Part shown: positions 1 to 64,000 of the stretch, one piece after another
Layout of the letters: every line of letters begins with the position of its first letter
Position numbering within the stretch: the stretch's first letter is position 1
Source: Candidatus Omnitrophota bacterium
GTDB taxonomy: Bacteria; Omnitrophota; Omnitrophia; Omnitrophales; JACROU01
Assembly (NCBI GenBank): GCA_029261035.1
Contig: JAJDCD010000022.1
Coordinates: forward strand, 16,063 to 80,062
Direction: 5' to 3'
Length of the DNA stretch: 64,000 nt
Position numbers and translations under genes: made by a program
The notes under the pieces: generated by a model
The model's input: only the letters and a program-made list of their open reading frames with translations
Databases searched by the model: none
What the model was told of the DNA's origin: nothing

Positions 1-780
1 CGTTATGTGATGGATTATGCTCGAGAAAATTTTAAAGAGGTTCGTTTGGAAACAAAAGTATTAGAAATGGCAACCAGCGGAAAGAAAATTAAAGTTACTT
101 TCGAGATAGATGGAAAGCCGGTGGATGAGCTTTATGACAAAGTATTAGTTTCTGTTGGAAGAGCGCCTAACTGTGAAGATATGGGTCTTGAAAACACAAA
201 GATTGAAAAAGACGAAAAAGGATTTATTAAAGTAAACGAAAAACAACAAACAGCAGACGAAAATATATTTGCTATTGGTGATGTTGTGGGTGGTTTGATG
301 TTGGCACACAAAGCATCGAAAGAAGCACGAATTGCTGTTGATGTATTGAGTGGGGAATATAACGAATTTAAAGATATTATTATTCCAGCTGTGGTTTTTA
401 CAGACCCTGAAGTTGCTTGGGCTGGTTTGACAGAATCGGAAGCCAAACAACAAGGGATAAAAGTTGAAGTGGCTCGTTTTCCATGGGCGGCTTCGGGTCG
501 AGCATTAAGTTTTGACCGCACGGATGGTTTAACCAAATTGATTGTTGAGCCAGAAACAGAAAGAGTTTTAGGGATTGGTGTTGTCGGGCATGGAGCAGGA
601 GAGCTTGTGAGTGAAGGCGCTTTTGCTATTGAGATGGGTGCCACAGTTCGCGATTTGGCAGAAACAGTTCATCCTCATCCAACTTTGTCTGAGACTCTGA
701 TGGAATGCGCTGAGGTTTTCTATGGTCATTGTACGCATATGGCACCTAGAAAAAAGTCTCAGGCTGTAAAGCAGGAGTAG
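1..780 (+). CDS. lpdA: dihydrolipoyl dehydrogenase, C-terminal part (5' end outside window)
   Basis: ORF runs in frame from the window edge. Translation shows the FAD/NAD-binding tail and pyridine-nucleotide-disulfide oxidoreductase dimerisation domain (…FAIGDVVGGLMLAHKA… HPHPTLSETLMECAE…). Confidence 0.85.
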   Translation, partial: RYVMDYARENFKEVRLETKVLEMATSGKKIKVTFEIDGKPVDELYDKVLVSVGRAPNCEDMGLENTKIEKDEKGFIKVNEKQQTADENIFAIGDVVGGLMLAHKASKEARIAVDVLSGEYNEFKDIIIPAVVFTDPEVAWAGLTESEAKQQGIKVEVARFPWAASGRALSFDRTDGLTKLIVEPETERVLGIGVVGHGAGELVSEGAFAIEMGATVRDLAETVHPHPTLSETLMECAEVFYGHCTHMAPRKKSQAVKQE

Positions 781-905
781 TTGCTTTGGGAGGCTCGAAA
801 AGGCCTCTGTTAAAGGAAAAACGAGAAAAGATCGATAATTAATAAAGGCGTTTTATTAATGTTTTCAGTGAGAAACGCTGAGAACCTATACCAGGAGGAA
901 TCAAC

Positions 906-1169
906 ATGCCAAGAGGAAATCCAGCAATTAACAAACCGTTAAAGCTAAGTGCAGATTTAGAAGCTGTTATCGGAAAAGGTCCAATACCTCGTGGACAAGT
1001 AATGAAGAAAATATGGGAATACATTAAAGGGAAAGACCTTCAAGATCCAAACAATAAAAGAGATATTATTGCAGACGATAAGTTAAGACCTCTTTTTGAT
1101 GGAAAAGATAAGGTTAATATGTTTGAAATGACCAAATTGCTTTCTAAGCATTTGACAAAAATCGATTAA
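906..1169 (+). CDS. SWIB/MDM2-domain protein (87 aa)
   Basis: Whole protein matches the standalone SWIB fold (…RGQVMKKIWEYIKGKDLQDPNNKRDIIADDKLRPLF…). RBS AGGAGGA sits 5 nt upstream. Standalone SWIB proteins are typical of Chlamydiae. Confidence 0.85.
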   Translation: MPRGNPAINKPLKLSADLEAVIGKGPIPRGQVMKKIWEYIKGKDLQDPNNKRDIIADDKLRPLFDGKDKVNMFEMTKLLSKHLTKID

Positions 1170-1176
1170 TTTTTAA

Positions 1177-1208
1177 GGGCAGCTCATAATTTGAGCTGCC
1201 CTTTTTTT
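1177..1208 (+). terminator. rho-independent terminator after SWIB gene
   Basis: GGGCAGCTCATAATTTGAGCTGCCC hairpin followed by T7. Confidence 0.8.
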
Positions 1209-1237
1209 ATCTCCTTTATTTACAACGGGTTACATAG

Positions 1238-1262
1238 GCTGCTAAATGCAGCTTATTTTTTT
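1238..1262 (+). terminator. second small hairpin + T-run
   Basis: GCTGCtaaatGCAGC followed by TTATTTTTTTG. Confidence 0.45.
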
Positions 1263-1268
1263 GTTTCT

Positions 1269-1293
1269 AAACTGGACTAAATCAGTCCAGTTT
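1269..1293. promoter_or_regulatory. 10-bp-arm perfect inverted repeat AAACTGGACT-N5-AGTCCAGTTT upstream of Rrf2 regulator gene (candidate operator)
   Basis: Seen directly. It lies about 150 bp upstream of the Rrf2/IscR-like gene and is not followed by a T-run. Confidence 0.35.
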
Positions 1294-1440
1294 GGTAGAA
1301 TTGAGTATGGAAGGAGTAATGGGCCTATTGTCTATGGCAGTAGATAAGGCGTATTCAAGCCGTAGTGTCTTCAGTAGTAATCCTATCTCTATCACTCTTT
1401 CCAATAAGTTTGAAGTTTGTAATCGGATTGGAGAGGTCCA

Positions 1441-1905
1441 ATGAAATTTACAACAAAAACAGAATATGGGCTTGTTTGTTTAATTTATATGGCTCGTAAT
1501 AAACAATTGCAGCCGGTGACGGTTAAAGAGATTGTGAGTGAAGAGCATTTTTCTGTTACGTTTACAGAAAAAATTTTACAACAACTCAGAAAAGCAAATA
1601 TTATTGAATCGCATCAGGGGCATGGCGGTGGTTATGTTCTTGCGCGAAACCCTTCAGAGATTACTTTTAAAGAAGTGATCGAGTGTTTAGAAGGGCAGAC
1701 GTTTGATGTTTTTTGTGCACCAAAGGTAAGGGAAGATATTGTTTGTAACCACTTTTCTTTGTGTGGTCTTAAACCTGTTTGGTCTAAGACAAAGCAATTG
1801 TTGGATGAATTTTACAGTGAAGTAACTTTGGATATGATTGTAAATAAAGAGACAAATATGAATGTTGTGAATGACTTTCATGTGTTAAAGGAGGCGAATG
1901 GGTAA
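1441..1905 (+). CDS. Rrf2-family transcriptional regulator (IscR/SufR-like, three-Cys cluster ligand motif)
   Basis: N-terminal wHTH ([15 protein letters not shown]…) and C92/C103/C108 spacing ([19 protein letters not shown]). Its stop overlaps the sufB start by 1 nt. Confidence 0.85.
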
Positions 1906-3359
1906 TGAGTAAAGAGAAGACGGTTACGATTGATGAAATTGTAAACCGAGAATACAAATACGGATTTAAGACAGACATTAAACCTGGGATGACTATTAAA
2001 GGTTTGTCTGAGGATACGATTCGCTTTATCTCTGCTCATAAAGAGGAGCCCGAGTGGATGCTTGAGTTTCGTCTTAAAGCATTTCGTCATTGGCAAACGA
2101 TGAAAGAACCGGAATGGGCTAATGTCCATTACCCACCTATTGATTTCCAAGAAGTGATTTATTATTCGGAACCTGAGTTAGAGAAGAAAAAATTGCAGAG
2201 TATGGATGAGGTAGATCCTGAACTTAAAAGAACGTTTGATAAATTAGGTATATCTTTGGTCGAGCAAAAAAAATTAGCAAATGTCGCTGTGGACGCTATT
2301 TTTGACAGCGTTTCTGTTGCGACAACGTTTAAAGAAAAGTTAAAAGAAGCAGGGGTTATTTTTTGCTCTTTCTCAGAGGCGGTTAAAGAGTATCCGGAAC
2401 TTATAAAGAAATATATGGGAACAGTGGTTCCTTATACGGATAATTATTATGCCGCATTGAACTCCGCTGTTTTTACCGATGGTTCCTTTGTTTACATTCC
2501 AAAAAACACAAGATGTCCTATGGAGCTTTCGAGTTACTTTAGAATTAACACAGAAAATTCAGGTCAGTTTGAGAGAACGTTAATTATTTGTGAAGACAAC
2601 AGCCATGTCAGCTATCTTGAAGGGTGTACTGCTCCTAAGTTTGATACAAACCAATTGCATGCAGCTATTGTAGAACTTGTTGCGATGGAGAGTTCTGAAA
2701 TTAAATATTCAACTGTTCAGAATTGGTATGCTGGAGATAAAGAGACGGGTAAGGGTGGGATTTATAACTTTGTAACGAAGCGAGGGAAGTGTCAGGGAGC
2801 TTATTCAAAAATTTCCTGGACTCAAATAGAAACTGGATCGGCTATTACTTGGAAGTATCCAAGTTGTATTCTTTTAGGTGATCATTCTGTTGGTGAGTTC
2901 TATTCTGTTGCTCTTACTGTAGGTTATCAGCAAGCAGATACAGGAACGAAGATGATTCATGTTGGAAAAAATACACGTAGTCGTATTATTTCAAAAGGGA
3001 TTTCTGCAGGTAAATCGAGTAACAGTTATCGTGGGTTGGTTCAGATTGGAAAAAATGCAGAAAATGCTAGGAACTTTACGCAATGCGACTCTTTGCTTAT
3101 TGGAGACACGTGTGGGGCTCATACCTTTCCATATATTGATGTTCAAAACTCTTCGGCACAGCTAGAGCATGAGGCAACAACATCCACTATTAGTGATGAC
3201 CAATTATTTTATTTTCTTTCCAGAGGAATTGGGTCAGAGGATGCGATGACAACGATTATTAATGGATTTTGCAAATCTGTATTTAAGGAGTTGCCGATGG
3301 AGTTTGCTGTAGAAGCAACTCAACTTTTAGGACTTAAATTAGAAGGTACGGTAGGGTAA
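1905..3359 (+). CDS. sufB: Fe-S cluster assembly protein SufB
   Basis: 484 aa with a conserved SufB core (…[28 protein letters not shown]…), first gene of the suf operon. Confidence 0.95.
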
Positions 3360-3426
3360 AGACAGTTTTTGGCTTTTAATAAAAACCAATTACTAATAGC
3401 TAAGAACAATGACAAAGGGGAAAGAC

Positions 3427-4170
3427 ATGTTAAGCATTAAAGATTTAACTGCTACGATTGCAGACAAGCAGATTTTGAAGGGGATTAATTTAGAGGTGAA
3501 GGCAGGAGAGGTTCATGCCATTATGGGGCCTAACGGTTCTGGAAAGAGCACTTTAGCTAAGGTTTTGGCTGGAGCACCGCATATTCAAGAAGCAAAAGGT
3601 GAGGTTTTGTTTGAAGGAAAACCTTTGCTGGATATGGCTCCGGAAGACCGAGCTTTGGCAGGTGTGTTTATGGCATTTCAATATCCGGTGGAAGTGCCCG
3701 GGGTGAACAATGCCTCATTTCTAAGAATGGCATATAACGCAAGGTTAAAAGCGGCAGGAAAAGAAGAAGTGGATCCATTGGAGTTTGATGAGTTGCTTAT
3801 TGAAAAATCAAAAATAGTTGAAATTCCAGAACACTTTTTGGATCGGGCTGTAAATCACGGTTTTTCTGGTGGTGAGAAAAAAAGAAATGAAATTTTACAA
3901 ATGGCTGTTCTGGACCCTAAGTTAGCTTTGTTAGATGAAACAGATTCAGGGTTAGATGTAGATGCGCTTCGCATTGTTGCTGGAGGAATTAATAGACTTC
4001 GATCTAAAGATAAAGCTATTATTTTAGTGACGCATTATCAAAGAATCTTAGATTATATTCAACCGGACTTCGTTCATATTTTATTTGATGGACGCATTAT
4101 AAAGTCGGGAGATAAAAGTTTGGCTTTAGAAGTAGAAGAACAAGGTTTTGAGAACATAAAAGCGGGATAG
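3427..4170 (+). CDS. sufC: Fe-S cluster assembly ATPase SufC
   Basis: Walker A GPNGSGKST, ABC signature FSGGEKKR, Walker B LALLDETDSGLD. Start moved to the ATG after the GGGGA RBS; the ORF track starts at 3409. Confidence 0.95.
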   Translation: MLSIKDLTATIADKQILKGINLEVKAGEVHAIMGPNGSGKSTLAKVLAGAPHIQEAKGEVLFEGKPLLDMAPEDRALAGVFMAFQYPVEVPGVNNASFLRMAYNARLKAAGKEEVDPLEFDELLIEKSKIVEIPEHFLDRAVNHGFSGGEKKRNEILQMAVLDPKLALLDETDSGLDVDALRIVAGGINRLRSKDKAIILVTHYQRILDYIQPDFVHILFDGRIIKSGDKSLALEVEEQGFENIKAG

Positions 4171-4175
4171 GAGCC

Positions 4176-4252
4176 TTGTCATCCTGAATGTAACGAAGTA
4201 TATCAGGTAAAAGATTTTTCAGCTCATTTTTTAAAATGCCTCAGAATGACAT
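4176..4252. repeat. MITE-like intergenic repeat, family A (inverted termini GTCATCCTGA / TCAGAATGAC)
   Basis: Seen in sequence, between sufC and sufD. Confidence 0.6.
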
Positions 4253-4281
4253 GTGTAAGATATTTTTTTTGGAGAATAAAG

Positions 4282-5619
4282 ATGACGGATATAAAACAGA
4301 AATCACAGTTTAAAGAGTGCTTTAATGATAAAAAGCTTTCTTTTGAAAGTTTAGATTGGGTGAAATCTGTCCAAGAGAGGGCATGGACTCAGTTTCAGAG
4401 TTTGGGATTTCCGACTCAAAAGGATGAAGGGTGGAAATATTTTAATATAGAGTCACTTCTTAAGAATTCTTATGAGAGTGAAAGAAATTTTGAGCTTACT
4501 TCAGAGATGACGACGCGTATTCAACGTTATTTCTATGAAGAATCAGCTGCGAGTCGATTAACTTTTTTGAATGGAAAAAAAGAAAGTGGTATGACAAGCT
4601 TAAAAGATTTGCCTGCTGGAGTGGAGTTTCTTCCTTTGTCTGAAGCATTAAAAACGAAAGAAAGTAAAATAAAGCCTTATTTAGGTCTGAATATTGAAAA
4701 AGAAGAAAATGCTTTCAGCGCTTTAAATGCGGCACAGTTTGAAGAAGGCATCTTTTTATACGTACCTAGAGATACGGTTGTTGATATTCCGATTCATTTG
4801 TTGTTTTTTAATTTAAGTTCAGATTCCACACCTTGGATTGCTCATCCGCGTAATATTATTGTTGTCGACGAAGGAGCTAAGCTTAATTTGGTTTATGAAC
4901 AAGTAGGATTGGATGTGAATAGTACTTTAATTAATGTATTTAACCAAATTCATTGTGAGAAAAACTCTTCGGTTCATTATCTTGGGATACAAAGAGAATC
5001 TCTTGGATCTTATCATTTAATGAATTCTCATGTTTATCTTCAAGAGGGAAGTAGCTTTGAAGGGGTTTTGTTTGCTCAGGGTGGTTCTGCAAGAAGAGAT
5101 GAATTTCAGTTCTACATTGAAGGAGAAAATACGCACTGCTCTTTGAAGGGGTTAGGGGTTTTGGCAGGAGAGTCCAAGTTGTTTTCTCATGTGACCGTGC
5201 ATCACCAAAAGCCTCATGGTAGCAGTAAGCAGTTATTTAAAAATATTTTAGCGGACAAAGCTCAATCAGAGTTTAATAGTTTGGTTCATGTATATCCGCA
5301 AGCGCAGAAGTCGGACACACATCAGCTAAATAGAAACCTTTTAGTTTCTGATAAAGCTCGAGCGTATTCTAGGCCGCAGCTTAAGATTGAAGCGGATGAT
5401 GTTCAGTGTGCTCACGGCTCTTCCATAGGTCAAATGGAAGAAGATGAGTTGTTTTATTTGCAAAGTCGTGGATTGAATAAACAACTAGCACGCTTTGTGA
5501 TGACATTTGGATTTGCAGAAGAGGTTTTAGAAGGAATTCAGATTCCAACCTTAAAAAGAGATTTGGAATGTGCGCTTCGAATAGAGTTGGAAACAATACT
5601 GAATAAGCATCAAGTGTAA
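4282..5619 (+). CDS. sufD: Fe-S cluster assembly protein SufD
   Basis: SufB/SufD-family C-terminal β-helix. Start chosen at MTDIKQ after the GGAG RBS; the track ORF begins at 4246 inside an intergenic repeat. Confidence 0.85.
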   Translation: MTDIKQKSQFKECFNDKKLSFESLDWVKSVQERAWTQFQSLGFPTQKDEGWKYFNIESLLKNSYESERNFELTSEMTTRIQRYFYEESAASRLTFLNGKKESGMTSLKDLPAGVEFLPLSEALKTKESKIKPYLGLNIEKEENAFSALNAAQFEEGIFLYVPRDTVVDIPIHLLFFNLSSDSTPWIAHPRNIIVVDEGAKLNLVYEQVGLDVNSTLINVFNQIHCEKNSSVHYLGIQRESLGSYHLMNSHVYLQEGSSFEGVLFAQGGSARRDEFQFYIEGENTHCSLKGLGVLAGESKLFSHVTVHHQKPHGSSKQLFKNILADKAQSEFNSLVHVYPQAQKSDTHQLNRNLLVSDKARAYSRPQLKIEADDVQCAHGSSIGQMEEDELFYLQSRGLNKQLARFVMTFGFAEEVLEGIQIPTLKRDLECALRIELETILNKHQV

Positions 5620-5623
5620 TAAG

Positions 5624-5712
5624 TTTGTCATCCTGAGCGTAGCGAAGGATCTCTGGCAAAGGAGTAAAGTTTTTCGGAAGATTCTTCGTCGCAAAGTTCC
5701 TCAGAATGACAG
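5624..5712. repeat. family A repeat (TTGTCATCCTGAGCGTAGCGAAGGATC … CCTCAGAATGACAG)
   Basis: Between sufD and sufS. Its first 27 nt recur inverted at 41140-41166. Confidence 0.65.
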
Positions 5713-5732
5713 TAAGAGGTAGGTGAATAATC

Positions 5733-6965
5733 ATGTTAACAAAAGACATAATCAACGTAGAAAAAATCAGAAAAGATTTCCCCGTTCTTTCTACTACCAT
5801 GCACAAACATCCTCTAGCTTATTTAGATAATGCAGCAACCACACAAAAACCCCTAGTTGTTATTGATAGAATCAACCGTTTCTTAAAAGAAGAGTATGCA
5901 ACCGTAAGTCGTGGTGTTTATATTCTGAGTCAAAATGCAACTCAAGAATGTCATGAGGTTAGGGAAAAGTGTCAGAAGTTTTTGAATGCAGAGAAATTAG
6001 AAGAGATTATTTTTGTTCGAGGTACGACAGAGGCGATTAATTTAGTGGCAGCATCTTATGGTAGGAAGTTTTTAAAATCAGGAGATGAAATTATCATTTC
6101 TGAGATTGAGCATCACGCAAATATTGTTCCCTGGAAACGATTGAGTGATGAAAAGGGTTTGGTTTTAAAAGTGATTCCTGTTAATGATGAGGGAGAGCTT
6201 ATTCTTGAAGAATACAAAAAAATGCTTACAGAAAAGACCAAATTAGTTGCTGTGGGCCATATTTCGAATGCGTTAGGAACCGTGCATCCGATTAAGCAAA
6301 TTATTAAATGGGCCCATGAAGTAGGGGCGAAGGTCCTTATTGATGGAGCTCAAGGAGCGCCTCATACCAAGGTAGATGTTCAGGAATTAGATTGTGATTT
6401 TTACTGTTTTTCAGGCCATAAGATTTATGGTCCAACTGGGATTGGTATCTTATACGGAAAATATGACTTACTTGATTCTATGGATCCATATCAAGGTGGA
6501 GGTGAGATGATCGAATTGGTGACTTTTGAGAAAATCACCTATGCTAAGCCTCCAAGTCGCTTTGAAGCTGGAACTATTGCTATAGCTGAGATAGTAGGTT
6601 TGGGCCCAGCCTTAGACTATATCGAGAAAATTGGTCTAGAAAAAATAGCTGCTTATGAAGATGAGTTATTGAGAGTAGCAACAGAAAAATTGAAAGAAAT
6701 GGACGATATTACTTTGATTGGAACAGCAAAAGAAAAAGCTGGAATTATTTCTTTTGAGATGGATGAGGTGCATCCGCATGATATAGGCACTATTTTAGAT
6801 CAAGAAGGCGTAGCTATTCGGACGGGGCATCATTGCGCTCAGCCAACGATGAAACGGTTTGGTGTGCCTGCAACAGCTCGCGCCTCGTTTTCGTTTTATA
6901 ATAACCAACAAGATCTAGAGGCTCTTTTTAGAGGGTTGGACAAGGTGAGGGAGGTGTTTAAATGA
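5733..6965 (+). CDS. sufS: cysteine desulfurase SufS (class V aminotransferase)
   Basis: PLP-lysine motif FSGHKIYGPTGIG and active-site Cys loop RTGHHCAQP, 410 aa. Confidence 0.93.
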   Translation: MLTKDIINVEKIRKDFPVLSTTMHKHPLAYLDNAATTQKPLVVIDRINRFLKEEYATVSRGVYILSQNATQECHEVREKCQKFLNAEKLEEIIFVRGTTEAINLVAASYGRKFLKSGDEIIISEIEHHANIVPWKRLSDEKGLVLKVIPVNDEGELILEEYKKMLTEKTKLVAVGHISNALGTVHPIKQIIKWAHEVGAKVLIDGAQGAPHTKVDVQELDCDFYCFSGHKIYGPTGIGILYGKYDLLDSMDPYQGGGEMIELVTFEKITYAKPPSRFEAGTIAIAEIVGLGPALDYIEKIGLEKIAAYEDELLRVATEKLKEMDDITLIGTAKEKAGIISFEMDEVHPHDIGTILDQEGVAIRTGHHCAQPTMKRFGVPATARASFSFYNNQQDLEALFRGLDKVREVFK

Positions 6966-7411
6966 ACATCCCAGAACCTAAGTTAGATCATCTATATCAA
7001 GAAACCATTCTTGAACATAATAAGAATCCGAGAAACTTTAAAGAGTTAGAGAGTCCAACGCTTTATTCTCATGGTCATAACCCTGTTTGTGGTGATGACT
7101 ATCATTTATATTTAAATACAGATACAAATAAAGTGATTACTGATATTGCTTTTCATGGCTCAGGATGTGCGATATCAAAATCATGCGCGTCTATCATGAC
7201 GACTCTTGTTAAAGGAAAGACCTTAGAAGAAGCTCAGGAGTTGGAGGAAAACTTTTCTTCTTTTATGACCGATAAAGAAGTGAGTGAAATTACAAAAGAA
7301 AAAGTGGGGCGTTTAAAAATGTTTGAAGGAGTACGAGAGTTTCCTATTCGCATTAAATGCGCCACTTTAATTTGGCATGCACTGAAGGATGCAATCAAAG
7401 ATAGCAAATAG
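6962..7411 (+). CDS. sufU: SUF-system NifU/IscU-like scaffold (SufU)
   Basis: ATGA start/stop overlap with sufS. Conserved Cys residues (NPVCGDD…HGSGCAISKS…IKCATL). Confidence 0.88.
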   Translation: MNIPEPKLDHLYQETILEHNKNPRNFKELESPTLYSHGHNPVCGDDYHLYLNTDTNKVITDIAFHGSGCAISKSCASIMTTLVKGKTLEEAQELEENFSSFMTDKEVSEITKEKVGRLKMFEGVREFPIRIKCATLIWHALKDAIKDSK

Positions 7412-7440
7412 CTATTAGCCTTTAGCCACTAGCCATTGAA

Positions 7441-7515
7441 TTGTCATCCCCGACCTGATCGGGGATCCAGTTTTTTAATTACCTGGATTCCCGACAAAAG
7501 ATTTCTGGAATGACA
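7441..7515. repeat. family A repeat (TTGTCATCCCCGA … CTGGATTCCCGACAAAAGATTTCTGGAATGACAG)
   Basis: After sufU. Its core recurs at 53399-53432 and 57040-57088. Confidence 0.65.
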
Positions 7516-7539
7516 GTTGTTCTGGTTAGGAGGTTTTTT

Positions 7540-7570
7540 CTATCCGCTAAACGCTCTATGCTGAACGCTA
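7540..7570. repeat. family B motif CTATCCGCTAAACGCTCTATGCTGAACGC, immediately 5' of DUF59 gene
   Basis: Recurs at 52094-52126 (5' of lipA) and partially inverted at 56935-56950. Confidence 0.55.
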
Positions 7571-7589
7571 ATAAACAGAGGATAATAAC

Positions 7590-8135
7590 ATGGAACCAGG
7601 AACAGTAATTGAATTAACTCGAGATTGTGAAGTGACCCTCATCCCTGAGGGTACCAAAGCAACCATTGCAAAAGGAACCAGTGTGCGTGTTACACAGTCA
7701 TTAGGAGGGACTCATACTGTGGTTACAGAGCAGGGGCCTATGGTAAGTATTTCTAGTGAAAATGCAGATGCTTTAGGGGTTGAGGCAGCAGGTTCTGAGA
7801 ATCAATATGATGAAAATATGGATAAAGATGAATTTGAAAAGTGCGTTTGGGAAAAATTGAAAACTTGTTATGACCCTGAGATTCCTCATAATATTGTTGA
7901 TTTGGGTTTGATTTATGGATGTAATATTATTGAGAAAGACGGGCTTAGAACCGTGGGTATTACGATGACTCTTACAGCTCCTGGTTGTGGGATGGGCGAC
8001 TGGCTCGCTCAAGATATTAGAACCAAAGTAAGTGTTCTTCCAAAAGTGGAGAAAGTCCATGTGGAAGTTGTTTTTGACCCTCCTTGGGATAAAGAAAAAA
8101 TGTCCCCAGCTTTACGTCGCCAAATGAACTTATAA
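7590..8135 (+). CDS. DUF59 (MIP18/SufT-like) Fe-S assembly protein with ~75-aa N-terminal extension
   Basis: C-terminal …YDPEIPHNIVDLGLIYG…TLTAPGCGMG… is the DUF59 signature. The N-terminal 75 aa is unassigned. Confidence 0.75.
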   Translation: MEPGTVIELTRDCEVTLIPEGTKATIAKGTSVRVTQSLGGTHTVVTEQGPMVSISSENADALGVEAAGSENQYDENMDKDEFEKCVWEKLKTCYDPEIPHNIVDLGLIYGCNIIEKDGLRTVGITMTLTAPGCGMGDWLAQDIRTKVSVLPKVEKVHVEVVFDPPWDKEKMSPALRRQMNL

Positions 8136-8199
8136 TTTATCTAACCTTGATCCTTTTTATAGCTAAGGTATACTATAATTATATTAACCTTTAACGGTA

Positions 8200-8457
8200 G
8201 TGGTGGATATGTCTTCAGAAAAAGAAAATATTAAAAATATAATAGACTTATTGTTAGTGGATATAGAAGAAGAGGAAGTGGGGATTAGTCTGCTTTCAAC
8301 CTTTTATCAAAACGAAGAAGAGCTTACTCTTTTTTCCAACGGAAATAAAAAGACTGTAATGCGCATTTTGAAACGATTAGCGGATGACAGTATGCGCCAC
8401 AAGCAAATAGTAGAAGAAATTATAGATCTTCTAAGTAAGGAATATCATGGAAAATGA
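8200..8457 (+). CDS. hypothetical small helical protein (85 aa)
   Basis: ORF with acidic helical sequence. Overlaps the next ORF via ATGA. Confidence 0.45.
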   Translation: MVDMSSEKENIKNIIDLLLVDIEEEEVGISLLSTFYQNEEELTLFSNGNKKTVMRILKRLADDSMRHKQIVEEIIDLLSKEYHGK

Positions 8458-8689
8458 GTTCTTAAAGAATTTGTGGCAGCTTCGTTTTGAGAAGATGAAA
8501 AAGAACGAAGAAGAAGCGGCTTGGGCTTATCAAGAAGTTCTAGATCTTTGTCTTGTTCTTTTTGGTGGAGCACACCCTGTTATTGAAAAACTTCAAACGC
8601 TTGTTAAAGAAGAAAGAATGCACGAAAAATTAGCAGAAGAATTGATCGAAATTGGTCGGATGACCCACCCCGAATGTGGTGGCCTTTAA
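8447..8689 (+). CDS. hypothetical small helical protein (80 aa), ExxH motif
   Basis: ORF translationally coupled to the previous one; …EERMHEKLAEE…. Confidence 0.45.
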   Translation: MENEFLKNLWQLRFEKMKKNEEEAAWAYQEVLDLCLVLFGGAHPVIEKLQTLVKEERMHEKLAEELIEIGRMTHPECGGL

Positions 8690-8722
8690 CTTTCTGTTGC
8701 TCTCAACTTTAAAAAGGGAGAT

Positions 8723-10459
8723 ATGGAACAGCCTACTTTTTTTACGGAATTTCTACTTGTTATCGTTGTTGCTACCTGGGTAGCGGTTATCTTTGACCGC
8801 CTTCGCTTGCCCGCAGTTCTTGGGTTTCTCTTGGCTGGCCTTGTTATTGGTCCTCAAGGTTTTTCACTTCTTTCAAGCACTGAAAATATTCATCATTTAG
8901 CAGAAATGGGTGTTGTTCTTTTGATGTTTACCATTGGGCTTGAGTTTTCTGTAGATCACCTTAGGGGTGTTAAAAACATTGCTATTTGGGGCGGCTCTCT
9001 CCAAATTTTAATTTCAATTGGTTTGAGCTTATTGTTTACTTTGTGGTCTTCACTCACATTGTATCAAGGGTTTGTGTTGGGTTCTGTGATTGCGTTAAGT
9101 TCAACAGCCCTGGTTTTAAAATACTTAATCGATAGAGGAGAGGTCGGAACAGAGCATGGGCGTATTGCTATCTCTATTCTTATCTTTCAAGATTTGGCTA
9201 TATTGCCCCTAATGATTTTTACTTCAGGGCTTAGTTTATCTACGGATCAGTTAGCTCAAAATTTGTTTTTTGCTTTTCTGAAAACTTCAGGATTAATTCT
9301 CTTTGTGATTGTCTTTTCTCGATATGTTCTTCCTCATTTATTAAGGCAAATTGCAATGAGTCGAAGTCGTGAGATTTTTTTCTTAACCTCTATTGTAATT
9401 TGTTTAGGGATGGCTTGGGTGAGTGGACAGTTAGGTCTTTCTTTTGCTGTAGGGGCTTTTATCGCGGGGTTTATGTTTGCTAATACGGATTATAAGAGTC
9501 AGATTATGGGAGATGTTATCCCTTTTAGACATGTTTTTGTCAGTATTTTCTTTGTATCCATTGGACTTTTATTTGATATTCATTTTGCGATAGAACATAT
9601 CCTTACTGTGGTTACTGTATTCAGTTTTGTTTTGTTTATTAACTTTGTGTTGATGAGTTTGTTGATTGTCGCTTTTGGTTACCCTCCGCGAGTAGCATTA
9701 GCCGCTGGAATTATGTTATCTCAAATTGGTGAGTTCTCTTTTCTTATCATTGAATCTGCAAGAAATGCGCAAGGAATAGATGAATACTTGTATCAGTTAT
9801 TATTATCTGTCGCTTTTATGACTCTTTTGATTACACCTTTTTTATTTTCTTTAGTTCCTGTGGTGCTGAGAATTTCAGAAAACATTCCGTTTTTTGGTTT
9901 ACCACCCCGCAATTGGAAGAAAAGCAAATTAGAGAAAAACATTGCACTGAAAAATCATTATATTATTTGTGGTTTTGGAAAAGCGGGCGAAGATTTAGCG
10001 ATGACCTTAAAAGAAGAAAAAGTACCTTTTTTGATTATTGAGATGAACCCTCAGAAAGTAAAGAAAGCAAAGAAGTTAAGAATGAAAGCTATTTATGGAG
10101 ATGCTGCTAATGAAGAGGTGATTAAAAGGGCAGGGATTAAAAAGGCGAAGGCCCTTATTGTTAGCTATGTGGACCCCTTTGGTGTGGGGCAAATGATTCG
10201 AATTTCTCAGGGTTTAAATGAGGATGCGGAGATTGTTGTTAGAACACGCTATGAACGGGATGTGGCCAAACTCTATGATTTAGGGGCAGATACCGTTATT
10301 ATTGAAGAGTGGCAATCGAGTTATGAGCTGAATCGTATTATTTTGAGTCAGCTAGAAATTTCTGAGAAAAAAATTAATCATCATTTAGATCGAATACAAT
10401 CCCGTAAAGAACTGCTTGTAGAAGAAGCTATTTTGAAAAAAGATACGGAAGGCTTTTAG
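8723..10459 (+). CDS. CPA2-family cation:proton antiporter (KefB/KefC-like) with C-terminal RCK/TrkA-N domain
   Basis: About 12 TM helices, then a Rossmann GxGxxG (ICGFGKAGEDLA) RCK domain. Confidence 0.88.
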   Translation: MEQPTFFTEFLLVIVVATWVAVIFDRLRLPAVLGFLLAGLVIGPQGFSLLSSTENIHHLAEMGVVLLMFTIGLEFSVDHLRGVKNIAIWGGSLQILISIGLSLLFTLWSSLTLYQGFVLGSVIALSSTALVLKYLIDRGEVGTEHGRIAISILIFQDLAILPLMIFTSGLSLSTDQLAQNLFFAFLKTSGLILFVIVFSRYVLPHLLRQIAMSRSREIFFLTSIVICLGMAWVSGQLGLSFAVGAFIAGFMFANTDYKSQIMGDVIPFRHVFVSIFFVSIGLLFDIHFAIEHILTVVTVFSFVLFINFVLMSLLIVAFGYPPRVALAAGIMLSQIGEFSFLIIESARNAQGIDEYLYQLLLSVAFMTLLITPFLFSLVPVVLRISENIPFFGLPPRNWKKSKLEKNIALKNHYIICGFGKAGEDLAMTLKEEKVPFLIIEMNPQKVKKAKKLRMKAIYGDAANEEVIKRAGIKKAKALIVSYVDPFGVGQMIRISQGLNEDAEIVVRTRYERDVAKLYDLGADTVIIEEWQSSYELNRIILSQLEISEKKINHHLDRIQSRKELLVEEAILKKDTEGF

Positions 10460-10512
10460 TTCTTCTCTCAAAGAATTCCTCCTTAGAAAAAATTCATCCA
10501 ATAAAACTCTTT

Positions 10513-10528
10513 AGTGATCTAAGTCACT
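10513..10528. promoter_or_regulatory. weaker CRP-type box aGTGA-N6-TCACt upstream of desaturase
   Basis: Palindromic with 4/5 match per half-site; the −10 region is poorly defined. Confidence 0.25.
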
Positions 10529-10580
10529 GTAAGAACTGAATTTCAATGTCATTATGCTCCAAATTAAAAGGAGAATCATA

Positions 10581-11753
10581 ATGAAGCCACCATCGCCGCC
10601 TATTCGTAAAATAATTTGGGTCAATGTTATTTTTTTTGCGATAACCACTTTTGTAGCACTCATAGGAGCTCCTACTTATATCTACAAATATGGGCTTTCT
10701 TTTTTTGATATTACTTTATTTGTATTTTTTATGATAGCAACGGGTTTGTCTGTAACTGCTGGATATCATCGTTTGTTTGCACATACGACTTATCAAACAA
10801 ATCCGATTATTCGTTTTTTGTTCTTGTTTTTTGGAGCAGCTGCTTTTGAGCAACCTGTACTGGATTGGGCATCTCAACATCGAGATCATCATCAATATGT
10901 TGATACGGATGAGGACCCTTATAATATTAATAAAGGATTCTTTTATGCACATATGGGGTGGTTGATGTTTTGGGAGCATGATGTAGATCACTCTAATGTG
11001 AAAGATTTACAGAAAGATCCGATGGTAATGCATCAATCTAAATACTACATGTTGTGGGCTGCCGGTTCTGGGATTATTCTCCCTGTTCTTATTGGAGCCT
11101 TTGCAGGTCATGCTTTGGCAGCTTTTATTTTTGCTGTTTGCTTAAGGCTTACCTTGGTGTATCACGCAACTTTCTTTATCAATTCCATTTGCCACATGTT
11201 TGGGAAATCCACATATGATATTCATCAAACAGCAAGGGACCATTGGTTTATAGCATTTTTAACCTATGGAGAAGGCTATCATAATTTTCATCACGCCTTT
11301 CCAAATGACTACCGTAACGGAGTGCGTTGGTACCAATATGACCCATGTAAATGGTTGATTGCATCTATGAATTATATTGGGATGGCACGGGGTTTGAAGA
11401 GGGCTTCTCGTTTTCGTATTTTGGAAAAACGGTTAGCTGCTGAGAATCAACGAACAAACGAATTGTTGGAGTCTCTGATAAAAGATCCTCGTCTGGCAAA
11501 TGCACTTTCGGTTTTTCAAACGCATTATCAGAAGGTGAAAAATAGTTTGCTGGCTTGGGAGGAAACAGCCAAGGAATATAAGCGTATTTTACGTAAACAT
11601 GTGAGCCTAAATAACTTTAATTTGCGTTCAAAAGCATTTAAAGAGATGAAGTCGACACGATCCCTGTTTCAAAGAAAATATCAGAAGTGGAATCGTCTTA
11701 CGAACAAAGACCCTATTCTTCTGACGCAGTTTCTCTTATCTAAAGCAGCTTAA
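10581..11753 (+). CDS. acyl-CoA/acyl-lipid Δ9-type fatty-acid desaturase
   Basis: Three His boxes HRLFAH, HRDHHQY, HNFHHAF. Start moved to MKPPSPP after the AAAAGGAGA RBS. Confidence 0.88.
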   Translation: MKPPSPPIRKIIWVNVIFFAITTFVALIGAPTYIYKYGLSFFDITLFVFFMIATGLSVTAGYHRLFAHTTYQTNPIIRFLFLFFGAAAFEQPVLDWASQHRDHHQYVDTDEDPYNINKGFFYAHMGWLMFWEHDVDHSNVKDLQKDPMVMHQSKYYMLWAAGSGIILPVLIGAFAGHALAAFIFAVCLRLTLVYHATFFINSICHMFGKSTYDIHQTARDHWFIAFLTYGEGYHNFHHAFPNDYRNGVRWYQYDPCKWLIASMNYIGMARGLKRASRFRILEKRLAAENQRTNELLESLIKDPRLANALSVFQTHYQKVKNSLLAWEETAKEYKRILRKHVSLNNFNLRSKAFKEMKSTRSLFQRKYQKWNRLTNKDPILLTQFLLSKAA

Positions 11754-11781
11754 TTTATTTTGACCCCGATGAGGTGTTTGT

Positions 11782-11943
11782 ATGCACGAAAATGAAATAA
11801 ATTTCGAAATTAATGAAATCGTTAATATTAAAGGTTTGATCTTTAAGATTGCACTTGTCGATGCTGGAACTCGAAAGATGTGCCTTAAACAAATTTCCAA
11901 AGAAGAAGCAGCTGTCCTTAAAGAAGAAAGTGAAAAGGGCTAA
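11782..11943 (+). CDS. possible small protein (53 aa), not in ORF track
   Basis: ATG preceded by GAGGTG 5 nt upstream. Translation MHENEINFEINEIVNIKGLIFKIALVDAGTRKMCLKQISKEEAAVLKEESEKG. No homology is recognised. Confidence 0.25.
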   Translation: MHENEINFEINEIVNIKGLIFKIALVDAGTRKMCLKQISKEEAAVLKEESEKG

Positions 11944-11966
11944 GCTTTAAGCTGGAGGAGAATATT

Positions 11967-12419
11967 ATGGAAGAAATTCAAAAAGTTGTTTCTAAACATC
12001 CATTTTTTGAAGGTTTGGATGAATGGTATTTGGAACAACTGGCAAGGTATGGCACGTTCGCAGAATATGCTTCGAATGAATTTTTGATTCGTGAGTGTGG
12101 AGAAGCGGACCAGTTCTTTTTGATTCTAGAAGGAAAAGTCGCTGTGGGTTTTGAGAGTGATGGAGGAAACTTTTCAGCAGTGCAGGAGTTAACAGAGAAG
12201 GACATTTTAGGGTGGTCTTGGCTGATTCCGCCTCACCGGTGGCACTTTGATGCTATGGCTAAGACAGAAGTTAAAGTTATTGTCTTTGATGCGAAATACC
12301 TAAGAACTAAGTGCGAGGAAGATCCTAAATTAGGCTATGAAATGCTTAAGCGATTGACGCACTTCATTACCCAGAGGCTATTAGCAACTCGACTTCAGCT
12401 AGCAACTCCTCCTGTATAG
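11967..12419 (+). CDS. cyclic-nucleotide-binding domain protein (no DNA-binding domain)
   Basis: 150 aa with a cNMP-binding β-roll fold pattern (FFLILEGKVAV…) and no C-terminal HTH. Confidence 0.7.
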   Translation: MEEIQKVVSKHPFFEGLDEWYLEQLARYGTFAEYASNEFLIRECGEADQFFLILEGKVAVGFESDGGNFSAVQELTEKDILGWSWLIPPHRWHFDAMAKTEVKVIVFDAKYLRTKCEEDPKLGYEMLKRLTHFITQRLLATRLQLATPPV

Positions 12420-12485
12420 GATGAAAGAACATGATTTTAATTTCTTATATATAGAAATGGGGGGTTTTTTGCTATACTCCTACCT

Positions 12486-13148
12486 ATGCTTAAAGACATT
12501 CCATTATTCCAAGATTTAACAGCTGATGAAAGAAAGATTCTCGAGACTTGTTTGCATGAGAAGACCTACGAAAAAGGGGAGGTTCTCTTTTTGGCAGGAA
12601 CTATGTGTAAGCGAGTTTTCTTTGTTGCATCTGGAAAAATTAAGCTTTACAGAACCTCTGCTTCTGGAAAAGAACAGGTTTTAGAAGTTCTGGGTGGAGG
12701 TGAAACATGTGCTTGTAATGCTGAAGCTCAAGCCTTTAGTTGTGCTTCTACGGGAGAGGCCCTTATGCCGACAACAGTCTGGTACTTGTCAAAACCAGAT
12801 TATCTCCGCTTAGTACATGAAAATCCTAATATTGCCCGCAAATTGCTTCAAATCTTAACAGATAAGTTATTTAATATTGGGGGTTTAGTTGAAGAAATTT
12901 CTTTGATGAACGTCAAAGAGCGTCTTGTTAAGTTTCTATTAGATATGCTTAAAGATCAGACGAAGGGCGAAGGTAAAGATGAAGTTTTGATATTACCTTT
13001 CACCCGAGAAGAAATAGCTCACCAACTAGGTTCTGCAAGGGAAACGGTAGCGAGAAACCTTCATCAACTGAAGCAAGACAAGCTTATTGATATAAAACCT
13101 CATCAAATCGTTATTCTTGATAAAAATGGATTAGAAAGTCTCTTGTAA
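12486..13148 (+). CDS. Crp/Fnr-family transcriptional regulator (CRP-like recognition helix RETVAR; no FNR Cys cluster)
   Basis: N-terminal cNMP domain and C-terminal HTH …TREEIAHQLGSARETVARNLHQL…. It lies directly upstream of the nar operon. Confidence 0.85.
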   Translation: MLKDIPLFQDLTADERKILETCLHEKTYEKGEVLFLAGTMCKRVFFVASGKIKLYRTSASGKEQVLEVLGGGETCACNAEAQAFSCASTGEALMPTTVWYLSKPDYLRLVHENPNIARKLLQILTDKLFNIGGLVEEISLMNVKERLVKFLLDMLKDQTKGEGKDEVLILPFTREEIAHQLGSARETVARNLHQLKQDKLIDIKPHQIVILDKNGLESLL

Positions 13149-13247
13149 CTCTACTTATTTATCTTCTGTTTTTCATCTCATTTCATTGAAAATCCTACAA
13201 ATACGACAATTTCTGCCTAAAACTTAAAAATAGTTAATTTACCTGTG

Positions 13248-13263
13248 TGTGACCCATGTCACA
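13248..13263. promoter_or_regulatory. perfect CRP-type box TGTGA-CCCATG-TCACA, class-II position relative to TATACT −10 (13285-13290)
   Basis: Seen in sequence. Centre of the box to the −10 first base is 29.5 bp, the class-II geometry. It sits 82 bp upstream of the narC-like start. Confidence 0.65.
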
Positions 13264-13344
13264 AACAGTTTTAAGTAATGGAGCTATACTATTTTACGAG
13301 TTTGCACTATTCACCCAATTCTTTAGACTCTACGAAGGTGTGTA

Positions 13345-14136
13345 ATGAAGATAAATTTGTTGAGATTCTCAATTTCTCTATTTGTTTTGCTGGTATGTTT
13401 TCATTCTGGTAAGGCATTTGCTATCGATGAAGATATGGTGGATATTGACACGTCGGTTCAACTTTATGTACAGAACTGTTCTGGCTGTCATACCGTTGGA
13501 GGAGGAGAGCTGACGGGCCCTGACTTAAAGGATGTTTCTACATGGTCCCAGAATGATCTATTTCCGGCAGTAAAGAGAATGGAGAAAGAGGTAGGGCCTT
13601 TAACGGATGAAGAAATTCAGAGTTTGGTAGATTTCTTAAAGACTCCAGATGCGGGAGAACGTGTAAAAGCAGAAGAAGCAAAGGTTTCTATGAAGTTCCT
13701 GTCCCAGATGTCACCCGCAGATTCGGAGTTAGGAAAAGAATTATTTTTTGGCGAGAAAAGTTTTGAGAATAAAGGCTTAGCTTGCATTTCCTGCCACGGG
13801 ATATCGGATTACCAAGGAGGCCATTTAGGTCCCGACTTAACAGGGATTTACAAGAAAATGGGTGAAACGGCTTTAGTTTCTGCTAATGAAAAAGCTAGCT
13901 TTAAGATTATGCGAGCGGCTTATAAAGATCACGCTATTACAAAACAAGAAGCGCTCCACTTAACCGAGTTTATGAAAAAAGTTTCTGAAGATCCAAAAAC
14001 GGCATCGGAGTTTAATCCTGTTGTATGGATAGGCTCAGGGTTAGCCTTATTATTTTTTATTGTTCTTTTATTTATACGACCTAAAAGAAAAAAAAGCACA
14101 AGACATAATTTAATTAAAAAAACGAAAAAAGGGTAA
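13345..14136 (+). CDS. membrane-anchored dihaem cytochrome c (NarC-like)
   Basis: Signal peptide, two CxxCH motifs (CSGCH, CISCH), C-terminal TM helix and basic tail. First gene of the nar operon, as in Thermus narCGHJIK. Confidence 0.8.
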   Translation: MKINLLRFSISLFVLLVCFHSGKAFAIDEDMVDIDTSVQLYVQNCSGCHTVGGGELTGPDLKDVSTWSQNDLFPAVKRMEKEVGPLTDEEIQSLVDFLKTPDAGERVKAEEAKVSMKFLSQMSPADSELGKELFFGEKSFENKGLACISCHGISDYQGGHLGPDLTGIYKKMGETALVSANEKASFKIMRAAYKDHAITKQEALHLTEFMKKVSEDPKTASEFNPVVWIGSGLALLFFIVLLFIRPKRKKSTRHNLIKKTKKG

Positions 14137-14139
14137 ATC

Positions 14140-17100
14140 ATGAGTTGGATAAAAGATATTTTTTCACCTAAAGAAAGATCCTGGGAAGATTTTTATCGCA
14201 ATCGTTGGGCTTATGACAAGATTGTTCGGAGTACTCATGGTGTAAACTGCACCGGATCTTGTAGTTGGAATATTCATGTAAAGCAGGGGATTGTTACGTG
14301 GGAAATGCAAGCTTTGGACTACCCTCAAATTGATAAACAAATTCCTCCTTACGAACCTCGAGGATGTCAGAGAGGGATTTCTTACTCTTGGTATATCTAT
14401 AGCCCTTTAAGAATTAAGTATCCATTAGTGAGAGGGGTTCTTTTTGATTTGTGGAGAGAAGCTAAAAGAAAATATCCAACGGATCCTGTCAAAGCCTGGG
14501 AATCCATTGTAACGAATGAAAAGTCTAGAAAAGAATACCAACAAGCTCGAGGCAAGGGAGGTTTTAGAAGAGTTTCTTGGGATGAAGTCAGTGAGATTAT
14601 GGCTGCAGCTAATCTTTATACAGTGAAAAAATATGGGCCAGACCGATTGGTTGGATTTTCTCCAATTCCGGCGATGTCTATGATTAGTTATGCCGCAGGA
14701 GCTCGTTTTATGCAGCTTATGGGTGGTGTGGCTATGTCTTTTTATGATTGGTATTGTGATTTACCCCCTGCTTCTCCAGAAGTTTGGGGTGAGCAGACCG
14801 ACGTGGCTGAAAGTGCGGATTGGTATCAATCTAGAATGATCGCTGTTGTGGGATCTAATGTATTGATGACGCGTACGCCCGATGCGCATTACTTAGTCGA
14901 AGTGAGGCATCGTGGAAGTAAAGTTGTTGTTTTTTCTCCAGATTTTAGTCAAACCTCAAAAATTGCTGACGAATGGGTTCCAATTCACCAAGGACAAGAT
15001 GGTGCTTTTTGGCTTGCTGTAGGGCATGTTATTTTGAAAGAGTATTTTGTTGATCAAAAAACGGATTTCTTTTTGGATTATCAAAAGAAGTATACGGATG
15101 GACCTTTTCTTGTGGTTCTAAACAAGGGTGATGACGGAGTTTTTAAAGCGGGGTCTTTTTTAAGAGCTTCTGACTTTAAAGAAACACAAGATGAAGAAAA
15201 TGGAGAATGGAAACTTTTTGTTTGGGATCAAAAAACAAATAAACCGGCTATGCCAACAGGAACTGTAGGACATCGTTGGCAGGAAAAGAAAGGGGAATGG
15301 AATCTTAAAATGGAAGATTCTAAAACAGGAGAAAAACTGGATCCTGTTTTGTTTTTTGAAGGAAAAAATGCGGAGCAGGTTTCTGTTCATATGGACGATT
15401 TCTCTCAAGGGTTTGAAACGCAAAGTTTAGAACGTTCTATGTGTGCTCGGAAAATCAAAACGAAAGATGGGGAAGTGTATGTAACCACTTCTATGGAGCT
15501 GATGTTGGCTCAATATGGTGTTAAAAGATCAGAAAATGCTGAAGGGTTATGGCCAGATAGTTATGAGAATGATCTGGTGTATACGCCTGCTTGGCAAGAA
15601 AAGTTTACAGGCATCAAATCTTCAGTAGTGATTAATTTTGCAAGGGATTGGGCTCAGACGGCTATAGAAAGTGAAGGTCGTTGCAGTATTATTATTGGGG
15701 CTGGCGCAAATCACTGGTATCACAATAATCTGATTTATAGAGCGTGTATTAATGCACTCATCTTTTGTGGATGTGTTGGTAAGAACGGTGGTGGTTGGAA
15801 CCATTATGTAGGGCAAGAAAAACTGGCCCCAATGGCTTCTTGGTCTCCTATTGCATTTGGTACGGATTGGGGCGGTCCTCCTCGGCTTCAAAACTCTCCT
15901 TCATTTCACTATATTCATTCGGATCAATGGCGTTATGAGAAAGCATTTGATGAGGTTTGTGCTGTGAGTGAAAAAGATCATCCTATGACAACAGGACATA
16001 CGGCAGATAAGCAGGCTTTGGCTGTTCGTAACGGTTGGCTTCCATGTTTTCCTCAATTTAATAAAAGTAATTTTGATTTAATTAAAGAAGCTCGAGAGGA
16101 TGGAGCAGACGATCCTGGAAAAATAAAAAATTATGTAGTTAAACAATTAAAAGAGCGTAAGCTTTTATTTTCTATGGAAGATCCAGATAACCCCACGAGC
16201 TTTCCTCGTGTTTGGTACATTTGGCGTGGTAATGCTTTGATGTCTTCTGCTAAGGGGCATGAATATTTTTTAAAACATTATTTAGGAACACATTCCAATG
16301 CGATTTCTGAAGAAGTGGCGAAAGAAGATATTAAAGAGGTTGTTTGGCATGACAAGGTAGAGCTTGGAAAAATGGATTTAGTTGTGGATTTAAATTATCG
16401 TATGGATTCCTCTGCACTTTACTCCGATATTGTATTGCCGGCAGCCACTTATTATGAAAAAGATGATTTAAACTCTACGGACATGCATTCTTTTATCCAT
16501 CCTTTACAAGCGGCGGTTCAGCCTTGTTGGGAATCTAAAAGCGACTGGGCTATTTTTCGAGATTTAGCAAAAGCAACTTCTGAAATGTCGGAACAATATT
16601 TTTCAGAACCTGTTGAGGATATTGTTGTAACTCCTTTACTTCATGATACGCCACAGGAAATCACACAGCCCACCGTGAAAGATTGGGCTAAGGGAGAGTG
16701 TGAACCTATTCCGGGAAAAACAATGCCTAATATTCAAGTTGTTCAGCGGCATTATCCTGATGTGTATAAGAAATTTATTTCTTTAGGGCCTAACTATCGA
16801 AATAAGGGGTTGTCAGCTCATGGGTTGAGTTATATGGCAGATGATGAATATGATCGCTTTTGTGAAGAAGAGCCCGTAGAAAAGTGGGATGGAAAGGTCT
16901 ACCCATCTCTTAAAGAAGATAGAGGTGTTTGTGAGATTATTTTAGCTTTTGCTCCAGAAACGAATGGAGAAATGGCTTGTCGCGCTTATGAGGCGGAATC
17001 TAAAAAAACAGGTTTGGATCTCACTCATCTAGCTGAAGACAGCCGTTCCATTAAATATAATTTTAACGATTTAATCGCTTCTCCTAAGAGGGTATTGACG

Positions 17101-17775
17101 ACACCTTATTGGACAGGGGTAACACGAGACAATCGAACGTATAGTGCCTTTTGTCAGAATATAGAACAGTTGATTCCATGGAGAACTTTGACAGGAAGGC
17201 AGCACTTTTATATGGATCATGAGGCGTATCGGGCTTTTGGGGAACATGTTCCTACCTTTAAAATTAGAATGGATGAAAAACAAAGTCGTGATTTGGTTCA
17301 AACAAAAAAAGAACCAGACAGTCTAACTCTAAATTATTTAACTCCACATGGTAAATGGCATATCCATAGTACTTATGGAGACACGCTTCGTATGAAGACG
17401 TTGTCACGAGGAATTGAACCTATATGGTTGAATGATCGAGATGCTGGTTTAGTGGGTGTTTGTGATAATGATTGGGTCGAGGTGACGAATGATCACGGGT
17501 CTGTTGTTACGAGAGCGTGTGTGAGCGCTCGAATTCCAAGAGGTATTTGTTTTATTTATCATGCAGTGGAAAGAACGGTTGGAGTTCCTAAATCACCGTC
17601 GCGTAATTTTAAACGAGCAGGAGGACATAACAGTTTAACTCGAGCTCGATTGAAGCCTTTGTTTATGATTGGGGGATATGCTCAATTTTCATACTTTTTT
17701 AACTATTGGGGTCCTCAAGGAGTTAATAGAGATACTTTTATAAAAATACGCAAACTAGGCAAATTGGTCTGGTAA
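14140..17775 (+). CDS. narG: respiratory nitrate reductase alpha subunit NarG (cytoplasmic nNar type; no Tat signal)
   Basis: 1211 aa. N-terminal HGVNCTGSCSWNIHVKQG [4Fe-4S]/His motif. Molybdopterin oxidoreductase. Confidence 0.95.
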   Translation: MSWIKDIFSPKERSWEDFYRNRWAYDKIVRSTHGVNCTGSCSWNIHVKQGIVTWEMQALDYPQIDKQIPPYEPRGCQRGISYSWYIYSPLRIKYPLVRGVLFDLWREAKRKYPTDPVKAWESIVTNEKSRKEYQQARGKGGFRRVSWDEVSEIMAAANLYTVKKYGPDRLVGFSPIPAMSMISYAAGARFMQLMGGVAMSFYDWYCDLPPASPEVWGEQTDVAESADWYQSRMIAVVGSNVLMTRTPDAHYLVEVRHRGSKVVVFSPDFSQTSKIADEWVPIHQGQDGAFWLAVGHVILKEYFVDQKTDFFLDYQKKYTDGPFLVVLNKGDDGVFKAGSFLRASDFKETQDEENGEWKLFVWDQKTNKPAMPTGTVGHRWQEKKGEWNLKMEDSKTGEKLDPVLFFEGKNAEQVSVHMDDFSQGFETQSLERSMCARKIKTKDGEVYVTTSMELMLAQYGVKRSENAEGLWPDSYENDLVYTPAWQEKFTGIKSSVVINFARDWAQTAIESEGRCSIIIGAGANHWYHNNLIYRACINALIFCGCVGKNGGGWNHYVGQEKLAPMASWSPIAFGTDWGGPPRLQNSPSFHYIHSDQWRYEKAFDEVCAVSEKDHPMTTGHTADKQALAVRNGWLPCFPQFNKSNFDLIKEAREDGADDPGKIKNYVVKQLKERKLLFSMEDPDNPTSFPRVWYIWRGNALMSSAKGHEYFLKHYLGTHSNAISEEVAKEDIKEVVWHDKVELGKMDLVVDLNYRMDSSALYSDIVLPAATYYEKDDLNSTDMHSFIHPLQAAVQPCWESKSDWAIFRDLAKATSEMSEQYFSEPVEDIVVTPLLHDTPQEITQPTVKDWAKGECEPIPGKTMPNIQVVQRHYPDVYKKFISLGPNYRNKGLSAHGLSYMADDEYDRFCEEEPVEKWDGKVYPSLKEDRGVCEIILAFAPETNGEMACRAYEAESKKTGLDLTHLAEDSRSIKYNFNDLIASPKRVLTTPYWTGVTRDNRTYSAFCQNIEQLIPWRTLTGRQHFYMDHEAYRAFGEHVPTFKIRMDEKQSRDLVQTKKEPDSLTLNYLTPHGKWHIHSTYGDTLRMKTLSRGIEPIWLNDRDAGLVGVCDNDWVEVTNDHGSVVTRACVSARIPRGICFIYHAVERTVGVPKSPSRNFKRAGGHNSLTRARLKPLFMIGGYAQFSYFFNYWGPQGVNRDTFIKIRKLGKLVW

Positions 17776-17813
17776 ATCGAAGAAATATTTTTACATAACA
17801 AAGGAAAAACATA

Positions 17814-19310
17814 ATGGATGTAAGAGCTCAAACAGCAATGGTATTTCATTTGGATAAATGTATTGGATGCCATACCTGTAGTGTGGCATGTAAGAACATT
17901 TGGACTGATCGCCCAGGTGCAGAATATATGTGGTGGAATAATGTAGAAACAAAACCTGGAACGGGTTACCCCACGCTTTGGGAAGATCAGGTTAATTATA
18001 AAGGTGGGTGGGAAGTTACAGACAAGAGAGAACTAAAACTTAAAAGTCAAAACAAGAAAAATTTTTGGCTGAAGATGTTCTATAACCCTAACCAACCTAC
18101 ATTGGATGATTATTACGAACCATGGACTTATGAATATAAGCATTTAACAGATGCTAAGCTAGGAGATGATCAGCCTACAGCTAGACCGATTTCTCAAATC
18201 ACTGGGGAGCCTATTGATATTGAAGCGGGGCCCAACTGGGATGATGATTTATCCGGTTCTCCTATCTATGCCGAAAATGATCCTAATTTAAGCCAATTGT
18301 CAGAAGATGAGAAAAGAATGCTTTTTGAAATCGAAAGTATTTCAATGATGTACTTACCCCGCATTTGTAATCACTGTGCAAACCCAAGTTGTGTAGCTGC
18401 TTGTCCTTCTGGGGCATTGTATAAGCGAGGGGAAGATGGGATTGTACTTGTGAATCAAGATGTTTGTCGTGGTTGGAGAAATTGTGTAGCCGCATGCCCA
18501 TATAAGAAAATTTATTTTAATTGGAAAACAGGAAAATCTGAAAAATGTATTTTGTGTTACCCCCGAATAGAAACGGGGCAGCCTCCAGCATGTTTTCATA
18601 GTTGTGTTGGGAGAATCCGTTATATGGGTGTTTTGCTTTATGATGCAGATCGTGTTGAAGAAGCGATGAAAGCGCCTTTAAATTCTCTTGTGGAGTCGCA
18701 AAGAAGTGTTTTGTTAGATCCTTTTGACCCTGAAGTTATTAAAGGAGCTAAAGAAAACAATATTAGTCCTGAAATGATTGACTCTGCACAGAATTCACCT
18801 GTATGGAATTATGTGATGAAGTGGAAATTAGCCTTACCTCTTCACCCGGAGTTTCGCACACTTCCTATGTTGTACTACGTTCCACCGTTACTTCCTGTAA
18901 TGGGGAAAATAGGGGACGGTATTTACGAGCATAAAACGGAAGACTTTTTTGCTTCAATAGAACAAGCGAGGCTTCCTATGAAGTTTTTGGCTTCTCTTTT
19001 CAGTGCGGGGAACTTAAATGAAATTAGAAGTGTCATGAAAAAACTTTTAGCGATACGACATTTCAAAAGAGCGGAATCTAGAAAAGAATTGGGCTCTGAC
19101 AAGATAAGAAAGATTCTTCATGAATCAAGAATGGACCCAGAAGAAGCAGAAGCAATCTATCAATTAACTTCTTGCCCTGGACCTTACGAGCGATTTGTTT
19201 TACCGCCTCTTCAAAGAGAAGAAGCGATGGAGGGTGGGGAAGAATGCCCTGAGTCTTGTAAAGGGAGTTGTGGCTTAGGAGATGTTCAAACACCAAAGCG
19301 AGGGTTATAA
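17814..19310 (+). CDS. narH: respiratory nitrate reductase beta subunit NarH
   Basis: Four Cys clusters (CIGCHTCSVAC…, CNHCANPSCVAACP…). Confidence 0.95.
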   Translation: MDVRAQTAMVFHLDKCIGCHTCSVACKNIWTDRPGAEYMWWNNVETKPGTGYPTLWEDQVNYKGGWEVTDKRELKLKSQNKKNFWLKMFYNPNQPTLDDYYEPWTYEYKHLTDAKLGDDQPTARPISQITGEPIDIEAGPNWDDDLSGSPIYAENDPNLSQLSEDEKRMLFEIESISMMYLPRICNHCANPSCVAACPSGALYKRGEDGIVLVNQDVCRGWRNCVAACPYKKIYFNWKTGKSEKCILCYPRIETGQPPACFHSCVGRIRYMGVLLYDADRVEEAMKAPLNSLVESQRSVLLDPFDPEVIKGAKENNISPEMIDSAQNSPVWNYVMKWKLALPLHPEFRTLPMLYYVPPLLPVMGKIGDGIYEHKTEDFFASIEQARLPMKFLASLFSAGNLNEIRSVMKKLLAIRHFKRAESRKELGSDKIRKILHESRMDPEEAEAIYQLTSCPGPYERFVLPPLQREEAMEGGEECPESCKGSCGLGDVQTPKRGL

Positions 19311-19313
19311 GTC

Positions 19314-19841
19314 ATGAGCGAAAAAAATGATTATATACAACTAGCAAAGCTTTTGGATTATCCAGATAAAAATTATATCAGTCAGCTAAGAACCATCATT
19401 AATTACTTTCAAGAAAAAAGCCCCGCAACTTCTCGTTTCTTAGAGGACTTTTTATCTCAACTTCTAGATCTGTCTTTGGAGCAAATACAAGAGATACAGA
19501 CAGCAACTTTTGATGTCAATCCTATCTGTGTGCCTTATGTGAGTGTGCATTTGTTTGGAGAAGAAAGTTTTAAGCGTTCTCAGCTTATGGCGGGTTTGGC
19601 GATGGCATATGCAGATGAGGAGTTTGATTCAGGTAAAGAATTAGCAGATCATTTAAGAAATATTCTTAATTTTGCACCTTACTTTAAAGCCGAAGAATGG
19701 GATGAGCTTGTTAGTTTTGTTTTGTTGGATTCAGTTGAAAAGATGCAAGGTAAACTAAAACAGCCGGATCATGTTTTCTTACCCTTATTGAATGCAATTT
19801 TAGAAAGACTGCGTCAAGATTCGCTTATAGGAGTTCTTTAA
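19314..19841 (+). CDS. narJ: nitrate reductase assembly chaperone NarJ
   Basis: 175 aa in the NarJ/TorD family, in its canonical position. Confidence 0.85.
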   Translation: MSEKNDYIQLAKLLDYPDKNYISQLRTIINYFQEKSPATSRFLEDFLSQLLDLSLEQIQEIQTATFDVNPICVPYVSVHLFGEESFKRSQLMAGLAMAYADEEFDSGKELADHLRNILNFAPYFKAEEWDELVSFVLLDSVEKMQGKLKQPDHVFLPLLNAILERLRQDSLIGVL

Positions 19842-21154
19842 TGATGAACCAAATGTTTTTTGTGGGATTGCCTTATTTAGCTTTATTTCTTTTAGTGGCA
19901 GGCTCTATCCTCCGATATGTGTGGAATCCTTTTAGTTATTCTGCGTTGTCGTCTCAGTTTTTAGAGAAAAATGCATTGTTGTGGGGGACGCTTTCTTGGC
20001 ATATAGGAATTTTAATTATTTTGCTTGGTCATCTTCCAGCATTCTTAGTACCCGAACTATGGAAAAGTTTAACTTCCAATTTTGTATTTCTTCTAACAGT
20101 AGAAACTGTGGGAGTGATGGCTTCCATTCTTTGTATTGCAGGACTTATTATTTTAATTGTTAGAAGAGTTGTTTCTGGAAAATTACAGCAAGTAACGACG
20201 GTTATTGATATTCTCTTACTCGTACTTATTTTGTTACAAGTGGTCATTGGTCTTTCGATGGCTCTGATGCATCGGTGGGGAGCTGTATGGTCTACAGGAA
20301 CAACAACACCCTATCTTTGGAGTATTCTTACCTTTCGTCCTGACATTTCTTATATAGAAGAAATGCCTCTTTTAGTTCAAGCTCATATTGTGATGGCCTG
20401 GATTATATTAATGCTCGTTCCTTTCTCAAGATTGGTTCACATATTTTCATTCCCTTTCCAATATTTCTTTCGTCCTCCCCAAAAGGTGGTTTGGGTCAGC
20501 GAGAGGAGGAAAGAACATGATGATTCACTTGTGGTGGTTCAAGAGAGTCGTAGAGACTTTGTTAAAGGGGCTTTGGGATTGTCTGTGGCTGGAGCTTTAT
20601 TGTCCGTAGGGGTTTTGGATAAATTGGCAGGTTTCTTTTATAAACCAGAAGTTTCTGTTGAAGAAGAAAGTAAACTGTTAGAGCAAAAACTAAAACGATT
20701 AGAACAAACAGCAGAAGAACGCACTTATCAGTTAGAAAGAATGAAGAAAGAGTTTATTTACGTATCGCGTCTAAATCAACTGGACATAGAAAAAGGGAAA
20801 TATTTTATTGATTACTTAATGCGTCCTGCTTTAGCGTTTTTGGGTAAGGATGGGCTTCCTATTCTCATATCTGCAAAATGCACCCATTTAGGATGTACCG
20901 TGGGGAGTGAGTTAGATAATCAAGGACGCATATTGTGCCCTTGCCATGTTTCTTATTTTAATATTAATACAGGGATGCCTAATCAAGGGGCTCCAGCTTT
21001 AGATCCTTTGCCTCATTTAGGCTGGGTGATCATGAATGCGAATAACGAGATTATTCTGGAGCAAGATCCATCCGGAAAGAGATATGGAAATGTGAATGTC
21101 AGTAGTATAGACAAAAGCAATCGTGTGTTTATAGCTAAGAAACATAAGGAGTAA
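19841..21154 (+). CDS. narI: NarI (gamma subunit, dihaem b) fused to a C-terminal Tat-anchor-like TM + Rieske [2Fe-2S] domain
   Basis: Residues 1-210 are NarI with His56/66/187/205 at E. coli-equivalent positions. SRRDFVKGALGLSVAGALL is a Rieske-type RR anchor. CTHLGC…CPCHVS are the Rieske boxes. Confidence 0.85.
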   Translation: MMNQMFFVGLPYLALFLLVAGSILRYVWNPFSYSALSSQFLEKNALLWGTLSWHIGILIILLGHLPAFLVPELWKSLTSNFVFLLTVETVGVMASILCIAGLIILIVRRVVSGKLQQVTTVIDILLLVLILLQVVIGLSMALMHRWGAVWSTGTTTPYLWSILTFRPDISYIEEMPLLVQAHIVMAWIILMLVPFSRLVHIFSFPFQYFFRPPQKVVWVSERRKEHDDSLVVVQESRRDFVKGALGLSVAGALLSVGVLDKLAGFFYKPEVSVEEESKLLEQKLKRLEQTAEERTYQLERMKKEFIYVSRLNQLDIEKGKYFIDYLMRPALAFLGKDGLPILISAKCTHLGCTVGSELDNQGRILCPCHVSYFNINTGMPNQGAPALDPLPHLGWVIMNANNEIILEQDPSGKRYGNVNVSSIDKSNRVFIAKKHKE

Positions 21155-21157
21155 TCT

Positions 21158-22264
21158 GTGGCTAAGCAAAGTCGTTTAAAGTATGTAATTGATGCCTTGT
21201 CTGAAAGGCTGCCTATGGAGAAATTAAGCTTTGAATCTATGGTGCAGAAGAAAGAGGTTCCTCTGCATAAAATGAGCTGGGCTTACTATATGGGTGGGTT
21301 GGCGCTCTTTTTCTTTTTGACACAGTTGATTACAGGGGTGATGTTGTTGTTTTACTATGAACCTACGGTTAGTGATGCGCATGCTTCTGTAGAGTATATT
21401 ACGCAACATGTGGTTTGGGGTGATTTGATTCGAAATTTACATACTTGGTCCTCTAGTCTTATGATTCTTTGTGTGATGGTCCATTTGTTAACAACATTTG
21501 CGATGAAGGCATTTGAAGCTCCTCGCGAGTTAACTTGGCTTACCGGTGTTGGCCTTTTAATTATTACTTTTATGTTTGGTTTCACTGGGTATTTACTTCC
21601 TTGGCATCAAATTGCAGTCAATGCGACTAAGGTGGGGTTGCAATCTATTGAATATTTAGGCAATTATCTACCCGGGTTTTTGGCAGAGTGGCCTACGATG
21701 ATTAAAGAGATTATTCAGGGAGGCCCTACTGTAGGACAGGCTACTTTAAGCCGTTTTTATGCGCTTCATGTTGTGATTTTACCTTTATGTTTATTTGGTT
21801 TGTTGGGTCTTCATTTGCTTTCAGTTCAACTTCACGGAATGAGCCAGGGGATTGATAAGCCTTCAAAAAAACAAGAACGCTTTTTTCCATTTTTTGTACT
21901 CAAAGATTTTTCTCTTTGGGGGATTGTGTTTTTAATTACCTTTATTTTGGCTCTCTGTCTTCCGTTTGAATCATTTTTTTCTTTTCCTCTATTTGAACCT
22001 TATGACCCACTGGGATCAACGCCTGATGGAATTAAGCCAGAGTGGTATTTCTTATTTCTTTTTTATCCTCTAGAACTCCTTCCTTTTTGGGTTGTTCTTT
22101 TGGGGTTGATGATTGTGATGGGTGTCTTAACATTTACACCCTGGATTTTCAAAAGTACTTCCAGAAAGATATTAACAATTATTTCACTGTTGTCAGCAGC
22201 ATACCTCATTATTATGACTTTGTTTGGAGGCATAATTTATGAATGGGTTAAAGGGGGACACTGA
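21158..22264 (+). CDS. cytochrome b of bc1/b6f-type complex (full length, PEWY Qo motif)
   Basis: GTG start. Conserved b-haem His residues and …IKPEWYFLFLFYP…. Confidence 0.88.
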   Translation: MAKQSRLKYVIDALSERLPMEKLSFESMVQKKEVPLHKMSWAYYMGGLALFFFLTQLITGVMLLFYYEPTVSDAHASVEYITQHVVWGDLIRNLHTWSSSLMILCVMVHLLTTFAMKAFEAPRELTWLTGVGLLIITFMFGFTGYLLPWHQIAVNATKVGLQSIEYLGNYLPGFLAEWPTMIKEIIQGGPTVGQATLSRFYALHVVILPLCLFGLLGLHLLSVQLHGMSQGIDKPSKKQERFFPFFVLKDFSLWGIVFLITFILALCLPFESFFSFPLFEPYDPLGSTPDGIKPEWYFLFLFYPLELLPFWVVLLGLMIVMGVLTFTPWIFKSTSRKILTIISLLSAAYLIIMTLFGGIIYEWVKGGH

Positions 22265-22266
22265 TA

Positions 22267-22905
22267 ATGAGATGGATTAAGGTTTTATCATTAGTAAGTT
22301 TTCTATTAGGAATCTCTTTTTTATTCCAAGACAACCTTTGTGCTTACCCTGAGTTTCAAGAGTTCTCACAGAAAAATTCAGGACGTTATGTTAACTGTGC
22401 TCTTTGTCATGCCCATCCTGATGGTCCTGAGGGAATTAAGCCAGGGCAGGTAGGTAGTTTGGATGAGGAGGAAAGGCAGTTGTTGAATCAGGCACGAGCA
22501 GCCGTTCAGCCTGGATTTGAAGTTAATAGCCCCATTCTAAATGAGTTTGGCAATGACATTATGAAGCAATTAGGAAAGAAAGAATTTTTATTGTACCGCA
22601 AGTTTCCAGAACGTTTATCTGAAGTGTTAGATCCAAATAGCGATTTAGATAACGATGGAATTTCAGATAGGCAAGAATATTTAGATGGAACTCATCCTTT
22701 AAATAATCAACACGGAAATCCATGGAAGTTATTTAACCATCGATTTTGGAATAATCGTTTTGATATTTTAATTATTGTTTTAGCCACTTTTTTTGGGCTT
22801 TATGGTTTTAAGCATTTGCTTCATTGGCTACATTTTAAGACATCCTCTTTTAATAAGGATGAGGATGAAAGCGAAGATGAGGACAAGGATTCTTATTCCA
22901 TATAA
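22267..22905 (+). CDS. membrane-anchored monohaem cytochrome c (c1-like partner)
   Basis: Signal peptide, CALCHAH, C-terminal TM helix and acidic tail. Confidence 0.75.
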   Translation: MRWIKVLSLVSFLLGISFLFQDNLCAYPEFQEFSQKNSGRYVNCALCHAHPDGPEGIKPGQVGSLDEEERQLLNQARAAVQPGFEVNSPILNEFGNDIMKQLGKKEFLLYRKFPERLSEVLDPNSDLDNDGISDRQEYLDGTHPLNNQHGNPWKLFNHRFWNNRFDILIIVLATFFGLYGFKHLLHWLHFKTSSFNKDEDESEDEDKDSYSI

Positions 22906-22917
22906 GGAGTTATCGTC

Positions 22918-24405
22918 ATGCAAACACAAGCAACTTTTGATTCCCACAAGGCACTTTTTTTAAATACGTTTGCTTTTACTGTGTGTTTTGCCGTTTGGAT
23001 GTTAAACGGGGTGCTCGTAACCTTTTTAGTAGCAAATCAGGTCTTTGACTGGGGTCCTGTTGAAATAGGTTGGTTGTTGGGGATTCCTGTCTTAACGGGT
23101 TCTCTTTTTCGTTTGCCTGCAGGTATGCTTACGGATAAGTTTGGAGGCAAGCCCATTTATGGAGCTTTGCTTTTAATATGCGCTGTACCTATGTACTTAT
23201 TATCGTACGCTAATGATTTTACCAGTTTTGCTTTATGCAGTTTTGGATTTGGATTAGCAGGGGTTAGTTTTTCTATTGGAATTGCGTTTTCTTCTGTTTG
23301 GTATCCTAAAAATATTCAAGGAACAGTACTCGGCATTTTTGGTGCAGGAAATGCTGGAGCAGCGCTCACAACATTGTTTGCTCCTACCATCTTAAATAAA
23401 TTAACACAAAATGGAATCAATATAGAAGGTTGGAGAATGTTACCAAAGTATTATGCTTTGGTATTGATTGCCACTGCTATTGTGTTTTTTATCTTTTCTA
23501 AAAACAAAAAACCTGCTTCGAGTGGCTTGGGTTGGATTGAGATGTTGAAGCCATTAAAAAATATTCGAGTATGGCGATTTGGGCTTTATTACTTTTTGGT
23601 GTTTGGGTGTTTTGTGGCTTTTTCTCAATGGCTAGTACCTTATTTTGTAAATGTTTATTACTTACCTTTAGTTACAGCAGGAATCTTTGCTTCGCTATTT
23701 AGTTTGCCTTCAGGTGTTATTCGAGCTTTAGGAGGGTGGATGTCGGATAAGTTTGGAGCAAGGAAAGTGATGTATTGGATCCTAGCATCTTCAACCATTA
23801 TTTGCTTCTTGTTAATTGTTCCCAAAATGGATATTTACTCCCCAGGGCAGGGGATTATGGCTAAAAGAGCGGGAGAGGTTGTTGGGGTGACTGATGGTGC
23901 AATTAAAGTAGATACTAAGACTTACACCATGGTTAAAGCCCAGAATAAATTTGATGATTTGGATGATCAAGTTTTGGTATTTCCTTCAAAAGAAGTGTGG
24001 CAAGAAGCAGTTGTTGAGGTGGGTCAAAAAGTAAAACGAAAAGAGTTGTTAGCAAAAGGAATAACCCGAATTCATTTTCAGGCGAATGTATGGATTTTTA
24101 CCGTTCTGGTTATTGCATTAGGGGCTATCTGGGGGATTGGAAAAGCAGCCGTTTATAAACATATTCCTGATTATTTTCCTAACGAAGTGGGTGTTGTCGG
24201 AGGGATGGTCGGAGTTCTTGGCGGGTTAGGCGGGTTTTTCTGCCCGATTATTTTTGGTTATTTGCTAAAAGGAACAGGGCTTTGGACGAGTTGTTGGATT
24301 TTTATGTTCTTTTTATCTTTTCTCTGTCTGTGGTGGATGCATCATGTCATTAGTCATATGTTGAGAAAGAAACAACCCGAATTAGAACATCGAATTGACC
24401 ATTAA
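22918..24405 (+). CDS. narK: MFS nitrate/nitrite transporter NarK1
   Basis: 12-TM MFS in the NNP family, with a long central loop. Confidence 0.85.
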   Translation: MQTQATFDSHKALFLNTFAFTVCFAVWMLNGVLVTFLVANQVFDWGPVEIGWLLGIPVLTGSLFRLPAGMLTDKFGGKPIYGALLLICAVPMYLLSYANDFTSFALCSFGFGLAGVSFSIGIAFSSVWYPKNIQGTVLGIFGAGNAGAALTTLFAPTILNKLTQNGINIEGWRMLPKYYALVLIATAIVFFIFSKNKKPASSGLGWIEMLKPLKNIRVWRFGLYYFLVFGCFVAFSQWLVPYFVNVYYLPLVTAGIFASLFSLPSGVIRALGGWMSDKFGARKVMYWILASSTIICFLLIVPKMDIYSPGQGIMAKRAGEVVGVTDGAIKVDTKTYTMVKAQNKFDDLDDQVLVFPSKEVWQEAVVEVGQKVKRKELLAKGITRIHFQANVWIFTVLVIALGAIWGIGKAAVYKHIPDYFPNEVGVVGGMVGVLGGLGGFFCPIIFGYLLKGTGLWTSCWIFMFFLSFLCLWWMHHVISHMLRKKQPELEHRIDH

Positions 24406-24432
24406 CAACGAGTAAAGTTTAAGGAGTGGAAG

Positions 24433-26028
24433 ATGTCAAAAATTAATATTCCCGATTGGGATGTCGAAAATAATGAGTTTTGGAATAATAAGGGTAAAAA
24501 ACTTGCTTCTAAGAACCTTTGGCTTTCTATTCCTGCATTGCTACTGGCTTTTTCTGTCTGGTTGATGTGGGGGATGGTTATTGTTCAGATGAAAAAGCTG
24601 GGATTTAACTTAGGGCTTCCTGCGGAAACTCCGGAGCATTTAAGGCGAATTAACGAACTTTTATGGACGCTTCCTGCGATTGCAGGTTTGTCTGGAGCAA
24701 CATTGAGGATTCCCAATTCTTTTTTAATTGCTGTTGGGGGTGGACGTAATGTTATTTTCTTAACGACAGCACTTCTTCTAATTCCAACAGTGGCTGCAGG
24801 GGTAGCGTTACAGGATGTGAATACGCCTTTTTTCATTTTTGCTTTATTAGCGGCCTTATCCGGGTTTGGGGGAGGTAACTTTGCTTCTTCCATGTCTAAC
24901 ATTAGTTTTTTCTTTCCTAAAAGAGTCCAGGGAACTTCATTGGGTTTGAATGCAGGTCTTGGTAATTTAGGTGTGAGTGTTATGCAGTTTGTGATTCCTA
25001 TTGTTATTGCAGGAGGAGTCTTTGGAGCTGTGGCAGGTGGAGGTTTACCCTTAGTGGAGGTGGATGGCTCTAAAGCTGTGGGAACTTTGGTGTATATTCA
25101 GAACGCGGCATGGGTTTGGGTGCCTCTCTTAATCATTTCTGTTATCGCTGCTTTCTTCGGTATGAACAATTTGAAGTTTGCAACCCCTGCATTAGGTAAT
25201 TATTTTTTAGAGTTTAGTAAAATTATATTATTGATTTTTTTCGGAGTAGTCGCTGCTGGTTTTGGAGGTTGGTTACTAATTGGTTTAAAATTGAATATGT
25301 GGCTTGTGTTGCCCATTACAATTTTGATAACCGTTCTCTTGATGAAATTCTTATCTCCTGGGGAGTTGAAGGAAAATTTAAATAGGCAGTTTTCAATCTT
25401 TAAAAGTAAGCATAACTGGATTATGACGATTATCTATACGATGACTTTTGGCTCTTTTATTGGATACTCTGCTTCTTTCCCAAAATTAATTCAGGATGTG
25501 TTTGGATACCTACCCGATGGAGGGGTGAACCCAAATGCGCCAAACCCTATGACATGGGCTTTTTTAGGCCCCATGTTAGGCGCTTTAATTAGACCCTTAG
25601 GGGGATGGCTTTCTGATAAAGTCAATAGTGGGTCTAAAGTGACGACATGGAGTACGATTGCTCAGGTAGGTGCGGCGCTTGGAGTTGCTTACTTTATAGT
25701 TCAGGCAAAAGGGGTTGAAACTCCTGAAACTTATTGGTGGCCATTTTTTGTACTATTTATGATTTTATTCATTGCTACGGGCGTTGGAAATGGATCTACG
25801 TTTAGAAGTATTCCATATATTTTTAGTAAAGAGCAAGCGGGCCCTGTACTAGGATGGACCTCAGCCATTGCTGCTTATGGGGCATTTATTATTCCCAAAG
25901 TTTTTGGACAACAAATTAAAGCGGGCCATGCGGAATATGCGCTTTATGGATTTACGGCTTATTATTTGATTTGCTTGCTCCTGAATTGGTATTACTATGA
26001 CCGAAAAAATTCGCTCATTAAATGTTAG
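24433..26028 (+). CDS. narK: MFS nitrate/nitrite transporter NarK2
   Basis: Second NNP-family MFS paralogue in tandem. Confidence 0.85.
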   Translation: MSKINIPDWDVENNEFWNNKGKKLASKNLWLSIPALLLAFSVWLMWGMVIVQMKKLGFNLGLPAETPEHLRRINELLWTLPAIAGLSGATLRIPNSFLIAVGGGRNVIFLTTALLLIPTVAAGVALQDVNTPFFIFALLAALSGFGGGNFASSMSNISFFFPKRVQGTSLGLNAGLGNLGVSVMQFVIPIVIAGGVFGAVAGGGLPLVEVDGSKAVGTLVYIQNAAWVWVPLLIISVIAAFFGMNNLKFATPALGNYFLEFSKIILLIFFGVVAAGFGGWLLIGLKLNMWLVLPITILITVLLMKFLSPGELKENLNRQFSIFKSKHNWIMTIIYTMTFGSFIGYSASFPKLIQDVFGYLPDGGVNPNAPNPMTWAFLGPMLGALIRPLGGWLSDKVNSGSKVTTWSTIAQVGAALGVAYFIVQAKGVETPETYWWPFFVLFMILFIATGVGNGSTFRSIPYIFSKEQAGPVLGWTSAIAAYGAFIIPKVFGQQIKAGHAEYALYGFTAYYLICLLLNWYYYDRKNSLIKC

Positions 26029-26037
26029 TTTTGTGAT
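26022..26037. promoter_or_regulatory. CRP-type box TGTGA-TTTGAA-TCACt upstream of radical-SAM gene
   Basis: 9/10 half-site match. ATAATT at 26059 gives a −41.5 centre. Confidence 0.5.
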
Positions 26038-26136
26038 TTGAATCACTGTTTTATTGTACGGCACATGATAATTTAAACTCGTGATCGATTAATTTTTTAT
26101 TAATAAACCAAAGTCTATTAGCGAGTTTAAATTATT

Positions 26137-26904
26137 ATGCCGATTCCACTACAACCCTCAGTCGTTTATGGCCCTATATACTCTCGACGGTTAAATACAT
26201 CCCTAGGGATTAACATTCTGCCAACTGATAGAAAATACTGTTTTTCTAATTGCTTATATTGTCAATATGGCTTTACGGACTTTCTCTCTTTGTCTCAGAG
26301 AAAGCTCAGTTCGATCGATTTTCTAATTAAAAGAATAGAACAAGGCTTTGAAGAACATAAGAAAAAAGGGCTGAAGCCTCATTCCATAACGTTTAGCGGG
26401 AATGGAGAACCTACGGTTCATCCAGAACTTTTCTTTATAGTAAAAGAAGTTAAGAATTTAAGAGATATTTATTTTCCACAAACTCCCATTTCAATTCTCT
26501 CTGATTCTTCAAGGGTTCACTTTAAGAGTGTTCAAAAAGCTCTATCTCAATTTGATTTATGTTATATGAAGCTGGATTCAGGAGATGATGAAATGATGAA
26601 GGTTATTAATGATTCTCGATTTCAGGTTCCTTGGAATAAGAAACTAACGGGTTTGAAAGAAATTTCGAACCTAGCTATTCAAAGTATGTTTTTTTCTACT
26701 CCAGTTAATAATGCTTCTGAAGAGCAGGTAGAGCTTTGGCTTAACAAATTAGAGCAAGTAGCACCAAGCGAAGCTCATTTATACACGATTGACCGTTCTC
26801 CAGCGCATGAGAAAGCAACAGCTGTAAGCAAACAAACGCTTAACAAAATAGCTAAATCAGTAAAGAAAAGAATGGGTGGGGTAGATGTGAAGGTATTTAA
26901 ATAG
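26137..26904 (+). CDS. small radical-SAM protein (CxxxCxxC), function unknown
   Basis: CFSNCLYCQYG motif near the N-terminus, 255 aa. Confidence 0.7.
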   Translation: MPIPLQPSVVYGPIYSRRLNTSLGINILPTDRKYCFSNCLYCQYGFTDFLSLSQRKLSSIDFLIKRIEQGFEEHKKKGLKPHSITFSGNGEPTVHPELFFIVKEVKNLRDIYFPQTPISILSDSSRVHFKSVQKALSQFDLCYMKLDSGDDEMMKVINDSRFQVPWNKKLTGLKEISNLAIQSMFFSTPVNNASEEQVELWLNKLEQVAPSEAHLYTIDRSPAHEKATAVSKQTLNKIAKSVKKRMGGVDVKVFK

Positions 26905-26949
26905 AGCATTAAAATCTTAGGGTTGTAATTTATATAAGGTGGTGATGGC

Positions 26950-28383
26950 ATGAAGATAATATATGTACTTTTAATTGTTGTTATGGGAGTGACAACAAAT
27001 TTATATGCAGAGAATGTAAAAGAACAATTTGCTGTTGATTCTGGAGTTGCCCAACAAGAGAGCGTTGCAAGGTTGCTCGATCGTTCTCTTCAATCGGTTG
27101 ATGATTCTGTAGGAGTTTTGGCAAAACCTTTGGATGTTCTTTTTCAGCCCATTTCCATTTGGGATGAAAATATTACTTTTCAATTAAGTGGCCAATATCG
27201 GTATCGTTTGGAGTTGAGAGATGATTTTAATTTTAATGATGCTCGATTTGAAGATGATGATATTCATTTAATGAGGACTCGTTTAAATGGAAAACTTCAA
27301 ATAGGCCCTTATTTGAAAATTTTTGCACAAGCTCAAGATGCAGAGAGTTTTGCAGGTCGCCAGGCTCATAAATCAAGAGCATTTGTAAACCGATTGGATT
27401 TGAGACAACTTTATGGAGAAGTCATTAGTCCATGGGAAGATATTCCTGTGAGTGTCAAAGTGGGACGTCAGGAGTTGTCTTATGGGGATCAGCGGTTTGT
27501 GGGAGCTTTTAATTGGTCTAATGTTGCAAGGGTATTTGATGCGGTTAAAGTGACAGTGACCCCTGTTTCTTGGTTTAACTTTGATATTTTTCTAAGCCAA
27601 GTTGTTCAAGTTAATCGCAGTCAGCCGGACTCTTCAAATCATAATGATAATTTTTATGGTATTTATAGCACGTTAAAACCATTCCAAGAACACCTGATCG
27701 ACACATTCTTGTTTATACGCCACAATCAGAATCGTGGAATTGTGGGGGAAGTTCCGGGAAGGTTAGGACAGTTAAAAGAGTATACGTTTGGCAACCGTTT
27801 TAAGGGTAAAAAATGGAATTTTGATTATGGATTGGAGTGGGCGTTGCAATTAGGTTCTCGAGCACATGATGAGATTAATGCGTGGGCTTTACACGTCGAA
27901 GCTGGATATACGTTTAAAGATTGCCCTTGGTCCCCGCGATTGTCTTTTGAGTATAACCATGGGTCCGGAGACAGCGATCCTACAGATGGAAAAAATGAGA
28001 ATTTTGATAATTTATTTCCTACAAACCACATGCACTATGGTTATATGGACTTTGCTAGTTTGAGAAATATTGAAAATATCAAACTAGCATTTGATTTAAA
28101 GCCACATAAAAAAATCAAACTAACAACAGCATATCATTGGTTTTTCTTGGATACGACAAACAGTGCTTGGTTTAATGCGGGGCAGGGAGTTATTCGACCT
28201 CGTTCTCCAGGGGCAAGTAACACGATTGGACAAGAGTTAGATCTGACACTTAAGTGGAATATGAACGAACATCTTAATTTATTTGTAGGTTACTCGCATT
28301 TTAATGCAGGCGCTTTTATTAAAGATACAGGAGCAAGTGATAATGCGAATTTCTTCTATGTGCAGTCGACTATTAATTTCTAA
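26950..28383 (+). CDS. outer-membrane β-barrel protein / putative porin
   Basis: Signal peptide, alternating amphipathic β-strands and C-terminal …YVQSTINF (terminal Phe). Confidence 0.65.
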   Translation: MKIIYVLLIVVMGVTTNLYAENVKEQFAVDSGVAQQESVARLLDRSLQSVDDSVGVLAKPLDVLFQPISIWDENITFQLSGQYRYRLELRDDFNFNDARFEDDDIHLMRTRLNGKLQIGPYLKIFAQAQDAESFAGRQAHKSRAFVNRLDLRQLYGEVISPWEDIPVSVKVGRQELSYGDQRFVGAFNWSNVARVFDAVKVTVTPVSWFNFDIFLSQVVQVNRSQPDSSNHNDNFYGIYSTLKPFQEHLIDTFLFIRHNQNRGIVGEVPGRLGQLKEYTFGNRFKGKKWNFDYGLEWALQLGSRAHDEINAWALHVEAGYTFKDCPWSPRLSFEYNHGSGDSDPTDGKNENFDNLFPTNHMHYGYMDFASLRNIENIKLAFDLKPHKKIKLTTAYHWFFLDTTNSAWFNAGQGVIRPRSPGASNTIGQELDLTLKWNMNEHLNLFVGYSHFNAGAFIKDTGASDNANFFYVQSTINF

Positions 28384-28430
28384 ATAAACAAGCAGCTAAA
28401 CTTGGTTTTCTCTGCTTGTCCCGCCAAAAG

Positions 28431-28459
28431 GGCATGGTTTGGGTACTATGCCCTTTTTT
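28431..28459 (+). terminator. rho-independent terminator after porin gene
   Basis: GGGCATggtttgggtactATGCCC followed by TTTTTTA. Confidence 0.7.
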
Positions 28460-28490
28460 ACCTTAATGAGGCTCTATATCTAGGGGGATC

Positions 28491-28510
28491 AATGTGATCT
28501 AGATCACATT
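28491..28510. promoter_or_regulatory. 20-bp perfect palindrome AATGTGATCTAGATCACATT (CRP-type box), class-II spacing to TACAAT −10 (28530-28535)
   Basis: Seen in sequence. Centre to −10 is 29.5 bp; it lies upstream of nrdD. Confidence 0.65.
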
Positions 28511-28581
28511 TTTAACCTTAGATCTTGTATACAATATTTTCTACCTACGATATATAGACACTTTATTCCAAGGAGGGTTTT

Positions 28582-30612
28582 ATGGAGAAGATGTTTCCGG
28601 CTTGCCGAGTTGATGTTGTAAGAAAGAGAAGTGGAGAAACGGTTTCTTTTGATGCGGAAAGAATTAGAAATGCAATTTTAAAAGCAGGGCAAGCAGCCGG
28701 TGAATTTGAAGAGGATGATGCAAATCTCTTAACACTTCAAGTGATTAAAGTTTTAGAAAATAGGTATGATCGAGGAACGTTAGAGATTGAAGAAATTCAG
28801 GATATTGTAGAACAGGTTTTGATTTCAGCAAACTTTTTGAAGACAGCAAGAGCCTATATTGTTTATAGAGAACAACACAAAAATTTAAGAAGAGCAAAAA
28901 AGACAGTTGTGGATGTTGTTTCTTCTGTAAATGAATATTTAGATCGTTTGGATTGGCGTGTGAATGCAAATGCAAATCAAGGGTTTTCATTAGGAGGAAT
29001 GATTCTTAATATTTCGGGGAAAGTCGTGGCGAATTATTGGTTAAGTCATGTCTACCCTCAAGAGGTAGGAGAGGCGCATCGTCAAGCGGATATTCATATT
29101 CATGACTTGGATATGCTTTCGGGTTATTGTGCTGGATGGTCCTTGAGATTGTTGCTTGAAGAAGGTTTTAATGGAGTTCCAGGAAAAATTGAGTCTGGGC
29201 CACCAAAGCATCTTTCTTCTGTCGTTGGTCAGATGGTTAACTTTTTGGGGACATTGCAAAATGAATGGGCGGGAGCTCAGGCGTTTTCTTCGTTTGATAC
29301 TTACTTAGCTCCATATGTGCGTCAGGACCTTTTGACATACCCCGAAGTGAAACAGTGTGTTCAGGAGTTTATTTATAATTTAAATGTGCCTTCTCGTTGG
29401 GGGACTCAAACGCCTTTTACTAATGTTACTTTTGATTGGGTGTGTCCGGAAGATTTGAAAGACCAAGTGCCACAGATTGCAGGTGAGGAAATGCCGTTTA
29501 CCTATGGGGAACTGCAACCTGAGATGGATATGATTAATCGAGCTTATATTGATGTGATGTTGCAGGGAGATGCGAAAGGAAGAGTGTTTACGTTTCCTAT
29601 TCCTACATACAATATCACTAAAGATTTTGATTGGGATCATCCTAATTGCAATACTCTTTTTGAAATGACGGCCAAATATGGGCTTCCTTATTTTCAGAAT
29701 TTTTTAAATTCGGATATGCAGCCCAACCAAATTCGATCGATGTGTTGCCGTCTGCAATTGGATTTAAGAGAATTGTTGAAGCGTGGAAATGGTTTGTTTG
29801 GTTCTGCGGAACAAACAGGATCTATTGGAGTTGTAACGATTAATTGTGCTCGTCTTGGCTATTTGTATGCGGGTGATGAAAAAGCTTTGCTTAATAGAAT
29901 TGATGAACTTGCTTTATTGGCTAAGGAGAGTTTGGAAATTAAGAGAAAGGTGATTCAGCGTTATATTGATGCTGGACTTTTTCCTTATACCAAGCGTTAT
30001 TTAGGCACTTTGAGAAATCATTTTTCTACGATTGGGGTTAATGGAGTTAATGAATGTGTTCGGAATTTTACAGAAGGAAAACAAGATATCACGCACCCAG
30101 AAGGTCACGCTTTTTCAGTGAGGATATTAGAATCCATCAGAGAACGGCTGAAGCAGTTTCAAGAAGAGACGGGTAATTTATATAACTTAGAAGCGACACC
30201 CGCAGAAGGAACTACTTATCGTTTTGCTAAAGAAGATAAGAAGCGTTTTCCTGAAATTTTGCAGGCAGGCACCAAAGAGAGACCTTATTACACGAACTCA
30301 TCACAGCTGCCTGTTGGGTTTACAGATGATCCTTTTGAAGCCTTAGCGCAGCAAGATGAGCTTCAGACAAAATATACGGGTGGAACGGTACTTCATCTTT
30401 ATATGGGGGAACGTATTTCAAGTTCAGATTCTTGTAAGAAGTTAGTAAAACGAGTTCTTGAGACACATAGGTTGCCTTATATTACGATTTCGCCCACGTT
30501 TTCTGTATGTCCTAATCATGGATATTTGGAAGGGGAGCATAAGTATTGTCCTAAATGTGATATTGAAATTTTGAATCGTAAATCTCAATCGTCTGAACCG
30601 GTGACTGTATAA
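28582..30612 (+). CDS. nrdD: anaerobic ribonucleoside-triphosphate reductase NrdD, large polypeptide (ATP-cone + catalytic barrel + Zn ribbon), lacking glycyl-radical tail
   Basis: N-terminal ATP-cone (VDVVRKRSGETVSFDAERIRNAIL). C-terminal CPNHGY…CPKCD ribbon, then a stop. Confidence 0.88.
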   Translation: MEKMFPACRVDVVRKRSGETVSFDAERIRNAILKAGQAAGEFEEDDANLLTLQVIKVLENRYDRGTLEIEEIQDIVEQVLISANFLKTARAYIVYREQHKNLRRAKKTVVDVVSSVNEYLDRLDWRVNANANQGFSLGGMILNISGKVVANYWLSHVYPQEVGEAHRQADIHIHDLDMLSGYCAGWSLRLLLEEGFNGVPGKIESGPPKHLSSVVGQMVNFLGTLQNEWAGAQAFSSFDTYLAPYVRQDLLTYPEVKQCVQEFIYNLNVPSRWGTQTPFTNVTFDWVCPEDLKDQVPQIAGEEMPFTYGELQPEMDMINRAYIDVMLQGDAKGRVFTFPIPTYNITKDFDWDHPNCNTLFEMTAKYGLPYFQNFLNSDMQPNQIRSMCCRLQLDLRELLKRGNGLFGSAEQTGSIGVVTINCARLGYLYAGDEKALLNRIDELALLAKESLEIKRKVIQRYIDAGLFPYTKRYLGTLRNHFSTIGVNGVNECVRNFTEGKQDITHPEGHAFSVRILESIRERLKQFQEETGNLYNLEATPAEGTTYRFAKEDKKRFPEILQAGTKERPYYTNSSQLPVGFTDDPFEALAQQDELQTKYTGGTVLHLYMGERISSSDSCKKLVKRVLETHRLPYITISPTFSVCPNHGYLEGEHKYCPKCDIEILNRKSQSSEPVTV

Positions 30613-30636
30613 AGGTTGCCTTAAAAAGGAGGGGCT

Positions 30637-30798
30637 ATGAGCAAGGAAGCTAATCTTAAAGATGAAGAACGACAAGAGTGTGAAGTTTGGACAAGAGTGA
30701 TGGGGTACCATAGACCTGTTTCAGAGTATAACCTAGGAAAGAAAGGGGAGTACGATGAGAGGCAATGCTTTAGCGAACCTTGTGGAAAAAAGGAGTAG
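30637..30798 (+). CDS. separate 53-aa NrdD glycyl-radical domain ORF
   Basis: Own RBS AAAGGAGG. Translation …TRVMGYHRPVSEYNLGKKGEYDER… matches the class-III RNR Gly-radical motif (T4: RRTCAYLGNPNERGFNLGKNKEI). It is in the same frame as nrdD but separated by two in-frame stops. Confidence 0.6.
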   Translation: MSKEANLKDEERQECEVWTRVMGYHRPVSEYNLGKKGEYDERQCFSEPCGKKE

Positions 30799-31513
30799 TG
30801 TTTCTGTAGACAAAAATTGGTGTCGGCTTCCGGTGGGTGGGATTACCCCATTTACCACTATCGATTTCCCTAATCGTCTAGCAGCAGTAATTTATACCCA
30901 TGGTTGTTCTTGGAGTTGTCGGTATTGCCATAATGCAGAGTTGAGAGGCTCTTCGGATCACCCTTTCGATTTTGAGAAATTAATTCAATTTCTTGAAGAC
31001 AGAAAAGGGAAGTTGGATGGAGTTGTTTTCTCTGGAGGAGAACCTAGTATTCATGATTCTTTATCCACTTGGATGCGTTATGCAAAAACGCTTGGGTATG
31101 AAGTTGGGTTGCACACTAGCGGAATGTTTCCAGAGCGCTTAAAGAATTTGTTGCCTTTGTGTGATTGGGTGGGAATGGATATTAAAGCGCCTTTTAACAA
31201 TTATGATAAAGTTACGCTTGTTGAAGAAAGTGGCATTGAAGCGAAAAAAAGTGCGCGTTTACTTTTGGATAGTGGTGTAGATTATGAATTTAGAACAACA
31301 GTTCATCCAAATCTTCTTTCAGAGAATGATATTAAAAATATAGCTAGAGAGCTTGAGGAGATGGGTGCGAAACGTTTTGTAATTCAAGCTTTTCAGCCCG
31401 AAGGATGTGAGGATGAAGAGTTGAGCCAAGTGAAGATGCCGGTACCTATTATATCGGAAGAGCTTTATCATTTTTTAGATTGTAAGTTTGATTTTGTGGA
31501 TGTAAGGCAGTAG
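30755..31513 (+). CDS. nrdG: anaerobic RNR activating protein NrdG (radical SAM)
   Basis: CSWSCRYCHN motif. Its start is uncertain and it overlaps the small ORF. Confidence 0.85.
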   Translation: MRGNALANLVEKRSSVSVDKNWCRLPVGGITPFTTIDFPNRLAAVIYTHGCSWSCRYCHNAELRGSSDHPFDFEKLIQFLEDRKGKLDGVVFSGGEPSIHDSLSTWMRYAKTLGYEVGLHTSGMFPERLKNLLPLCDWVGMDIKAPFNNYDKVTLVEESGIEAKKSARLLLDSGVDYEFRTTVHPNLLSENDIKNIARELEEMGAKRFVIQAFQPEGCEDEELSQVKMPVPIISEELYHFLDCKFDFVDVRQ

Positions 31514-31681
31514 TTTTTAATTTTAAAAATAAAAATCTCCGATTTTAGTGACCTAAGACCCCTCAGGGTTATGGAAGCTAAAGCGTTTAGGGTTATTTGA
31601 GAAATCATTTAGCCTTCCGAAGATTTAAAGATCAGCCCAGTTAGGGATGATTTCTAAATCCGAATTGAGAAGGAGAAGGAA

Positions 31682-32698
31682 ATGAACCATCAAGACTATC
31701 TTGTTGACTCATACGGTCGACGACTATCTTATCTTAGACTTTCATTAACCGAATTGTGTAATTTTCGTTGCATCTATTGCATGCCTGAAGAAGGTGTGCC
31801 TGTGGTGCCTCCCTCAAAATATCTAACCCGAGATGAAATCTTACGTTTTACTAAAATTATAGGCCGCTTAGGTGTTCACCGTATTCGATTAACCGGTGGA
31901 GAGCCTTTGTTGCGGGAAGATATTCTGGATATTGTCCGAGCTCTTAAAAGTATTGAGACCGTAAAAGAGCTTTCTTTAACAACCAACGCGAGCCGTTTGG
32001 GACCTCTCGTAAATTCTCTTAAAGAGGCGGGACTAGACCGGATTAATATTAGTTTGGATAGTCTAGACCCAGAGAGGTTTAAAGAAATCACCTTAAAGGA
32101 TGTTTATTATGAAGTGTTAGATGCTACTTTTTCTGCGCTTCGAGCAGGATTTCCAGTAAAACTCAACATGGTTGTTTTGAAAGGAATTAGCGATGAGGAG
32201 ATTCTAGAGTTTGCCAAGATGGCTTATGACTTTCCATTGGATGTTCGTTTCTTAGAGTTTATGCCTTTGTGTGGAACAGGTTGGAAACCAGAGTGGGTTC
32301 TTCCTATTGAACATGTTCGTCAAGTGATTCATCAGCATTTTGAGCTGACAGAGGAAAAGAATCGAAAGGACGATGTTGCTCAGAATTATATGATTCACGG
32401 AGGAAAGGGCAAGATTGGTTTAATTGCTTCTCTAACAGAATCTTTTTGTGACCAATGTTCTCGAATCCGTTTGAGTGCAGATGGAAGTCTTTACCCGTGC
32501 CTTTTTTCAGACAAAGAGGTGTCTGTTAAAGATTTGCTTCGCAGTCATGCATCCGATGAAGCAATTATTGAAGCGATTCGTTATGCGGCTTCGATTAAAC
32601 CTAAGGGCAATTGGTTTTATGAAAACAAATTTAATGAAAAAGAGTCTCCTATTGAACAATTACAGTCTCATCCAATGATTCGTTCTATAGGCGGATAA
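31682..32698 (+). CDS. moaA: GTP 3',8-cyclase MoaA
   Basis: CNFRCIYCMP radical-SAM motif plus a C-terminal second cluster. Confidence 0.93.
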   Translation: MNHQDYLVDSYGRRLSYLRLSLTELCNFRCIYCMPEEGVPVVPPSKYLTRDEILRFTKIIGRLGVHRIRLTGGEPLLREDILDIVRALKSIETVKELSLTTNASRLGPLVNSLKEAGLDRINISLDSLDPERFKEITLKDVYYEVLDATFSALRAGFPVKLNMVVLKGISDEEILEFAKMAYDFPLDVRFLEFMPLCGTGWKPEWVLPIEHVRQVIHQHFELTEEKNRKDDVAQNYMIHGGKGKIGLIASLTESFCDQCSRIRLSADGSLYPCLFSDKEVSVKDLLRSHASDEAIIEAIRYAASIKPKGNWFYENKFNEKESPIEQLQSHPMIRSIGG

Positions 32699-32711
32699 AA
32701 GGAGAGTATCA

Positions 32712-33614
32712 ATGAAGTCTGTTACAGAAAAAATAAATACGTTACGTATTGCAACAGCGACAAGTACTTTGGTAGCAAAACCAGAAACAATTGTGCGAAT
32801 GAAAGAGAATGATTTGCCAAAGAAAGATGTGTTGATTGTCGCTAGGGTTGCTGCTGTAAATGCGGTGAAGAAAACGCCAGATTTAATTCCTTACTGTCAT
32901 CCATTGCCAGTAGATTCAGTGAAGGTAGAGTTTGAAGTTAAAAGGGATAGCGTGATTGCAACAGTAACCGTTGAAGCGATTTGGAAGACAGGGGTAGAGA
33001 TAGAAGCTTTGGCCGGAGCTCAAATGGCAACGTTGACGATCTATGATATGTTGAAGCCTGTAGATAAAGAGATGGAAATAACGACGACTAAACTACTCAG
33101 TAAAAAAGGTGGAAAAACATCTTTTAATGAAAAATTGCCGGCTGGTTTTAAAGCAGCTGTAATCGTTAGTTCGGATGGTACTGCAAGTGGAAAGCGAGAG
33201 GATAAGTCAGGTAAAATAATCAAAGAACGTTTAGAGAGTTTTGGGATAGAACCTGCTTATGAGATTCTTCCAGATGAAAAAGAGTTGATACAGGCAAAGA
33301 TTAAAGAGCTTTGTGATGAGGGAGTTCTTCTTATTTTAACAACTGGAGGCACTGGATTGGGGCCTCGAGATGTAACTGTTGAAGCAACTCAAGAAATGAT
33401 TGATCGAGAAATTCCAGGAATCGTAGAAGCGGCACGGAGTTATGGTCAACAGAGAACGCCCTATGCGATGCTTTCCAGAGGATTGGCAGGACAAAGAGGG
33501 AATACGATTATCATTAATTTACCGGGTTCTTCAAATGGTGTTCGGGAAAGCTTGAATGCCATTTTTCCAGCGATTTTACATTCTTATAAAATGATGAAAG
33601 GCTTAGGTCATTAA
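32712..33614 (+). CDS. moaC: MoaC (cPMP synthase) fused to MogA/MoaB-type MoCF domain
   Basis: N-terminal MoaC fold and C-terminal …LILTTGGTGLGPRDVT…. Confidence 0.8.
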   Translation: MKSVTEKINTLRIATATSTLVAKPETIVRMKENDLPKKDVLIVARVAAVNAVKKTPDLIPYCHPLPVDSVKVEFEVKRDSVIATVTVEAIWKTGVEIEALAGAQMATLTIYDMLKPVDKEMEITTTKLLSKKGGKTSFNEKLPAGFKAAVIVSSDGTASGKREDKSGKIIKERLESFGIEPAYEILPDEKELIQAKIKELCDEGVLLILTTGGTGLGPRDVTVEATQEMIDREIPGIVEAARSYGQQRTPYAMLSRGLAGQRGNTIIINLPGSSNGVRESLNAIFPAILHSYKMMKGLGH

Positions 33615-34345
33615 TGTTACCGGTTTATTTTTTTCTTATTGCTTTGTTTTATTCCATGGTTGGGTTTGGAGGAGGGTCTTCTTATATTGCGCTTCTCGCG
33701 TTGATGGGAATGCCTTACCAAACGATACCGCCTATTGCTTTAGTTTGTAATCTGATTGTAGTCGTGGGTGGCTGTTGGCATTTTTATCGAGCGGGTTATT
33801 TAAAATTAAAATTAATATTACCCTTTGTTTTACTCTCTATTCCGATGGCTTATTTAGGGGGTAGGATTCCAATTTCAAATACAGCTTTTTGTTTTGTTTT
33901 AGGGTTTTCTCTTTTGTGTGTTGCTATTCGGATGTTTGTGCCAGATAAATGGTTTGAAAATCCAAAAGAAATTTCATGGAAAGCAGCTTGGTTTCTAGGG
34001 GTTCCCATGGGAGGGTTTTTAGGTTTTTTGGCTGGATTGGTCGGTATTGGCGGGGGAATTTTATTGAGCCCACTTCTTTTGTTTTTGCGTTGGGGGCATG
34101 TTAAAGAGGTTGCTGCTACAGCCAGCTTTTTTATTTTAGTCAACTCTGCTTCAGGGTTGCTTGGGCAAATGCAAAAAGGGGGAGCTGATTTTAGTTTGCT
34201 TCTGCCTTTAGCTGTTGCTGTATTTTTAGGTGGGCAAATAGGTTCTCGTTTAGGGGCTTATCAACTGCCAAAATTACGTTTACAACAACTATTAGCTCTA
34301 CTGGTACTTTATATTTCAGTTCGATTGATAGGAATAGCCATATGA
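33614..34345 (+). CDS. TauE/SafE (DUF81) family anion exporter
   Basis: About 8 TM helices with G-rich repeats. Confidence 0.7.
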   Translation: MLPVYFFLIALFYSMVGFGGGSSYIALLALMGMPYQTIPPIALVCNLIVVVGGCWHFYRAGYLKLKLILPFVLLSIPMAYLGGRIPISNTAFCFVLGFSLLCVAIRMFVPDKWFENPKEISWKAAWFLGVPMGGFLGFLAGLVGIGGGILLSPLLLFLRWGHVKEVAATASFFILVNSASGLLGQMQKGGADFSLLLPLAVAVFLGGQIGSRLGAYQLPKLRLQQLLALLVLYISVRLIGIAI

Positions 34346-35562
34346 TTACTGTTAAACAAGCAAAACAATTAATACAAAAGAATGTACCTCAACCTTTGAG
34401 AAAAATAGTTTCACTGAAGGAAGCGTTAGGTTTGGTATTAGCAAAGGACATAAGCTCTCCATTTCCATTACCTTTATATGATAATTCTGCAATGGATGGT
34501 TTTGTTCTAAATAGTAAAAACACATTAACAGCGACGAAGTTAGCGCCTATTAAATTAAAGCTCGGATTACCTATTAAGGCAGGGGATACTAAAAGAAGAA
34601 TGCTAGATAAGTTTTCTGCGACACCTATTATGACAGGCGCTGTTATCCCGGGTGGAGCAGATACCGTGTTGATGAAAGAATATGCTGAAATAAAAGAGGG
34701 TTACTTAATTTTTAAAGCTCCTTATAAAAATAACAGACATATTCGTTATCGTGGAGAAGAGGTTGAAAAAGGAGAGGTACTTCTTAGTAAGAATGAAGTT
34801 ATTCATTCAGGAACCATGGGTGTGTTAGCTTCTATAGGGAAGGGGCAAGTTCCTATTTTTAAAGCGCCACAAATTTCGTTGATGGCAACAGGCACAGAGC
34901 TTGTATCTCCAGGGAAACCGCTACGTTTTGGTAAAATTTATGACAGTAATTCAACGATGATTCGGTCTGCCTTAAATCAAATGGGCATTCACTCTGTTGA
35001 TGTTACTCGAAGCAGTGACCGATTGGAGTTGTTAAATCAGCGGGTTAAACAAGCGCTTAATCAATCGGATATGTTAATTTTGATGGGGGGCGTTTCTGTA
35101 GGAGACTACGACTTTGTTAAAGATGTTTTAAATCATTTGGGAGTTAAGACGATTTTTTGGAAAGTGAGTCAAAAACCAGGAAAGCCTATTTATTTTGGAA
35201 AAAAGGGAAAGAAACTTATTTTTGGACTTCCGGGTAACCCAGCAAGTGTTTTTACCTGCTTTTATGAGTATGTGTATCCAGCAATTCGACAATGGATGGG
35301 ATTCTCTAAAACAGAATTACCCAAGAAAAAACTTTCATTAGGAACAGAAGTTAAAGGAGATCCATTTAAGACGATCTTTCTAAAAGGAAGGATTGTTGAA
35401 AATAAGGTTCAGCTCTTGTCGAAGCAAGGTTCTCATATGTTATCTTCTTTGGCTGATGCGCACTGTTTTATTGTGTTGCCTCCAAGGCAAAGAGTTTATA
35501 AAAAAAATGAGATTGTGGAAGTACATCAATTTTTTTCTGACGAGAGAGGAGTGTTACTATGA
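34342..35562 (+). CDS. moeA: molybdopterin molybdotransferase MoeA
   Basis: MoeA N/linker and MoCF domains (…GGVSVGDYDFVKDVL…). Confidence 0.88.
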   Translation: MITVKQAKQLIQKNVPQPLRKIVSLKEALGLVLAKDISSPFPLPLYDNSAMDGFVLNSKNTLTATKLAPIKLKLGLPIKAGDTKRRMLDKFSATPIMTGAVIPGGADTVLMKEYAEIKEGYLIFKAPYKNNRHIRYRGEEVEKGEVLLSKNEVIHSGTMGVLASIGKGQVPIFKAPQISLMATGTELVSPGKPLRFGKIYDSNSTMIRSALNQMGIHSVDVTRSSDRLELLNQRVKQALNQSDMLILMGGVSVGDYDFVKDVLNHLGVKTIFWKVSQKPGKPIYFGKKGKKLIFGLPGNPASVFTCFYEYVYPAIRQWMGFSKTELPKKKLSLGTEVKGDPFKTIFLKGRIVENKVQLLSKQGSHMLSSLADAHCFIVLPPRQRVYKKNEIVEVHQFFSDERGVLL

Positions 35563-35795
35563 CGGTTAAAGTTTTGTTTTTTGCAGGCCTCAAAGATTAT
35601 TTTGGAGAGTCCGAAAAGCAAGTGGAGATTAAGGAAAGCGTTACGGTAATTGATTTATGGAAGCGGCTATCTTCTTCGATAAACTCTGTTTCTGTTCCTC
35701 TTTTATTTGCTGTAAACGAAAATTACGTGAAGGGGAGTTATGTTTTAAAAGATAAAGATACCGTGGCTTTTATGACTCCGGTTGCGGGAGGATAG
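35559..35795 (+). CDS. moaD: molybdopterin synthase sulfur-carrier MoaD
   Basis: 78 aa with a ubiquitin-like fold ending in GG. Confidence 0.85.
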   Translation: MTVKVLFFAGLKDYFGESEKQVEIKESVTVIDLWKRLSSSINSVSVPLLFAVNENYVKGSYVLKDKDTVAFMTPVAGG

Positions 35796-35797
35796 AA

Positions 35798-36226
35798 ATG
35801 ATTACAGAACAGAGTATTGATTTAAATACATTTTTAGCTCATCAACCTGACACCTCTTGCGGTGGGGTGGCAACATTTACGGGCATTGTTCGAAACCATC
35901 ATAAGGGACGATCTGTTGAAAAGCTATACTATGAATGTTATACCTCGATGGCAGAGAAAGAGATGGGTCGGATTACTCAAGAAGTGAAGTTGGAATTTGG
36001 GGTTCATGAACTGAGGGTTCTTCACCGAGTTGGATGGCTGGATGTTGGTGAAGCGGCTATTGCTATTTGGGTGAGTGCGGCACATCGCAAAGAAGCTTTT
36101 AGTGCTTGCAGGGCAACGATTGATCGAATTAAAGCACGTGTACCTATTTGGAAGAAAGAAATTTATGTCGACGGAACAAGTGATTGGGTTCTGTGCACCC
36201 ATCAAGAGGTGGAAGTTTTATCATGA
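35798..36226 (+). CDS. moaE: molybdopterin synthase catalytic subunit MoaE
   Basis: 142 aa in the MoaE family. Confidence 0.85.
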   Translation: MITEQSIDLNTFLAHQPDTSCGGVATFTGIVRNHHKGRSVEKLYYECYTSMAEKEMGRITQEVKLEFGVHELRVLHRVGWLDVGEAAIAIWVSAAHRKEAFSACRATIDRIKARVPIWKKEIYVDGTSDWVLCTHQEVEVLS

Positions 36227-36789
36227 AGATCCAAGGGGTTGTTTTGGCGGGGGGGAGAAGTACTCGATTTGGTTCTGATAAGGCCCATGCAAAAATTGGA
36301 AGTATATCTTTAGCTCAAAAAGCGATAAACTTACTTAAAGATATAAATTTAAATCCTTTACTGGTTTCTAATAACGATCAAGACTTTTCGTATTTATCTT
36401 GTCCTGTGGTTGTGGATCAAATACCGAACCAAGGACCTTTGGGTGGGTTGCAAACCGCGTTAACCTTAACAGATGCAGATGCTGTTCTCGTTTTGGTTTG
36501 TGATATGCCCGGAGTTACAAACGAACTGTTGAACCACTTGTTAGAGGAGCATCATTTCTCTCAATTATTGACACACTTTGCTTTTGGGAGAGAGATGGAA
36601 CAGCCTTTTCCGGGTATCTATGATAAAAAACTATTGGATTTAGTTAATCAACAATTGAATCAAGGGAGGCGTTCTATGAAAGCGCTTTCAGAACAAGTGC
36701 AAAGTAAAAAAATAGTTCAGTTAGATCAAAATTTTGATTGTTTTGTTAATGTGAATACTCAGGAAGATTGGAATAAGAAAAATGAGTAA
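36223..36789 (+). CDS. mobA: molybdenum cofactor guanylyltransferase MobA
   Basis: GVVLAGGRSTRFGSDKA. ATGA overlap with moaE; start moved from 36184. Confidence 0.85.
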   Translation: MKIQGVVLAGGRSTRFGSDKAHAKIGSISLAQKAINLLKDINLNPLLVSNNDQDFSYLSCPVVVDQIPNQGPLGGLQTALTLTDADAVLVLVCDMPGVTNELLNHLLEEHHFSQLLTHFAFGREMEQPFPGIYDKKLLDLVNQQLNQGRRSMKALSEQVQSKKIVQLDQNFDCFVNVNTQEDWNKKNE

Positions 36790-38215
36790 GCCATTTCGTA
36801 TTACGATTGTAGGCAGCGGTGTTTCGGGTCTTGCGGCAGCTTACCGTTTAAAGGAGTTATCTCAAGAGAGAGGGATAGATATTCAAATCCAAGTTTTGGA
36901 GGCTTCTCCTGAGGTGGGTCCGGCAATTATGACCACACATCGCGAAGGTTTTTTGTTGGAGTCTGGACCAGACTCTTTTATTACAGAGAAACCATGGGCA
37001 ATGGACTTATGCAAACGTTTGGGTATCGAGACTGAGGTGATTAGTACTCAGAATCAATTCAGAAAAAGCTATGTTGTACGAAACAAGGCTCTACTGCCTG
37101 TTCCGGAAGGTTTTTATCTAATGGCTCCGGTGAAAATCAGTTCTTTTCTATCCTCTAAAATCTTTAGTTTGATGGGAAAAACACGAATGGTTTTGGAGTA
37201 TTTGATTCCAAAAAAGAAAAGTGATAAGGAAGAAAGTTTAACGCAATTTATTCATCGAAGGTTTGGAAAAGAAGCCTTAGAGCGTATTGTGCAACCTATG
37301 ATTTCTGGGGTTTATGCGGCAGATCCGGACCAGTTAAGTTTAAGAGCTACATTTCCTAAGTTCTTAGAAATGGAAAAAAAGTATGGAAGTGTGATTAGAG
37401 GGTTGAGAAAGAAAAGAAGAGAAGAAAGTAGCGAAAAAGCAAGCGGCGCCCGATATAGTTTATTCGCTTCTTTTAAAGGTGGAATGAGAACCTTGGTGGA
37501 TGCTCTAGTTAAAGCGTTGGGTTCAATGATGATTCGTACAGAGTGCTGCGTTGAAAAAATTGAAAAGAAAACAGGCTCCACATCTTGGCAGGTGTATCTA
37601 AAAGGTGGAGAAGTTTTAGATACAGATTATGTTGTTTTAGCTTTACCGGCAAATCGATGTTCGGAGATTTTAAAAAGTGTCGATCTTTCATTGGTGGATG
37701 AACTATCTGAATTTTCGTTTGGTTCTGTGGCGACTGTTAACCTGGCTTATGCACGAGAAGATATTAAACATTCTTTAGATGGTTTTGGGTTTGTGGTTCC
37801 CGCGGCAGAAAATATTCCTCTGGTTGGATGTACTTTTTCAAACGTCAAATATGAGGGAAGAGCTCCAAAAGGATTTGCGTTATTGAGAGCTTTTGTGGGA
37901 GGTGTTCAGAAACCAGATTGTCTTAATATGAGTGATGAGGCCTTAGAATCTCTAGCCCATGAAGAACTGTCTAAGCTTTTAGGAATTAAAAAGAAACCCC
38001 ATTTATCACAAATAGGACGTTATGATAAGGTAATGCCTCATTACTACTTAGGACATTTGGAGAGGGTGGAAAGAATAGAAAAGAGGGTTAGCCGCCACGA
38101 AGGATTAAGTCTAGTAGGCAACAGCTATCGAGGCGTTGGAATTCCAGATGCCATCCACAGCGGAGAACAAGCCGCAGAAGAAATTATAAAAAAATTAGCA
38201 ATAAGCATCCAATAA
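36782..38215 (+). CDS. hemY: protoporphyrinogen oxidase (HemY-type, FAD)
   Basis: N-terminal GSGVSGLAAAY dinucleotide fold, 477 aa, amine-oxidase family. Confidence 0.8.
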   Translation: MSKPFRITIVGSGVSGLAAAYRLKELSQERGIDIQIQVLEASPEVGPAIMTTHREGFLLESGPDSFITEKPWAMDLCKRLGIETEVISTQNQFRKSYVVRNKALLPVPEGFYLMAPVKISSFLSSKIFSLMGKTRMVLEYLIPKKKSDKEESLTQFIHRRFGKEALERIVQPMISGVYAADPDQLSLRATFPKFLEMEKKYGSVIRGLRKKRREESSEKASGARYSLFASFKGGMRTLVDALVKALGSMMIRTECCVEKIEKKTGSTSWQVYLKGGEVLDTDYVVLALPANRCSEILKSVDLSLVDELSEFSFGSVATVNLAYAREDIKHSLDGFGFVVPAAENIPLVGCTFSNVKYEGRAPKGFALLRAFVGGVQKPDCLNMSDEALESLAHEELSKLLGIKKKPHLSQIGRYDKVMPHYYLGHLERVERIEKRVSRHEGLSLVGNSYRGVGIPDAIHSGEQAAEEIIKKLAISIQ

Positions 38216-38220
38216 ACCAT

Positions 38221-39010
38221 AGCTTTTTATTTACAGCCTAAATTCTCTCATTTGGGCCCGGGCCTAAATGGAAGTTTTTTAAAATAAAGAACGTTTTATG
38301 TCGGAAAGATGTTCTTGCTCTTCTTTGTGAATAGGTTGTTCATGAAACTCTTTTATGTCGGATAAGGCATATGACATGTTTTCATTAAACATTGAAAGTC
38401 CTCCTGTTGTATCTAAGTAGTTCCATTCAGGTAAAGTTTTAACGTAACTTCCGTAACTGGACCATCTATAATTTTCTGGAGATGTAACAATATTTGCTTT
38501 TACTGGATTGTTATGGATATATCGAAGTAAAACTTTTCCATAGAGGTTTTCATTTACTAATCTATATTTGTATCTTCCCTGAAATAATGGTCCTATACGC
38601 TTATATTTCGTATTAAAAAAACGTGAGTACGTTGATGTAATATGCCAGATAGCCTCACTTAAATTAGGAGATACTGTTTGGATGAACAGGTGAAAGTGAT
38701 TATCCATAAGGCAGAACGCAAATAGGTTTACGTTATACTTTTTTACACTTTCCGAGGTTGCTTTGAGAAACATTTTTCTATCATAGTCGTCAAAAAATAT
38801 TTCATGCTTATTTACACCTCTATTGTATATATGATAATAAGCCCCTGGGTATTTGATTCTAGCAAAATGAGTCATAACGTATATTATTATAAATAATATA
38901 TAAATTTCAAATAATAAAATAAAAAATTGATAAAATATTCAAACAAGAGACCGATAAGTTTTTATTTTACAGTCTAAATTCTTGCATTTGGGCCCGGGCC
39001 TGTTTGGAAG
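38221..39010 (-). mobile_element. IS200/IS605-like or RAYT-like element: Y1 (HuH) transposase bracketed by ~52-bp direct repeats containing GGGCCCGGGCC palindrome
   Basis: Direct repeats at 38225-38275 and 38959-39010 are about 85% identical. Confidence 0.6.
38279..38875 (-). CDS. tnpA: Y1 HuH transposase (IS200-family/RAYT-like)
   Basis: …NHFHLFIQT… HuH motif, with downstream Tyr candidates. Confidence 0.8.
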   Translation of the reverse strand: MTHFARIKYPGAYYHIYNRGVNKHEIFFDDYDRKMFLKATSESVKKYNVNLFAFCLMDNHFHLFIQTVSPNLSEAIWHITSTYSRFFNTKYKRIGPLFQGRYKYRLVNENLYGKVLLRYIHNNPVKANIVTSPENYRWSSYGSYVKTLPEWNYLDTTGGLSMFNENMSYALSDIKEFHEQPIHKEEQEHLSDIKRSLF

Positions 39011-39067
39011 GTTTTGGGTGGTTTGGGTGTTTTAATTGAGGGGATAAGTAGCTAGTATGAAGGTTTT

Positions 39068-40420
39068 TTGCTAGAATGTGCGGCTATGGATATAGTAAAA
39101 GAGAAAAATATAAAGGTTTCGATTAAGACTTTTGGTTGTCAGATGAATGAGTATGATACGGAGCTTGCTTCTGGTTTGTTGATGAAGCAGGGGTATCAGA
39201 TGACTTCCGATGAGACTGAGGCGGATGTTGCTATCCTGAATACGTGCAGTGTACGGGAGCATGCGGAGACGCGTGTTTTTGGGCGTTTGAGTCGTTTATG
39301 CTTTGAGAAGTCTAAATTTGGTCGTAATGTTGTTGTGGGTGTTATGGGTTGTATGTCTGAGAATTATAAAGGAGAGCTATTTGAGCGCTATCCTCAGCTT
39401 GATTTTATTGTGGGAACTCGTAATGTTAAAGATGTTCCTCGTATCGTAAAACAAGTGATTTCAGATAAAAAACGAGTGATGCTTTTGGAAGAAGAGGGTT
39501 TGGGTATTGAGTTTTCTGAATTCACCCAGCGCAAACACGCTTATCATGCATGGGTTCCTATCATGACAGGTTGTGATAAAGTTTGTACTTTTTGTATTGT
39601 GCCCAAAACTCGAGGTGCTGAAATTTCAAAGCCATCAAAGGATGTGATTGAAGAAGTTACGCGTCTTCGAGATCGAGGTTATAAATCGATTACGCTTCTT
39701 GGACAAAATGTAAATTCTTATGGTAAAGAGTTTGCTGATGGGGTTGGATTTCCTCAGTTGTTAGAACGGTTAGCTCAAATTGATGGAATCGAAATGGTTT
39801 CGTTTACAACAAGTCATCCCAGTGATGCTATTCCAGAACTTTTTGAAGTTATTCGAGATAATCCGGCTATTACGCGTCGTTTTCATTTACCTTTACAATC
39901 AGGCTCAGACCCTATTCTTAAAAAAATGAAACGACATCATAATATGGATCAGTATTTAGAAAAAGTGGAGCAACTTCGGAGTACGGTTCCGGGTGTGGAT
40001 ATCACCACAGATATCATTGTTGGTTTTCCGGGCGAGACGGAAGAGGATTATCAGGCGACAAAAGAAGCTCTACAGAAAATAGAGTTTGATGGGGCTTATA
40101 TTTATAAATATTCTGCACGTCCTGGGACGCCTGCTGCTGAAAACTTTGAAGATGATGTTGCTCTTTCTGACAAAAAAAGAAGAAATAGCGAGCTTCTAGA
40201 TATTCAAGATTGGATTTCTCAAAAGAAAAATCAAAATAGAATAGGCTCAACTCATAAAGTACTCGTGGAGAGAAAAAACTCTCGTGGGGAAGGTGAGGTT
40301 GTTGGGAGAACGTGGATTGATAAAAAGATCGTGTTTCCAGGAACAGAGGCTGTTGGAGATATTTGCGAAGTGAAAATTCAAAAGCTAGTGAATGACACCT
40401 TTTTCGGGGTGAAAGTATGA
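39068..40420 (+). CDS. miaB: tRNA-i6A37 methylthiotransferase MiaB
   Basis: UPF0004 N-terminal domain, radical-SAM CxxxCxxC (CDKVCTFC) and TRAM C-terminal domain. Confidence 0.92.
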   Translation: MLECAAMDIVKEKNIKVSIKTFGCQMNEYDTELASGLLMKQGYQMTSDETEADVAILNTCSVREHAETRVFGRLSRLCFEKSKFGRNVVVGVMGCMSENYKGELFERYPQLDFIVGTRNVKDVPRIVKQVISDKKRVMLLEEEGLGIEFSEFTQRKHAYHAWVPIMTGCDKVCTFCIVPKTRGAEISKPSKDVIEEVTRLRDRGYKSITLLGQNVNSYGKEFADGVGFPQLLERLAQIDGIEMVSFTTSHPSDAIPELFEVIRDNPAITRRFHLPLQSGSDPILKKMKRHHNMDQYLEKVEQLRSTVPGVDITTDIIVGFPGETEEDYQATKEALQKIEFDGAYIYKYSARPGTPAAENFEDDVALSDKKRRNSELLDIQDWISQKKNQNRIGSTHKVLVERKNSRGEGEVVGRTWIDKKIVFPGTEAVGDICEVKIQKLVNDTFFGVKV

Positions 40421-41100
40421 GCGATCCTTCTTTCCCTATTGTGACCCCGGCGCAGATGAAAGTGTTAGAACGACGATGCGTGGAAGATTATGGTATCCCC
40501 AGCTTGATATTGATGGAAAACGCGGGGCGGAGTGTTTTTGAAGTGACTTGTGAGATGCTTAAAGATTCAGGATCTGAAAGCCATGTTAGTATTTTTGTAG
40601 GATCTGGAAATAATGGAGGAGATGGGCTTGTTGCGGGTCGTCATTTATTGAACTTTAATCTTGAGGTTGATTTTTTTGTATTTGCTGAGGAAGAGTCTAT
40701 TAAAGGAGATGCTTTAACAAATCTTCAAATTTTAAAGAAAATGAAAGCACCCATCCATTTTGTAAAAGATGTTGAAAGTGTAAAAGAAAAAGTTGCTGAT
40801 TCCCATTTAATTATGGACGCGCTGTTTGGGACGGGGCTTTCGAGAATAATTGAAGAGCCTTATTTTTCAGTTATCCAATTTATGAATCATTCGAATAAAC
40901 CTATTTTATCTGTTGATATTCCTTCAGGTCTTCATGGGGAGTTTGGAGAGGTTATGGGCTGTGCGGTAAAGGCAACTCGAACAGCGACACTCGGTCTTCC
41001 AAAAAAAGGTTTGTTTGAAAATGAAGGCCCTAAACATGTTGGAGACGTGATCTTGGGAGAGATTTCAATGCCCCGCGAGCTTTTTACGGGGTTTGAATAA
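40417..41100 (+). CDS. nnrE: NAD(P)H-hydrate epimerase (YjeF N-terminal domain)
   Basis: …VGSGNNGGDGLVAGRHL…. Confidence 0.8.
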   Translation: MSDPSFPIVTPAQMKVLERRCVEDYGIPSLILMENAGRSVFEVTCEMLKDSGSESHVSIFVGSGNNGGDGLVAGRHLLNFNLEVDFFVFAEEESIKGDALTNLQILKKMKAPIHFVKDVESVKEKVADSHLIMDALFGTGLSRIIEEPYFSVIQFMNHSNKPILSVDIPSGLHGEFGEVMGCAVKATRTATLGLPKKGLFENEGPKHVGDVILGEISMPRELFTGFE

Positions 41101-41139
41101 TGAAAGCAACTTTTAGCTTTTAAAAAAACGAAAAAAACA

Positions 41140-41230
41140 GATCCTTCGCTTCGCTCAAGGGTGACAATTTGTCTGTTCTCTTTGTCGTTAGATTGCCGCA
41201 GTTATTTTTTTTCCTCGCAATGACACATGC
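41140..41230. repeat. family A repeat, inverted orientation (GATCCTTCGCTTCGCTCAAGGGTGACAA … AGATTGCCGCAG … CCTCGCAATGACAC)
   Basis: Between the nnrE and Rieske genes. Confidence 0.65.
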
Positions 41231-41232
41231 GG

Positions 41233-41544
41233 TCATAATTCCAAATATATTTTATCTTTCTCTATTTTCAGTTTATAAGTTTCGATGGGTGGGGCTGGCA
41301 TGTTGAGACATTCGCCTGACTCTAAATTGAAGAGCCATCCATGAAGAGGGCAGCGGACAGCAGGGCCATTTTCGGTTTCTCCACGATATAAAGGGCCTCC
41401 ACGGTGAGGACAAAAGTTATTAATGGCATAGGCTTTTTCTTTGTGCCAAATAAGAGCAATTTCCTTATCCTCTAATTCAATACAAAGACCTTTGTTTGTT
41501 TTTAGTTCACTTAAATCAGCAATATATTGCCGCTCTTGGGACAT
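41233..41544 (-). CDS. small Rieske [2Fe-2S] protein (NirD/ferredoxin-like)
   Basis: CPHRGGPL…CPLHGW. Confidence 0.8.
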   Translation of the reverse strand: MSQERQYIADLSELKTNKGLCIELEDKEIALIWHKEKAYAINNFCPHRGGPLYRGETENGPAVRCPLHGWLFNLESGECLNMPAPPIETYKLKIEKDKIYLEL

Positions 41545-41708
41545 TCTGAAATTCCTTATATTTTAAGTTCTTTAAGCATAAAGAGTTACATTTCTTCAAT
41601 ATACTAGGGTTTGATTTTTAGCTCTTTTTATGGTTTACTTGTCGTCAATATTTGTCTGTAATCCCTTATTTTCGGACGTTTTACGGCAAATATTAATTAC
41701 TTTCTTGC

Positions 41709-44700
41709 TTGGAGACTCAATTGAATTCAGACTCAAAATTAATAAAAGTTTTAGCATTTTTCATCTCTTTTTATTTTACACTTTTTTCAACCTTTTCTTA
41801 TGCTAAGGCAATCCCTGTAGCTCAAGTGGGTTCTTATGGGGATAATCCTTTAAGCATTTCTATTCCTTCTGAATTAGGAATACTCCGTAATAGTACCCCT
41901 ATTTTTCAAAAGAAGGGTATTATTTTTCATATTCAAGACGCGCATGGGCAATTAGAAGCTCAAGAGAATATTGAGAAATTACTCCACTACTTAAATTCTG
42001 AGCACAATGTAAATCTAATTTTTATGGAAGGAGCTCTTCAGGGAAGTGTTTCAAAAGACTTACTTCGTTTTTACTCCGAGCCAAAAGCGAATGAAAATGT
42101 TGTGGAGCAATTACTTGAAAAAGGGTTGATTGGTGGTGCTGAAAAATTCTTAGTTAATTCGGATAAAGAAACAAAAGGTTTTGGGGTAGAAAATAGTTCT
42201 CTTTATAGAGAAAATTTAGAATTATTTAGAGATGTATATAAATATCGAAAGATCACAGATATTTTCTTAAGCCAGTTTAGAAGTCGAATTGATTTGCTCT
42301 CCACTCATTATTTCAATTCGGACTTAAGAAAGTTTGTTATGGAGTGGTTGAAATTTTCTCGGAAAGAAAATCTTCAATACCGTTTTATTCAATTTTTAAA
42401 TAAATCATCAAAAAAATATCTAAACCTTGATTTAAATAACCCTCGAACCCAACTCCGTTACCCCCAATTAACGCGCTTCTTCACACTAAAGAAACTTGAA
42501 GAAGAGTTGAAGGGTGAGGATGCTCAAAAAGATTTAAAGGTTGAGAAAGTAAAATTTAATAATTGGCTTACTAACAAAGATATTTCTTCTGAGACTCAAA
42601 ATTTATTTAAACTGTTATTAGATTTTCATTCCTTATCTTCTGTTTCGAATATTAAATTTGATATTCGAAAAACTCTCGAAATCTTTTATACTCAAGCTTC
42701 TAAGAAAGGCTTTCAATTTCAAGATTATCCTCAGTTAACACGTGTTATAGGCAGTCTAATGTTATCTCAAGAACTTCAAGCGACGCAGTTGTTTTTAGAA
42801 GTAGAAGGTGTGTCTGAAGCTATTCTGGGAAAGTTAACGCAATCTGAGATAGAGAAAGATTTAGTCGGTTTAATCAAAAAATACTTATCCTTAAAAAAAC
42901 TTTTTGCTTTGGAATTAACGCGTGAAGATTGGAGAAAGATAAATTTATATGGAATTCATTTAATTGCACCTGAAGAATTAGTCTCTTCTATTCATGGAAC
43001 GGTTGAGTCTAAACGTATTGAAGAGTTGAAAGTAGATTTTGAAATTAAAGAAGCTTTTGAGAAAGCGACGCAATTTTATGCAGTAGCTGAAAAGAGAGAG
43101 TCTGTGATTGTTGAGAGTGTTCTCATCAATACAAAAGAGAATCAAAATGCTGTTCTGGTTACCGGAGGTTTTCACTCTGGAGGTTTGAGAGACTTGGTGG
43201 AGAAGGGAAGAAAGACTTTTATTGAGATAACGCCTAAAGTCACTCATTTAAATTCGGATCATACCTATTTAAATCAGATGTTGCTCTCTGATGTGTCTAC
43301 AGTTCCGTCCCTTTCTTTGGGGAAGCTATCATTACCTCAAATTGACCGTAATTTTGGGAGTGAGTCAGGACGATATGTGTTATCACAGCTTATGCCTATT
43401 CTTTCTCGTACAGATGGGAGATCAGGAATAGCCTTTGATGTTCATGGTATTAAACCGACGCATCGGTTGGAGCAACCTCAATTACAGACTGTAAGTGTTG
43501 CAGCCTCTTTAGGGAATAACTATCTAGAAAATGCTTTCTTTAAGTCTGCTCGTTTTGTTTCTCGAATACTGCCAACAACTTGGAAAGAAGATATTAAGAG
43601 TGTAATTTTTAGAAGGTTAGCTAAAAACCTTAAGAAGGCTATAGTGGAGTTTGCGATTCAATATGAAGATTTACATCCAGGAGCTCAAATTGATAAACCA
43701 ACGAAAGAGATGCAAGAAGCTTTCTTGAAAATTGCGAGACCCTTAGTGGAGAAGTGGTCTTCTAAACTTAAAAATAAACTTCGTTATCGTTTTCTTTTAC
43801 CTCTTGTTTTGAATTACCCTGAAGGGGATGAGGAGTACCGTAGAAATTCTATTTTTATAGATAAGGATACGGGATTTGGAATTTTTACTCATGTTTGGAA
43901 AAAGGACGGAAAAACTTTAATTCATAATCATGATGGAACTATGGCGCTGTTGATGCCTTTTACCAATGAGATGAAAGAGGAAGTGTATCAATTGGTAGAA
44001 AAACCCAAGTCTCCGGAGTGGGATAAACAAATACATGACTTAGAGATGATTGAAGAAAGAAAATTAGGATTGGGTACCGTTGCAAGTTTTACAAGAGGTC
44101 AACGGTCGATTCATCGAGTGAAGAACTCTTCTCCTTCGAGAGAAGGGCTTGTGATGGAGATTTACGTTTGGATGGAAAGTAATCCTCCAAAACAAGTGAA
44201 TGTTCCTATTCCTGTTTGGGGAGAAGAAAAAGCACATTTTATTTTGAGAGAAGAAGCCGGTAAATTAGCAGTTCCGTTACACCAGACTTTAAAACCGCAC
44301 TCGGGACAGTTGATAAGACCGGAAATGGTAGGAGTTTTTGTTGATCATTTGAAGCTGCAAATGGAAGAGTATGCGCAGAAGGGGAAGGTGTACCCCATAT
44401 TTATATTTGATGGAAAACAAATTTATGTTTTTGAAGATGTAGAGAAAGCTTTTGAGTGGTATTACGAATTAGATCCCGCAAACAGACCTGATGTTTATAT
44501 TAAGCTTACAGAAGAACAAGAGTATGCTTTTCTGGATGCCTCAAATGTGAATTTCCATCAAGAATCATTAGGCTCGAGTTTGGGGTTATCTGTTACAGAA
44601 GAAGTGCAAGAGAAGGCGGAGCTCTTTCGTACTTTGAAAGGTGTTGGAGATGTTGAATTCATTGATGCTTTTATACAGAATGTTTACTATTCTTTACTGG

Positions 44701-47700
44701 ACTCACCTCCAAGTGAAATAGTTGTAGACCCCGAAAATTATCAAGAGGGCCCTTCTTTGTTTGTTGACTATCGTGAGAAATGGTTAAAACACTTTGAAGG
44801 TTATTTTGATATAGCGACTCTTCTACAAGACGCTACTCCTGAATTTATCGACTACATGAAAGCTATTTTATTAAAGATGTTTTTTGAAAGATTTCCCGAG
44901 GTGGATAATCTGCCTGTTAGAGCTATTGAAGAGTTGGTGTATGAGTTCATTCGTTTGATTACTGGAATGCCAGAAGTAATGTCTTTCTTTAAAATGCGCG
45001 CACTTAGAGTCGGGGTGCACGAATTGCCTTTGCTTCATTTGAATAGTTCTGCTACGAGTAACGCGAGAGAGATGGGACACTATCTGATGGGTTTTGCCGC
45101 TCAAGCAAACATAGCGACCTCAGATGATTTTCGAGCTGCTGGAATAGATATGTATGAAACAGAGCAAAGAATGAAAAGAAATACTACTTTTGATGAAGAT
45201 CAAAAACAGGATTTAATTGAAGAGCCCTTTGCGAAATATGCCATGAGAATTAGAGAGGTTCAACCTAAGTTTTCGATTGATGCTCGGAATCCTCTGTTAA
45301 ACCGTTTGTTAGAAAGAAATGAGGAGGATGAGATTAAATCAAAACAAATTCTCTACTTCTTAGATAATACCATGGAATCCATTTTTGATTTAGGTCTGAT
45401 CCGTTGGATGATACAAATGGGTCATCAGGTTACTTTAGTAGCAAAAGAAAAAGAAGCTGATAATGATATGACTGTTGATGATGTTAATTTGCTATTAAGT
45501 TTAGAGCAAGTAAAAGACTTTTTCAAAGACATTGATATTCAGGAAAAGATAAAAGTAATTTCAAGCGGTTCTGCAACTAGAGGAACAAACCTCAGAAGAG
45601 CAACTCCAGTCTTGGTAGAAGCATGGCAACAAGCAGAGATTATTATTTCAAAGGGAGAGGGGAATAGAGGAACTCTTCAAGGTGTTAATAAGGATGTGTA
45701 TCACTTCGTGATGGCAAAACAAGGACATGAAACTCCTGGGATCCATCAAGGAACCATAGCTGTTGAGCATGTTTTGGCAGCAAAGAAAACAGAAGCTTCA
45801 AGCTTAGGGGTTGAGAATGTTGATGACTCGATGCAGGAATTTATCCTCCGCTATTTAGAGCCTAAATTACCATCGCCTCAAATTGTTGCAAAGCCTAAAC
45901 AGTACCGAATGACATCAAATGTGTTTTCATCTACCCATCCAGAGATTAAGGAAAAAAGAATCGCAAATACTTTTCTCTATTTAGAGATGATGATGCAAGG
46001 GCTGTCGGCAGAAACACAAGAGAAGAACAGATTGCTACTAAAACGTTTCATGGATAGACCGGAATTGGAAGGGGTTAATTTAAGGCTCTTTTCTTTAATT
46101 GTTTATGATTTTATAAAAATTTTGACTGAAAGAAAAGAAGGTTTAAGTAATGCAAAAAAAGAAGCTTATTCTATTGTCCTAGACATTTTGCATATATCGA
46201 AACATGAGTTTGAAGGTTTGGAAAGCGCACGCGAACAAGGGGCTTTAGCTATTGATTTTGCTACGCGCGGAAATCAAACAACTTACCGTACTTTTTTAGA
46301 AATATCTCAAGGATCTATTCCAACGATAGGTTATCGTGCTCACATGATGGCGCTTACGAATGAACCTTTGGCTTGGTCTGTGGATGATCGTTCTGAATTG
46401 TTAGACCTCTTGTTAGAATCAGAAAAAGGAAAGGTGAAGTCGAAGCATGTACTTTATCTTCTGGATAATGTCATAGAAGATGTTTTTGATTTAATATTAG
46501 TTCAGTGGCTCCTTGAACAAGGCCACACAGTTACTCTTGTTGTTAAAGAATTAGAAGCTGGAAATGATACGACCTTTGAGGATATAAACTATTTAATTCA
46601 ACAAGAAAAGGTTTTGGAGTATTTAAAACAGAGTGGAAACGTTTTTAATATTAATATCGTTTCTAGTAAGTCTGCAACGCATGCAACAGATTTGCGTTTT
46701 GTGACAGAAGAAGATAATCTGGGGCTATATCATTCTTGGCTTGCTGCAGATGTGATTATAGCTAAGGGAGAAGGTAATCGTGGAGCTTTGCAGGGAATCC
46801 ATAAAGATTTTTTTAGTTTAGTAAATTCAAAAGCAGGTTACGAAACTCCTGGAATCAAAAAAGGGACACGTGCTGTTGAAAGAAATTTAGGATACCAATC
46901 TAGAACAGCTCTCCGTTCTACTGTATTTCAACACATAAACGGAATTGTTTTAGCTCCCGTGATGAACTCTTTAGCGAAGAGGGGTGTTTTTAATTTGTTC
47001 AGACCTTCAGAAGGTGGATATGAAGAGGTTTCGGAAATGGGTGAAACTCGAGCTGAAACCATGGATGAAGATGAAGCGTTAGACGATGCAGGTCTTTCTA
47101 GAGTTTTAACTTTAAAACAAATCGCGGAAAGTCGATTTGCAAATCGTGCTATTGTTGAGGGTAACCCTGAGGATAATATGGGTAATCTTTATGGAGCTCT
47201 TCGGATGTTGGCTCTTCAAGGTTGGCTCACGATGGAAGGGGTCGATGAGGAGACAAAGTTTGCGTTAACAGAGCAAGGTTGGAAAGCTGTTGGCTTAGCT
47301 GAAAAAGGGACGTATATACCTTCAGTAGAAGCTGTGTCTAACTTAAATCAATTATATCGTTTAATCCGAGGTCCTCCCGCCGGCTTAGGAATGTTGTTTA
47401 GACAAAAATCTGAAAATGATGAGCAATTAAAAAGCTATAAAAAATTAATCCAATTGAGTAAAAAGAATTGGGGTATAAGAGGTGCGAAGTACTCTATTGA
47501 AGAACGTGTTTACCAGCAAGTGGTTAAGCAGATGGACGGGATGTTGTTGGGGCCAACCTTTGTTGCTTTGGCTATGCCTTTATATGAAGAACGAGGCGAA
47601 AAAATAGAAAAAACGGGGCCCTCCTTTTTTGAGCACTTTGATCCAGAAACACACACGCTTGATTTAACAACGTTAAAGGGATCCTTTCACCCTGAGTTTT

Positions 47701-50700
47701 TAAATGAAGCATTAGGACTTTTGGAAAATAAAGGTTTTATCGTTTTTGAAGGCACCGATAAAAAAGTTGTTCGTTTGACTGCTACGGGTCGAGTGATGGG
47801 AACGCGTCCTAGAAAAGGGAAGTCGGAGCTAGCTACAGCTTATGGTGTTACTAATTCTTATCTCGTCGGTTATCAATATGTGGATGAATGGTTGTTTGGT
47901 AATGGAGCTATTCTGGATTCAATTGAAGGGGATCGATTAGATCGTGTGATGGATGTTTGGGGTTCTGGAGGAAGTCATAAGGCTTACTTGGGGGGTGTAT
48001 TGTCTTATATGGAAGAAGTGTTTAATAAACCCCTAGAAGATCAGCCTGAAGGCTATGCGGATATGGGCAGTGGTAGTGGAGAGATGGCTGAAGAAATTAC
48101 AGATTTTATTCTTAATAAAACAGCGCGCGGTAACGTTCTGGAAGAGAAGGCTTTAACTGTGGTTACCTCGGACTATGATCGAGCATCTCAAAGACGTTCT
48201 CGAGCTACGATGGAAACAGCTTTTGGAAATAGAAAGGACATTCATTTAGAAACACTTTATGGTGATATTACAAAACCGGGTGAATATGATGCTGCAATTC
48301 GAAATTCATCCGATCTCAATGGAGCAACTGCTCGTAATTTGGTGCATTCTCAATTTTTTATACCTCACGAACGTTTTCTTCAATTAAAGTATGATGAAAA
48401 AAATAATGCGTTAGATATTATTCGTGAGAGTTTAAGTGCCGTTGATCGAGTTCAGCTAAAAAAAGCCTTAGAGCTTTTAGGAGAAACAAGAGAATTGCCA
48501 ACAGGTGAGAACGAGTTATTTGAGTTTGTTATTCGTCAATTCACAACCTCTTATTCGGATCGAGGTCGCTTGATTCCAGCTGTAGTTCAGGCTGCGGATT
48601 TAATGCAGTTTATGAGAAAGTGGGCGCCTTATACCCAACATGGATTAATTGTTTTAGATTTACATACACCTAGAGTTAACAGTCTGCTATTTCAGGATAT
48701 CCCAAAGGATTTAAATCAACCCATGACCGTGGAATTAACTCCAGCGGTTGCTTATTGGGGAACCCATTGGATTCCGAGAAAGAACGCGCCATCCCAATTG
48801 ATTATGCCTTATGAAGAATATAACCTTGTGATGGTTTTAGCCGGGATGACGCCAATTAGTCCAAAGCAATACCCTCCTAAAAAGACATTGCCAACCAACG
48901 TAAGTTTGACGCTTTACCGTGAGTCTAGTGCCGCAAACTCATTGGGTAAGGAGAATGATTTTCCTTTAACTCAGAAAGAGGCTCTTCAGATGATTTCGAA
49001 GAGAACTTTTAAAACGAAAGACTTAGATCGTATTCAAGGTGTTCCAGTTTCTAAAAGTAATATTTCATACAAACACCCCTATGTAACAGAAACGCAGATG
49101 AAATTATTAGCGAAAGTTTCTGAACAGAAGTATACGGATGAAGAACTTGATGTTGTTATTCAAGGAGGTTTTTTTAAGCCATTAACTCCAAAAGAAAGAG
49201 AAGAAGCTAATAAATTAGAAGATGCTCGAGGCTTTTATCTTTTTGATGAGCGTGATGTTTTGTTTCGTAGAGTAGATGTGGAACGATTATTAAATGGAAT
49301 GATTAGAGAAAAATATGCGCGTCGTCTTATGCGCACAGATCGTATTCGGATTGTTAGGTTATTAAATATTAAAGGAAACAAAGAGCATTGGGAAGTTCAG
49401 ACTTATGGAAAGATTCAATTAATCCCTGTTGCAGTAGTCAGAGAATGGTTAGAAGAAAAAGAACGTTTAGTTCATAGAGCAGTGGCTAAAAAAGTTTTAG
49501 AAGGGTTGGGTATTCGAATTGGTTCTTTTTACAGTTTTCTTAAGAAGCCTAAGAGTCATCTGAAAGGAGTTCAATTACCTGAACATAATAAAGAAAGAGG
49601 TGATTTGCTAAGTGTTAATTTGTATGGTTCTCCTGAATATCTAGATATACGAACTCTATGGTGGATTGTTGAACATCACACTAAAAAACAAGTGGTGAGT
49701 CAGCCTGGAAGTTCGGGGAGTGGAAGAGATGTGTCCAATGCTTCAAGTTTAGGCAATCCAGATAAAAGCGAAAAGTCAGAACGAATACAAAAGGCCATAA
49801 AAAAGACAGGGTATTCGGTGAAAAAATTTACTTCAAAAATGAGAGGGGAAATGTCGGCCTCTACCTTAGCTAGTTGGGCTAGTGGATATTACGAACCGAC
49901 CCTAGAGCAGGTTCAGTGGGTGGAATTAGAATCGGAGCGTTTAATGAAAAAGGTGAGAAAGCAAATTGTTAAACGTGTTCTTTATTTAAAAAATCTTTTA
50001 GATTTATCTCCCAATAAATTTCTTCAATTATTAAAAACAGAATTAAATTGGAAACGTTTTCCAACAGTACTTCAAATAACAGAAGGTGACTTTGACTTAA
50101 CCCCTTCTCAGCTAGAAGAAATTGAGTTGGTAGCAAAAAAAACTATTGCCGAGGAGTTTCGTTATTTGAGAAGAGAGATCTTGAACGAGGGGCAAATTAC
50201 TTTTTCAGATTATCTGGAAACTCATCAAGTGACATTGTCTCGTTACGAGAGAGGTGTTTTGCCGATTACAGTGGATTTAGCTAAAGCTTTAAGAAAAGCG
50301 CGAAGGATTGTTTATGAAAAAGCTCCTGAGAAACTAAAACGAACTCGACTTCAGTTAGATGTATCTCAAGTAAAAATGGGGGAATTGTTAGGTTTTAAGG
50401 TCCAACATGTAAGAAAAAAGACAGAAAACTTAGAGTCAGGTCATACGTTGATGCCTCCTGGGTTATTGCAAAAGGCTCAAAAGCTTTTGGGTACTTTAAA
50501 GAAACAGACAGGTCTTAAACTTCGTTTTTATAGAGAGCGAGCAGGATTGACCCAAGAAGAGCTGGTTGAAGCGATTGACGTTGAAGGCGTTGATAAAGCG
50601 CGAAACATTAGTTTGTTTGAAAAGGGAACGTTGGTGACGCCTTATGAAGTGATGGTGCGAACTAAAGAAATAGCTCGAGAAACAGTTACAGATGAAAATC

Positions 50701-51683
50701 TAAAAAGAGGATTGGAATTAAAATTTTATCGACTTCAAACAGGAATGACTCAACCTGAGTTTGTTGAAGCGCTTAATTTGGATAGTATCAATGAAGGCCG
50801 TCAAGAACTTGGAAGAATGGAAAGAGGGCTGTATCACGTACCTCAAGAAGTTCTCGATGCTGCTCGATTTATAGCTCAGAGACGCTCTGATTTTTCATTG
50901 TTCGAAACTTCAGCTGCTAGTTTAGGTTTAGAGAAATCTGTTATTGAAGTTGCGCGTTTCCCTGGTCAACGATTGTTTCGTGTTTCGGAATTGAGTGGGG
51001 AGCGTATTGGAGAGTTCTTTGAACAATTGGGTTTAGCGGATTCTACTTCTGTTGATAAGGATGTTCAATTATTTAATAAGGATTTAACTATCTTACTTTC
51101 AAATTTAGGTTTTGCTGATAGGCGTCAGCAAGAGAGAAGGTCTCTGCCTTTGATTTTAAACCAAGAAGTTTTGAATATGTATCAGAAGGAATCTGAAAAA
51201 GTTGTTCATAAAATATTAGGGGCAGTAAAACGAGGGGATGAGCTTTTAATTTTAAAGACAGAAAGAAAGGCATCTCGTTTGATTGATCAGTTGAAAACTA
51301 AGGCTCATGGAAAAGTGAAAATTCAAGTTTTGCCCGAAGCGCTTTTCAACTCTCAAAGAGTTGGGGTCTTAACTGAAAAATATCAAACAAAGCCAATTCT
51401 CGTAGAGTCTCTGTCTTCTGGAAAAAGAGATCAAGTTTCTGTGGACGAAATTCGGTTGGACTTAGATGCATTTACCCAAAGAGGAATTGATCCCATTCAG
51501 GTATTAGCCTTAATTAGGAGAATGGCGGATGATCCGAATAAAAGGGCTCAGTTGTTCTTTGAGGCTGGATTTGACTTTAACCAGGACCGTCAATATTGGG
51601 TTGTGGGACAACGCTTTGTACAGATTATGACCCAAATCTACTCCGAATACCTCCAATCGCGTCAGATAGCCCAGGCGGCCTAA
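41709..51683 (+). CDS. giant multidomain protein (3324 aa): signal/anchor, 2× DUF89-like, O-methyltransferase-like SAM domain, 5× XRE-type HTH repeats
   Basis: Uninterrupted ORF. The TTG start at 41709 or 41721 is uncertain (GGAGA RBS precedes 41721). Domain coordinates are given in the findings. Confidence 0.8.
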   Translation: METQLNSDSKLIKVLAFFISFYFTLFSTFSYAKAIPVAQVGSYGDNPLSISIPSELGILRNSTPIFQKKGIIFHIQDAHGQLEAQENIEKLLHYLNSEHNVNLIFMEGALQGSVSKDLLRFYSEPKANENVVEQLLEKGLIGGAEKFLVNSDKETKGFGVENSSLYRENLELFRDVYKYRKITDIFLSQFRSRIDLLSTHYFNSDLRKFVMEWLKFSRKENLQYRFIQFLNKSSKKYLNLDLNNPRTQLRYPQLTRFFTLKKLEEELKGEDAQKDLKVEKVKFNNWLTNKDISSETQNLFKLLLDFHSLSSVSNIKFDIRKTLEIFYTQASKKGFQFQDYPQLTRVIGSLMLSQELQATQLFLEVEGVSEAILGKLTQSEIEKDLVGLIKKYLSLKKLFALELTREDWRKINLYGIHLIAPEELVSSIHGTVESKRIEELKVDFEIKEAFEKATQFYAVAEKRESVIVESVLINTKENQNAVLVTGGFHSGGLRDLVEKGRKTFIEITPKVTHLNSDHTYLNQMLLSDVSTVPSLSLGKLSLPQIDRNFGSESGRYVLSQLMPILSRTDGRSGIAFDVHGIKPTHRLEQPQLQTVSVAASLGNNYLENAFFKSARFVSRILPTTWKEDIKSVIFRRLAKNLKKAIVEFAIQYEDLHPGAQIDKPTKEMQEAFLKIARPLVEKWSSKLKNKLRYRFLLPLVLNYPEGDEEYRRNSIFIDKDTGFGIFTHVWKKDGKTLIHNHDGTMALLMPFTNEMKEEVYQLVEKPKSPEWDKQIHDLEMIEERKLGLGTVASFTRGQRSIHRVKNSSPSREGLVMEIYVWMESNPPKQVNVPIPVWGEEKAHFILREEAGKLAVPLHQTLKPHSGQLIRPEMVGVFVDHLKLQMEEYAQKGKVYPIFIFDGKQIYVFEDVEKAFEWYYELDPANRPDVYIKLTEEQEYAFLDASNVNFHQESLGSSLGLSVTEEVQEKAELFRTLKGVGDVEFIDAFIQNVYYSLLDSPPSEIVVDPENYQEGPSLFVDYREKWLKHFEGYFDIATLLQDATPEFIDYMKAILLKMFFERFPEVDNLPVRAIEELVYEFIRLITGMPEVMSFFKMRALRVGVHELPLLHLNSSATSNAREMGHYLMGFAAQANIATSDDFRAAGIDMYETEQRMKRNTTFDEDQKQDLIEEPFAKYAMRIREVQPKFSIDARNPLLNRLLERNEEDEIKSKQILYFLDNTMESIFDLGLIRWMIQMGHQVTLVAKEKEADNDMTVDDVNLLLSLEQVKDFFKDIDIQEKIKVISSGSATRGTNLRRATPVLVEAWQQAEIIISKGEGNRGTLQGVNKDVYHFVMAKQGHETPGIHQGTIAVEHVLAAKKTEASSLGVENVDDSMQEFILRYLEPKLPSPQIVAKPKQYRMTSNVFSSTHPEIKEKRIANTFLYLEMMMQGLSAETQEKNRLLLKRFMDRPELEGVNLRLFSLIVYDFIKILTERKEGLSNAKKEAYSIVLDILHISKHEFEGLESAREQGALAIDFATRGNQTTYRTFLEISQGSIPTIGYRAHMMALTNEPLAWSVDDRSELLDLLLESEKGKVKSKHVLYLLDNVIEDVFDLILVQWLLEQGHTVTLVVKELEAGNDTTFEDINYLIQQEKVLEYLKQSGNVFNINIVSSKSATHATDLRFVTEEDNLGLYHSWLAADVIIAKGEGNRGALQGIHKDFFSLVNSKAGYETPGIKKGTRAVERNLGYQSRTALRSTVFQHINGIVLAPVMNSLAKRGVFNLFRPSEGGYEEVSEMGETRAETMDEDEALDDAGLSRVLTLKQIAESRFANRAIVEGNPEDNMGNLYGALRMLALQGWLTMEGVDEETKFALTEQGWKAVGLAEKGTYIPSVEAVSNLNQLYRLIRGPPAGLGMLFRQKSENDEQLKSYKKLIQLSKKNWGIRGAKYSIEERVYQQVVKQMDGMLLGPTFVALAMPLYEERGEKIEKTGPSFFEHFDPETHTLDLTTLKGSFHPEFLNEALGLLENKGFIVFEGTDKKVVRLTATGRVMGTRPRKGKSELATAYGVTNSYLVGYQYVDEWLFGNGAILDSIEGDRLDRVMDVWGSGGSHKAYLGGVLSYMEEVFNKPLEDQPEGYADMGSGSGEMAEEITDFILNKTARGNVLEEKALTVVTSDYDRASQRRSRATMETAFGNRKDIHLETLYGDITKPGEYDAAIRNSSDLNGATARNLVHSQFFIPHERFLQLKYDEKNNALDIIRESLSAVDRVQLKKALELLGETRELPTGENELFEFVIRQFTTSYSDRGRLIPAVVQAADLMQFMRKWAPYTQHGLIVLDLHTPRVNSLLFQDIPKDLNQPMTVELTPAVAYWGTHWIPRKNAPSQLIMPYEEYNLVMVLAGMTPISPKQYPPKKTLPTNVSLTLYRESSAANSLGKENDFPLTQKEALQMISKRTFKTKDLDRIQGVPVSKSNISYKHPYVTETQMKLLAKVSEQKYTDEELDVVIQGGFFKPLTPKEREEANKLEDARGFYLFDERDVLFRRVDVERLLNGMIREKYARRLMRTDRIRIVRLLNIKGNKEHWEVQTYGKIQLIPVAVVREWLEEKERLVHRAVAKKVLEGLGIRIGSFYSFLKKPKSHLKGVQLPEHNKERGDLLSVNLYGSPEYLDIRTLWWIVEHHTKKQVVSQPGSSGSGRDVSNASSLGNPDKSEKSERIQKAIKKTGYSVKKFTSKMRGEMSASTLASWASGYYEPTLEQVQWVELESERLMKKVRKQIVKRVLYLKNLLDLSPNKFLQLLKTELNWKRFPTVLQITEGDFDLTPSQLEEIELVAKKTIAEEFRYLRREILNEGQITFSDYLETHQVTLSRYERGVLPITVDLAKALRKARRIVYEKAPEKLKRTRLQLDVSQVKMGELLGFKVQHVRKKTENLESGHTLMPPGLLQKAQKLLGTLKKQTGLKLRFYRERAGLTQEELVEAIDVEGVDKARNISLFEKGTLVTPYEVMVRTKEIARETVTDENLKRGLELKFYRLQTGMTQPEFVEALNLDSINEGRQELGRMERGLYHVPQEVLDAARFIAQRRSDFSLFETSAASLGLEKSVIEVARFPGQRLFRVSELSGERIGEFFEQLGLADSTSVDKDVQLFNKDLTILLSNLGFADRRQQERRSLPLILNQEVLNMYQKESEKVVHKILGAVKRGDELLILKTERKASRLIDQLKTKAHGKVKIQVLPEALFNSQRVGVLTEKYQTKPILVESLSSGKRDQVSVDEIRLDLDAFTQRGIDPIQVLALIRRMADDPNKRAQLFFEAGFDFNQDRQYWVVGQRFVQIMTQIYSEYLQSRQIAQAA

Positions 51684-51711
51684 TTTTACCTAATTCAGTC
51701 CCTGTCCCAAA

Positions 51712-51761
51712 GGTGACTGTCACTAAAGTGACAGTCACCGGTATCAAAGCGGCATTTTTTT
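51712..51761 (+). terminator. 13-bp-arm perfect inverted repeat (GGTGACTGTCACT-AAA-GTGACAGTCACC) followed within 15 nt by T8
   Basis: Seen directly downstream of the giant gene stop. It is a probable terminator or a protein-binding palindrome. Confidence 0.55.
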
Positions 51762-51853
51762 AAAATAATACTGGAATTTTAGGCTAAAAGTGATATAACG
51801 ACTTCTTGCGATGTGGAGAATTACCTATGTTTTTATAGGGTCTTGGAGGACGC

Positions 51854-52048
51854 ATGTTTAAAGGTACATATATTGTGTTATTTCTGTCATTTAGTTTATT
51901 TGCGATTTCGGGTTGCGAATATATGAATGTGGGAATGAATGATTCTGAAAGTGTGAATAGTGGGAACCAGTTTAAGCTTCAATTTAAGGAACGCCCTCAA
52001 GCCGATCCTGACGATGTCCCAGAAGAATTATTAGAAAACGATTACTAG
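51854..52048 (+). CDS. small lipoprotein (64 aa)
   Basis: Signal peptide with an …ISGC lipobox. Confidence 0.5.
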   Translation: MFKGTYIVLFLSFSLFAISGCEYMNVGMNDSESVNSGNQFKLQFKERPQADPDDVPEELLENDY

Positions 52049-52093
52049 TTTGACCAGAGGGCAGAAGTCAGAAAAAGCTTTTTACAAATGACC

Positions 52094-52126
52094 CTATCCG
52101 CTATGCGCTAAACGCTCTACGCTGAT
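52094..52126. repeat. family B motif CTATCCGCTATGCGCTAAACGCTCTACGCTGA 5' of lipA
   Basis: Seen directly. Confidence 0.55.
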
Positions 52127-52142
52127 AGACAAAGGATAAAAG

Positions 52143-53012
52143 ATGCAAACATTAGAAAGAAGACGGTTTCCAAGTTGGTTGAAAAGAGAATTGCCTACTC
52201 AATCTACTTTGAAAACGCATGATATTTTAGAGAAACATAAATTGAGTACCATTTGCGAATCGGCAAAATGCCCTAATCGAAGTGAATGTTATTCTAAAAA
52301 CACCGCAACTTTTTTAATTTTAGGGGAAGTTTGTACTCGGAGTTGTTCTTTTTGTTCTGTGAAGCCAGGAAAGCCAGGTGAGTTAGAATTAGATGAGCCG
52401 GAACGTGTTGCGAAGGCAGCTGTTGAGTTGGGCTTAAAGCATATCGTAGTAACATCCGTGAATCGGGATGATTTAGAATCGGGTGGCGCGGAAATTTTTG
52501 TAGAGACCATTAGAGAGTTAAGGGAGCGTATTCCGGAATGCACGATTGAAGTTTTGACTCCAGATTTTTGTGGAAATTGGGACTCTGTAAGAGCGATCAC
52601 AGATGCTGCGCCCGATGTTTATAATCATAATATGGAAACTGCGAAAGAATTGTACTCTAAGGTAAGGCCTCGAGGGATTTATACTCGGTCATTAGAATTA
52701 TTGGATTTGATCAAAAAGAGAAACCCAGACGTAATTACAAAAAGTGGATTTATGTTGGGTTGCGGGGAAACAAAACAACAAATTGATGTTTTGTTAGAAG
52801 ATTTAAGAAAAGTAGATTGTGACATTGTGACTGTGGGGCAGTATTTGCAGCCCATTGATTCTAAAATGAAAGTAGAAGAATTTGTTCACCCATCTGTTTT
52901 TGAAGATATAGAGAAACAAGCAAAACAAATGGGTTTTAAAGAAGCTTATTGTGCTCCTTTTGTACGAAGCTCGTATCATGCGGGTGAGGTTATGGAAACG
53001 GTTAGAAAATAA
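52143..53012 (+). CDS. lipA: lipoyl synthase LipA
   Basis: Two Cys triads (CPNRSEC…, CTRSCSFC). Confidence 0.93.
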   Translation: MQTLERRRFPSWLKRELPTQSTLKTHDILEKHKLSTICESAKCPNRSECYSKNTATFLILGEVCTRSCSFCSVKPGKPGELELDEPERVAKAAVELGLKHIVVTSVNRDDLESGGAEIFVETIRELRERIPECTIEVLTPDFCGNWDSVRAITDAAPDVYNHNMETAKELYSKVRPRGIYTRSLELLDLIKKRNPDVITKSGFMLGCGETKQQIDVLLEDLRKVDCDIVTVGQYLQPIDSKMKVEEFVHPSVFEDIEKQAKQMGFKEAYCAPFVRSSYHAGEVMETVRK

Positions 53013-53130
53013 ATGAGCACGCAACTTAGGCGCACAGAGTAAGGCTCAAGTTGCCCGTGCGAATTTATCCCAGAAAGCTGCGACCCAGCAGCTTATCAGG
53101 GATCCAAATTAGAAGAAGAGGGAAAAGACA

Positions 53131-53364
53131 ATGGAAGTTAAATTAAAAACAGTATCTCCTGATGTAAGTGAAGCTACAATTAGTTATTGGCATTATGAAG
53201 AAGGAGATTATGTGGAAAAAGGGCAAGAGCTTGTTGAGATTAGTTTGAGTGGATCAAATTATAATATGCTATCACCTGCGACAGGGACGCTTTCAGAGGT
53301 TCTTTATGATGTTGGAGAAGTTGTTGAAGTTGGTGAAACGATAGCAGAGATAGAAGAAAATTAG
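53131..53364 (+). CDS. lipoyl/biotinyl-like domain protein lacking the modifiable lysine
   Basis: 77 aa with a hybrid-barrel pattern (EGDYVEKGQELVEISLSGSNYNMLSPATGTL). The ETDKA position reads SLSGSN. Confidence 0.55.
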   Translation: MEVKLKTVSPDVSEATISYWHYEEGDYVEKGQELVEISLSGSNYNMLSPATGTLSEVLYDVGEVVEVGETIAEIEEN

Positions 53365-53398
53365 AGGTTGTGGTTTGATGAGGGTCGATATCTAAATA

Positions 53399-53432
53399 CT
53401 GGATCCCCGACAAAAGATTTCGGGGATGACAT
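53399..53432. repeat. family A fragment CTGGATCCCCGACAAAAGATTTCGGGGATGACAT
   Basis: Upstream of the aminotransferase gene. Confidence 0.6.
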
Positions 53433-53466
53433 ATTTTTAAGCTGAAAGCGGATAAAGGAGTTTGTT

Positions 53467-54645
53467 GTGGACGAAGCAAGAAGAATGAAGCGGTTACCAC
53501 CGTACATTTTTACTATTGTAGATGCGTTAAAAAGAGAGATTAGAGAGCAGGGAGTTGATGTTATCGATTTTAGTATGGGTAACCCTGATTTACCACCACC
53601 CTCTAACGTGATTGAGCGTGTTACGGATGCTTTAAAAGAGCCTGCAATTCACAGATATTCTAAAAATGATGGTGTGATTGAAAAGAAACTTAGAAAAGTA
53701 ATTGCTGATTGGTATGAAAATAAATTTGGCGTTCGTTTAGACCCTGATACCGAAGTGCTTCCTTTGATTGGTTCAAAAGAAGGAATAGCGCATTTGTCTT
53801 TGGCTTACTTGAATAATGATGATTTAGCTCTTGTTCCGTCTCCTGCATACCCAGTACATTTTAATGGAGTGATTATGGCTGGTGGCATTCTTTATAATCT
53901 GCCACTGAAGGAAGAAGAGGGGTATTTGCCTGACTTTTTTTCACTTCCGAAACAGACAACAGATTTAACAAAGTTAACCATTATTGGTTATCCGCATAAT
54001 CCAACTACAGCAACATGTGATTTGGAATTTTTTAATAAAGTGGTGGCATGGGCAAAGGGAAAAAATATGATCGTGGCGCATGATCTTGCTTATTCCGATT
54101 TTGTTTACAACGGTGCTAAAGCTCATTCTATTTTGGAATCCAAGGGTGCTAAAGAACAATGTATTGAGTTTCATACTTTGTCTAAGTCTTATAGTATGCC
54201 TGGGTGGCGTATTGGTTTTGCTGTAGGAAATAAAAAAATTCTTGCAGGTCTTGCAAAGACGAAAAGTTATTGTGATTTTGGTATCTTTAGAGCGGTTCAA
54301 GAAGCAGCAATCGAAGCGATGTCAGGGCCGCAGGATTATGTAAAAAAGATATCAGAAATTTACAGAAAGAGAATTGACTTGTTTGTAGATGGGTTGAATG
54401 CAATTGGTTGGGAAACAAAGAAACCTAATTCTACATTTTATGTATGGACTCGTATTCCTCAAAAATTCACCTTCCATACCTCTTTAGAATTTTCCGAGTT
54501 ACTTTTGAGAGAGGTGGGTGTTGCCGTTTCTCCAGGAAGTGGGTTTGGAGAATATGGAGAAGGGTATATTCGTTTTGCTTTGGTAGAACCGGATGAGCGA
54601 ATGAAAGAAGCTTTAACTCGTATCAAAAAAGTGCTTAGCCTGTAA
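53467..54645 (+). CDS. class-I/II PLP-dependent aminotransferase
   Basis: …GYPHNPTTA… and LSKSYSMPGWRIGF (PLP-Lys). Confidence 0.8.
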   Translation: MDEARRMKRLPPYIFTIVDALKREIREQGVDVIDFSMGNPDLPPPSNVIERVTDALKEPAIHRYSKNDGVIEKKLRKVIADWYENKFGVRLDPDTEVLPLIGSKEGIAHLSLAYLNNDDLALVPSPAYPVHFNGVIMAGGILYNLPLKEEEGYLPDFFSLPKQTTDLTKLTIIGYPHNPTTATCDLEFFNKVVAWAKGKNMIVAHDLAYSDFVYNGAKAHSILESKGAKEQCIEFHTLSKSYSMPGWRIGFAVGNKKILAGLAKTKSYCDFGIFRAVQEAAIEAMSGPQDYVKKISEIYRKRIDLFVDGLNAIGWETKKPNSTFYVWTRIPQKFTFHTSLEFSELLLREVGVAVSPGSGFGEYGEGYIRFALVEPDERMKEALTRIKKVLSL

Positions 54646-54681
54646 CAACTCTCGCGTATTAAAGTTAGGAACATCATTTTT

Positions 54682-55542
54682 ATGTCTTCACAAAACAAAA
54701 AAAACGTAGCGCGTCCGATTGGTGTTTTTGATTCTGGATTAGGCGGTTTAACCGTTGTTAAAGAATTGAGAAGAAAACTTCCTAATGAAAAAATAATTTA
54801 CTTTGGTGATATTGCACGTCTACCTTATGGTATTAAATCTAAGAAACAAATCATAGAATGCTCAAAAGAAAATACTCAATTTTTGAAGAGCAAGAATGTT
54901 AAAGCTCTTGTTGTGGCTTGTAATTCATCCGCGAGTGTTTCTATCCCCACTTTGAAGAAGATATTCAAACTTCCAATTATCGATGTGATCCAACCTGCTG
55001 TTGAGGCGGCTGTGAGGACGACTCAAGCAGGGAGGATTGCCGTTTTAGGAACTCAAGCAACCATTGATAGTGGGGCTTATCAAAAAGCAATTAAAAAAAA
55101 AGACGAAAAGATAAAAGTATTTTCAATCGCTTGCCCTTTGTTTGTTCCTCTTGTTGAAGAAGGTTGGGCGAATAATGATATTGCAAAAAAAACGATAGAA
55201 ACCTATTTGTCCTCATTGAAGAGTAAGAAAATTGATGTGTTGATTTTAGGATGCACACATTATCCTTTGTTAAAAACAAGTATTCAGAAATTTATGGGGG
55301 ATAAAGTTGTTCTTATTGATTCGGCAGGGCCTACCGTTAAGACTTTAGCTGAAAAGGTTTTACTGAATCAAAAAAGTATTGGAAGTAATAAGGCTTTAGA
55401 AATTTGTGTTACTGATTTTCCTAGAAACTTTGTAAAAATAGGTGAGCGGTTTTTGGGGCATAAGATGGAAAAGGTGCAAGTGATTCAATTAAGTAAAGGG
55501 CTTCTTCGGGGTAAAGAATCAATGGTGTTATCGAGTGAGTAA
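54682..55542 (+). CDS. murI: glutamate racemase MurI
   Basis: GVFDSGLGGLTV and GCTHYP motifs. Confidence 0.9.
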   Translation: MSSQNKKNVARPIGVFDSGLGGLTVVKELRRKLPNEKIIYFGDIARLPYGIKSKKQIIECSKENTQFLKSKNVKALVVACNSSASVSIPTLKKIFKLPIIDVIQPAVEAAVRTTQAGRIAVLGTQATIDSGAYQKAIKKKDEKIKVFSIACPLFVPLVEEGWANNDIAKKTIETYLSSLKSKKIDVLILGCTHYPLLKTSIQKFMGDKVVLIDSAGPTVKTLAEKVLLNQKSIGSNKALEICVTDFPRNFVKIGERFLGHKMEKVQVIQLSKGLLRGKESMVLSSE

Positions 55543-56209
55543 AAAAGCAATTGTATTATTTTCTGGAGGTTTGGATTCAACGACTGTATTGTTCCAAGCT
55601 TTAAAAGAAGGCTATACAGTTCATGCCCTAACAATCCAATATGGCCAACTTCATTTTAAGGAAATTGATTCCGCAAAGAGAATTGCTGGAGATTTAGGGG
55701 TGCCCCATGAGGTGGTGCATTTGTCTTTACCTTGGAAAGGGAGTTCTTTAGTTGATTCGGAATTGAAGCTTCCCAAAAACAGAAGTGCTAATGAGATGGA
55801 AACAGGAATTCCTTCAACCTATGTTCCCGCGCGTAATACCTTATTTTTAAGTTATGCACTCTCTTGGGCTGAGGCGTCTCAGGCTGATTCAGTTTGGATT
55901 GGGGCAAATGCGATTGATTATAGTGGTTACCCTGATTGTCGTCCTGATTTTCTTGCGGCTATGGAAAATGTGTATTGTTTAGGCACCAAACTAGGAAGAG
56001 AAGGAAATCCAATTAAGATAAAAGCGCCTTTAGTAGAAAAAACAAAATCAGATATAGTAAAATTAGCCTTATCATTGAAAGTTCCCTTAGAACAGACTTG
56101 GTCTTGTTATCAAGGAGATGATCAGCCTTGTGAGAAGTGTGATTCTTGCCAATTAAGAGCTAAAGGCTTTCAAGAAGCCGGAGAAAAGGATCCTATTTTA
56201 TCATGTTAA
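55535..56209 (+). CDS. queC: 7-cyano-7-deazaguanine synthase QueC
   Basis: LFSGGLDSTT PP-loop and a C-terminal CxxC…CxxC Zn site. Confidence 0.9.
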   Translation: MSKKAIVLFSGGLDSTTVLFQALKEGYTVHALTIQYGQLHFKEIDSAKRIAGDLGVPHEVVHLSLPWKGSSLVDSELKLPKNRSANEMETGIPSTYVPARNTLFLSYALSWAEASQADSVWIGANAIDYSGYPDCRPDFLAAMENVYCLGTKLGREGNPIKIKAPLVEKTKSDIVKLALSLKVPLEQTWSCYQGDDQPCEKCDSCQLRAKGFQEAGEKDPILSC

Positions 56210-56934
56210 AAATTAAGAGTCCTTTTAAGCCCAAATCTGACCTTGCCCAAATTTCAGAAGTGTTTTCTTCTATTCAAGGCGAAGGGCTTTGTGTCGGAGA
56301 AAAGCATTTATTCGTTCGTTTTCGTTCTTGCAATATCGCTTGTTCTTATTGTGATGAATATGACAAAGTGTACTTTGAAGATCTTTCAGTTATTCAACTC
56401 ATGACTTCCATTCAATCTTTAGATAAAGAAAAAGGGCCGCATGATTATGTGAGCCTGACAGGTGGAGAGCCTTTGCTTTACACGTCTTATCTTAAAAATC
56501 TAATCCCGGAGCTTAAAAGAGAAGGGCATTCCATTTATCTTGAGACAGGGGGTATTCTTTATCATCAGTTAGAAGAGGTTGTCGCTTTTTGTGATTTTAT
56601 TTCAATGGATATGAAGCTACCCAGTGTTACGGGAGAAAAAGATTTTTTTAAAGAACACGAAGCTTTTCTTAAAATTGCTAAACAAAAACAAGTATTTGTT
56701 AAAATTGTTTTGTCCAAGCAAACAAAGTTAGAAGAGTTTCTAAAAGCCCTGGATGTTATTTCTAGAATTGATAAAACAATCCCTCTTGTATTGCAGCCTG
56801 TTACAGATATAAAAACACAGGAGTTGGAACCTGGAATTGGAGAGTATTTATCAAGCTTGGTTTCAGTAGCTAAACGATATTTAGTTACAGTAAAAGCAAT
56901 TCCGCAAACGCATAAGTGGATGAATATACAATAG
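56203..56934 (+). CDS. queE: 7-carboxy-7-deazaguanine synthase QueE (radical SAM)
   Basis: CNIACSYCDE. Confidence 0.85.
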   Translation: MLKIKSPFKPKSDLAQISEVFSSIQGEGLCVGEKHLFVRFRSCNIACSYCDEYDKVYFEDLSVIQLMTSIQSLDKEKGPHDYVSLTGGEPLLYTSYLKNLIPELKREGHSIYLETGGILYHQLEEVVAFCDFISMDMKLPSVTGEKDFFKEHEAFLKIAKQKQVFVKIVLSKQTKLEEFLKALDVISRIDKTIPLVLQPVTDIKTQELEPGIGEYLSSLVSVAKRYLVTVKAIPQTHKWMNIQ

Positions 56935-56935
56935 C

Positions 56936-57088
56936 GTGGAGCGTTTAGCGTGACTGAAGGATCTCGGAAGTGAGAAGCCTGAGATTGCCACAGCTCGGCT
57001 GTTGTTGCTTCACAATGACAAAAAGCATTATGGATTCCCCCGCCCAACAAACTGGTGGACAGGCGATAAAAGATTTCGGGAATGACAC
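56936..57088. repeat. composite family A/B repeat (…GAGATTGCCACAGCTCGG…CACAATGACA…GGATTCCCCCG…AAAAGATTTCGGGAATGACAC)
   Basis: Between queE and rph. Confidence 0.6.
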
Positions 57089-57135
57089 TTTTTCTAATTA
57101 TTATGTCACCTAGTTTAATCAACAAAGGAGAGAAA

Positions 57136-57846
57136 ATGAAGAGGATGGATGGCCGTAAGCCTGATGAAATGAGAAAAGTAAAAGTAAAAATGGGTTATTT
57201 AAAATATGCTCTTGGATCTTGTTTGATAGAGTTCGGGAATACTCGTGTATTGTGTAGCGCTTCGATTGACGATGGTGTTCCGCGATTTTTAAAAGGACAG
57301 GGAAAAGGTTGGCTGACCTCTGAGTATGGAATGTTGCCAGCATCTTGTAATTCTCGTATCTCACGGGAGTCGAGTAAAGGAAAGATTAGTGGTCGAACTT
57401 CAGAAATTCAACGACTTATTGGACGTTCTTTGAGAGCGGTTGTTGATTTAGAAAAATTAGGGGAAAGAACCATTTGGATTGATGCCGATGTGATTCAAGG
57501 CGATGGGGGGACTCGAACAGCAAGTATTACTGGAGCTTATTTGGCGCTAAAGCAAGCAGTTGGAAAGCTTATTAAACAGAAGGTTCTTACAGAAGACCCA
57601 ATTATTGATAATATTTCAGCGATCAGTGTTGGAGTTATCGGAGGAGTTCCTTTTTTAGATTTATGTTACGTTGAAGACTCTAGTGCAGATACCGATATGA
57701 ATGTAGTGATGACCGGTAAGGGTAAGTTTATTGAAGTTCAAGGTACTGCAGAAGGAGCTCCCTTTACTGAGAAGGAACTGAGTCAGTTGTTAGTTCTTGC
57801 TAAAAAAGGGAATAAAGAACTAACAAAATTACAAGATAAGTATTAG
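57136..57846 (+). CDS. rph: ribonuclease PH
   Basis: RNase PH fold (…ITGAYLAL…). Start moved to MKRMDGR after the AAAGGAGAG RBS. Confidence 0.9.
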
Positions 57847-57904
57847 CGTATAGTTGTAGAAAGCTCTCACTACCCCCCCCCTGTCAGGGAGAGGGGATTT
57901 TGTT

Positions 57905-58525
57905 TTGTTATTGCTAATAGAAAGTGATCTGTTGAAGAAGACTATTGTTGTTGCCACAAAAAATGAGCATAAGGTAAGAGAATTTAAATCTATTTGCACA
58001 GGAATGGATTTTAAATTTGTTTCTTTAACTGCTTTTCCTGAAATTAAATCCGTACGAGAAGATGGAAAAACGTTTGAAGAGAATGCGATAAAAAAAGCAG
58101 TTTATGTTGCAAAGAAAACAGGTTGTTTTGCTATAGCGGATGATTCAGGTATTTGTATTGATGCGTTAGGGGGGAAGCCTGGAATTCGATCGGCGCGATT
58201 TGCCGGGTATAAAGGGGATGAGGCTAATAACTCTAAAGTATTTCGATCTTTAAAAGGTGTTTCAGATAAAGATCGAAAAGCTCATTACCATTGTTCTATT
58301 GCTATAGCAAGCCCAGACAAAGTGATTGGATGTTGTGAGGGTAAAGTCTATGGCCGTATCACTCATGAACGAATAGGTGAAAAGGGTTTTGGCTATGATC
58401 CTTTATTTTATTTTCCACCCTTTAAAAAAACATTTGCACAAGTTAGCTTAAAACAAAAAAACAGGGTATCTCACCGTGCAAAAGCCTTAAAAAAAGCGGT
58501 TAGAATACTAAAAAAATTAAAATAA
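57905..58525 (+). CDS. rdgB: dITP/XTP pyrophosphatase (RdgB/Ham1)
   Basis: …ATKNEHKVREF…, FGYDPLF. Confidence 0.85.
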   Translation: MLLLIESDLLKKTIVVATKNEHKVREFKSICTGMDFKFVSLTAFPEIKSVREDGKTFEENAIKKAVYVAKKTGCFAIADDSGICIDALGGKPGIRSARFAGYKGDEANNSKVFRSLKGVSDKDRKAHYHCSIAIASPDKVIGCCEGKVYGRITHERIGEKGFGYDPLFYFPPFKKTFAQVSLKQKNRVSHRAKALKKAVRILKKLK

Positions 58526-58527
58526 AG

Positions 58528-58705
58528 TCATTGCGAGCTTCAGCAAGGATGCGCGGCAGTCTCAGAATTTAGTATTTTTTCCCTTTAATCCGAGATTGCC
58601 ACGGCTCTTTTTTTCGTTGCCTCGCAATGACGTATCTGAGGGTGCTTAGCTGTCCGCCGCAAAAAACGGAGGATCTGTCTTTGACGGAAAAGCGAAGGGC
58701 TGACA
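58528..58705. repeat. composite family A repeat (GTCATTGCGAGC … GAGATTGCCACGGCTC … CCTCGCAATGACG …)
   Basis: Between rdgB and the DUF2203 gene. Inverted GTCATTGCGAG/CTCGCAATGAC termini. Confidence 0.6.
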
Positions 58706-58726
58706 GCTACAGGCTATAATGATATA

Positions 58727-59164
58727 ATGACACCTCAACTTAAAGAGGCTTCCATGGATAAAATTAAACAACCTAAGCTATTGACTCTTGAAGAAGCAAA
58801 TGCAATTCTTCCTGAAATAACTGTGCTTCTCAAACAAATTTCTGACAAAAAAGACCAGATAGAAAAGAAGCAAGTCGAAATCGATTCTCTAGAGCTTATC
58901 TTGGATGAAGATACCCCTAAACTACAGCAAGACTTAATCGACCGTTCTAGTGAATTTAATGAGCTAGTTTCTCAGGTTAAGAAAACGCTTCAGCGCATTG
59001 AAGACAAGGGTGGTTATCTAAAAGATCTAGATTATGGTCTTGTTGATTTTTTTGGAATGCATGAAAATAAAGTTGTTTACTATTGCTGGAAGCTAGGAGA
59101 ATCTAAAATTACTCACTGGCATGAAGTGGGTGAAGGGTTTGCTTCTAGGAAGCCTATTCATTAG
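58727..59164 (+). CDS. DUF2203-family protein
   Basis: Coiled coil, then …GYLKDLDYGLVDF…VYYCWKLGE…WHE…. Confidence 0.6.
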   Translation: MTPQLKEASMDKIKQPKLLTLEEANAILPEITVLLKQISDKKDQIEKKQVEIDSLELILDEDTPKLQQDLIDRSSEFNELVSQVKKTLQRIEDKGGYLKDLDYGLVDFFGMHENKVVYYCWKLGESKITHWHEVGEGFASRKPIH

Positions 59165-62100
59165 TTCTGATTGTTCATTTCTTCTATGGTTGCTCTATAA
59201 CCAATCCCGTGAGTTGTTAAGATTTTAAGCGTTTCATCTGATTCTGCTATTGTTCTCTTCTTTTTCTTTTGTCGATCAGAATAACCTGGAATTTCAATTT
59301 CCGCATCATTTTCTAATCTCTTTTGTTTAATTAAGAGTATGAGGTTTTCTATAAAATCTTTTCTTGATTGTCTATTTTGAAAATAAATTTGAGCTAATAG
59401 AGCTTGGTTTAAATTAAGTATGATTAGTGGCCCTTGAGGTGATGTTGATCCAATTGGACCTCCAATTGAGAATAACCAATTAATATTGTTTCCACTATTA
59501 ATGATGCCAGGGAGAGTGGCGTTAATTGGAGTGGCGTTGATGTTAACACTATCTTGAACATCTAAGAAGCCTAGCGTAGTGCCGCCTTGAGCGTCGATGT
59601 TCCACTGTGTTCCAGGTGTGCTGGATCTTAAGAAGAGTATATTGCCGGCAGCACCTTGTAATGTAAGATTACCAGCTACCGTTAATGTAGAGCTTGCTTG
59701 GAAGGTGAGTGTTGGGTCAACGACATTTACTTTGCTGAAATTATTCACTGTAAAAGAACCTGTAATTGATTGATCTAGACCGTCTAAGACAAAGGTTCCT
59801 CCATTGCCATTAAATGTAGCGGCAGGCGCAACGGTAATATTGTTTTTAACTCTAAAGGTAGTGCTAGGAGCGGTTAATGTTCCACCCGTTAGATTTAAGT
59901 TACCATTTACATCTATAATTCCTGTGTTACCATTCACATTTCCATTGGAGATATTTAAGTTTCCTTCGATTTGCTGGGTGTTTGTTCCTGTGTTAAAGGT
60001 TCCGCCATTAACAGTGACATTGCCTTGGGTTGTGGTTTGTCTTCCGTTGGAGTTTAAGGTACCGCTGGTGATTTGGACGTCATTAGCGACGGTAATATCG
60101 TTTGTTAAAACAAAAGTGGATTTAGCAATATTTTGATCATTGATGGTAAGGTTGAAGAAATTATTGATCCCGTTAATATTTAAAATACCTCCAACTCCAT
60201 CTCCGATATAGCCTACTGTTCCAATCGTATTGTTAAAGGTTCCAATGGTTGGAGTTTCATTTCCTGCAAGTCTGAGAAGTCCGTTGTTATCGACGGTACC
60301 GGCTGTAAAATTATTTTGATTTGCATTTAAAATATCATCGACTCCGATGGTAAGAGTATCTACGGTAACGGAATCTCCTAAAAGAATTGTTTTTGCCGTA
60401 CCATCAACGGTTACATCACCTAAGTCTTGGTTGTTGGCGGATAGAGTAGAGGTGCCATTGCCATCAAAAACCCATCCGCCATTTCCTTTCGTTACTGTTC
60501 CATTGACGGTAATGGTAACGTCACCAGATGCGTTCACCGTAGGGTCATTGGTGAGATCAAAATTTCCGTCTGTAATTGTGACGTTACCATTAATATCAAG
60601 ATTATTGGTTAAAACGACATTGTCTGTAACAGGAGTTGATTTATTAATTGTTAAACCAGCGATTGTTTTTCCTGCAAAGTCAACATTTTGATTGTTGTTT
60701 CCGTTGAGTGTGAATGAAGCAGTAGAAGAAACATTTGAGCTTGTTCCCATCGTAACATTACCTCCAACAGATATGGTGTTGGTAGTAGTGATGCCAGCAT
60801 TAGTGCTATCAGCTACTGTGAGATTTCCTCCCACGGTGATAGGGTTGGCACTTGTGTCGAGTTGGCCTAGGTTTAGAACGGCGTTTCCAACCATGTTAAG
60901 AGCTGAGGAGAAGACATTTTTACTGAGTGCATTTGTTAAATTTAGATTTAAATTATTAATTGTTTCACCAGACCAATCGACTGTTTGGCTACTGCTACCG
61001 TTAAGGTTGATCGTTCCGTTGTTATGAGTTAATGTTGTTATTCCAGATAAATCAATATTGCCACTAACATTACTTGTTCCAGAGGTTGCTGTGTAATTTC
61101 CACCACTAACAGTTAAACCACCTAAGGTGATATCTGCGGTACCTCCAACAAAGTTTCCTCCTGTTTGTGTATAGTTAGCAGCTGTAATGGTATTTGCCCC
61201 ATTCTGATTAAGGAAACCTTGGGTGAGTGTTATGTTTTGTTGTACATCCAAATTAGAAAGTAAAATAAGAGAGCCCGCAATTTTGCTAATAGTTAGATTA
61301 GGAATTGTAGAGTTTGCTGAAGTAGCTGTGAAAGTTTGATTTCCACCACCTGAAAAAGTAAGAGAAGCATTAAAAGAGGTTTCGTTGTCTAAAAGAGCAA
61401 AAGAGCTTGTGTTTCCAGACAGATTAAAGGTTAAATTAATGTCATTTACTGTTACAGCACCGTTTCCTGCCGTAACAGGGAAGCTTAAGTCTCCGCCAAC
61501 AGTAACTGTTGGTGTTCCATTACGAGTAATGGCTAGCGTGGTTCCTGCAGCAGAATTTTGAATGGTGATATTTCCTGCTGTTGAGAAGTTATTACCATCA
61601 ATAAAGGTGCTTCCTGTGCCTGTGCCGGCCGTTCGTTCAAGAGTTAATGTATTTAGGACGGCATTATTAAATCTAAGTGTCATTGGAGCAGCAGTATTGT
61701 TTCTGTGGATTAAACTTCCATTATTGTGAGTAAAAGTCACTGTGCCTGTAAAATCGACATTACCTAATACAGTTAAGTTACCAGAAGTAGACGTGAAAGC
61801 TCCTGCATCTAGATCTAAACTGCCAACTGTAATATCTCCAGAGCCTCCTATCCAGTTACCTGTTGTTTGAGTAAAGGCTTGTGTCACAGTAACGGTGTTT
61901 CCACCATTTTGATCAACGGTTCCCTGTGTTAATGTGAGTCCTAAACTAATGTTTAAGTCGGAGAGTAAGGTTAATATTCCTGAAGTTTTGTTGACTGTAA
62001 AGGAACCAAGGGTCGAGTTCTCAGGAGCGTCATTAAAACTTTGAACCCCTGTTCCTGTAAATTGAACGCTGGCATTAAATGTGGCTTCAGTATCTAAGAT

Positions 62101-64000
62101 ATTTAGAGAACTTGTTGCTCCTGAAAGAATGTAAGTAATATTTACATCATTAACCGTTACAATTCCGTTACCTACGGTTACAGGGATATTAATATTTCCA
62201 CCCACAGTAACTACAGGGAAGCCATTGCGAGTAATGAGTAATGTAGTACCTGCAACAGAGTTTTGAATGGTGATATCCCCAAGAGTAGAGAAGCTGTCAT
62301 TGTCAAAAAAGATACTTCCAGTTCCGGTGCCTGCAGTTCTGTCTAATGTTAATGTGTTAAATACAGCATTGTTTAAGAACATACTACTAGTTGTAGAAGA
62401 GTTGTTTCGAAGGGTAACATTTCCTCCGTTGTGGTTAAAAGTACCTGCTCCTCTTAAATCTACATTACCCATAACCGTTAAAACCCCTGAAGTGGAGGTC
62501 AAAGTGCCTGCATTAAGGTCAATGCCTAAAGTAATGGATATGGTTCCGGATCCCCCAAGAAAAGCACCACCATCCATGACGAGTTGACCGGTAAGAGTTA
62601 AATTGTTTCCATTAACGTCATAAGTTGGTGTGCTAATACCTAAGGTTCCTGTTAATGCAATTGTTCCTGTTTGAGTGGTGTTAGCTGAGAATTCAATGTT
62701 GTCATTTGTGGTTATGATGTCTCCAGCAATATTTACAGATCCTGAACCATTTTGTGTGAAGCTTCCATCTAAATTTAAATCTCCAGCTGCAGTGATGGTG
62801 AGGAGTCCTGTGTTCGTCAGCGTTAGTGTTCCACCACTTGTCGTTGTTATTGTATTGTTAATATTCATTGTTGTGCCTGAAACGATCGTAGTTGTTCCAA
62901 CGGATTGAAGGGCAGCATCTAAAGACAAACTAGTTCCAGCATTCAAACTGACATTTCCTACAGTGTTTACGATGAGCTCATTAATATTAATCGAAGTTGT
63001 CGAAGTGATATTAATAGTAGCACCTGTAGCGGATACACCGACGGTTACTCCGATGCCTCCAATCGTAAGGGCGCCAGTGTTGTTAATAAAAACACCACCG
63101 GTTCCACCGCTAGCTTCAAGGTTAGAAAGGGTTGTTTCTAATGGGTCTAGGGCAGTAGCAATGCCTGCGCCAGCAATCAATACTGCGTTTGCGGCAGTAA
63201 TGTTGTTAGTAGCACCATTTCCATCAATGATAGCGCTTGCTGCACCTCCAGCATTGAGTGTTACGGTATTTGTTCCTGCGCTGATAGGTCCTGTTGCTGT
63301 AATATTACCATTTGTTGTGATGACTGTGATGCCGCCATTATTGGTGGTAATTCCATTAACGCCATCAACAAAACCAATAATAAGTGCGGTTGTATTCGTG
63401 AAACTTGCTGAGTTGCCTGCAGTGAAGATAACAGCAGATAAAGTTCCAACATTATTGGCTTCATTTAATGTAGTGCTTCCACCATTAGAAAATCTTAGGT
63501 TAGGCACGGTGATTGTGGAACCAGCTGTTTGTGTTAATGTGCCAACAGTGCCGCCAGCAAATAAGGTGAGTGTGGAAATGTTACTAGGAGCAATTGCTGT
63601 CGTAACGGTTATTCCTCCTGCGGTAGAGCCGCCAATTCTTAATATATTTGCTGTTATTGTATTTAATTCAGTATTAGTTAATCCTAGAAGACCAACAGCA
63701 TCAGCTGCACCTAAATTAATTGCCGTACCATTCGTTCTGTGGGTCAGAGAAACGATTGAACCTGTGTTTGTTGTTGTTCCAACTAAATTAATATTATCTG
63801 CATTATAATTGATATTGTCATTACCGTTACCGACAACGTCTCCAAGAATAGATAGGAGTTGATTGGCTCCTGCTAGGCTGAGTAAAATTTGCTCCCCAAA
63901 AATATCTTGAGCAGCAGGTGTATTGTTAACTGTCAAATTACCTGTGCTAACAGAAATTATGATATCTCCGTTATTGGTACTAATACCATTAACCCCATCT
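59161..64000 (-). CDS. giant repetitive β-helical surface/adhesin-like protein, partial (N-terminus beyond window)
   Basis: At least 1613 codons, rich in T/G/N/S, with PATR-like GxLTLxG repeats and three tandem units of about 235 aa. There is no autotransporter barrel at the C-terminus. Confidence 0.7.
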   Translation of the reverse strand, partial: DGVNGISTNNGDIIISVSTGNLTVNNTPAAQDIFGEQILLSLAGANQLLSILGDVVGNGNDNINYNADNINLVGTTTNTGSIVSLTHRTNGTAINLGAADAVGLLGLTNTELNTITANILRIGGSTAGGITVTTAIAPSNISTLTLFAGGTVGTLTQTAGSTITVPNLRFSNGGSTTLNEANNVGTLSAVIFTAGNSASFTNTTALIIGFVDGVNGITTNNGGITVITTNGNITATGPISAGTNTVTLNAGGAASAIIDGNGATNNITAANAVLIAGAGIATALDPLETTLSNLEASGGTGGVFINNTGALTIGGIGVTVGVSATGATINITSTTSININELIVNTVGNVSLNAGTSLSLDAALQSVGTTTIVSGTTMNINNTITTTSGGTLTLTNTGLLTITAAGDLNLDGSFTQNGSGSVNIAGDIITTNDNIEFSANTTQTGTIALTGTLGISTPTYDVNGNNLTLTGQLVMDGGAFLGGSGTISITLGIDLNAGTLTSTSGVLTVMGNVDLRGAGTFNHNGGNVTLRNNSSTTSSMFLNNAVFNTLTLDRTAGTGTGSIFFDNDSFSTLGDITIQNSVAGTTLLITRNGFPVVTVGGNINIPVTVGNGIVTVNDVNITYILSGATSSLNILDTEATFNASVQFTGTGVQSFNDAPENSTLGSFTVNKTSGILTLLSDLNISLGLTLTQGTVDQNGGNTVTVTQAFTQTTGNWIGGSGDITVGSLDLDAGAFTSTSGNLTVLGNVDFTGTVTFTHNNGSLIHRNNTAAPMTLRFNNAVLNTLTLERTAGTGTGSTFIDGNNFSTAGNITIQNSAAGTTLAITRNGTPTVTVGGDLSFPVTAGNGAVTVNDINLTFNLSGNTSSFALLDNETSFNASLTFSGGGNQTFTATSANSTIPNLTISKIAGSLILLSNLDVQQNITLTQGFLNQNGANTITAANYTQTGGNFVGGTADITLGGLTVSGGNYTATSGTSNVSGNIDLSGITTLTHNNGTINLNGSSSQTVDWSGETINNLNLNLTNALSKNVFSSALNMVGNAVLNLGQLDTSANPITVGGNLTVADSTNAGITTTNTISVGGNVTMGTSSNVSSTASFTLNGNNNQNVDFAGKTIAGLTINKSTPVTDNVVLTNNLDINGNVTITDGNFDLTNDPTVNASGDVTITVNGTVTKGNGGWVFDGNGTSTLSANNQDLGDVTVDGTAKTILLGDSVTVDTLTIGVDDILNANQNNFTAGTVDNNGLLRLAGNETPTIGTFNNTIGTVGYIGDGVGGILNINGINNFFNLTINDQNIAKSTFVLTNDITVANDVQITSGTLNSNGRQTTTQGNVTVNGGTFNTGTNTQQIEGNLNISNGNVNGNTGIIDVNGNLNLTGGTLTAPSTTFRVKNNITVAPAATFNGNGGTFVLDGLDQSITGSFTVNNFSKVNVVDPTLTFQASSTLTVAGNLTLQGAAGNILFLRSSTPGTQWNIDAQGGTTLGFLDVQDSVNINATPINATLPGIINSGNNINWLFSIGGPIGSTSPQGPLIILNLNQALLAQIYFQNRQSRKDFIENLILLIKQKRLENDAEIEIPGYSDRQKKKKRTIAESDETLKILTTHGIGYRATIEEMNNQN

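What the first reader, a model, noticed from the sequence alone, without database searches (positions are those of the whole stretch)
13345..26028. Thermus-type narC-GHJI-K1K2 respiratory nitrate reductase locus in a Chlamydiae-like genome
The gene order matches the Thermus thermophilus narCGHJIK(T) arrangement. A dihaem membrane cytochrome c (NarC-like: two CxxCH, C-terminal TM) is followed by narG, narH, narJ, narI (fused to Rieske here) and two tandem NNP-family NarK transporters.

The surrounding genome (SWIB protein, MurI, DUF2203, giant ORFs) looks like an environmental Chlamydiae symbiont. In such a lineage a complete dissimilatory nitrate reductase with dedicated Moco, haem and anaerobic-RNR support genes would point to a facultatively anaerobic, nitrate-respiring lifestyle. 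It is likely to be horizontally acquired.
Basis: partly seen in the sequence, partly recalled or inferred. Interest (0 to 1): 0.6.

Follow-up and report, generated by a model that had tools for sequence, protein, structure and literature searches.

The report
Nitrate reductase fused to bc complex
This is a complete nitrate-respiration operon in an Omnitrophota (not Chlamydiae) genome whose membrane subunit NarI is fused to the Rieske protein of a cytochrome bc-type complex encoded in the same operon, a widespread arrangement I could not find described that may let cells gain about twice the energy per nitrate.

Summary
The nar locus is real and its boundaries (13345-26028) are exact. With the Rieske domain fused to NarI, these form a full Rieske/cytochrome b module inside the operon.

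The first gene is a true homologue of Thermus NarC. NarG is closest to Thermus NarG (59% identity, against 47% for Proteobacteria). "Thermus-type" is therefore half right.

The host is not Chlamydiae. SufB and MiaB both point to Omnitrophota. Base composition and codon usage show no recent transfer.

The seven-gene core narC-G-H-J-(I::Rieske)-cytb-cytc recurs, collinear, in at least 344 species genomes. The 80 best are all MAGs carrying at least 12 phylum-level labels. Their NarG forms one clade, sister to Thermus.

My best reading, which is inferred, is an obligate Nar-bc supercomplex. Quinol is oxidised by a Q-cycle. Electrons return through the c haems and the NarI haems to cytoplasmic NarGH, giving 4 rather than 2 charges per 2 electrons.

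The main rival is that the bc module feeds other periplasmic acceptors.

I found no description of the fusion in the searchable literature.

The parts
11967..12419 (+). Small cyclic-nucleotide-binding-domain protein with no DNA-binding domain, conserved upstream of the regulator in the sister genome
   Evidence: PF00027, E 5e-13. The same gene is present in L003.
12486..13148 (+). CRP/FNR-family transcription regulator, probable activator of the operon
   Evidence: PF00027 plus HTH_Crp_2. Weak matches to FixK, CRP and Fnr models.
13248..13263 (.). Perfect CRP-type palindrome TGTGACCCATGTCACA, 82 bp upstream of the narC start codon
   Evidence: Six matches with at most one mismatch in the window against 1.6 expected; 0 of 100 shuffles reach 6.
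13345..14136 (+). NarC homologue: periplasmic dihaem cytochrome c with a signal peptide and a C-terminal membrane anchor
   Evidence: Two cytochrome c domains. BLASTP against Thermus NarC gives E 1e-15. TM helix at 226-244. Present in 56 of 56 related loci that reach far enough.
14140..17775 (+). NarG, the cytoplasmic Mo-bisMGD catalytic subunit
   Evidence: TIGR01580 scores 1547 bits against a cutoff of 1084. The FS0 His/Cys ligands and the Mo-ligand Asp are invariant, and there is no twin-arginine motif.
17814..19310 (+). NarH, the iron-sulfur subunit
   Evidence: TIGR01660 scores 633 bits against a cutoff of 524.
19314..19841 (+). NarJ, the Moco-insertion chaperone
   Evidence: PF02613 scores 26.3 bits against 22.2. 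TIGR00684 scores 41 bits, below its cutoff of 59.
19841..21154 (+). NarI::Rieske fusion. Residues 1-217 form the five-TM dihaem cytochrome b (NarI). Residues 236-259 hold an internal twin-arginine motif (SRRDFVK) and a sixth TM helix. Residues 273-302 form a long amphipathic helix. Residues 305-432 form a Rieske [2Fe-2S] domain (CTHLGC...CPCH).
21158..22264 (+). Cytochrome b of a Rieske/cytb complex. It is a long form with about 7 TM helices. Four haem-ligand His are present, spaced 14 and 15 residues apart. PEWY is present. YMGG stands in place of the CxGG haem-cn motif.
Evidence: PF00033 E 4e-40. Best PDB match is cytochrome b6, 1e-44. Conservation.
22267..22905 (+). New monohaem cytochrome c subunit ('c1x'). 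It has a signal peptide, one CxxCH motif (C44-C47-H48), a DxDxDG calcium-binding-like loop (126-137) and a C-terminal TM helix (167-185).
Evidence: No match in Pfam, NCBIfam, PDB sequences, a PDB profile search or Foldseek. The AF2 model has pLDDT 92. Present in 69 of 69 related loci. Only 42 clusters reach E<=1e-10 among 1.84 billion representatives.
22918..24405 (+). NarK-family nitrate/nitrite transporter 1
   Evidence: MFS_1, with a partial TIGR00886 match.
24433..26028 (+). NarK-family nitrate/nitrite transporter 2 (NarU-like)
   Evidence: TIGR00886 267 bits and PRK15034 319 bits, both below their cutoffs.
26032..26047 (.). CRP-type box with one mismatch (TGTGATTTGAATCACT), between narK2 and the radical-SAM gene
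26137..28383 (+). Radical-SAM protein (26137-26904) and an AlgE-like outer-membrane porin (26950-28383); probable accessory genes, perhaps for anion entry across the outer membrane
   Evidence: The same pair follows narK2 in the sister genome. AlgE-like porins lie next to the cassette in four other loci.
28493..28508 (.). Second perfect CRP-type palindrome TGTGATCTAGATCACA, 74 bp upstream of nrdD
28582..31513 (+). nrdD and nrdG, the anaerobic ribonucleotide reductase and its activase
   Evidence: PF13597 E 1e-178, and Radical_SAM plus Fer4_12.
31525..31648 (+). Moco riboswitch in front of moaA
   Evidence: RF01055 scores 37.8 bits against a gathering score of 36.
31682..36789 (+). Molybdenum cofactor genes moaA, moaC-moaB fusion, tauE-like permease, moeA, moaD, moaE and mobA
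36782..38215 (+). hemY, protoporphyrinogen oxidase (haem supply)
   Evidence: TIGR00562 scores 340 bits against a cutoff of 97.9.

Best explanation
The locus encodes one self-contained quinol:nitrate oxidoreductase supercomplex. In it, a cytoplasm-facing NarGH catalytic dimer is wired to a Rieske/cytochrome b (bc-type) complex.

What the sequence shows:
- NarG, NarH and NarJ are canonical, and NarG has no export signal.
- NarI keeps all four haem-ligand histidines.
- After its fifth helix, NarI continues into a twin-arginine motif, a sixth helix and a long linker helix. It ends in a complete bc-type Rieske domain, which must therefore lie on the periplasmic side.
- The next gene is a cytochrome b with four haem-ligand histidines and the PEWY motif.
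- Two membrane-anchored periplasmic c-type cytochromes complete the operon: a Thermus-NarC homologue and a new monohaem protein.

Inferred mechanism:
1. Menaquinol is oxidised at the Qo site of cytochrome b.
2. One electron recycles through the b haems to Qi, as in a Q-cycle.
3. The other electron passes Rieske -> monohaem c -> dihaem NarC -> the outer haem of the NarI domain.
4. It then crosses the membrane through the two NarI haems to NarH and NarG, where nitrate imported by NarK is reduced.

In this scheme NarI acts mainly as a transmembrane electron wire rather than as the quinol oxidase. The complex would move about 4 charges per 2 electrons, against 2 for classical NarGHI.

Expression is probably switched on under anoxia by the adjacent CRP/FNR-type regulator through TGTGA-N6-TCACA boxes. 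These boxes are shared with nrdDG.
For: Composition and topology:
- There are six TM helices, with the RR motif just before the sixth.
- The AF2 model shows five TM helices, then a sixth, then a 30-residue helix, then a beta-rich Rieske domain.
- CTHLGC/CPCH and the S/A-RR-x-F-L-K motif occur in 80 of 80 family members. PEWY occurs in 73 of 75 cytochromes b.

Selection on the whole set:
- In 80 species-level loci, every one of the seven genes is present wherever the contig reaches: NarJ 75/75, NarH 68/68, NarG 58/58, NarC 56/56, cytb 72/72, c1x 69/69.
- 54 loci hold all seven genes, collinear within 10.5 kb.
- At least 344 genomes carry the fusion.
- The monohaem c family is found almost nowhere else: 42 clusters among 1.84 billion representatives.

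Links between the modules:
- NarC is a known NarI partner in Thermus by two-hybrid assay, and is needed for Nar maturation (PMC7694296).
- The position of E. coli NarI Lys86 (the Q_D quinol site, mutated in PDB 1Y5I) carries K, K, H, R, Y, Y, Y in seven classical NarI. It carries V, F, A, L or I in 62 of 65 fused proteins.

Context:
- No nir, nor or nos genes recur next to the cassette. The recurrent neighbours are Rrf2 (21 loci), MoaA (11) and ScdA/RIC (10).

Precedents for Nar fed by a bc complex:
- Streptomyces Nar1 needs an active bcc-aa3 supercomplex (PMC7931247).
- Haloarchaeal nitrate respiration is antimycin-sensitive, with Rieske/cytb genes in the nar cluster (PMC3509893 and PMC4683180).
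Against: - No experiment exists for any member, and all 80 loci are MAGs.
- The electron path from c haems to the NarI haem is inferred only. By analogy with E. coli potentials (my own knowledge) it may be locally uphill.
- The Lys86 argument is weak. That position is not strictly conserved in classical NarI (Tyr in Gram-positives), and 17 of 65 fused proteins have K or R within three columns of it.
- In Thermus, NarC is thought to carry electrons away from NarI to nitrite and NO reductases (PMC7694296). That is the opposite direction.
- Only about 9 kb of flank per locus was examined, so nir/nor/nos or cytochrome oxidases elsewhere in these genomes are not excluded.
- Single-chain AF2 says nothing about subunit contacts.
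Confidence: 0.5

Rival explanations
1. Two enzymes work in parallel in one operon. The NarI domain still oxidises quinol directly for nitrate reduction, as in E. coli and Thermus. The Rieske/cytochrome b module and the c cytochromes oxidise quinol to feed other acceptors. These could be nitrite, NO or N2O reductases, or a cytochrome c oxidase at the oxic-anoxic boundary. The fusion merely secures co-assembly and stoichiometry.
For: - In Thermus, NarC is proposed to pass electrons from the nitrate reductase to nitrite and NO reductases, replacing complex III (PMC7694296).
- All four NarI haem ligands are kept.
- The Lys86 position is variable even in classical NarI.
- Both c cytochromes are membrane-tethered on the periplasmic side, where such acceptors sit.
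Against: - No nir, nor, nos or oxidase genes recur within about 9 kb of the cassette in about 70 loci.
- The polar Q_D-site residue is replaced by a hydrophobic one in 62 of 65 members.
- Strict co-inheritance of all seven genes across the labelled phyla, plus a covalent NarI-Rieske link, is more than co-regulation would require.
Confidence: 0.3
2. The complex runs in reverse as a nitrite oxidoreductase of the cytoplasm-facing Nitrobacter type. Electrons from nitrite leave via NarI and the c cytochromes. The bc module drives reverse electron flow to the quinone pool.
For: The Thermus review notes a very similar narC-containing cluster in Nitrobacter hamburgensis, where the enzyme oxidises nitrite (PMC7694296).
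Against: - The operon is flanked by a strictly anaerobic ribonucleotide reductase, and shares its CRP-type promoter box with it.
- Two NarK transporters and NO-stress genes fit nitrate reduction.
- The hosts, going by their record labels, are groups I know (own knowledge) mainly as heterotrophs: Omnitrophota, Melainabacteria, Hydrogenedentota and Verrucomicrobiota.
- No Nitrobacter NxrA was available for comparison.
Confidence: 0.05
3. One reading: an ordinary Thermus-type narCGHJIK operon, recently acquired by an environmental Chlamydiae symbiont.
For: NarC homology and the closeness of NarG to Thermus NarG.
Against: - SufB and MiaB place the contig in Omnitrophota, with no Chlamydiae among the named hits.
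- Thermus lacks the Rieske fusion, the cytochrome b and the monohaem c.
- There is no compositional sign of recent transfer.
Confidence: 0.03

Closest known systems
Thermus thermophilus heterotetrameric nitrate reductase NarCGHI (operon narCGHJIKT on the NCE element)
   Same: - The first gene is a dihaem, C-terminally anchored cytochrome c. It is homologous to Thermus NarC (E 1e-15).
- The order narC-G-H-J-I followed by two MFS transporters is shared.
- Thermus NarG is the closest NarG among the plasmid records searched (59%) and is the sister branch.
- An invariant Glu at the E. coli M91 position of NarI is shared only by Thermus and this family.
- A CRP-family regulator lies upstream in both.
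   Different: Thermus NarI is a stand-alone 225-aa protein. Its operon has no Rieske domain, no cytochrome b and no monohaem c. In Thermus, complex III is said to be bypassed during denitrification (PMC7694296).
Escherichia coli NarGHI (PDB 1Q16), the textbook quinol:nitrate redox loop
   Same: - NarG, NarH, NarJ and NarI are orthologous.
- The FS0 ligands, the Mo-ligand Asp and the four NarI histidines are conserved.
- The active site is cytoplasmic, and NarK transporters are present.
   Different: - NarG identity is 47%.
- The E. coli operon has no c-type cytochromes and no bc module.
- Lys86 of the E. coli quinol site is hydrophobic here.
Archaeal nitrate reductase clusters with Rieske/cytochrome b genes (Haloferax and Haloarcula narB/narC; Methanoperedens)
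   Same: Rieske and cytochrome b genes lie in the same cluster as narGH. The published proposal is the same: a Q-cycle complex feeds the nitrate reductase (PMC3509893 and PMC4683180).
   Different: - The papers place the archaeal nitrate reductase outside the cytoplasm: in the periplasm for Haloarchaea (PMC3509893) and in the pseudoperiplasm for Methanoperedens (PMC4683180).
- The haloarchaeal cluster order given in PMC3509893 lists no NarI.
- Here NarG has no Tat motif and faces the cytoplasm. NarI is present and is the fusion partner, and NarK transporters are needed.
Streptomyces coelicolor Nar1, which depends on the cytochrome bcc-aa3 supercomplex
   Same: A cytoplasm-facing bacterial NarGHI that needs an active bc-type complex and co-purifies with it. 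[quoted passage not shown]
   Different: In Streptomyces, Nar1 co-purifies with components of a cytochrome bcc-aa3 oxidase supercomplex (PMC7931247). In the window, the Rieske domain is fused to NarI and the cytochrome b and c genes lie inside the nar operon.
Thermogutta terrifontis narGHI with adjacent complex III genes
   Same: In a cultured nitrate-respiring planctomycete, bc complex genes lie next to narGHI. The authors suggested that complex III takes part in nitrate respiration (PMC5673643).
   Different: That NarG is described as a deep Nar-DMSO lineage. No NarC was found, the bc genes lie on the other side of narG, and no fusion is reported.
Non-canonical Rieske/cytochrome b complexes of anammox bacteria (Kuenenia Kuste4569, Kustd1480)
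   Same: Rieske/cytb cores are combined with extra redox modules. These Rieske domains are the best PDB sequence matches to the window's Rieske domain (9rk3, E 7.5e-07).
   Different: Different partner modules are proposed (NAD(P)H generation; PMC12954380). Nar is not involved.

Membership tests
Respiratory membrane-bound nitrate reductase NarGHI (cytoplasm-facing nNar) | NarG of the narG equivalog family, with FS0 His/Cys ligands and the Mo-coordinating Asp | tested here: met
   TIGR01580 scores 1547 bits against a cutoff of 1084. H-x3-C-x3-C and YDWYCDLPPA are invariant in 53 family members and in E. coli.
Respiratory membrane-bound nitrate reductase NarGHI (cytoplasm-facing nNar) | NarG lacks a functional Tat signal, and nitrate/nitrite transporters are present | tested here: met
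   No RR motif in the window NarG N-terminus; 1 of 53 family members has RRx[FLIVM]. Two NarK-family genes are present.
Respiratory membrane-bound nitrate reductase NarGHI (cytoplasm-facing nNar) | NarH equivalog and NarJ chaperone | tested here: met
   TIGR01660 scores 633 bits against 524. NarJ passes Pfam (26.3 against 22.2) but falls below the NCBIfam cutoff (41 against 59).
Respiratory membrane-bound nitrate reductase NarGHI (cytoplasm-facing nNar) | NarI with five TM helices and four His ligands for two b haems | tested here: met
   TIGR00351 scores 135 bits against 105.5. H54, H64, H182 and H200 are invariant in 65 of 65 sequences, apart from one gap.
Respiratory membrane-bound nitrate reductase NarGHI (cytoplasm-facing nNar) | Polar residue of the periplasmic quinol (Q_D) site, Lys86 in E. 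coli NarI | tested here: not met
   That position is F83 in the window and V, F, A, L or I in 62 of 65 fused proteins. It is K, K, H, R, Y, Y, Y in seven classical NarI. The alignment in this loop is not fully certain.
Thermus-type NarCGHI | First gene of the operon encodes a NarC homologue: a dihaem c with a C-terminal anchor | tested here: met
   BLASTP gives E 1e-15 and 29% identity over 231 aa. Both CxxCH motifs and the TM helix align.
Thermus-type NarCGHI | Four-subunit enzyme with a stand-alone NarI and no dedicated bc module | tested here: not met
   The window has a NarI::Rieske fusion plus cytochrome b plus a monohaem c. Thermus has none of these.
Thermus-type NarCGHI | NarG belongs to the same clade as Thermus NarG | tested here: inconclusive
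   Thermus is sister to the fused family rather than inside it (58-65% identity). The tree is NJ with few outgroups.
Rieske/cytochrome b complex (bc1 / b6f family) | Rieske domain with CxH...CxxH cluster ligands and the disulfide cysteines | tested here: met
   CTHLGC...CPCH occurs in 80 of 80 sequences. PDB matches are to bc1, b6f and Thermus Rieske proteins.
Rieske/cytochrome b complex (bc1 / b6f family) | Twin-arginine signal-anchor helix that places the Rieske domain on the P side | tested here: met
   S/A-RR-x-F-L/I/V-K/R followed by a TM helix occurs in 80 of 80 sequences. Here it is internal, coming after the cytoplasmic C-terminus of NarI. Actual Tat dependence is not testable here.
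Rieske/cytochrome b complex (bc1 / b6f family) | Cytochrome b with two His pairs for haems bL and bH and the PEWY Qo motif | tested here: met
   PF00033 E 4e-40. H95/H109 and H204/H219 are conserved. PEWY occurs in 73 of 75 sequences.
Rieske/cytochrome b complex (bc1 / b6f family) | Haem cn cysteine (CxGG) of b6f- and Firmicutes-type complexes | tested here: not met
   The motif is Y-x-G-G in all 75 sequences, although the N-terminal half is most like cytochrome b6.
Rieske/cytochrome b complex (bc1 / b6f family) | Cytochrome c1 or f as the third core subunit | tested here: not met
   The 212-aa monohaem protein matches no Pfam, NCBIfam or PDB sequence, profile or fold. The c subunit of this complex family varies between lineages (own knowledge).
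Archaeal periplasm-facing Nar with Rieske/cytb genes in the cluster | Nitrate reductase located outside the cytoplasm, with no NarI in the cluster | tested here: not met
   The window NarG has no Tat motif. NarI is present.
Cytoplasm-facing nitrite oxidoreductase (Nitrobacter-type NXR) | NxrA-specific clade membership and aerobic expression | not tested
   No NxrA sequence was available in the collections I could reach. The context (nrdDG, a shared CRP box) argues for anaerobic use.

The most novel reading that the evidence does not exclude
In this reading, a large clade of uncultured bacteria carrying at least 12 phylum-level labels respires nitrate with an obligate NarGH-NarI::Rieske-cytb-c-NarC supercomplex. 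Here NarI is no longer a quinol oxidase. It is a transmembrane wire that returns Q-cycle electrons from the periplasmic side to the cytoplasmic active site.

This would double the charge yield of nitrate respiration. [quoted passage not shown]

The 212-aa monohaem cytochrome would be a new kind of c subunit dedicated to this link.
Probability: 0.45. Interest if true: 0.8.

Novelty: new variant of a known kind. Interest (0 to 1): 0.65.

Why it matters
Nar-type nitrate reduction is the entry step of denitrification and of nitrate ammonification, and a main anaerobic respiration in soils, sediments and groundwater. Its energy yield is usually taken from the E. coli redox loop (2 charges per 2 electrons).

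A fused Nar-bc enzyme would change three things:
- The expected growth yield, and so the competitiveness, of its carriers on nitrate would rise. Going by their record labels, these include Omnitrophota, Melainabacteria/Obscuribacterales, Hydrogenedentota, Sumerlaeota, Verrucomicrobiota, Planctomycetota and Acidobacteriota.
- It would give a natural, covalently tethered example of a respiratory supercomplex.
- It would link the odd fourth subunit of Thermus Nar (NarC) to a function.

There are practical consequences too. The source names attached to these fusion proteins are 'respiratory nitrate reductase subunit gamma' (NCBI) and 'nitrate reductase gamma subunit' (JGI), so the bc module is invisible in gene-centric nitrogen-cycle surveys. 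The finding also corrects the host assignment: this is an Omnitrophota genome, not a chlamydial symbiont.

Tried and rejected
- **Genome scan with the single fusion protein.** It found nothing. The scan with the alignment succeeded.
- **Exact look-ups of window proteins.** They returned only short Logan contigs and an unnamed 87-kb NCBI contig, so the source record could not be named.
- **Classical FNR box TTGAT-N4-ATCAA.** It is not enriched: 10 matches against 5.9 expected, and none in the nar promoter. Rejected in favour of the CRP-type box.
- **Sigma-70 promoter and terminator scans.** They gave nothing above chance.
- **The monohaem protein c1x.**
  - No significant hit from PDB sequence or profile searches. 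The best was a parvulin PPIase at E 0.006, which I judged spurious.
  - Foldseek against the PDB found nothing.
- **Literature.** Ten full-text searches found no paper describing a NarI-Rieske fusion. Subscription journals are not covered.
- **Chlamydiae host.** Rejected on SufB and MiaB.
- **Recent horizontal transfer.** Rejected on composition and codon usage and on the grouping of the NarG tree by phylum label. The IS200-family transposase at 38279-38875 is the only mobile-element trace nearby.
- **Lys86 as a clean discriminator.** Weakened once Gram-positive NarI were added, because they carry Tyr at that position.

Full report
**1. What is at the coordinates**

The interval 13345-26028 is filled by nine + strand ORFs. 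Their spacing runs from a 1-nt overlap to a 38-nt gap. Profile searches identify them as follows:
- a dihaem c-type cytochrome (13345-14136)
- NarG (TIGR01580, 1547 bits, cutoff 1084)
- NarH (TIGR01660, 633 bits, cutoff 524)
- NarJ (above the Pfam threshold)
- a 437-aa protein with a complete NarI at residues 1-217 (TIGR01351-class model TIGR00351, 135 bits, cutoff 105.5) and a Rieske domain at residues 311-391
- a 368-aa cytochrome b of the bc1/b6f family (21158-22264)
- a 212-aa protein with no family match (22267-22905)
- two NarK-family MFS transporters

**2. The parts in detail**

NarG:
- It has the FS0 motif H-x3-C-x3-C and the Mo-ligand Asp, within YDWYCDLPPA.
- It has no twin-arginine motif, so it is a cytoplasm-facing catalytic subunit.

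The NarI domain:
- It aligns with E. coli NarI (PDB 1Q16/1Y5I) over residues 2-214.
- It keeps all four haem-ligand histidines.

After the fifth NarI helix, whose end is cytoplasmic in E. coli NarI (own knowledge), the chain continues as follows:
- SRRDFVK, a typical Rieske-type twin-arginine motif
- a sixth hydrophobic helix (241-259)
- a 30-residue amphipathic helix
- a beta-rich domain with CTHLGC...CPCHVSYF, the bc-type Rieske signature including the two disulfide cysteines

An AlphaFold2 model built on 32 homologues reproduces this layout, with mean pLDDT 78 and the Rieske domain at 80-92. The topology places the Rieske cluster on the periplasmic side, where a Qo site needs it.

The cytochrome b:
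- It has about seven helices.
- It has two His pairs, spaced 14 and 15 residues apart.
- It has PEWY, and YMGG where b6-type proteins have the haem-cn CxGG motif.
- Its best solved relatives are cytochromes b6 (1e-44), followed by bacterial cytochromes b.

The 212-aa protein (c1x):
- It has a signal peptide, one CxxCH, an invariant DxDxDG...E loop and a C-terminal helix.
- Its AF2 model is confident (pLDDT 92).
- It matches nothing in Pfam, NCBIfam, PDB sequences, a PDB profile search or Foldseek against the PDB.

**3. Relation to Thermus**

The best NarG match among 72,556 plasmid records is Thermus thermophilus, at 58.9% over 99% of the length. Bacillus reaches 50.7% and Proteobacteria about 47-48%.

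I fetched the Thermus operon as L084. It reads narC-G-H-J-I-K-T, with a stand-alone 225-aa NarI and no bc genes.

The window's first gene aligns with Thermus NarC end to end: 29% identity, E 1e-15, lengths of 263 and 262 aa, with both haem motifs and the C-terminal anchor aligned. The NarI domain is 39% identical to Thermus NarI. An invariant Glu at the position of E. coli M91 is shared only by Thermus and the fused family. Six other classical NarI have M, I or V there.

"Thermus-type" is thus correct for NarC and for the affinity of the enzyme core. The operon, however, is a different and larger architecture.

**4. Host**

SufB:
- The sister genome is 87% identical.
- Of the next 118 relatives, 12 carry an organism name.
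- Ten are Omnitrophica/Omnitrophota, one is Verrucomicrobiae, one is Marinamargulisbacteria, and none is Chlamydiae.

MiaB:
- The sister is 73% identical.
- Next comes a 64-66% group whose only named member is Omnitrophica.
- The other named hits lie at 50-53%: four Omnitrophica/Omnitrophota and one Verrucomicrobiae.

In the NarG tree, the window and its sister group with the two Omnitrophota MAG loci, L041 and L046. These two loci also have by far the most similar NarK1 and NarK2 (69-82%).

The contig is therefore from Omnitrophota.

**5. Recent transfer?**

GC (0.390) and GC3 (0.316) of the nar core equal those of the flanks (0.380-0.381 and 0.289-0.310). Synonymous codon fractions correlate at r = 0.97-0.98 between the nar core, the support genes and both flanks.

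A 2.17-Mb metagenome contig (L003) carries the same locus, from the cNMP protein through nrdD, at 62-92% protein identity. Nothing indicates a recent arrival.

**6. A conserved cassette**

The fusion protein has at least 120 full-length homologues carrying both Pfam domains at 49-57% identity. A pattern scan of one genome per GTDB species found at least 344 genomes that encode it. The 80 best are all MAGs.

Their records are labelled Hydrogenedentota, Sumerlaeota, Planctomycetota, Verrucomicrobiota, Omnitrophota, Melainabacteria/Obscuribacterales, Acidobacteriota, Bacteroidota, Myxococcales/Deltaproteobacteria, Gemmatimonadetes, Eisenbacteria, Nitrospiraceae and others.

Wherever a contig extends far enough, every core gene is present in the same order:

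| Gene | Loci with the gene / loci that reach far enough |
|---|---|
| NarJ | 75/75 |
| NarH | 68/68 |
| NarG | 58/58 |
| NarC | 56/56 |
| Cytochrome b | 72/72 |
| c1x | 69/69 |

Fifty-four loci hold all seven genes, collinear within 10.5 kb. The Rieske ligands and the internal RR motif are present in 80 of 80 sequences.

The NarG proteins of the cassette (53 full-length) form one clade. Thermus is sister at 58-65% identity and Proteobacteria are the outgroup at 46-52%. Inside the clade, sequences largely group by phylum label: Hydrogenedentota, Verrucomicrobiota, Melainabacteria and Omnitrophota. This points to old spread and mostly vertical descent since then.

c1x is essentially confined to this cassette. 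Only 42 clusters reach E<=1e-10 among 1.84 billion representatives, and some of those are merely large repeat proteins that share the calcium-loop motif.

**7. How it probably works**

The sequences show the following. All redox carriers needed to take electrons from a Qo site to the Mo centre are encoded in one operon. One of them is covalently joined to NarI. NarGH face the cytoplasm. The Rieske domain and both c cytochromes face the periplasm.

What follows is inferred. Quinol is oxidised at the Qo site of cytochrome b. One electron cycles to Qi. The other runs Rieske -> c1x -> NarC -> outer NarI haem -> inner NarI haem -> NarH -> NarG.

The bookkeeping rests on established Q-cycle and redox-loop stoichiometries (see PMC3475470 and PMC4683180 for the two halves). 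It gives 2 charges from the Q-cycle plus 2 from the transmembrane electron return. That is 4 per 2 electrons, against 2 for E. coli-type NarGHI.

Points in favour:
- All seven genes are strictly co-inherited.
- NarC and NarI are known to interact in Thermus (PMC7694296).
- The polar Q_D-site residue (E. coli Lys86, the residue mutated in PDB 1Y5I) is replaced by V, F, A, L or I in 62 of 65 fused proteins. Seven classical NarI have K, K, H, R, Y, Y, Y there.
- Nir, nor and nos genes are absent from the recurrent neighbours. Those are instead Rrf2-family regulators (21 loci), MoaA (11), ScdA/RIC di-iron proteins (10), AlgE-like porins, CRP regulators and MobA.
- There are precedents. Streptomyces Nar1 depends on the bcc-aa3 supercomplex (PMC7931247). 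Archaeal nitrate reductases are clustered with Rieske/cytb genes, and haloarchaeal nitrate respiration is antimycin-sensitive (PMC3509893, PMC4683180). In Thermogutta, bc genes lie next to narGHI (PMC5673643).

Points against:
- There are no experiments on any member.
- The Lys86 position is not strictly conserved, so that argument is only suggestive.
- Only about 9 kb of flank per locus was inspected.
- In Thermus, NarC is proposed to carry electrons out of the enzyme, not into it.

I put the supercomplex/Q-cycle reading at about 0.5. The parallel-modules reading, in which the bc module feeds other acceptors, gets about 0.3. A reversed, nitrite-oxidising role gets about 0.05.

**8. Regulation and support genes**

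Two perfect TGTGA-N6-TCACA palindromes lie 82 bp upstream of narC and 74 bp upstream of nrdD. A one-mismatch copy follows narK2. In total there are six matches against 1.6 expected, and 0 of 100 shuffles reach six. The classical FNR box is not enriched. The CRP/FNR-family regulator at 12486-13148 is the obvious candidate for binding these boxes.

Downstream lie, in order:
- a radical-SAM gene
- an AlgE-like outer-membrane porin
- nrdDG
- a Moco riboswitch (31525-31648)
- moaA, moaC-moaB, a TauE-like permease, moeA, moaD, moaE and mobA
- hemY

**9. Comparison with the known, and novelty**

The enzyme core belongs to the NarGHI family and is nearest to the Thermus NarCGHI type. The added module belongs to the Rieske/cytochrome b family. 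The idea that a bc complex feeds Nar has been proposed for archaeal enzymes that face outward, and for Streptomyces.

I could not find any of the following described in ten full-text searches:
- the covalent NarI::Rieske fusion
- its combination with a NarC homologue, a dedicated cytochrome b and a new monohaem c in one operon
- its combination with a cytoplasm-facing NarG
- its breadth across bacterial phyla

Source names call the fusion simply 'respiratory nitrate reductase subunit gamma'. Subscription literature was not searchable, so earlier mention cannot be excluded.

I class it as a new variant of a known kind, with interest of about 0.65.

Noticed in passing
window 31525-31648 (+): A Moco (molybdenum cofactor) riboswitch lies directly upstream of moaA. 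It scores just above the Rfam gathering score (37.8 against 36 bits). It would put Moco synthesis under feedback control next to the nitrate reductase.
   Followed up: partly
window 13248-13263, 28493-28508, 26032-26047: CRP-type palindromes TGTGA-N6-TCACA sit in the promoters of narC and nrdD (both perfect) and after narK2 (one mismatch). This suggests a single anaerobic regulon under the adjacent CRP/FNR-family regulator. The regulator has an unusual Cys cluster (C75, C77, C86) instead of the N-terminal FNR cysteines.
   Followed up: partly
window 26137-28383; also L003, L006, L014, L051, L073: A radical-SAM protein with no NCBIfam match and an AlgE-like (Alginate_exp) outer-membrane beta-barrel follow narK2. 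Similar porins sit beside the cassette in loci labelled Hydrogenedentota and Verrucomicrobiota. They may be an outer-membrane nitrate/nitrite channel.
   Followed up: partly
L004-L083 flanks (e.g. L014:1551-2108, L008:12686-13432): The most frequent neighbours of the cassette in other phyla are an Rrf2-family regulator (21 loci, NsrR-like by position) and a ScdA/hemerythrin 'repair of iron centres' protein (10 loci). Both are NO-stress functions. No nir, nor or nos genes recur.
   Followed up: partly
window 38279-38875 (-): An IS200/IS605-family (Y1) transposase has the lowest GC of the genes examined (0.322). Of the 47 genes called here it is one of only two on the minus strand, the other being the 1591-aa giant ORF. 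It lies between hemY and miaB, at the end of the anaerobic gene block.
   Followed up: no
window 41709-51683 (+) and 59161-63936 (-): There are two giant ORFs. The 3324-aa one has ARMT1-like, AprA-type methyltransferase and HTH domains. The 1591-aa one has no Pfam match at all. To my knowledge such giant genes are typical of Omnitrophota.
   Followed up: no
window 22267-22905, residues 126-137: The new monohaem cytochrome carries an invariant DxDxDGxxDxxE loop. The same motif hits multi-repeat proteins of 350-3063 aa in the representative library (thrombospondin type 3-like calcium sites). No conserved Met or second His is available as the sixth haem ligand.
   Followed up: partly
window 1-64000: GC skew is strongly positive along the whole window (0.04-0.29), and almost all genes are on the + strand. 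No tRNA genes were found in 64 kb.
   Followed up: no
window 53467-54645 (+): An aminotransferase is closest to LL-diaminopimelate aminotransferase (DapL) models, just below their cutoffs.
   Followed up: no
window 22918-24405, residues ~305-390: NarK1 carries an insertion of about 80 residues. It is hydrophilic and lies in the middle of the MFS fold, between the two six-helix halves. It explains the split MFS_1 match.
   Followed up: no

Follow-up and report, generated by a model that had tools for sequence, protein, structure and literature searches.

We show herein that a nar operon of Candidatus Omnitrophota encodes NarI and a Rieske [2Fe-2S] protein as one polypeptide, and that the fusion gene belongs to a syntenic cassette of narC-like, narG, narH, narJ, narI::Rieske, cytochrome b and c212 genes, usually with narK. 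Because NarI and Rieske are a single polypeptide, the Nar and Rieske/cytochrome b complexes are covalently joined. The fusion, the tight operon (gene junctions of -1 to 38 nt) and near-universal synteny make a physical Nar-Rieske/cytochrome b assembly the natural reading. The cassette is a Thermus-type narCGHJI operon with an added Rieske/cytochrome b/c212 module. We favor, by a narrow balance of probability, a hard-wired supercomplex of a Thermus-type NarC-NarG-NarH-NarI and a Rieske/b6-like cytochrome b/c212 unit, in which Q-cycle electrons would pass through NarI to nitrate. The fusion therefore points to the supercomplex, while its electron path is one that we infer.

The fusion protein and its integrity

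The following features were assigned in the window, the whole 64,000-nucleotide stretch that was analyzed.

11967-12419, cNMP-binding protein of 150 aa, upstream of the Crp/Fnr gene
12486-13148, + strand, Crp/Fnr-family transcription regulator (NCBIfam FixK/CRP/FNR-type matches)
13248-13263, no strand assigned, perfect CRP-type palindrome TGTGACCCATGTCACA, 82 bp 5' of the narC-like start codon
13345-14136, + strand, narC-like gene for a dihaem cytochrome c of 263 aa with a membrane anchor
14140-17775, + strand, NarG, catalytic Mo-bisPGD subunit (TIGR01580, 1547 bits vs cutoff 1084)
17814-19310, + strand, NarH, iron-sulfur subunit (TIGR01660, 633 bits vs cutoff 524)
19314-19841, + strand, NarJ chaperone (Pfam PF02613, 26.3 vs cutoff 22.2)
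19841-21154, + strand, narI::Rieske, a single 437-aa ORF
19841-20485, + strand, NarI domain (residues 1-215, five TM helices)
20486-20638, + strand, cytoplasmic linker, Tat motif and sixth TM helix (TM at about residues 239-262)
20657-20746, + strand, long charged helix of residues 273-302, separating TM6 from the Rieske fold
20753-21154, + strand, Rieske [2Fe-2S] domain (residues 305-437)
21158-22264, + strand, cytochrome b with a GTG start (368 aa; Pfam PF00033, PF13631, PF00032)
22267-22905, + strand, c212, membrane-anchored CxxCH protein (212 aa, CALCH at 44)
22918-24405 and 24433-26028, + strand, two NarK-type MFS nitrate/nitrite transporters (Pfam MFS_1)

A Pfam search of the fusion placed Nitrate_red_gam at residues 3-217 (E=3e-58) and Rieske at 311-391 (30.4 bits vs a cutoff of 20.3), and the NCBIfam model TIGR00351 (narI) scored 135 bits vs a cutoff of 105.6. 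H56, H66, H187 and H205 of E. coli NarI aligned with H54, H64, H182 and H200 of the fusion, haem ligands that are invariant among 69 homologues. The preliminary description had read this ORF as a NarI with four haem histidines joined to a Rieske protein, and the domain searches and the E. coli alignment agree with it; the ORFs that it named lie at the positions it gave. Against 1q16_C, the NarI domain gave a target-normalised TM-score of 0.8 in Foldseek; E. coli NarI is the sole NarI among solved structures. The closest canonical NarI is that of Thermus (36-38% identity in H1-H3), and Lys86 is missing from the fusion as it is from the NarI of Thermus and Rhodococcus. With both haems kept, the NarI half could itself still oxidise quinol. 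The Rieske domain is of the bc type, and CTHLGC (347-352) and CPCH (366-369), which include both disulfide cysteines, are likewise invariant among homologues.

In the AlphaFold2 model (pLDDT 85.5), the five NarI helices are followed by a sixth at 237-266 and then by the long helix at 273-302, and the Rieske domain is rich in beta structure. Just before TM6 lies a Tat motif, S-R-R-D-F-V-K (S-R-R-x-F-V-K in the family), and R237 and R238 are invariant in 78/78 family members. Of the six helices, TM6 has the lowest hydrophobicity (KD 1.79 vs 2.05-2.92); behind it come a conserved K261 and, in many family members, R/K at 264, 267 and 270. By the criteria of Tooke 2017 (PMC5449189), the features expected of dual Sec/Tat substrates are present: an invariant RR, a last helix of lowest hydrophobicity and basic residues after it. 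The model and the motif support a topology, proposed earlier, in which the NarI part ends in the cytoplasm and the Rieske domain is carried across to the P side by the twin-arginine sixth helix. Known proteins of this kind, namely the actinobacterial three-helix Rieske protein and Sco3746 (PMC5449189), share with the fusion Sec-inserted helices, an internal twin-arginine, a weak last helix, basic residues behind it and an extracytoplasmic cofactor domain, and the membrane domain of Sco3746 likewise is of the dihaem b kind. Unlike these, the fusion, a putative Tat substrate, has five plus one helices with NarI as the Sec part, and the survey of Tooke et al. contains no mention of NarI and lists no architecture of NarI with Tat. 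The long helix was modeled at pLDDT 86-95, carries invariant E299 and R300, and recurs in free-standing Rieske relatives (P0254, P0258, P0259).

There is hardly any chance that a frameshift or misassembly joined separate narI and Rieske genes. Unfused versions of both halves do occur elsewhere (P0252, P0256, P0254, P0258), but the same in-frame junction was found again in independent assemblies, an identical copy is present on a Logan contig, a 78% relative (L002) lies on a 2.17 Mb JGI contig, and the linker residues RPPQKVVW and RR are conserved in the alignment of relatives. Because the in-frame junction is conserved in related loci, a frameshift does not account for the fusion and the Rieske part is not a separate gene; recurrence across independent assemblies effectively refutes the artefact reading.

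Companion genes and distribution of the cassette

The narC-like dihaem cytochrome c gene at 13345-14136 belongs to the same cassette and had been overlooked before, as had the relationship of the cassette to narCGHJI of Thermus. Its product, which has CSGCH at 45, CISCH at 147 and a TM helix near the C-terminus (226-244), matches Cytochrom_C and Cytochrome_CBB3 in Pfam. It is 29% identical to Thermus thermophilus NarC (E=1e-15) in an alignment that takes in both haem sites as well as the anchor, and its Met79 and Met188 are conserved. In Thermus, NarC binds NarI as a fourth subunit of Nar (PMC7694296). NarG is 59% identical to Thermus NarG and has the HGVNCTGSC FS0 motif. Its first 40 residues contain no RR, and NarG is predicted to be cytoplasmic and devoid of a Tat signal, as previously claimed. 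TIGR00684 gave NarJ 41 bits, under its cutoff of 59. The T. thermophilus narCGHJIKT locus has the same order of Crp/Fnr, dihaem cytochrome c, narG, narH, narJ, narI and two MFS transporters, the narK/narT genes after narI there corresponding in position to the two transporter genes here, and its NarI shares E88 and the RWGxxW/PYLWS motifs. Yet the Thermus NarI is a plain protein of 225 aa, and its operon has no Rieske, cytochrome b or c212.

Motif and TM scans of the cytochrome b found His95/109, His204/219, PEWY at 294 and seven TM helices. The helix-D histidines are 14 residues apart (b6-like spacing), and cytochrome b6 1vf5_A ranked first among PDB matches (E=1e-44). Across 73 orthologues the His ligands and PEWY are conserved, as are the N-side b6 motifs VPxH and YxGG; no haem-ci cysteine was found in this cytochrome b, which has YYMGG where b6f has YCLGG. 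The protein is a seven-helix fusion of b6 and subunit-IV types. Seven helices and b6-like His spacing exclude a classical eight-helix bc1 cytochrome b, and of the earlier assignment to a full-length bc-type protein with PEWY, the motif was retained and the classical type was not. As in cytochrome b6f and Firmicute-type bc complexes, the N-terminal half is nearest cytochrome b6 and PEWY lies in the subunit-IV-like part. By contrast, b6 and subunit IV are here fused in one protein, the Rieske protein has a 30-residue helix between anchor and head, and the third subunit differs from both cytochrome f and cytochrome c1.

That putative third subunit, c212, would be an analogue of cytochrome c1/f and is anchored, like those proteins, by a C-terminal helix; a signal-like helix lies at its N-terminus. 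Its CALCH motif and membrane anchor accord with the monohaem cytochrome c described earlier, but it matches no Pfam cytochrome family. C44, C47 and H48 are invariant in the family, as is a DxDxDG..D..E motif, and no sixth haem ligand could be identified. The AlphaFold2 model (pLDDT 91.6) is all-alpha, and a PDB fold search with it found no match and no recognisable cytochrome fold, so the electron-carrier role proposed for c212 is based on CxxCH. The family is novel and unannotated: its 278 homologues are "hypothetical" wherever the source names them. c212 always lies 3' of a cytochrome b of this type, whether or not nar genes are present. Rieske/cytochrome b/c212 as a module existing alone is a further observation passed over before; free-standing copies without nar genes were found elsewhere (50%, 66%, 43% identity), which would make c212 that complex's own third subunit.

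Both domains were found in all 120 of the clusters listed, out of at least 120 at 90% identity. The 80 retained reference-genome loci, all from MAGs and spanning more than 10 phyla, gave near full-length matches where the contig permits. Among 82 fetched loci, cytochrome b was present in 78, c212 in 73 and narG in 70; the narC-like gene was syntenic in 59 and NarK-type transporters were syntenic or nearby in 52-56, and gaps in the cassette mostly coincide with contig ends. A second fusion, at locus L088, joins a NarC-like haem domain (46% identity) to a Rieske protein of this type and points in the same direction as narI::Rieske. The fusion is thus frequent in MAGs of many phyla, contrary to the earlier supposition that it is rare. 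It is absent from characterised organisms, and none of 158 plasmid narI matches was a fusion. No description of it was found in the literature, which agrees with the suggestion that it was undescribed, but one preprint had noticed the neighborhood: in Melainabacteria, a homologue with petB and narK after it was annotated as a cytoplasmic nitrite/nitrate oxidoreductase (bioRxiv 10.1101/328856). Like the Thermus operon, which is carried on a conjugative element, the cassette is mobile, being spread across phyla.

Possible electron routes

In the favored supercomplex, Sec/YidC would insert the five NarI helices, and the internal twin-arginine motif would pass the weakly hydrophobic TM6 and the folded [2Fe-2S] domain to Tat, so that the Rieske domain would come to lie on the P side. 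Quinol would be oxidised at the Qo (PEWY) site. The first electron would move from Rieske to the c212 haem, the two NarC haems and the P-side haem of NarI, and the NarI haem pair would carry it through the membrane to NarH and NarG for cytoplasmic nitrate reduction. The second would take haems bL and bH to a putative Qi site in Q-cycle style. About 4 charges might be moved per 2 electrons, vs 2 in the classical NarGHI redox loop. Also in favor of this reading are the genes flanking the loci, which encode Moco biosynthesis, NarK and YtfE-like repair proteins, and the CRP-type sites before both the operon and nrdD. The preliminary description had also proposed a Qo-coupled Nar-Rieske/cytochrome b supercomplex; fusion, operon and synteny argue for the assembly, and the coupling of Qo to Nar has live competitors.

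Related arrangements were reported in other systems. Streptomyces Nar1 requires and co-purifies with the bcc complex, and electron flow from the Q-cycle by way of cytochrome c into NarI, with 4 H+ per 2e-, was put forward as energetically feasible (PMC7931247). There too a cytoplasmic NarGHI is tied to a Rieske/cytochrome b complex, and the suggested transfer, in which a dihaem cytochrome c reduces the NarI haem on the P side, is the mechanism proposed here. In contrast to our gene fusion with dedicated cytochromes and a b6-like seven-helix cytochrome b, the Streptomyces complexes are separately encoded, their association is non-covalent and biochemically tentative, and their subunits belong to actinobacterial QcrABC subfamilies. 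In haloarchaeal pNar, genes for NarB (Rieske) and NarC (cytochrome b) also lie within the nar cluster, NarGH was suggested to receive electrons from a Q-cycle, and antimycin A inhibits growth on nitrate (PMC2483277, PMC3509893). However, the described operon lists no narI and NarGH is outside, whereas in the cassette NarG has no Tat signal, NarI is kept as part of the fusion, and the active site is on the cytoplasmic side.

A less probable reading, though the strongest competitor, is that of a co-assembled hub: NarI oxidises quinol directly as in E. coli, the module with NarC serves as a quinol:cytochrome c reductase for periplasmic acceptors (nitrite, NO or N2O reductases, cbb3 oxidase), and the fusion ensures only co-expression and 1:1 co-localisation. 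The intact haem ligands of a NarI nearest to that of Thermus would suit this, as would the function of the module elsewhere without Nar. Thermus NarC is thought to send electrons outward to Nir and Nor, NarC-Nar replacing an anaerobically repressed bc complex (complex III) (PMC7694296), while here a bc-type complex is built in. Nitrite, NO or N2O reductases and oxidases are, however, absent from the 25 commonest Pfam families of 124 flanking ORFs, although their genes may sit elsewhere in the host genomes. Moreover, two membrane-anchored c-cytochromes with three haems would be redundant for plain output to soluble carriers, and a covalent fusion kept in many phyla indicates a strong constraint when the operon already gives co-expression.

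It is rather unlikely that the low-potential branch is handed to Nar, with Rieske, c212 and NarC serving an external acceptor and bL/bH electrons moving sideways to the NarI haems and nitrate instead of to Qi. Through the fusion, the NarI bundle adjoins the Rieske anchor and hence cytochrome b, and the haem-ci cysteine of the b6f Qi site is missing. Nonetheless, a second high-potential acceptor would be needed, and none occurs in the cassette or the commonest flanking families; the conserved VPxH and YxGG are as expected for a working Qi region.

Still more doubtful is reverse operation as a Nitrobacter-type cytoplasmic nitrite oxidoreductase, in which NarI and NarC would pass electrons on to an oxidase while proton-motive force drives the Rieske/cytochrome b complex backwards to reduce quinone. 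The Melainabacteria annotation favors it, and a NarC homologue occurs in a nar-like cluster of Nitrobacter (PMC7694296). The surroundings speak against it: the neighbors in the window are the anaerobic ribonucleotide reductase NrdDG, Moco genes, two NarK transporters and the Crp/Fnr regulator. The hosts, by record titles, belong to lineages known mainly as heterotrophs and not as nitrite oxidisers, which also counts against this direction. NarG passes the narG equivalog model, a test that Nitrobacter NxrA might pass too. In addition, one kind of CRP-type site precedes the nar operon and nrdD alike; the window contains two exact TGTGA-N6-TCACA sites (0.06 expected), the second at 28493-28508 before nrdD. 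L002 has such a site before its narC-like gene and the same cNMP-binding and Crp/Fnr gene pair, and the Crp/Fnr gene occupies the position of its counterpart in the Thermus nar locus.

In the supercomplex that we favor, the adjacent Crp/Fnr regulator would turn the operon on alongside other anaerobic genes, and the two NarK transporters would swap nitrate and nitrite. A narI::Rieske fusion in a conserved seven-gene cassette suggests a more energy-efficient form of nitrate respiration in many uncultivated bacteria.

Organization of the nar-bc operon and the NarI::Rieske fusion

The genes of the nar-bc operon lie on the forward strand, and the ORF positions given in the preliminary description agree with the ORF map of the window. 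Successive junctions, in gene order, are 3, 38, 3, -1, 3, 2, 12, and 27 nt.

Genes of the nar-bc operon (ORF map)
13345-14136, + strand: dihaem cytochrome c (NarC-like), first gene of the nar operon
14140-17775, + strand: narG
17814-19310, + strand: narH
19314-19841, + strand: narJ
19841-21154, + strand: NarI::Rieske, 437 aa
21158-22264, + strand: cytochrome b, 368 aa
22267-22905, + strand: c212, a CxxCH protein of 212 aa
22918-26028, + strand: two NarK-like transporters (MFS NarK-like genes)

NarG, NarH, and NarI each pass their equivalog models (TIGR01580, 1547 versus a cutoff of 1084; TIGR01660, 633 versus 524; and TIGR00351, 135 versus 105.6, respectively), while NarJ exceeds its Pfam cutoff and misses that of NCBIfam. 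NarG bears the FS0 motif HGVNCTGSC and has no RR within residues 1-40, as expected of the cytoplasmic enzyme proposed earlier. The NarGHI equivalogs, the four haem histidines of NarI, and a cytoplasmic NarG accompanied by NarJ and NarK place the enzyme in the nNar type. Coupling of a Rieske/cytochrome b complex to Nar is the established model for haloarchaeal pNar (PMC2483277, PMC3509893). In that system, however, NarGH faces outward and the operon has no narI, whereas here NarG lacks the twin-arginine signal of a Tat-exported enzyme with an outside active site, and the NarI domain is full.

For the nar half, a close parallel is Thermus, where a Crp/Fnr regulator and a c-type cytochrome gene precede narG, narH, narJ, narI (225 aa), and two transporter genes. 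The window has the same order, with a Rieske extension, cytochrome b, and c212 added, and its operon likewise opens with an anchored dihaem cytochrome c homologous to NarC. This protein is 29% identical to Thermus NarC (E=1e-15) over a region spanning both CxxCH motifs and the C-terminal anchor, NarG is 59% identical to its Thermus counterpart, and the nearest canonical NarI in the plasmid collection is that of Thermus thermophilus (36-38% identity in H1-H3). In Thermus, Nar has NarC as a fourth subunit, which binds NarI and is needed for Nar maturation; with complex III repressed, NarC is believed to pass electrons on to the nitrite and NO reductases (PMC7694296).

The two domains first noted in the fusion from the sequence alone were both recovered by Pfam (Nitrate_red_gam at residues 3-217, E=3e-58; Rieske at 311-391, above the gathering score), and the proposed haem ligands hold on alignment, with H54, H64, H182, and H200 matching H56, H66, H187, and H205 of E. 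coli NarI (PDB 1q16 chain C). These four histidines, R237, R238, C347-T-H-L-G-C352, and C366-P-C-H369 are invariant in an alignment of 69 homologues. Both boxes of a bc-type Rieske protein (CxHxGC and CxCH) are present with their disulfide cysteines; the domain reaches no curated bc-type Rieske equivalog (e.g., TIGR01416, 27 versus a cutoff of 97). An AlphaFold2 model (mean pLDDT 85.5) contains five NarI helices, a low-confidence cytoplasmic linker, a helix at 237-266 that corresponds to the predicted sixth transmembrane segment, a 30-residue helix at 273-302, and a beta-rich Rieske fold. Foldseek pairs the N-terminal half with E. coli NarI at a target-normalised TM-score of 0.8; for the C-terminal part it finds Rieske proteins.

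The C-terminus of NarI is cytoplasmic, as known from E. coli structure 1q16 and as the haem ligands in helices 2 and 5 also indicate. Since a single further helix follows it in the fusion, the Rieske domain would be located on the P side. How such a domain might be exported is suggested by the residues around this helix. The linker between NarI and TM6 is basic (35 residues, 7 of them K/R) and leads to S-R-R-D-F-V-K, which fits the Tat consensus; RR is present in 78 of 78 sequences, F240 in 69, and K/R at position 242 in 66. With a Kyte-Doolittle score of 1.79, TM6 is less hydrophobic than any of TM1-5 (2.05-2.92), and is followed by K261 in 64 of 78 sequences and by frequent R/K at 264, 267, and 270. 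The fusion thus combines an internal RR before a weakly hydrophobic last helix, positive charges, and a cofactor domain, features to which Tooke et al. attribute the hand-over of a nascent chain from Sec to Tat (PMC5449189). Because of this match, NarI::Rieske is probably a dual Sec/Tat substrate of a 5+1-helix type; NarI is unmentioned in the survey of those authors (PMC5449189).

The start codon of the fusion is ambiguous (19841-19855): the ATG at 19841 overlaps the narJ stop codon (TAATG), a second ATG is found at 19844, and an identical database protein (P0001) was called from a third ATG, giving 433 aa. The domain architecture is unaffected. Lys86 of E. coli NarI was considered as a marker for loss of the NarI quinol site. 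No conserved lysine occurs at or near this column in the fusion family, but the plain NarI proteins of Thermus and Rhodococcus also have none, so the residue is not diagnostic and was dropped.

A bc-type module with an unannotated third component

The preliminary description took the next gene product for a full-length bc-type cytochrome b. The PEWY motif (at 294) and the haem ligands (His95/109 and His204/219) are indeed present, but the protein is of a b6-like type with seven predicted helices. Its N-terminal half is nearest to cytochrome b6 (1vf5_A, E=1e-44), and the ligands in helix D have the 14-residue spacing of b6. The four histidines and PEWY are retained in 73 orthologues, and a PF00033 score of 138 bits likewise assigns the protein to the Rieske/cytochrome b group. 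The cysteine that binds haem ci in b6 is replaced by Tyr (YYMGG versus YCLGG).

The protein encoded after cytochrome b, c212, belongs to a family of 278 homologues of about 190-250 aa (alignment A4) that are named "hypothetical protein" wherever the source names them; the only Pfam domain among the 120 listed is a TSP3 repeat, present in 3 of them. c212 carries a signal peptide and, at its C-terminus, a TM helix; Y/H-P-E-F comes after a cleavage-type site that is conserved in the family. C44, C47, H48, and a calcium-type motif, DxDxDG..D..E, are invariant, while the alignment contains no invariant Met or second His, i.e., the sixth haem ligand is not conserved. The AF2 model is all-alpha (pLDDT 91.6). 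Pfam gave no cytochrome match for c212, the PDB has neither a significant sequence match nor a matching fold (best E=2.5), and no homology to cytochrome c1, cytochrome f, or dihaem QcrC, by which a third subunit would be recognized, was found. It resembles c1 and f only in its CxxCH motif and C-terminal anchor. We treat c212 as a functional analogue of one or the other on positional grounds only. The family may represent a new class of cytochromes.

A relationship of c212 to cytochrome f had been prompted by the conserved mature N-terminus (YPEFQ…GRxVxCAxCH) and by the missing conserved Met/His ligand. It was rejected, as the model is all-alpha rather than a beta-sandwich, and neither Foldseek nor the profile search gave a match to cytochrome f or to another cytochrome. 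Haem ligation by the N-terminal amine is a speculation; the N-terminus differs in the c212 version of locus L088. Parvulin-like (E=0.05) and EF-hand-like (E=0.016) matches were not significant.

Related architectures were sought in an exhaustive HMMER search over 1.84 billion representatives. Among the database proteins found, P0254, P0258, and P0259 are complete stand-alone Rieske proteins with a Tat signal and the long helix of the fusion, whereas P0252 and P0256 are stand-alone NarI proteins of the same subtype as in the fusion. In the unit of P0254, genes for a Rieske protein (224 aa), cytochrome b (370 aa), and a c212 homologue (190 aa), 50%, 66%, and 43% identical to their window counterparts, occur with no nar genes adjacent. 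In P0263, a NarC-like haem domain is fused to a TM-plus-Rieske unit like that of the window; the gene for this cytochrome c::Rieske protein is followed by cytochrome b and a c212 homologue (L088, 8001-10995), and residues 35-124 of the window NarC-like protein share 46% identity with the haem domain of P0263. Because the trio occurs both apart from nar genes and in the P0263 unit, the Rieske protein, seven-helix cytochrome b, and c212 appear to constitute a distinct family of bc-type complexes, which the cassette would join to a NarC-type Nar.

At another locus (L086, 8001-10356; the same genes occur in L087), the free-standing trio is preceded by small monohaem cytochromes of 156 and 100 aa. 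Two further NarI::Rieske fusions carry other types of Rieske domain: P0261 (422 aa) has CTHLGC…CPCHGG without the long helix, and P0278 (434 aa) has CQHLGC…CCCH. Judging from these differing Rieske types, fusion of a NarI-like dihaem anchor to a Rieske domain seems to have arisen more than once.

Distribution and genomic surroundings of the cassette

A search of 5.8 billion proteins yielded 695 relatives of the fusion. All 120 clusters listed contain both Pfam domains, with lengths of about 435-450 aa and, except for the two closest relatives (100% and 78%), identities of 49-57%. Wherever the source names the protein, it is called "nitrate reductase subunit gamma". In a scan of one genome per GTDB species, at least 344 loci encode a relative, a number that may include some free-standing Rieske genes as the scan used Rieske-motif patterns. 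The best 80 of these loci align from about residue 1 to 377-437, with the exception of L077, which is ended by its contig, and all 80 are MAGs. By record title, the hosts are Hydrogenedentota, Planctomycetota, Sumerlaeota, Obscuribacterales/Melainabacteria, Verrucomicrobiota, Acidobacteriota, Omnitrophota, Bacteroidota, Myxococcota, Gemmatimonadota, Eisenbacteria, and others. The fusion, earlier regarded as unusual, is therefore common (120 of 120 listed clusters, the best 80 loci of the scan), though in uncultivated bacteria only. In characterized organisms it is not common: none of the 158 narI-matching records among 72,556 plasmids, mostly from cultured organisms, contains a fusion, and E. 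coli NarI was the only match among PDB sequences.

The possibility that the fusion results from a frameshift or assembly artefact can practically be dismissed, because the junction is conserved in independent assemblies. An identical copy is found on a Logan contig, and the 78% relative (L002) lies on a JGI contig of 2.17 Mb with the same gene order. In 82 loci compared by tblastn, the cassette runs narC-like, narG, narH, narJ, narI::Rieske, cytochrome b, c212. Cytochrome b is present in 78, c212 in 73, narG in 70, and narC-like in 59 of these loci, most gaps falling at contig ends, and narK is adjacent or nearby in 52-56. Since identities across phyla are high (mostly 65-72% for NarG and 60-73% for cytochrome b) and the taxonomic range is wide, the cassette has presumably spread horizontally.

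Perfect CRP-type palindromes, TGTGA-N6-TCACA, occur twice in the window, where 0.06 would be expected: the first (13248-13263) lies upstream of the narC-like gene at a distance of 82 bp, the second (28493-28508) upstream of nrdD at 74 bp. One such site also precedes the narC-like gene of L002. The nar-bc operon and nrdD thus look like a small anaerobic regulon. This arrangement bears on the direction in which the enzyme works. A preprint labelled a Melainabacteria homologue as a nitrite oxidoreductase (bioRxiv 10.1101/328856), i.e., the same machinery running in reverse, but CRP-type sites before both the nar operon and nrdD speak against aerobic oxidation of nitrite and for anaerobic respiration of nitrate, and we consider reverse operation very improbable.

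Near the first site, a Crp/Fnr regulator is encoded at 12486-13148 and a stand-alone cNMP-binding protein at 11967-12419. The FNR box TTGAT-N4-ATCAA is not enriched (10 matches versus 5.9 expected, none in the nar promoter region), and generic scans for promoters (33 versus 43.5 expected) and terminators (16 versus 14.1) were at or below chance. Downstream of narK, the region 26137-35562 encodes a radical-SAM protein, a 477-aa ORF whose counterpart in L002 has an Alginate_exp (porin-like) domain, NrdD/NrdG, MoaA, MoaC-MoaB, a TauE-family exporter, and MoeA, and looks like an anaerobic-respiration island. The order through NrdD/NrdG is the same in L002, whose fetched locus stops there. Upstream, at 1905-6965, lies an Fe-S assembly set (SufB, SufD, SufS); SufB is 75-80% identical to proteins labelled Omnitrophota/Omnitrophica nearly throughout, which puts the host closest to Candidatus Omnitrophota, and the window probably derives from a MAG of this phylum. 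The + strand holds 43 of the 49 ORFs of at least 120 aa. At a GC content of about 38%, every 2-kb bin has positive GC skew, and cumulative skew climbs monotonically. Skew and gene orientation suggest a single replichore over a long stretch, in which genes strongly favour one strand. Two giant ORFs start with TTG (3324 aa at 41709-51683, + strand; 1591 aa at 59161-63936, - strand), and no tRNA genes were found in the window.

Electron transfer and biological significance

In the standard view, Nar draws electrons directly from quinol and bypasses the Rieske/cytochrome b complex (PMC3509893). A conserved fusion indicates, against this view, that Nar and Rieske/cytochrome b are physically one in many uncultivated lineages; as NarI and Rieske are fused, a physical Nar-Rieske/cytochrome b supercomplex very probably exists. 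A full electron path from the Q-cycle to Nar is a further step, which we regard as probable, if only modestly so. Electrons would leave the Q-cycle through c-type haems, enter NarI at its P-side haem, and cross the membrane to NarH and NarG, yielding 4 rather than 2 H+ per 2e-. Falke et al. proposed such a route for Nar1 of Streptomyces, an enzyme that requires the bcc complex and is co-purified with it; a menaquinol-to-nitrate span of about 505 mV makes the route feasible (PMC7931247). The cassette fits this route, because Rieske, c212 (one haem), NarC (two haems), and NarI, all encoded as membrane-anchored parts, would supply every element needed. P0263 independently sets a NarC-type haem domain beside a Rieske domain of the window type.

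Two other routings of electrons were weighed. NarI may oxidize quinol itself, with the bc module acting as a hub that feeds other acceptors, which we consider unlikely. The families recurring in 124 flanking ORFs of related loci are those of Moco biosynthesis, radical SAM, and hemerythrin/ScdA (YtfE-like) repair proteins, and the 25 commonest include no nitrite, NO, or N2O reductase or oxidase. Alternatively, haem bH may hand low-potential electrons to NarI, a path that appears quite improbable. Proteins with hemerythrin and ScdA_N domains (YtfE-like iron-centre repair) account for 6 of the 124 ORFs (L003-L062, alignment A6), a recurrence that would fit nitrosative stress from nitrite build-up.

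The cassette encodes a conserved, widely distributed, and apparently undescribed variant of respiratory nitrate reductase. As the preliminary description supposed, no account of a NarI-Rieske fusion was found in full-text searches of open-access papers, and an earlier one may exist elsewhere. The Melainabacteria preprint leaves NarI unmentioned and refers to Rieske only for separate petC genes (bioRxiv 10.1101/328856). In Dibrova et al. 2017, long cytochromes b of "clade G′" are placed in "large conserved operons… of an unknown function", which may or may not be the NarI::Rieske cassette. The parts of this nitrate reductase variant are known; what is new is their covalent arrangement, together with the c212 subunit and the energetics implied. 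Taken to its full extent, the cassette may define an unrecognized class of enzymes: an obligately Q-cycle-coupled nitrate reductase, joining a NarC-type Nar and b6-like Rieske/cytochrome b in one covalent machine, gaining about twice the energy of classical NarGHI per nitrate, spread horizontally, and bearing an unusually ligated c212 cytochrome and a 5+1-helix class of Sec/Tat substrate. We offer this proposal tentatively, as possible rather than probable.

Because the fusion goes by the name of a gamma subunit only and c212 is annotated as hypothetical, metabolic reconstructions miss the module. Side yields of the work are an unannotated cytochrome family as putative third subunit of a distinct bc-type complex and a candidate family for co-operative Sec/Tat insertion. 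If the coupling is real, the fusion would provide Rosetta-stone support for the tentative Nar1-bcc coupling of Streptomyces and, by extension, of mycobacteria. If electrons do reach Nar via the Q-cycle, nitrate respiration yields twice the energy, and growth yield and competitiveness would have to be re-estimated for nitrate reducers of the habitats to which MAG names point (soils, groundwater, lakes, and wastewater). Omnitrophota are usually described as small cells with limited respiratory capacity; if the host indeed belongs to them, nitrate respiration would extend to a phylum thought to be so restricted.

Follow-up and report, generated by a model that had tools for sequence, protein, structure and literature searches.

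A class III ribonucleotide reductase gene cluster in Candidatus Omnitrophota with the glycyl-radical loop encoded by a separate small gene

Introduction

In textbooks and current reviews, class III ribonucleotide reductase (RNR) has one catalytic chain, NrdD, with a C-terminal glycyl radical, and an activase, NrdG; in an ordinary NrdD the glycine loop is the C-terminal end of that same chain. For glycyl-radical enzymes it has long been a problem to explain how the activase reaches a glycine buried in the barrel, and oxygen cleaves these proteins at the glycine. To our knowledge, a replaceable radical part is known for pyruvate formate-lyase only. There, GrcA/YfiD and phage T4 Y06I are small stand-alone carriers of the large enzyme's radical glycine loop, presumably activated by the large enzyme's activase, and copies occur in phages too. 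GrcA, a member of the Gly_radical family (PF01228), serves as a back-up for an enzyme with a loop of its own.

A divided RNR catalytic chain has been described in class II, where that of Pseudomonas aeruginosa extends over two consecutive genes, NrdJa and NrdJb, and turnover requires a zinc-finger or redox element on the C-terminal piece (PMC4520616, PMC9669993). A 2015 RNR paper termed split NrdJ unique, and a 2026 review places small radical proteins only in formate lyases. Here we describe a class III gene cluster that resembles each of these systems in part, with a catalytic chain distributed over consecutive genes and a small protein carrying the radical glycine loop. It differs from NrdJa/NrdJb in class and chemistry (the latter uses adenosylcobalamin), and in NrdJ the part split off is large and bears reducing cysteines, not the radical. 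It differs from GrcA in that the small protein is of the NrdD family and, since its partner lacks a loop, would be obligatory.

Results

The cluster lies on the forward strand of a 64-kb stretch of Candidatus Omnitrophota DNA, which we call the window. Its first gene, nrdD (28582..30612, + strand), encodes a 676-residue protein identified by Pfam, NCBIfam and structural homologue alignment. It matches PF13597 (NRDD) over positions 2-534 of 562 with 595.9 bits (Pfam; cut-off 26.2) and NCBIfam PRK08270 with 1147.7 bits (cut-off 548), and it carries an ATP-cone (Pfam; residues 12-100), the sequence GYCAGW (residues 181-186, 29122-29139), the finger-loop SMCCR in the catalytic barrel (residues 386-390, 29737-29751) and a zinc ribbon of the form C-x2-H...C-x2-C (30508-30558), all on the + strand. 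In T. maritima NrdD, the counterparts of SMCCR and GYCAGW are the SCCR motif and Tyr124-Cys125, respectively (PMC4493059). The large protein aligns with residues 102-609 of T. maritima NrdD, and with the solved P. copri NrdD as far as its CPKC (699-702), the second CxxC of the zinc ribbon. As the first-pass annotation of this DNA had claimed, the ORF ends just after the zinc ribbon: a 17-residue tail (C-terminus ...CPNHGYLEGEHKYCPKCDIEILNRKSQSSEPVTV) is followed by the TAA stop at 30610-30612. The radical glycine is absent from this protein, and the RVxGY loop is found in the next ORF instead. The zinc-ribbon half of what the structural papers call the glycyl-radical domain is retained on the large protein, and only the glycine loop and the stretch that follows it are detached. 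The closest named large subunits come from Omnitrophota MAGs.

Beyond the nrdD stop, a second TAA in the nrdD frame (30622-30624, +) is followed by a Shine-Dalgarno sequence, AAGGAGG (30626..30632, +), 4 nt before the ATG (30637) of an ORF of 53 amino acids (30637..30798, +), which shares the frame of nrdD and is separated from it by 24 nt. Both stops, the ribosome-binding site and the start codon had been read in the same way before. The small protein, recognised by Pfam NRDD and by a profile of its homologues, carries RVMGY at residues 20-24, with Gly23 (codon GGG, 30703-30705, +) the predicted radical glycine, and an invariant cysteine, Cys15 (30679-30681, +), within an invariant core ERQxCEVWTRVMGYHRPV..N.GK. 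In a Pfam scan at E values up to 1, its sole match is PF13597, at the last 32 positions of the family (530-561 of 562; E 4e-7, 29.5 bits, cut-off 26.2), and it matches positions 648-682 of the 684 in PRK08270. The earlier assignment of this ORF to the C-terminal end of NrdD is thus borne out, and the Pfam alignment proposed at that time does return a glycyl-radical family, which is NRDD and not the PFL-type Gly_radical family. A profile of 28 homologues aligns with the glycine loop of T. maritima NrdD, MRIVGYLVPVSAFN (residues 617-644), including Gly621, the radical glycine of that enzyme (PMC4493059). Since the large ORF covers T. maritima residues 102-609 and the small profile residues 617-644, the two are adjacent, non-overlapping parts of one known chain.

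The third gene, nrdG (30755..31513, +), encodes a radical-SAM activase of 252 residues (NCBIfam TIGR02495, Pfam Radical_SAM) that scores 187 bits against TIGR02495 NrdG2 (cut-off 131) and has its CX3CX2C motif as CSWSCRYC (residues 51-58, 30905-30928, +). Counted from its first ATG at 30755, nrdG overlaps the small ORF by 44 nt, in agreement with the overlap reported earlier; the identical overlap is called in a close relative, L001, and in RefSeq for Bradyrhizobium ottawaense. No promoter-like or terminator-like site was found between nrdD, the small ORF and nrdG, and we infer that the three are co-transcribed. A perfect 16-bp palindrome, TGTGATCTAGATCACA (28493..28508), lies 74 nt upstream of the nrdD start, and L001 carries GTGATGTATGTCAC at the corresponding position; judged by its sequence, it is a candidate operator for an anaerobic regulator of the CRP/FNR family.

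The locus therefore follows single-chain NrdD and NrdG (E. coli, phage T4, T. maritima, P. copri) in the order of ATP-cone, barrel, zinc ribbon and RVxGY, in its adjoining radical-SAM activase gene, and in its strong PF13597, PRK08270 and NrdG2 matches. It departs from them in that the polypeptide is divided at a point after the zinc ribbon and before the glycine loop, and in that each product has gained a terminus of its own. Large subunits of the split type share a conserved C-terminal tail, C-P-x-C-D-x-E-[IL]-[IL]-x-x-K (here CDIEILNRK), and the small subunits begin with a conserved L-x-D-x-E-R-Q-x-C that includes the invariant cysteine. Fused relatives, in contrast, have only 5-8 residues between zinc ribbon and glycine loop, as at the junctions of P0134 (62% identity; ...CPNHGYIAGEQETCPTCLSRTEIWTRVMGYFRP) and P0130 (58% identity; ...CPSCKQAITVWSRVMGYHRPV).

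The split recurs widely. A scan of species-representative genomes returned at least 598 relatives of the small protein, and the database matches number 677, the best 120 of which are all 53-80 aa long; 22 columns are invariant across phyla. A search of relatives for the same split had been suggested, and among the best 80 genome loci for the small protein an nrdD without radical domain lies directly upstream in 68, with nrdG downstream as well in 64 of these, and none is fused. The first pass had also envisaged that the motif might turn up elsewhere in the large ORF and that the small ORF might lack conservation in relatives; neither was the case, and a six-frame search of the 64-kb window found no second glycyl-radical motif; a second, single-chain nrdD may still lie elsewhere in the genome. 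The best 120 clusters of large proteins are 73-87% identical, and the glycine loop is present in none of them. All but two are 670-691 aa (118 clusters), the others being P0339, of 1012 aa, with an intein, and P0342, of 748 aa. P0342 was considered as a fused form and rejected: its extra length is an internal duplication artefact, and it ends after the zinc ribbon. Four high-GC loci (L050, L055, L060 and L074) were likewise rejected as fusions, their stop-to-stop frames of about 700 codons not being in the nrdD frame.

The same arrangement is found in Cupriavidus necator pHG1, Paracoccus, Ralstonia, Bradyrhizobium and C. metallidurans, and RefSeq labels both the large and the small gene nrdD. 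In C. necator H16, pHG1 encodes a protein of 676 aa, a small one of 66 aa (H16_RS32675) and the activase, and the nrdDG region is reported, in a statement of PMC2864759 that cites Siedow 1999, to be necessary for complete denitrification. Judged from this plasmid-borne example, the split type works in vivo. Compared with L001, the small ORF has 12 synonymous and 5 non-synonymous codon changes, and the pattern of sequence conservation indicates strong purifying selection on both parts.

Discussion

Overall, we believe that this locus in all likelihood encodes a class III RNR of two polypeptides, with the radical loop as an obligate separate subunit activated by NrdG. The gene is split, the split is conserved, and the two products are homologous to two contiguous parts of solved NrdD chains. 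The system as a whole is a class III RNR, and neither ORF alone is a complete NrdD; as the large protein lacks the radical domain, the small protein would be an obligate subunit. One compact gene cluster would thus supply the large subunit, the small radical subunit and NrdG. The 676-residue protein would contribute the allosteric ATP-cone, the catalytic barrel with its finger-loop cysteines and the zinc ribbon, and the 53-residue protein the loop with Gly23 (RVMGY). NrdG, a radical-SAM enzyme, would abstract a hydrogen from Gly23, and the loop would be placed in the barrel of the large subunit facing Cys388/Cys389, where the radical would be handed on as in a single-chain NrdD. We infer that the large and small proteins would form a complex and that NrdG would activate the small one. 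An AlphaFold2 model of an artificial fusion of the two proteins, for which 10 large and 27 small homologues were aligned, has a mean pLDDT of 62, with the loop region below 50, on a shallow alignment whose homologues are all at least 73% identical; it puts Gly23 at the tip of a beta-hairpin, with a helix following, at no confidence, and speaks neither for docking nor against it. In an earlier alignment with 31 large homologues, the small proteins were scattered.

The alternative that fares best, though we consider it unlikely, is that the small protein is a spare part only, a replacement in the manner of GrcA/YfiD that rescues an oxygen-cleaved, complete NrdD encoded elsewhere, with the adjacent truncated nrdD independent of it. 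GrcA/YfiD and T4 Y06I act in just this way for pyruvate formate-lyase (PMC8683613), and the small gene is solitary in 10-12 of the best 80 bacterial loci and stands without its partner in 74 of 80 phage loci. A spare of the GrcA type, however, serves a partner that has its own radical domain, and neither the adjacent nrdD nor any of the 120 closest clusters has one; there is no spare for a part that was never owned. The nrdD lacking the radical glycine directly upstream in most of the best loci, and the membership of the small ORF in NRDD rather than in GrcA's family, argue in the same direction. The analogy with GrcA/YfiD that had been drawn from the sequence thus survives as far as a small stand-alone radical protein is concerned, and falls where it would make that protein a spare. 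Nonetheless, orphan and phage-borne copies show that the small gene is not always tied to a partner gene, and in some genomes it may serve as a spare part.

Less probable still is a role as regulator or decoy, in which the small protein would not carry the catalytic radical but, as a mimic of the substrate, would titrate or regulate NrdG, or else cap the barrel. From the pyruvate formate-lyase activase literature, a short peptide containing RVxGY suffices for binding to a glycyl-radical activase, and a mimic of this kind is conceivable on that basis. It would leave the large subunit without any radical source, yet this operon type supports anaerobic growth of C. necator, and conservation in the small protein falls on the residues that form the functional loop of solved NrdD.

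A recoding event, in which stop-codon readthrough or ribosomal bypass would fuse the ORFs into a 730-residue NrdD, is very improbable. The shared frame and short spacing of the ORFs in this window might suggest it, but two in-frame stops intervene, the small ORF is equipped with a strong Shine-Dalgarno site and an ATG of its own, and a search of the gap turned up no conserved RNA family. Programmed recoding would show a fixed frame relation and a conserved recoding signal. Among 77 related loci, the frame of the small ORF relative to that of nrdD is instead 0 in 25 loci, 1 in 22 and 2 in 30, and in most loci the small ORF has its own Shine-Dalgarno site; gaps run from -4 nt (ATGA overlaps, in some loci) to +221 nt, a range that leaves out three mis-assigned or atypical rows. 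No recoding mechanism fits this spread of frames and gaps, and of the two options offered by the first-pass annotation, a stand-alone radical subunit is the one upheld. Finally, that the stops are sequencing or assembly errors, a possibility raised at the same stage, or mark a recently broken pseudogene, can be set aside: nothing beyond the a-priori frequency of errors in draft assemblies speaks for it, and against it stand the same split in independent complete genomes and plasmids from many phyla, the purifying selection on both parts, and the conserved large-subunit tail and small-subunit start where fused relatives have only their few residues.

If the two-polypeptide reading is accepted, a further proposal can be made more tentatively: the detached 6-kDa protein might be a consumable, exchangeable "radical cartridge". 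Consider a cell in which NrdG activates the small protein as a free peptide, which may then dock in the large subunit; a small protein cleaved by oxygen might be swapped for a new one, and phages that carry the cartridge gene alone might boost or restore anaerobic dNTP synthesis in the host. Since oxygen cleavage occurs at the glycine, a detached subunit would, speculatively, allow the cell to replace the damaged 6-kDa piece alone. Taking activation, docking, swapping and phage use jointly, we regard this proposal as possible, with the balance somewhat against it. If true, bacteria that shift between oxic and anoxic conditions would have a class III RNR open to repair, the formate lyases would no longer be the only enzymes with a GrcA-like system, and activation and docking could be examined one at a time in a glycyl-radical enzyme that is naturally in two pieces.

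In the literature searched, a split class III RNR is nowhere described, although Siedow et al. 1999 (on C. necator nrdDG) or Wei et al. 2014 (on N. bacilliformis NrdD) may mention one, and a literature search by locus tag returned nothing relevant on transcript or proteome data for the small gene. Regardless of whether the radical part is exchangeable, a large and widespread branch of class III RNR has its radical-bearing loop on a protein of its own, of 50-70 residues, and this branch includes well-studied denitrifiers such as C. necator H16, Paracoccus denitrificans, Ralstonia solanacearum and Bradyrhizobium. For these organisms, expression of "NrdD + NrdG" without the small gene should fail, and gene lists such as "NrdDG = Rmet_5137, Rmet_5139" omit a required component. 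A separate loop peptide is also a natural model that could directly address how the activase gains access to a buried glycine. In this context, an RNR counterpart of the replaceable radical part of pyruvate formate-lyase, carried alone by phages as well, would widen that idea and may represent a repair strategy.

Results

A class III ribonucleotide reductase encoded in two pieces

The nrdD ORF (28582-30612, + strand) encodes a protein of 676 aa comprising an ATP-cone (residues 12-100), the class III RNR barrel (positions 2-534 of the 562 in the Pfam NRDD profile) and a zinc ribbon, CPNH...CPKC (30508-30558). It matches NCBIfam PRK08270 with 1147 bits and retains the finger-loop motif SMCCR (residues 386-390) and GYCAGW (residues 181-186); the closest named NrdD proteins come from Omnitrophota MAGs, and the G+C content of the organism is 38%. 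A tail of 17 residues after the zinc ribbon closes the chain. The TAA stop at 30610 is followed by a second in-frame TAA at 30622, a Shine-Dalgarno sequence, AAGGAGG (30626-30632), and the ATG of a 53-codon ORF (30637-30798, + strand) that carries RVMGY, its Gly23 codon lying at 30703-30705. This small ORF matches the final 32 positions of the Pfam NRDD profile, above the Pfam cut-off, and overlaps by 44 nt the activase gene nrdG (30755-31513, + strand; NrdG2, 187 bits; CX3CX2C motif). The first-pass annotation had described the arrangement accurately: a large ORF ending right after its zinc ribbon, two in-frame stops, a ribosome-binding site, and a glycyl-radical motif in 53 codons that run into nrdG. 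It had also named, as evidence against a split, a radical motif elsewhere in the large ORF together with a small ORF not conserved in relatives; the 64-kb window holds no further glycyl-radical motif, and the small ORF is conserved.

Alignments to solved enzymes place both products on a familiar chain. Against P. copri NrdD, the large ORF aligns as far as the second zinc-ribbon CPKC (699-702 of 743), and against T. maritima NrdD it covers residues 102-609. A profile built from 28 homologues of the small protein lines up with T. maritima residues 617-644, MRIVGYLVPVSAFN. This stretch includes Gly621, the radical site, which lies on a C-terminal loop that reaches into the barrel to meet the finger loop (PMC4493059). 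Thus the two ORFs are consecutive pieces of one known chain and the cut, as these alignments place it, falls between zinc ribbon and glycine loop.

No promoter-like or terminator-like sites were found between nrdD, the small ORF and nrdG; a terminator-like hairpin (28441-28453) lies upstream of the three genes. A perfect palindrome, TGTGATCTAGATCACA (28493-28508), stands 74 nt upstream of nrdD, and a close relative (L001) has GTGATGTATGTCAC in the same place (about 2846-2859); the palindrome probably serves as an operator of the CRP/FNR family, for induction under anoxia. Downstream of it, at about 28535-28565, are AT-rich, NrdR-box-like palindromes. Beyond nrdG, a molybdenum-cofactor riboswitch (31525-31648, + strand; Rfam RF01055, 37.8 bits; gathering score, 36) precedes a moaA-like gene (31682-32698).

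The split is conserved

A scan of GTDB, one genome per species, returned at least 598 relatives of the small protein. Among the best 80 of these loci none is fused; a loop-less nrdD lies immediately upstream of the small gene in 68, and in 64 of those nrdG also follows immediately downstream. The same three-gene order occurs on contigs of a close relative, Accumulibacter and Acidobacteria. In the best 120 of 677 database relatives, drawn from many phyla, the small protein is always 53-80 aa long. In an alignment of 28 sequences, 22 columns are invariant (E R Q. C E. W T R V M G Y. R P V ... N. G K), and at the N-terminus the small subunits have L-x-D-x-E-R-Q-x-C in common. None of the 120 clusters nearest to the large protein (73-87% identical) has the loop; 118 are 670-691 aa long, and of the other two, one contains an intein and one an internal duplication. 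The C-terminal tail of split-type large subunits is conserved, with the consensus C-P-x-C-D-x-E-[IL]-[IL]-x-x-K, of which CDIEILNRK is the version here.

The first-pass annotation had left open translational recoding as well as a stand-alone subunit. Across 77 loci, the small ORF lies in frame 0 relative to nrdD in 25, frame 1 in 22 and frame 2 in 30, and the gap ranges from a 4-nt ATGA overlap (nine loci) up to 221 nt, with a ribosome-binding site before the small ORF in most. This spread rules out recoding of any kind and leaves the stand-alone subunit. Compared with its counterpart in the nearest relative, the small ORF of the window shows 12 synonymous and five non-synonymous codon changes; together with the conservation, this excludes a pseudogene and an assembly error.

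In fused relatives, just 5-8 residues separate zinc ribbon and glycine loop; the uncut junction reads ...CPNHGYIAGEQETCPTCLSRTEIWTRVMGYFRP in one single-chain protein (P0134, 62% identical) and ...CPSCKQAITVWSRVMGYHRPV in another (P0130, 58%). When the best 150 representatives of the large protein (50%-identity clusters) were sorted by a motif script, 46 carried the loop on the same chain, 64 ended after the zinc ribbon without it, and 40 were fragments or otherwise unclassifiable. With several different tail types among the loop-less proteins, more than one origin of the split is possible. Loop-less types at about 50% identity have other endings (P0141, P0149, P0150, P0157, P0171, P0184 and others): one ends ...FCPYPHTEE..., without a second CxxC, and in others the tail is long and charged, possibly a coiled coil. 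Perhaps each type has its own small partner.

Many representatives (P0121-P0270) are 1000-1880 aa long and match in two to five separate stretches, implying one to four inteins in the barrel, in split-type large subunits too. In Accumulibacter and Acidobacteria loci (L003:4887-6008; L007:1-1941 and 4923-5882), class I RNR genes (large and/or small subunit) directly adjoin the split class III operon, so that aerobic and anaerobic RNR genes make up one mixed cluster.

The small gene without its partner

Orphan small genes, with nrdD and nrdG absent within 4 kb, occur in 10-12 of the best 80 bacterial loci (L005, L006, L012-L014, L016, L018, L020, L022, L027, L063, L083). Several Sutterella species share the flanking genes; in gut Alphaproteobacteria MAGs (L012, L020) the orphan adjoins ORFs that look phage-lysozyme-like at the N-terminus; and a Bacteroidales MAG has the small gene alone. 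A further 415 IMG/VR viral-contig stretches encode a relative. All of the best 80 (L091-L170) have a small stand-alone ORF, and 74 lack both nrdD and nrdG within 4 kb. Among the neighbourhoods sampled, the copy at L091:4001-4141 lies near an integrase and a primase/helicase, and the copy at L105:4001-4141 near a tail fibre and a DNA helicase; two radical-SAM proteins (L116:1746-3997) lie just upstream of a third copy (L116:4001-4144). Much as T4 Y06I serves pyruvate formate-lyase, the viral gene would seem to be an auxiliary gene with which phages serve the anaerobic RNR of the host. Both the orphan and the viral copies support the view that the small protein works as an independent, transferable module.

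Discussion

The system agrees with class III RNR in every sequence respect except a loop on the same chain, and its closest formal parallel is NrdJa/NrdJb, the split class II enzyme. The first-pass likening of the small protein to GrcA/YfiD, the cofactor of pyruvate formate-lyase, holds for its stand-alone state but not for family or for a role as a spare: a Pfam scan gives NRDD only, and the partner has no loop of its own. Since the large protein lacks the glycine loop, the small protein is predicted to be an obligate subunit.

The Torrents 2014 review and the Burnim et al. 2022 papers place the radical domain at the C-terminus of NrdD, and we found no mention of a split class III enzyme in the RNR literature covered; a brief mention elsewhere has a real chance. 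A 2015 RNR paper describes the split NrdJ as unique, and a 2026 review restricts small radical proteins to the formate lyases. Annotation pipelines do label the small gene 'nrdD', which means that curators have come across it. For example, the C. necator H16 megaplasmid pHG1 (RefSeq) encodes a 676-aa 'ribonucleoside triphosphate reductase', a 66-aa 'nrdD' and an activase. The same arrangement is seen in Bradyrhizobium, and the small protein has matches in Paracoccus, Ralstonia solanacearum, C. metallidurans and others. The C. metallidurans genome paper gives 'NrdDG (Rmet_5137, Rmet_5139)', skipping the gene in between, and reports that complete denitrification in H16 requires the nrdDG genes of pHG1 (PMC2864759). 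An operon of this split type is thus functional in vivo, and we infer that in H16 the small ORF is the radical carrier.

We propose the following mechanism. Most likely the three genes share one transcript and their translation is coupled; NrdG would generate the radical at Gly23 in the small protein, whose loop would sit in the large-subunit barrel opposite Cys388/Cys389, and catalysis would then run as in single-chain NrdD. Cys15 (30679-30681), eight residues before Gly23, is kept in all small subunits examined and is variable in single-chain relatives; it might be an inter-subunit zinc ligand, a contact with the zinc site or a redox residue, or have another role.

In glycyl-radical proteins, oxygen breaks the chain at the glycine (PMC13450708), and we speculate that a loop on a protein of its own could thus be renewed at low cost after damage. 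This idea fits the named hosts, which include many denitrifiers and other facultative anaerobes, and it also fits the orphan and phage copies of the small gene.
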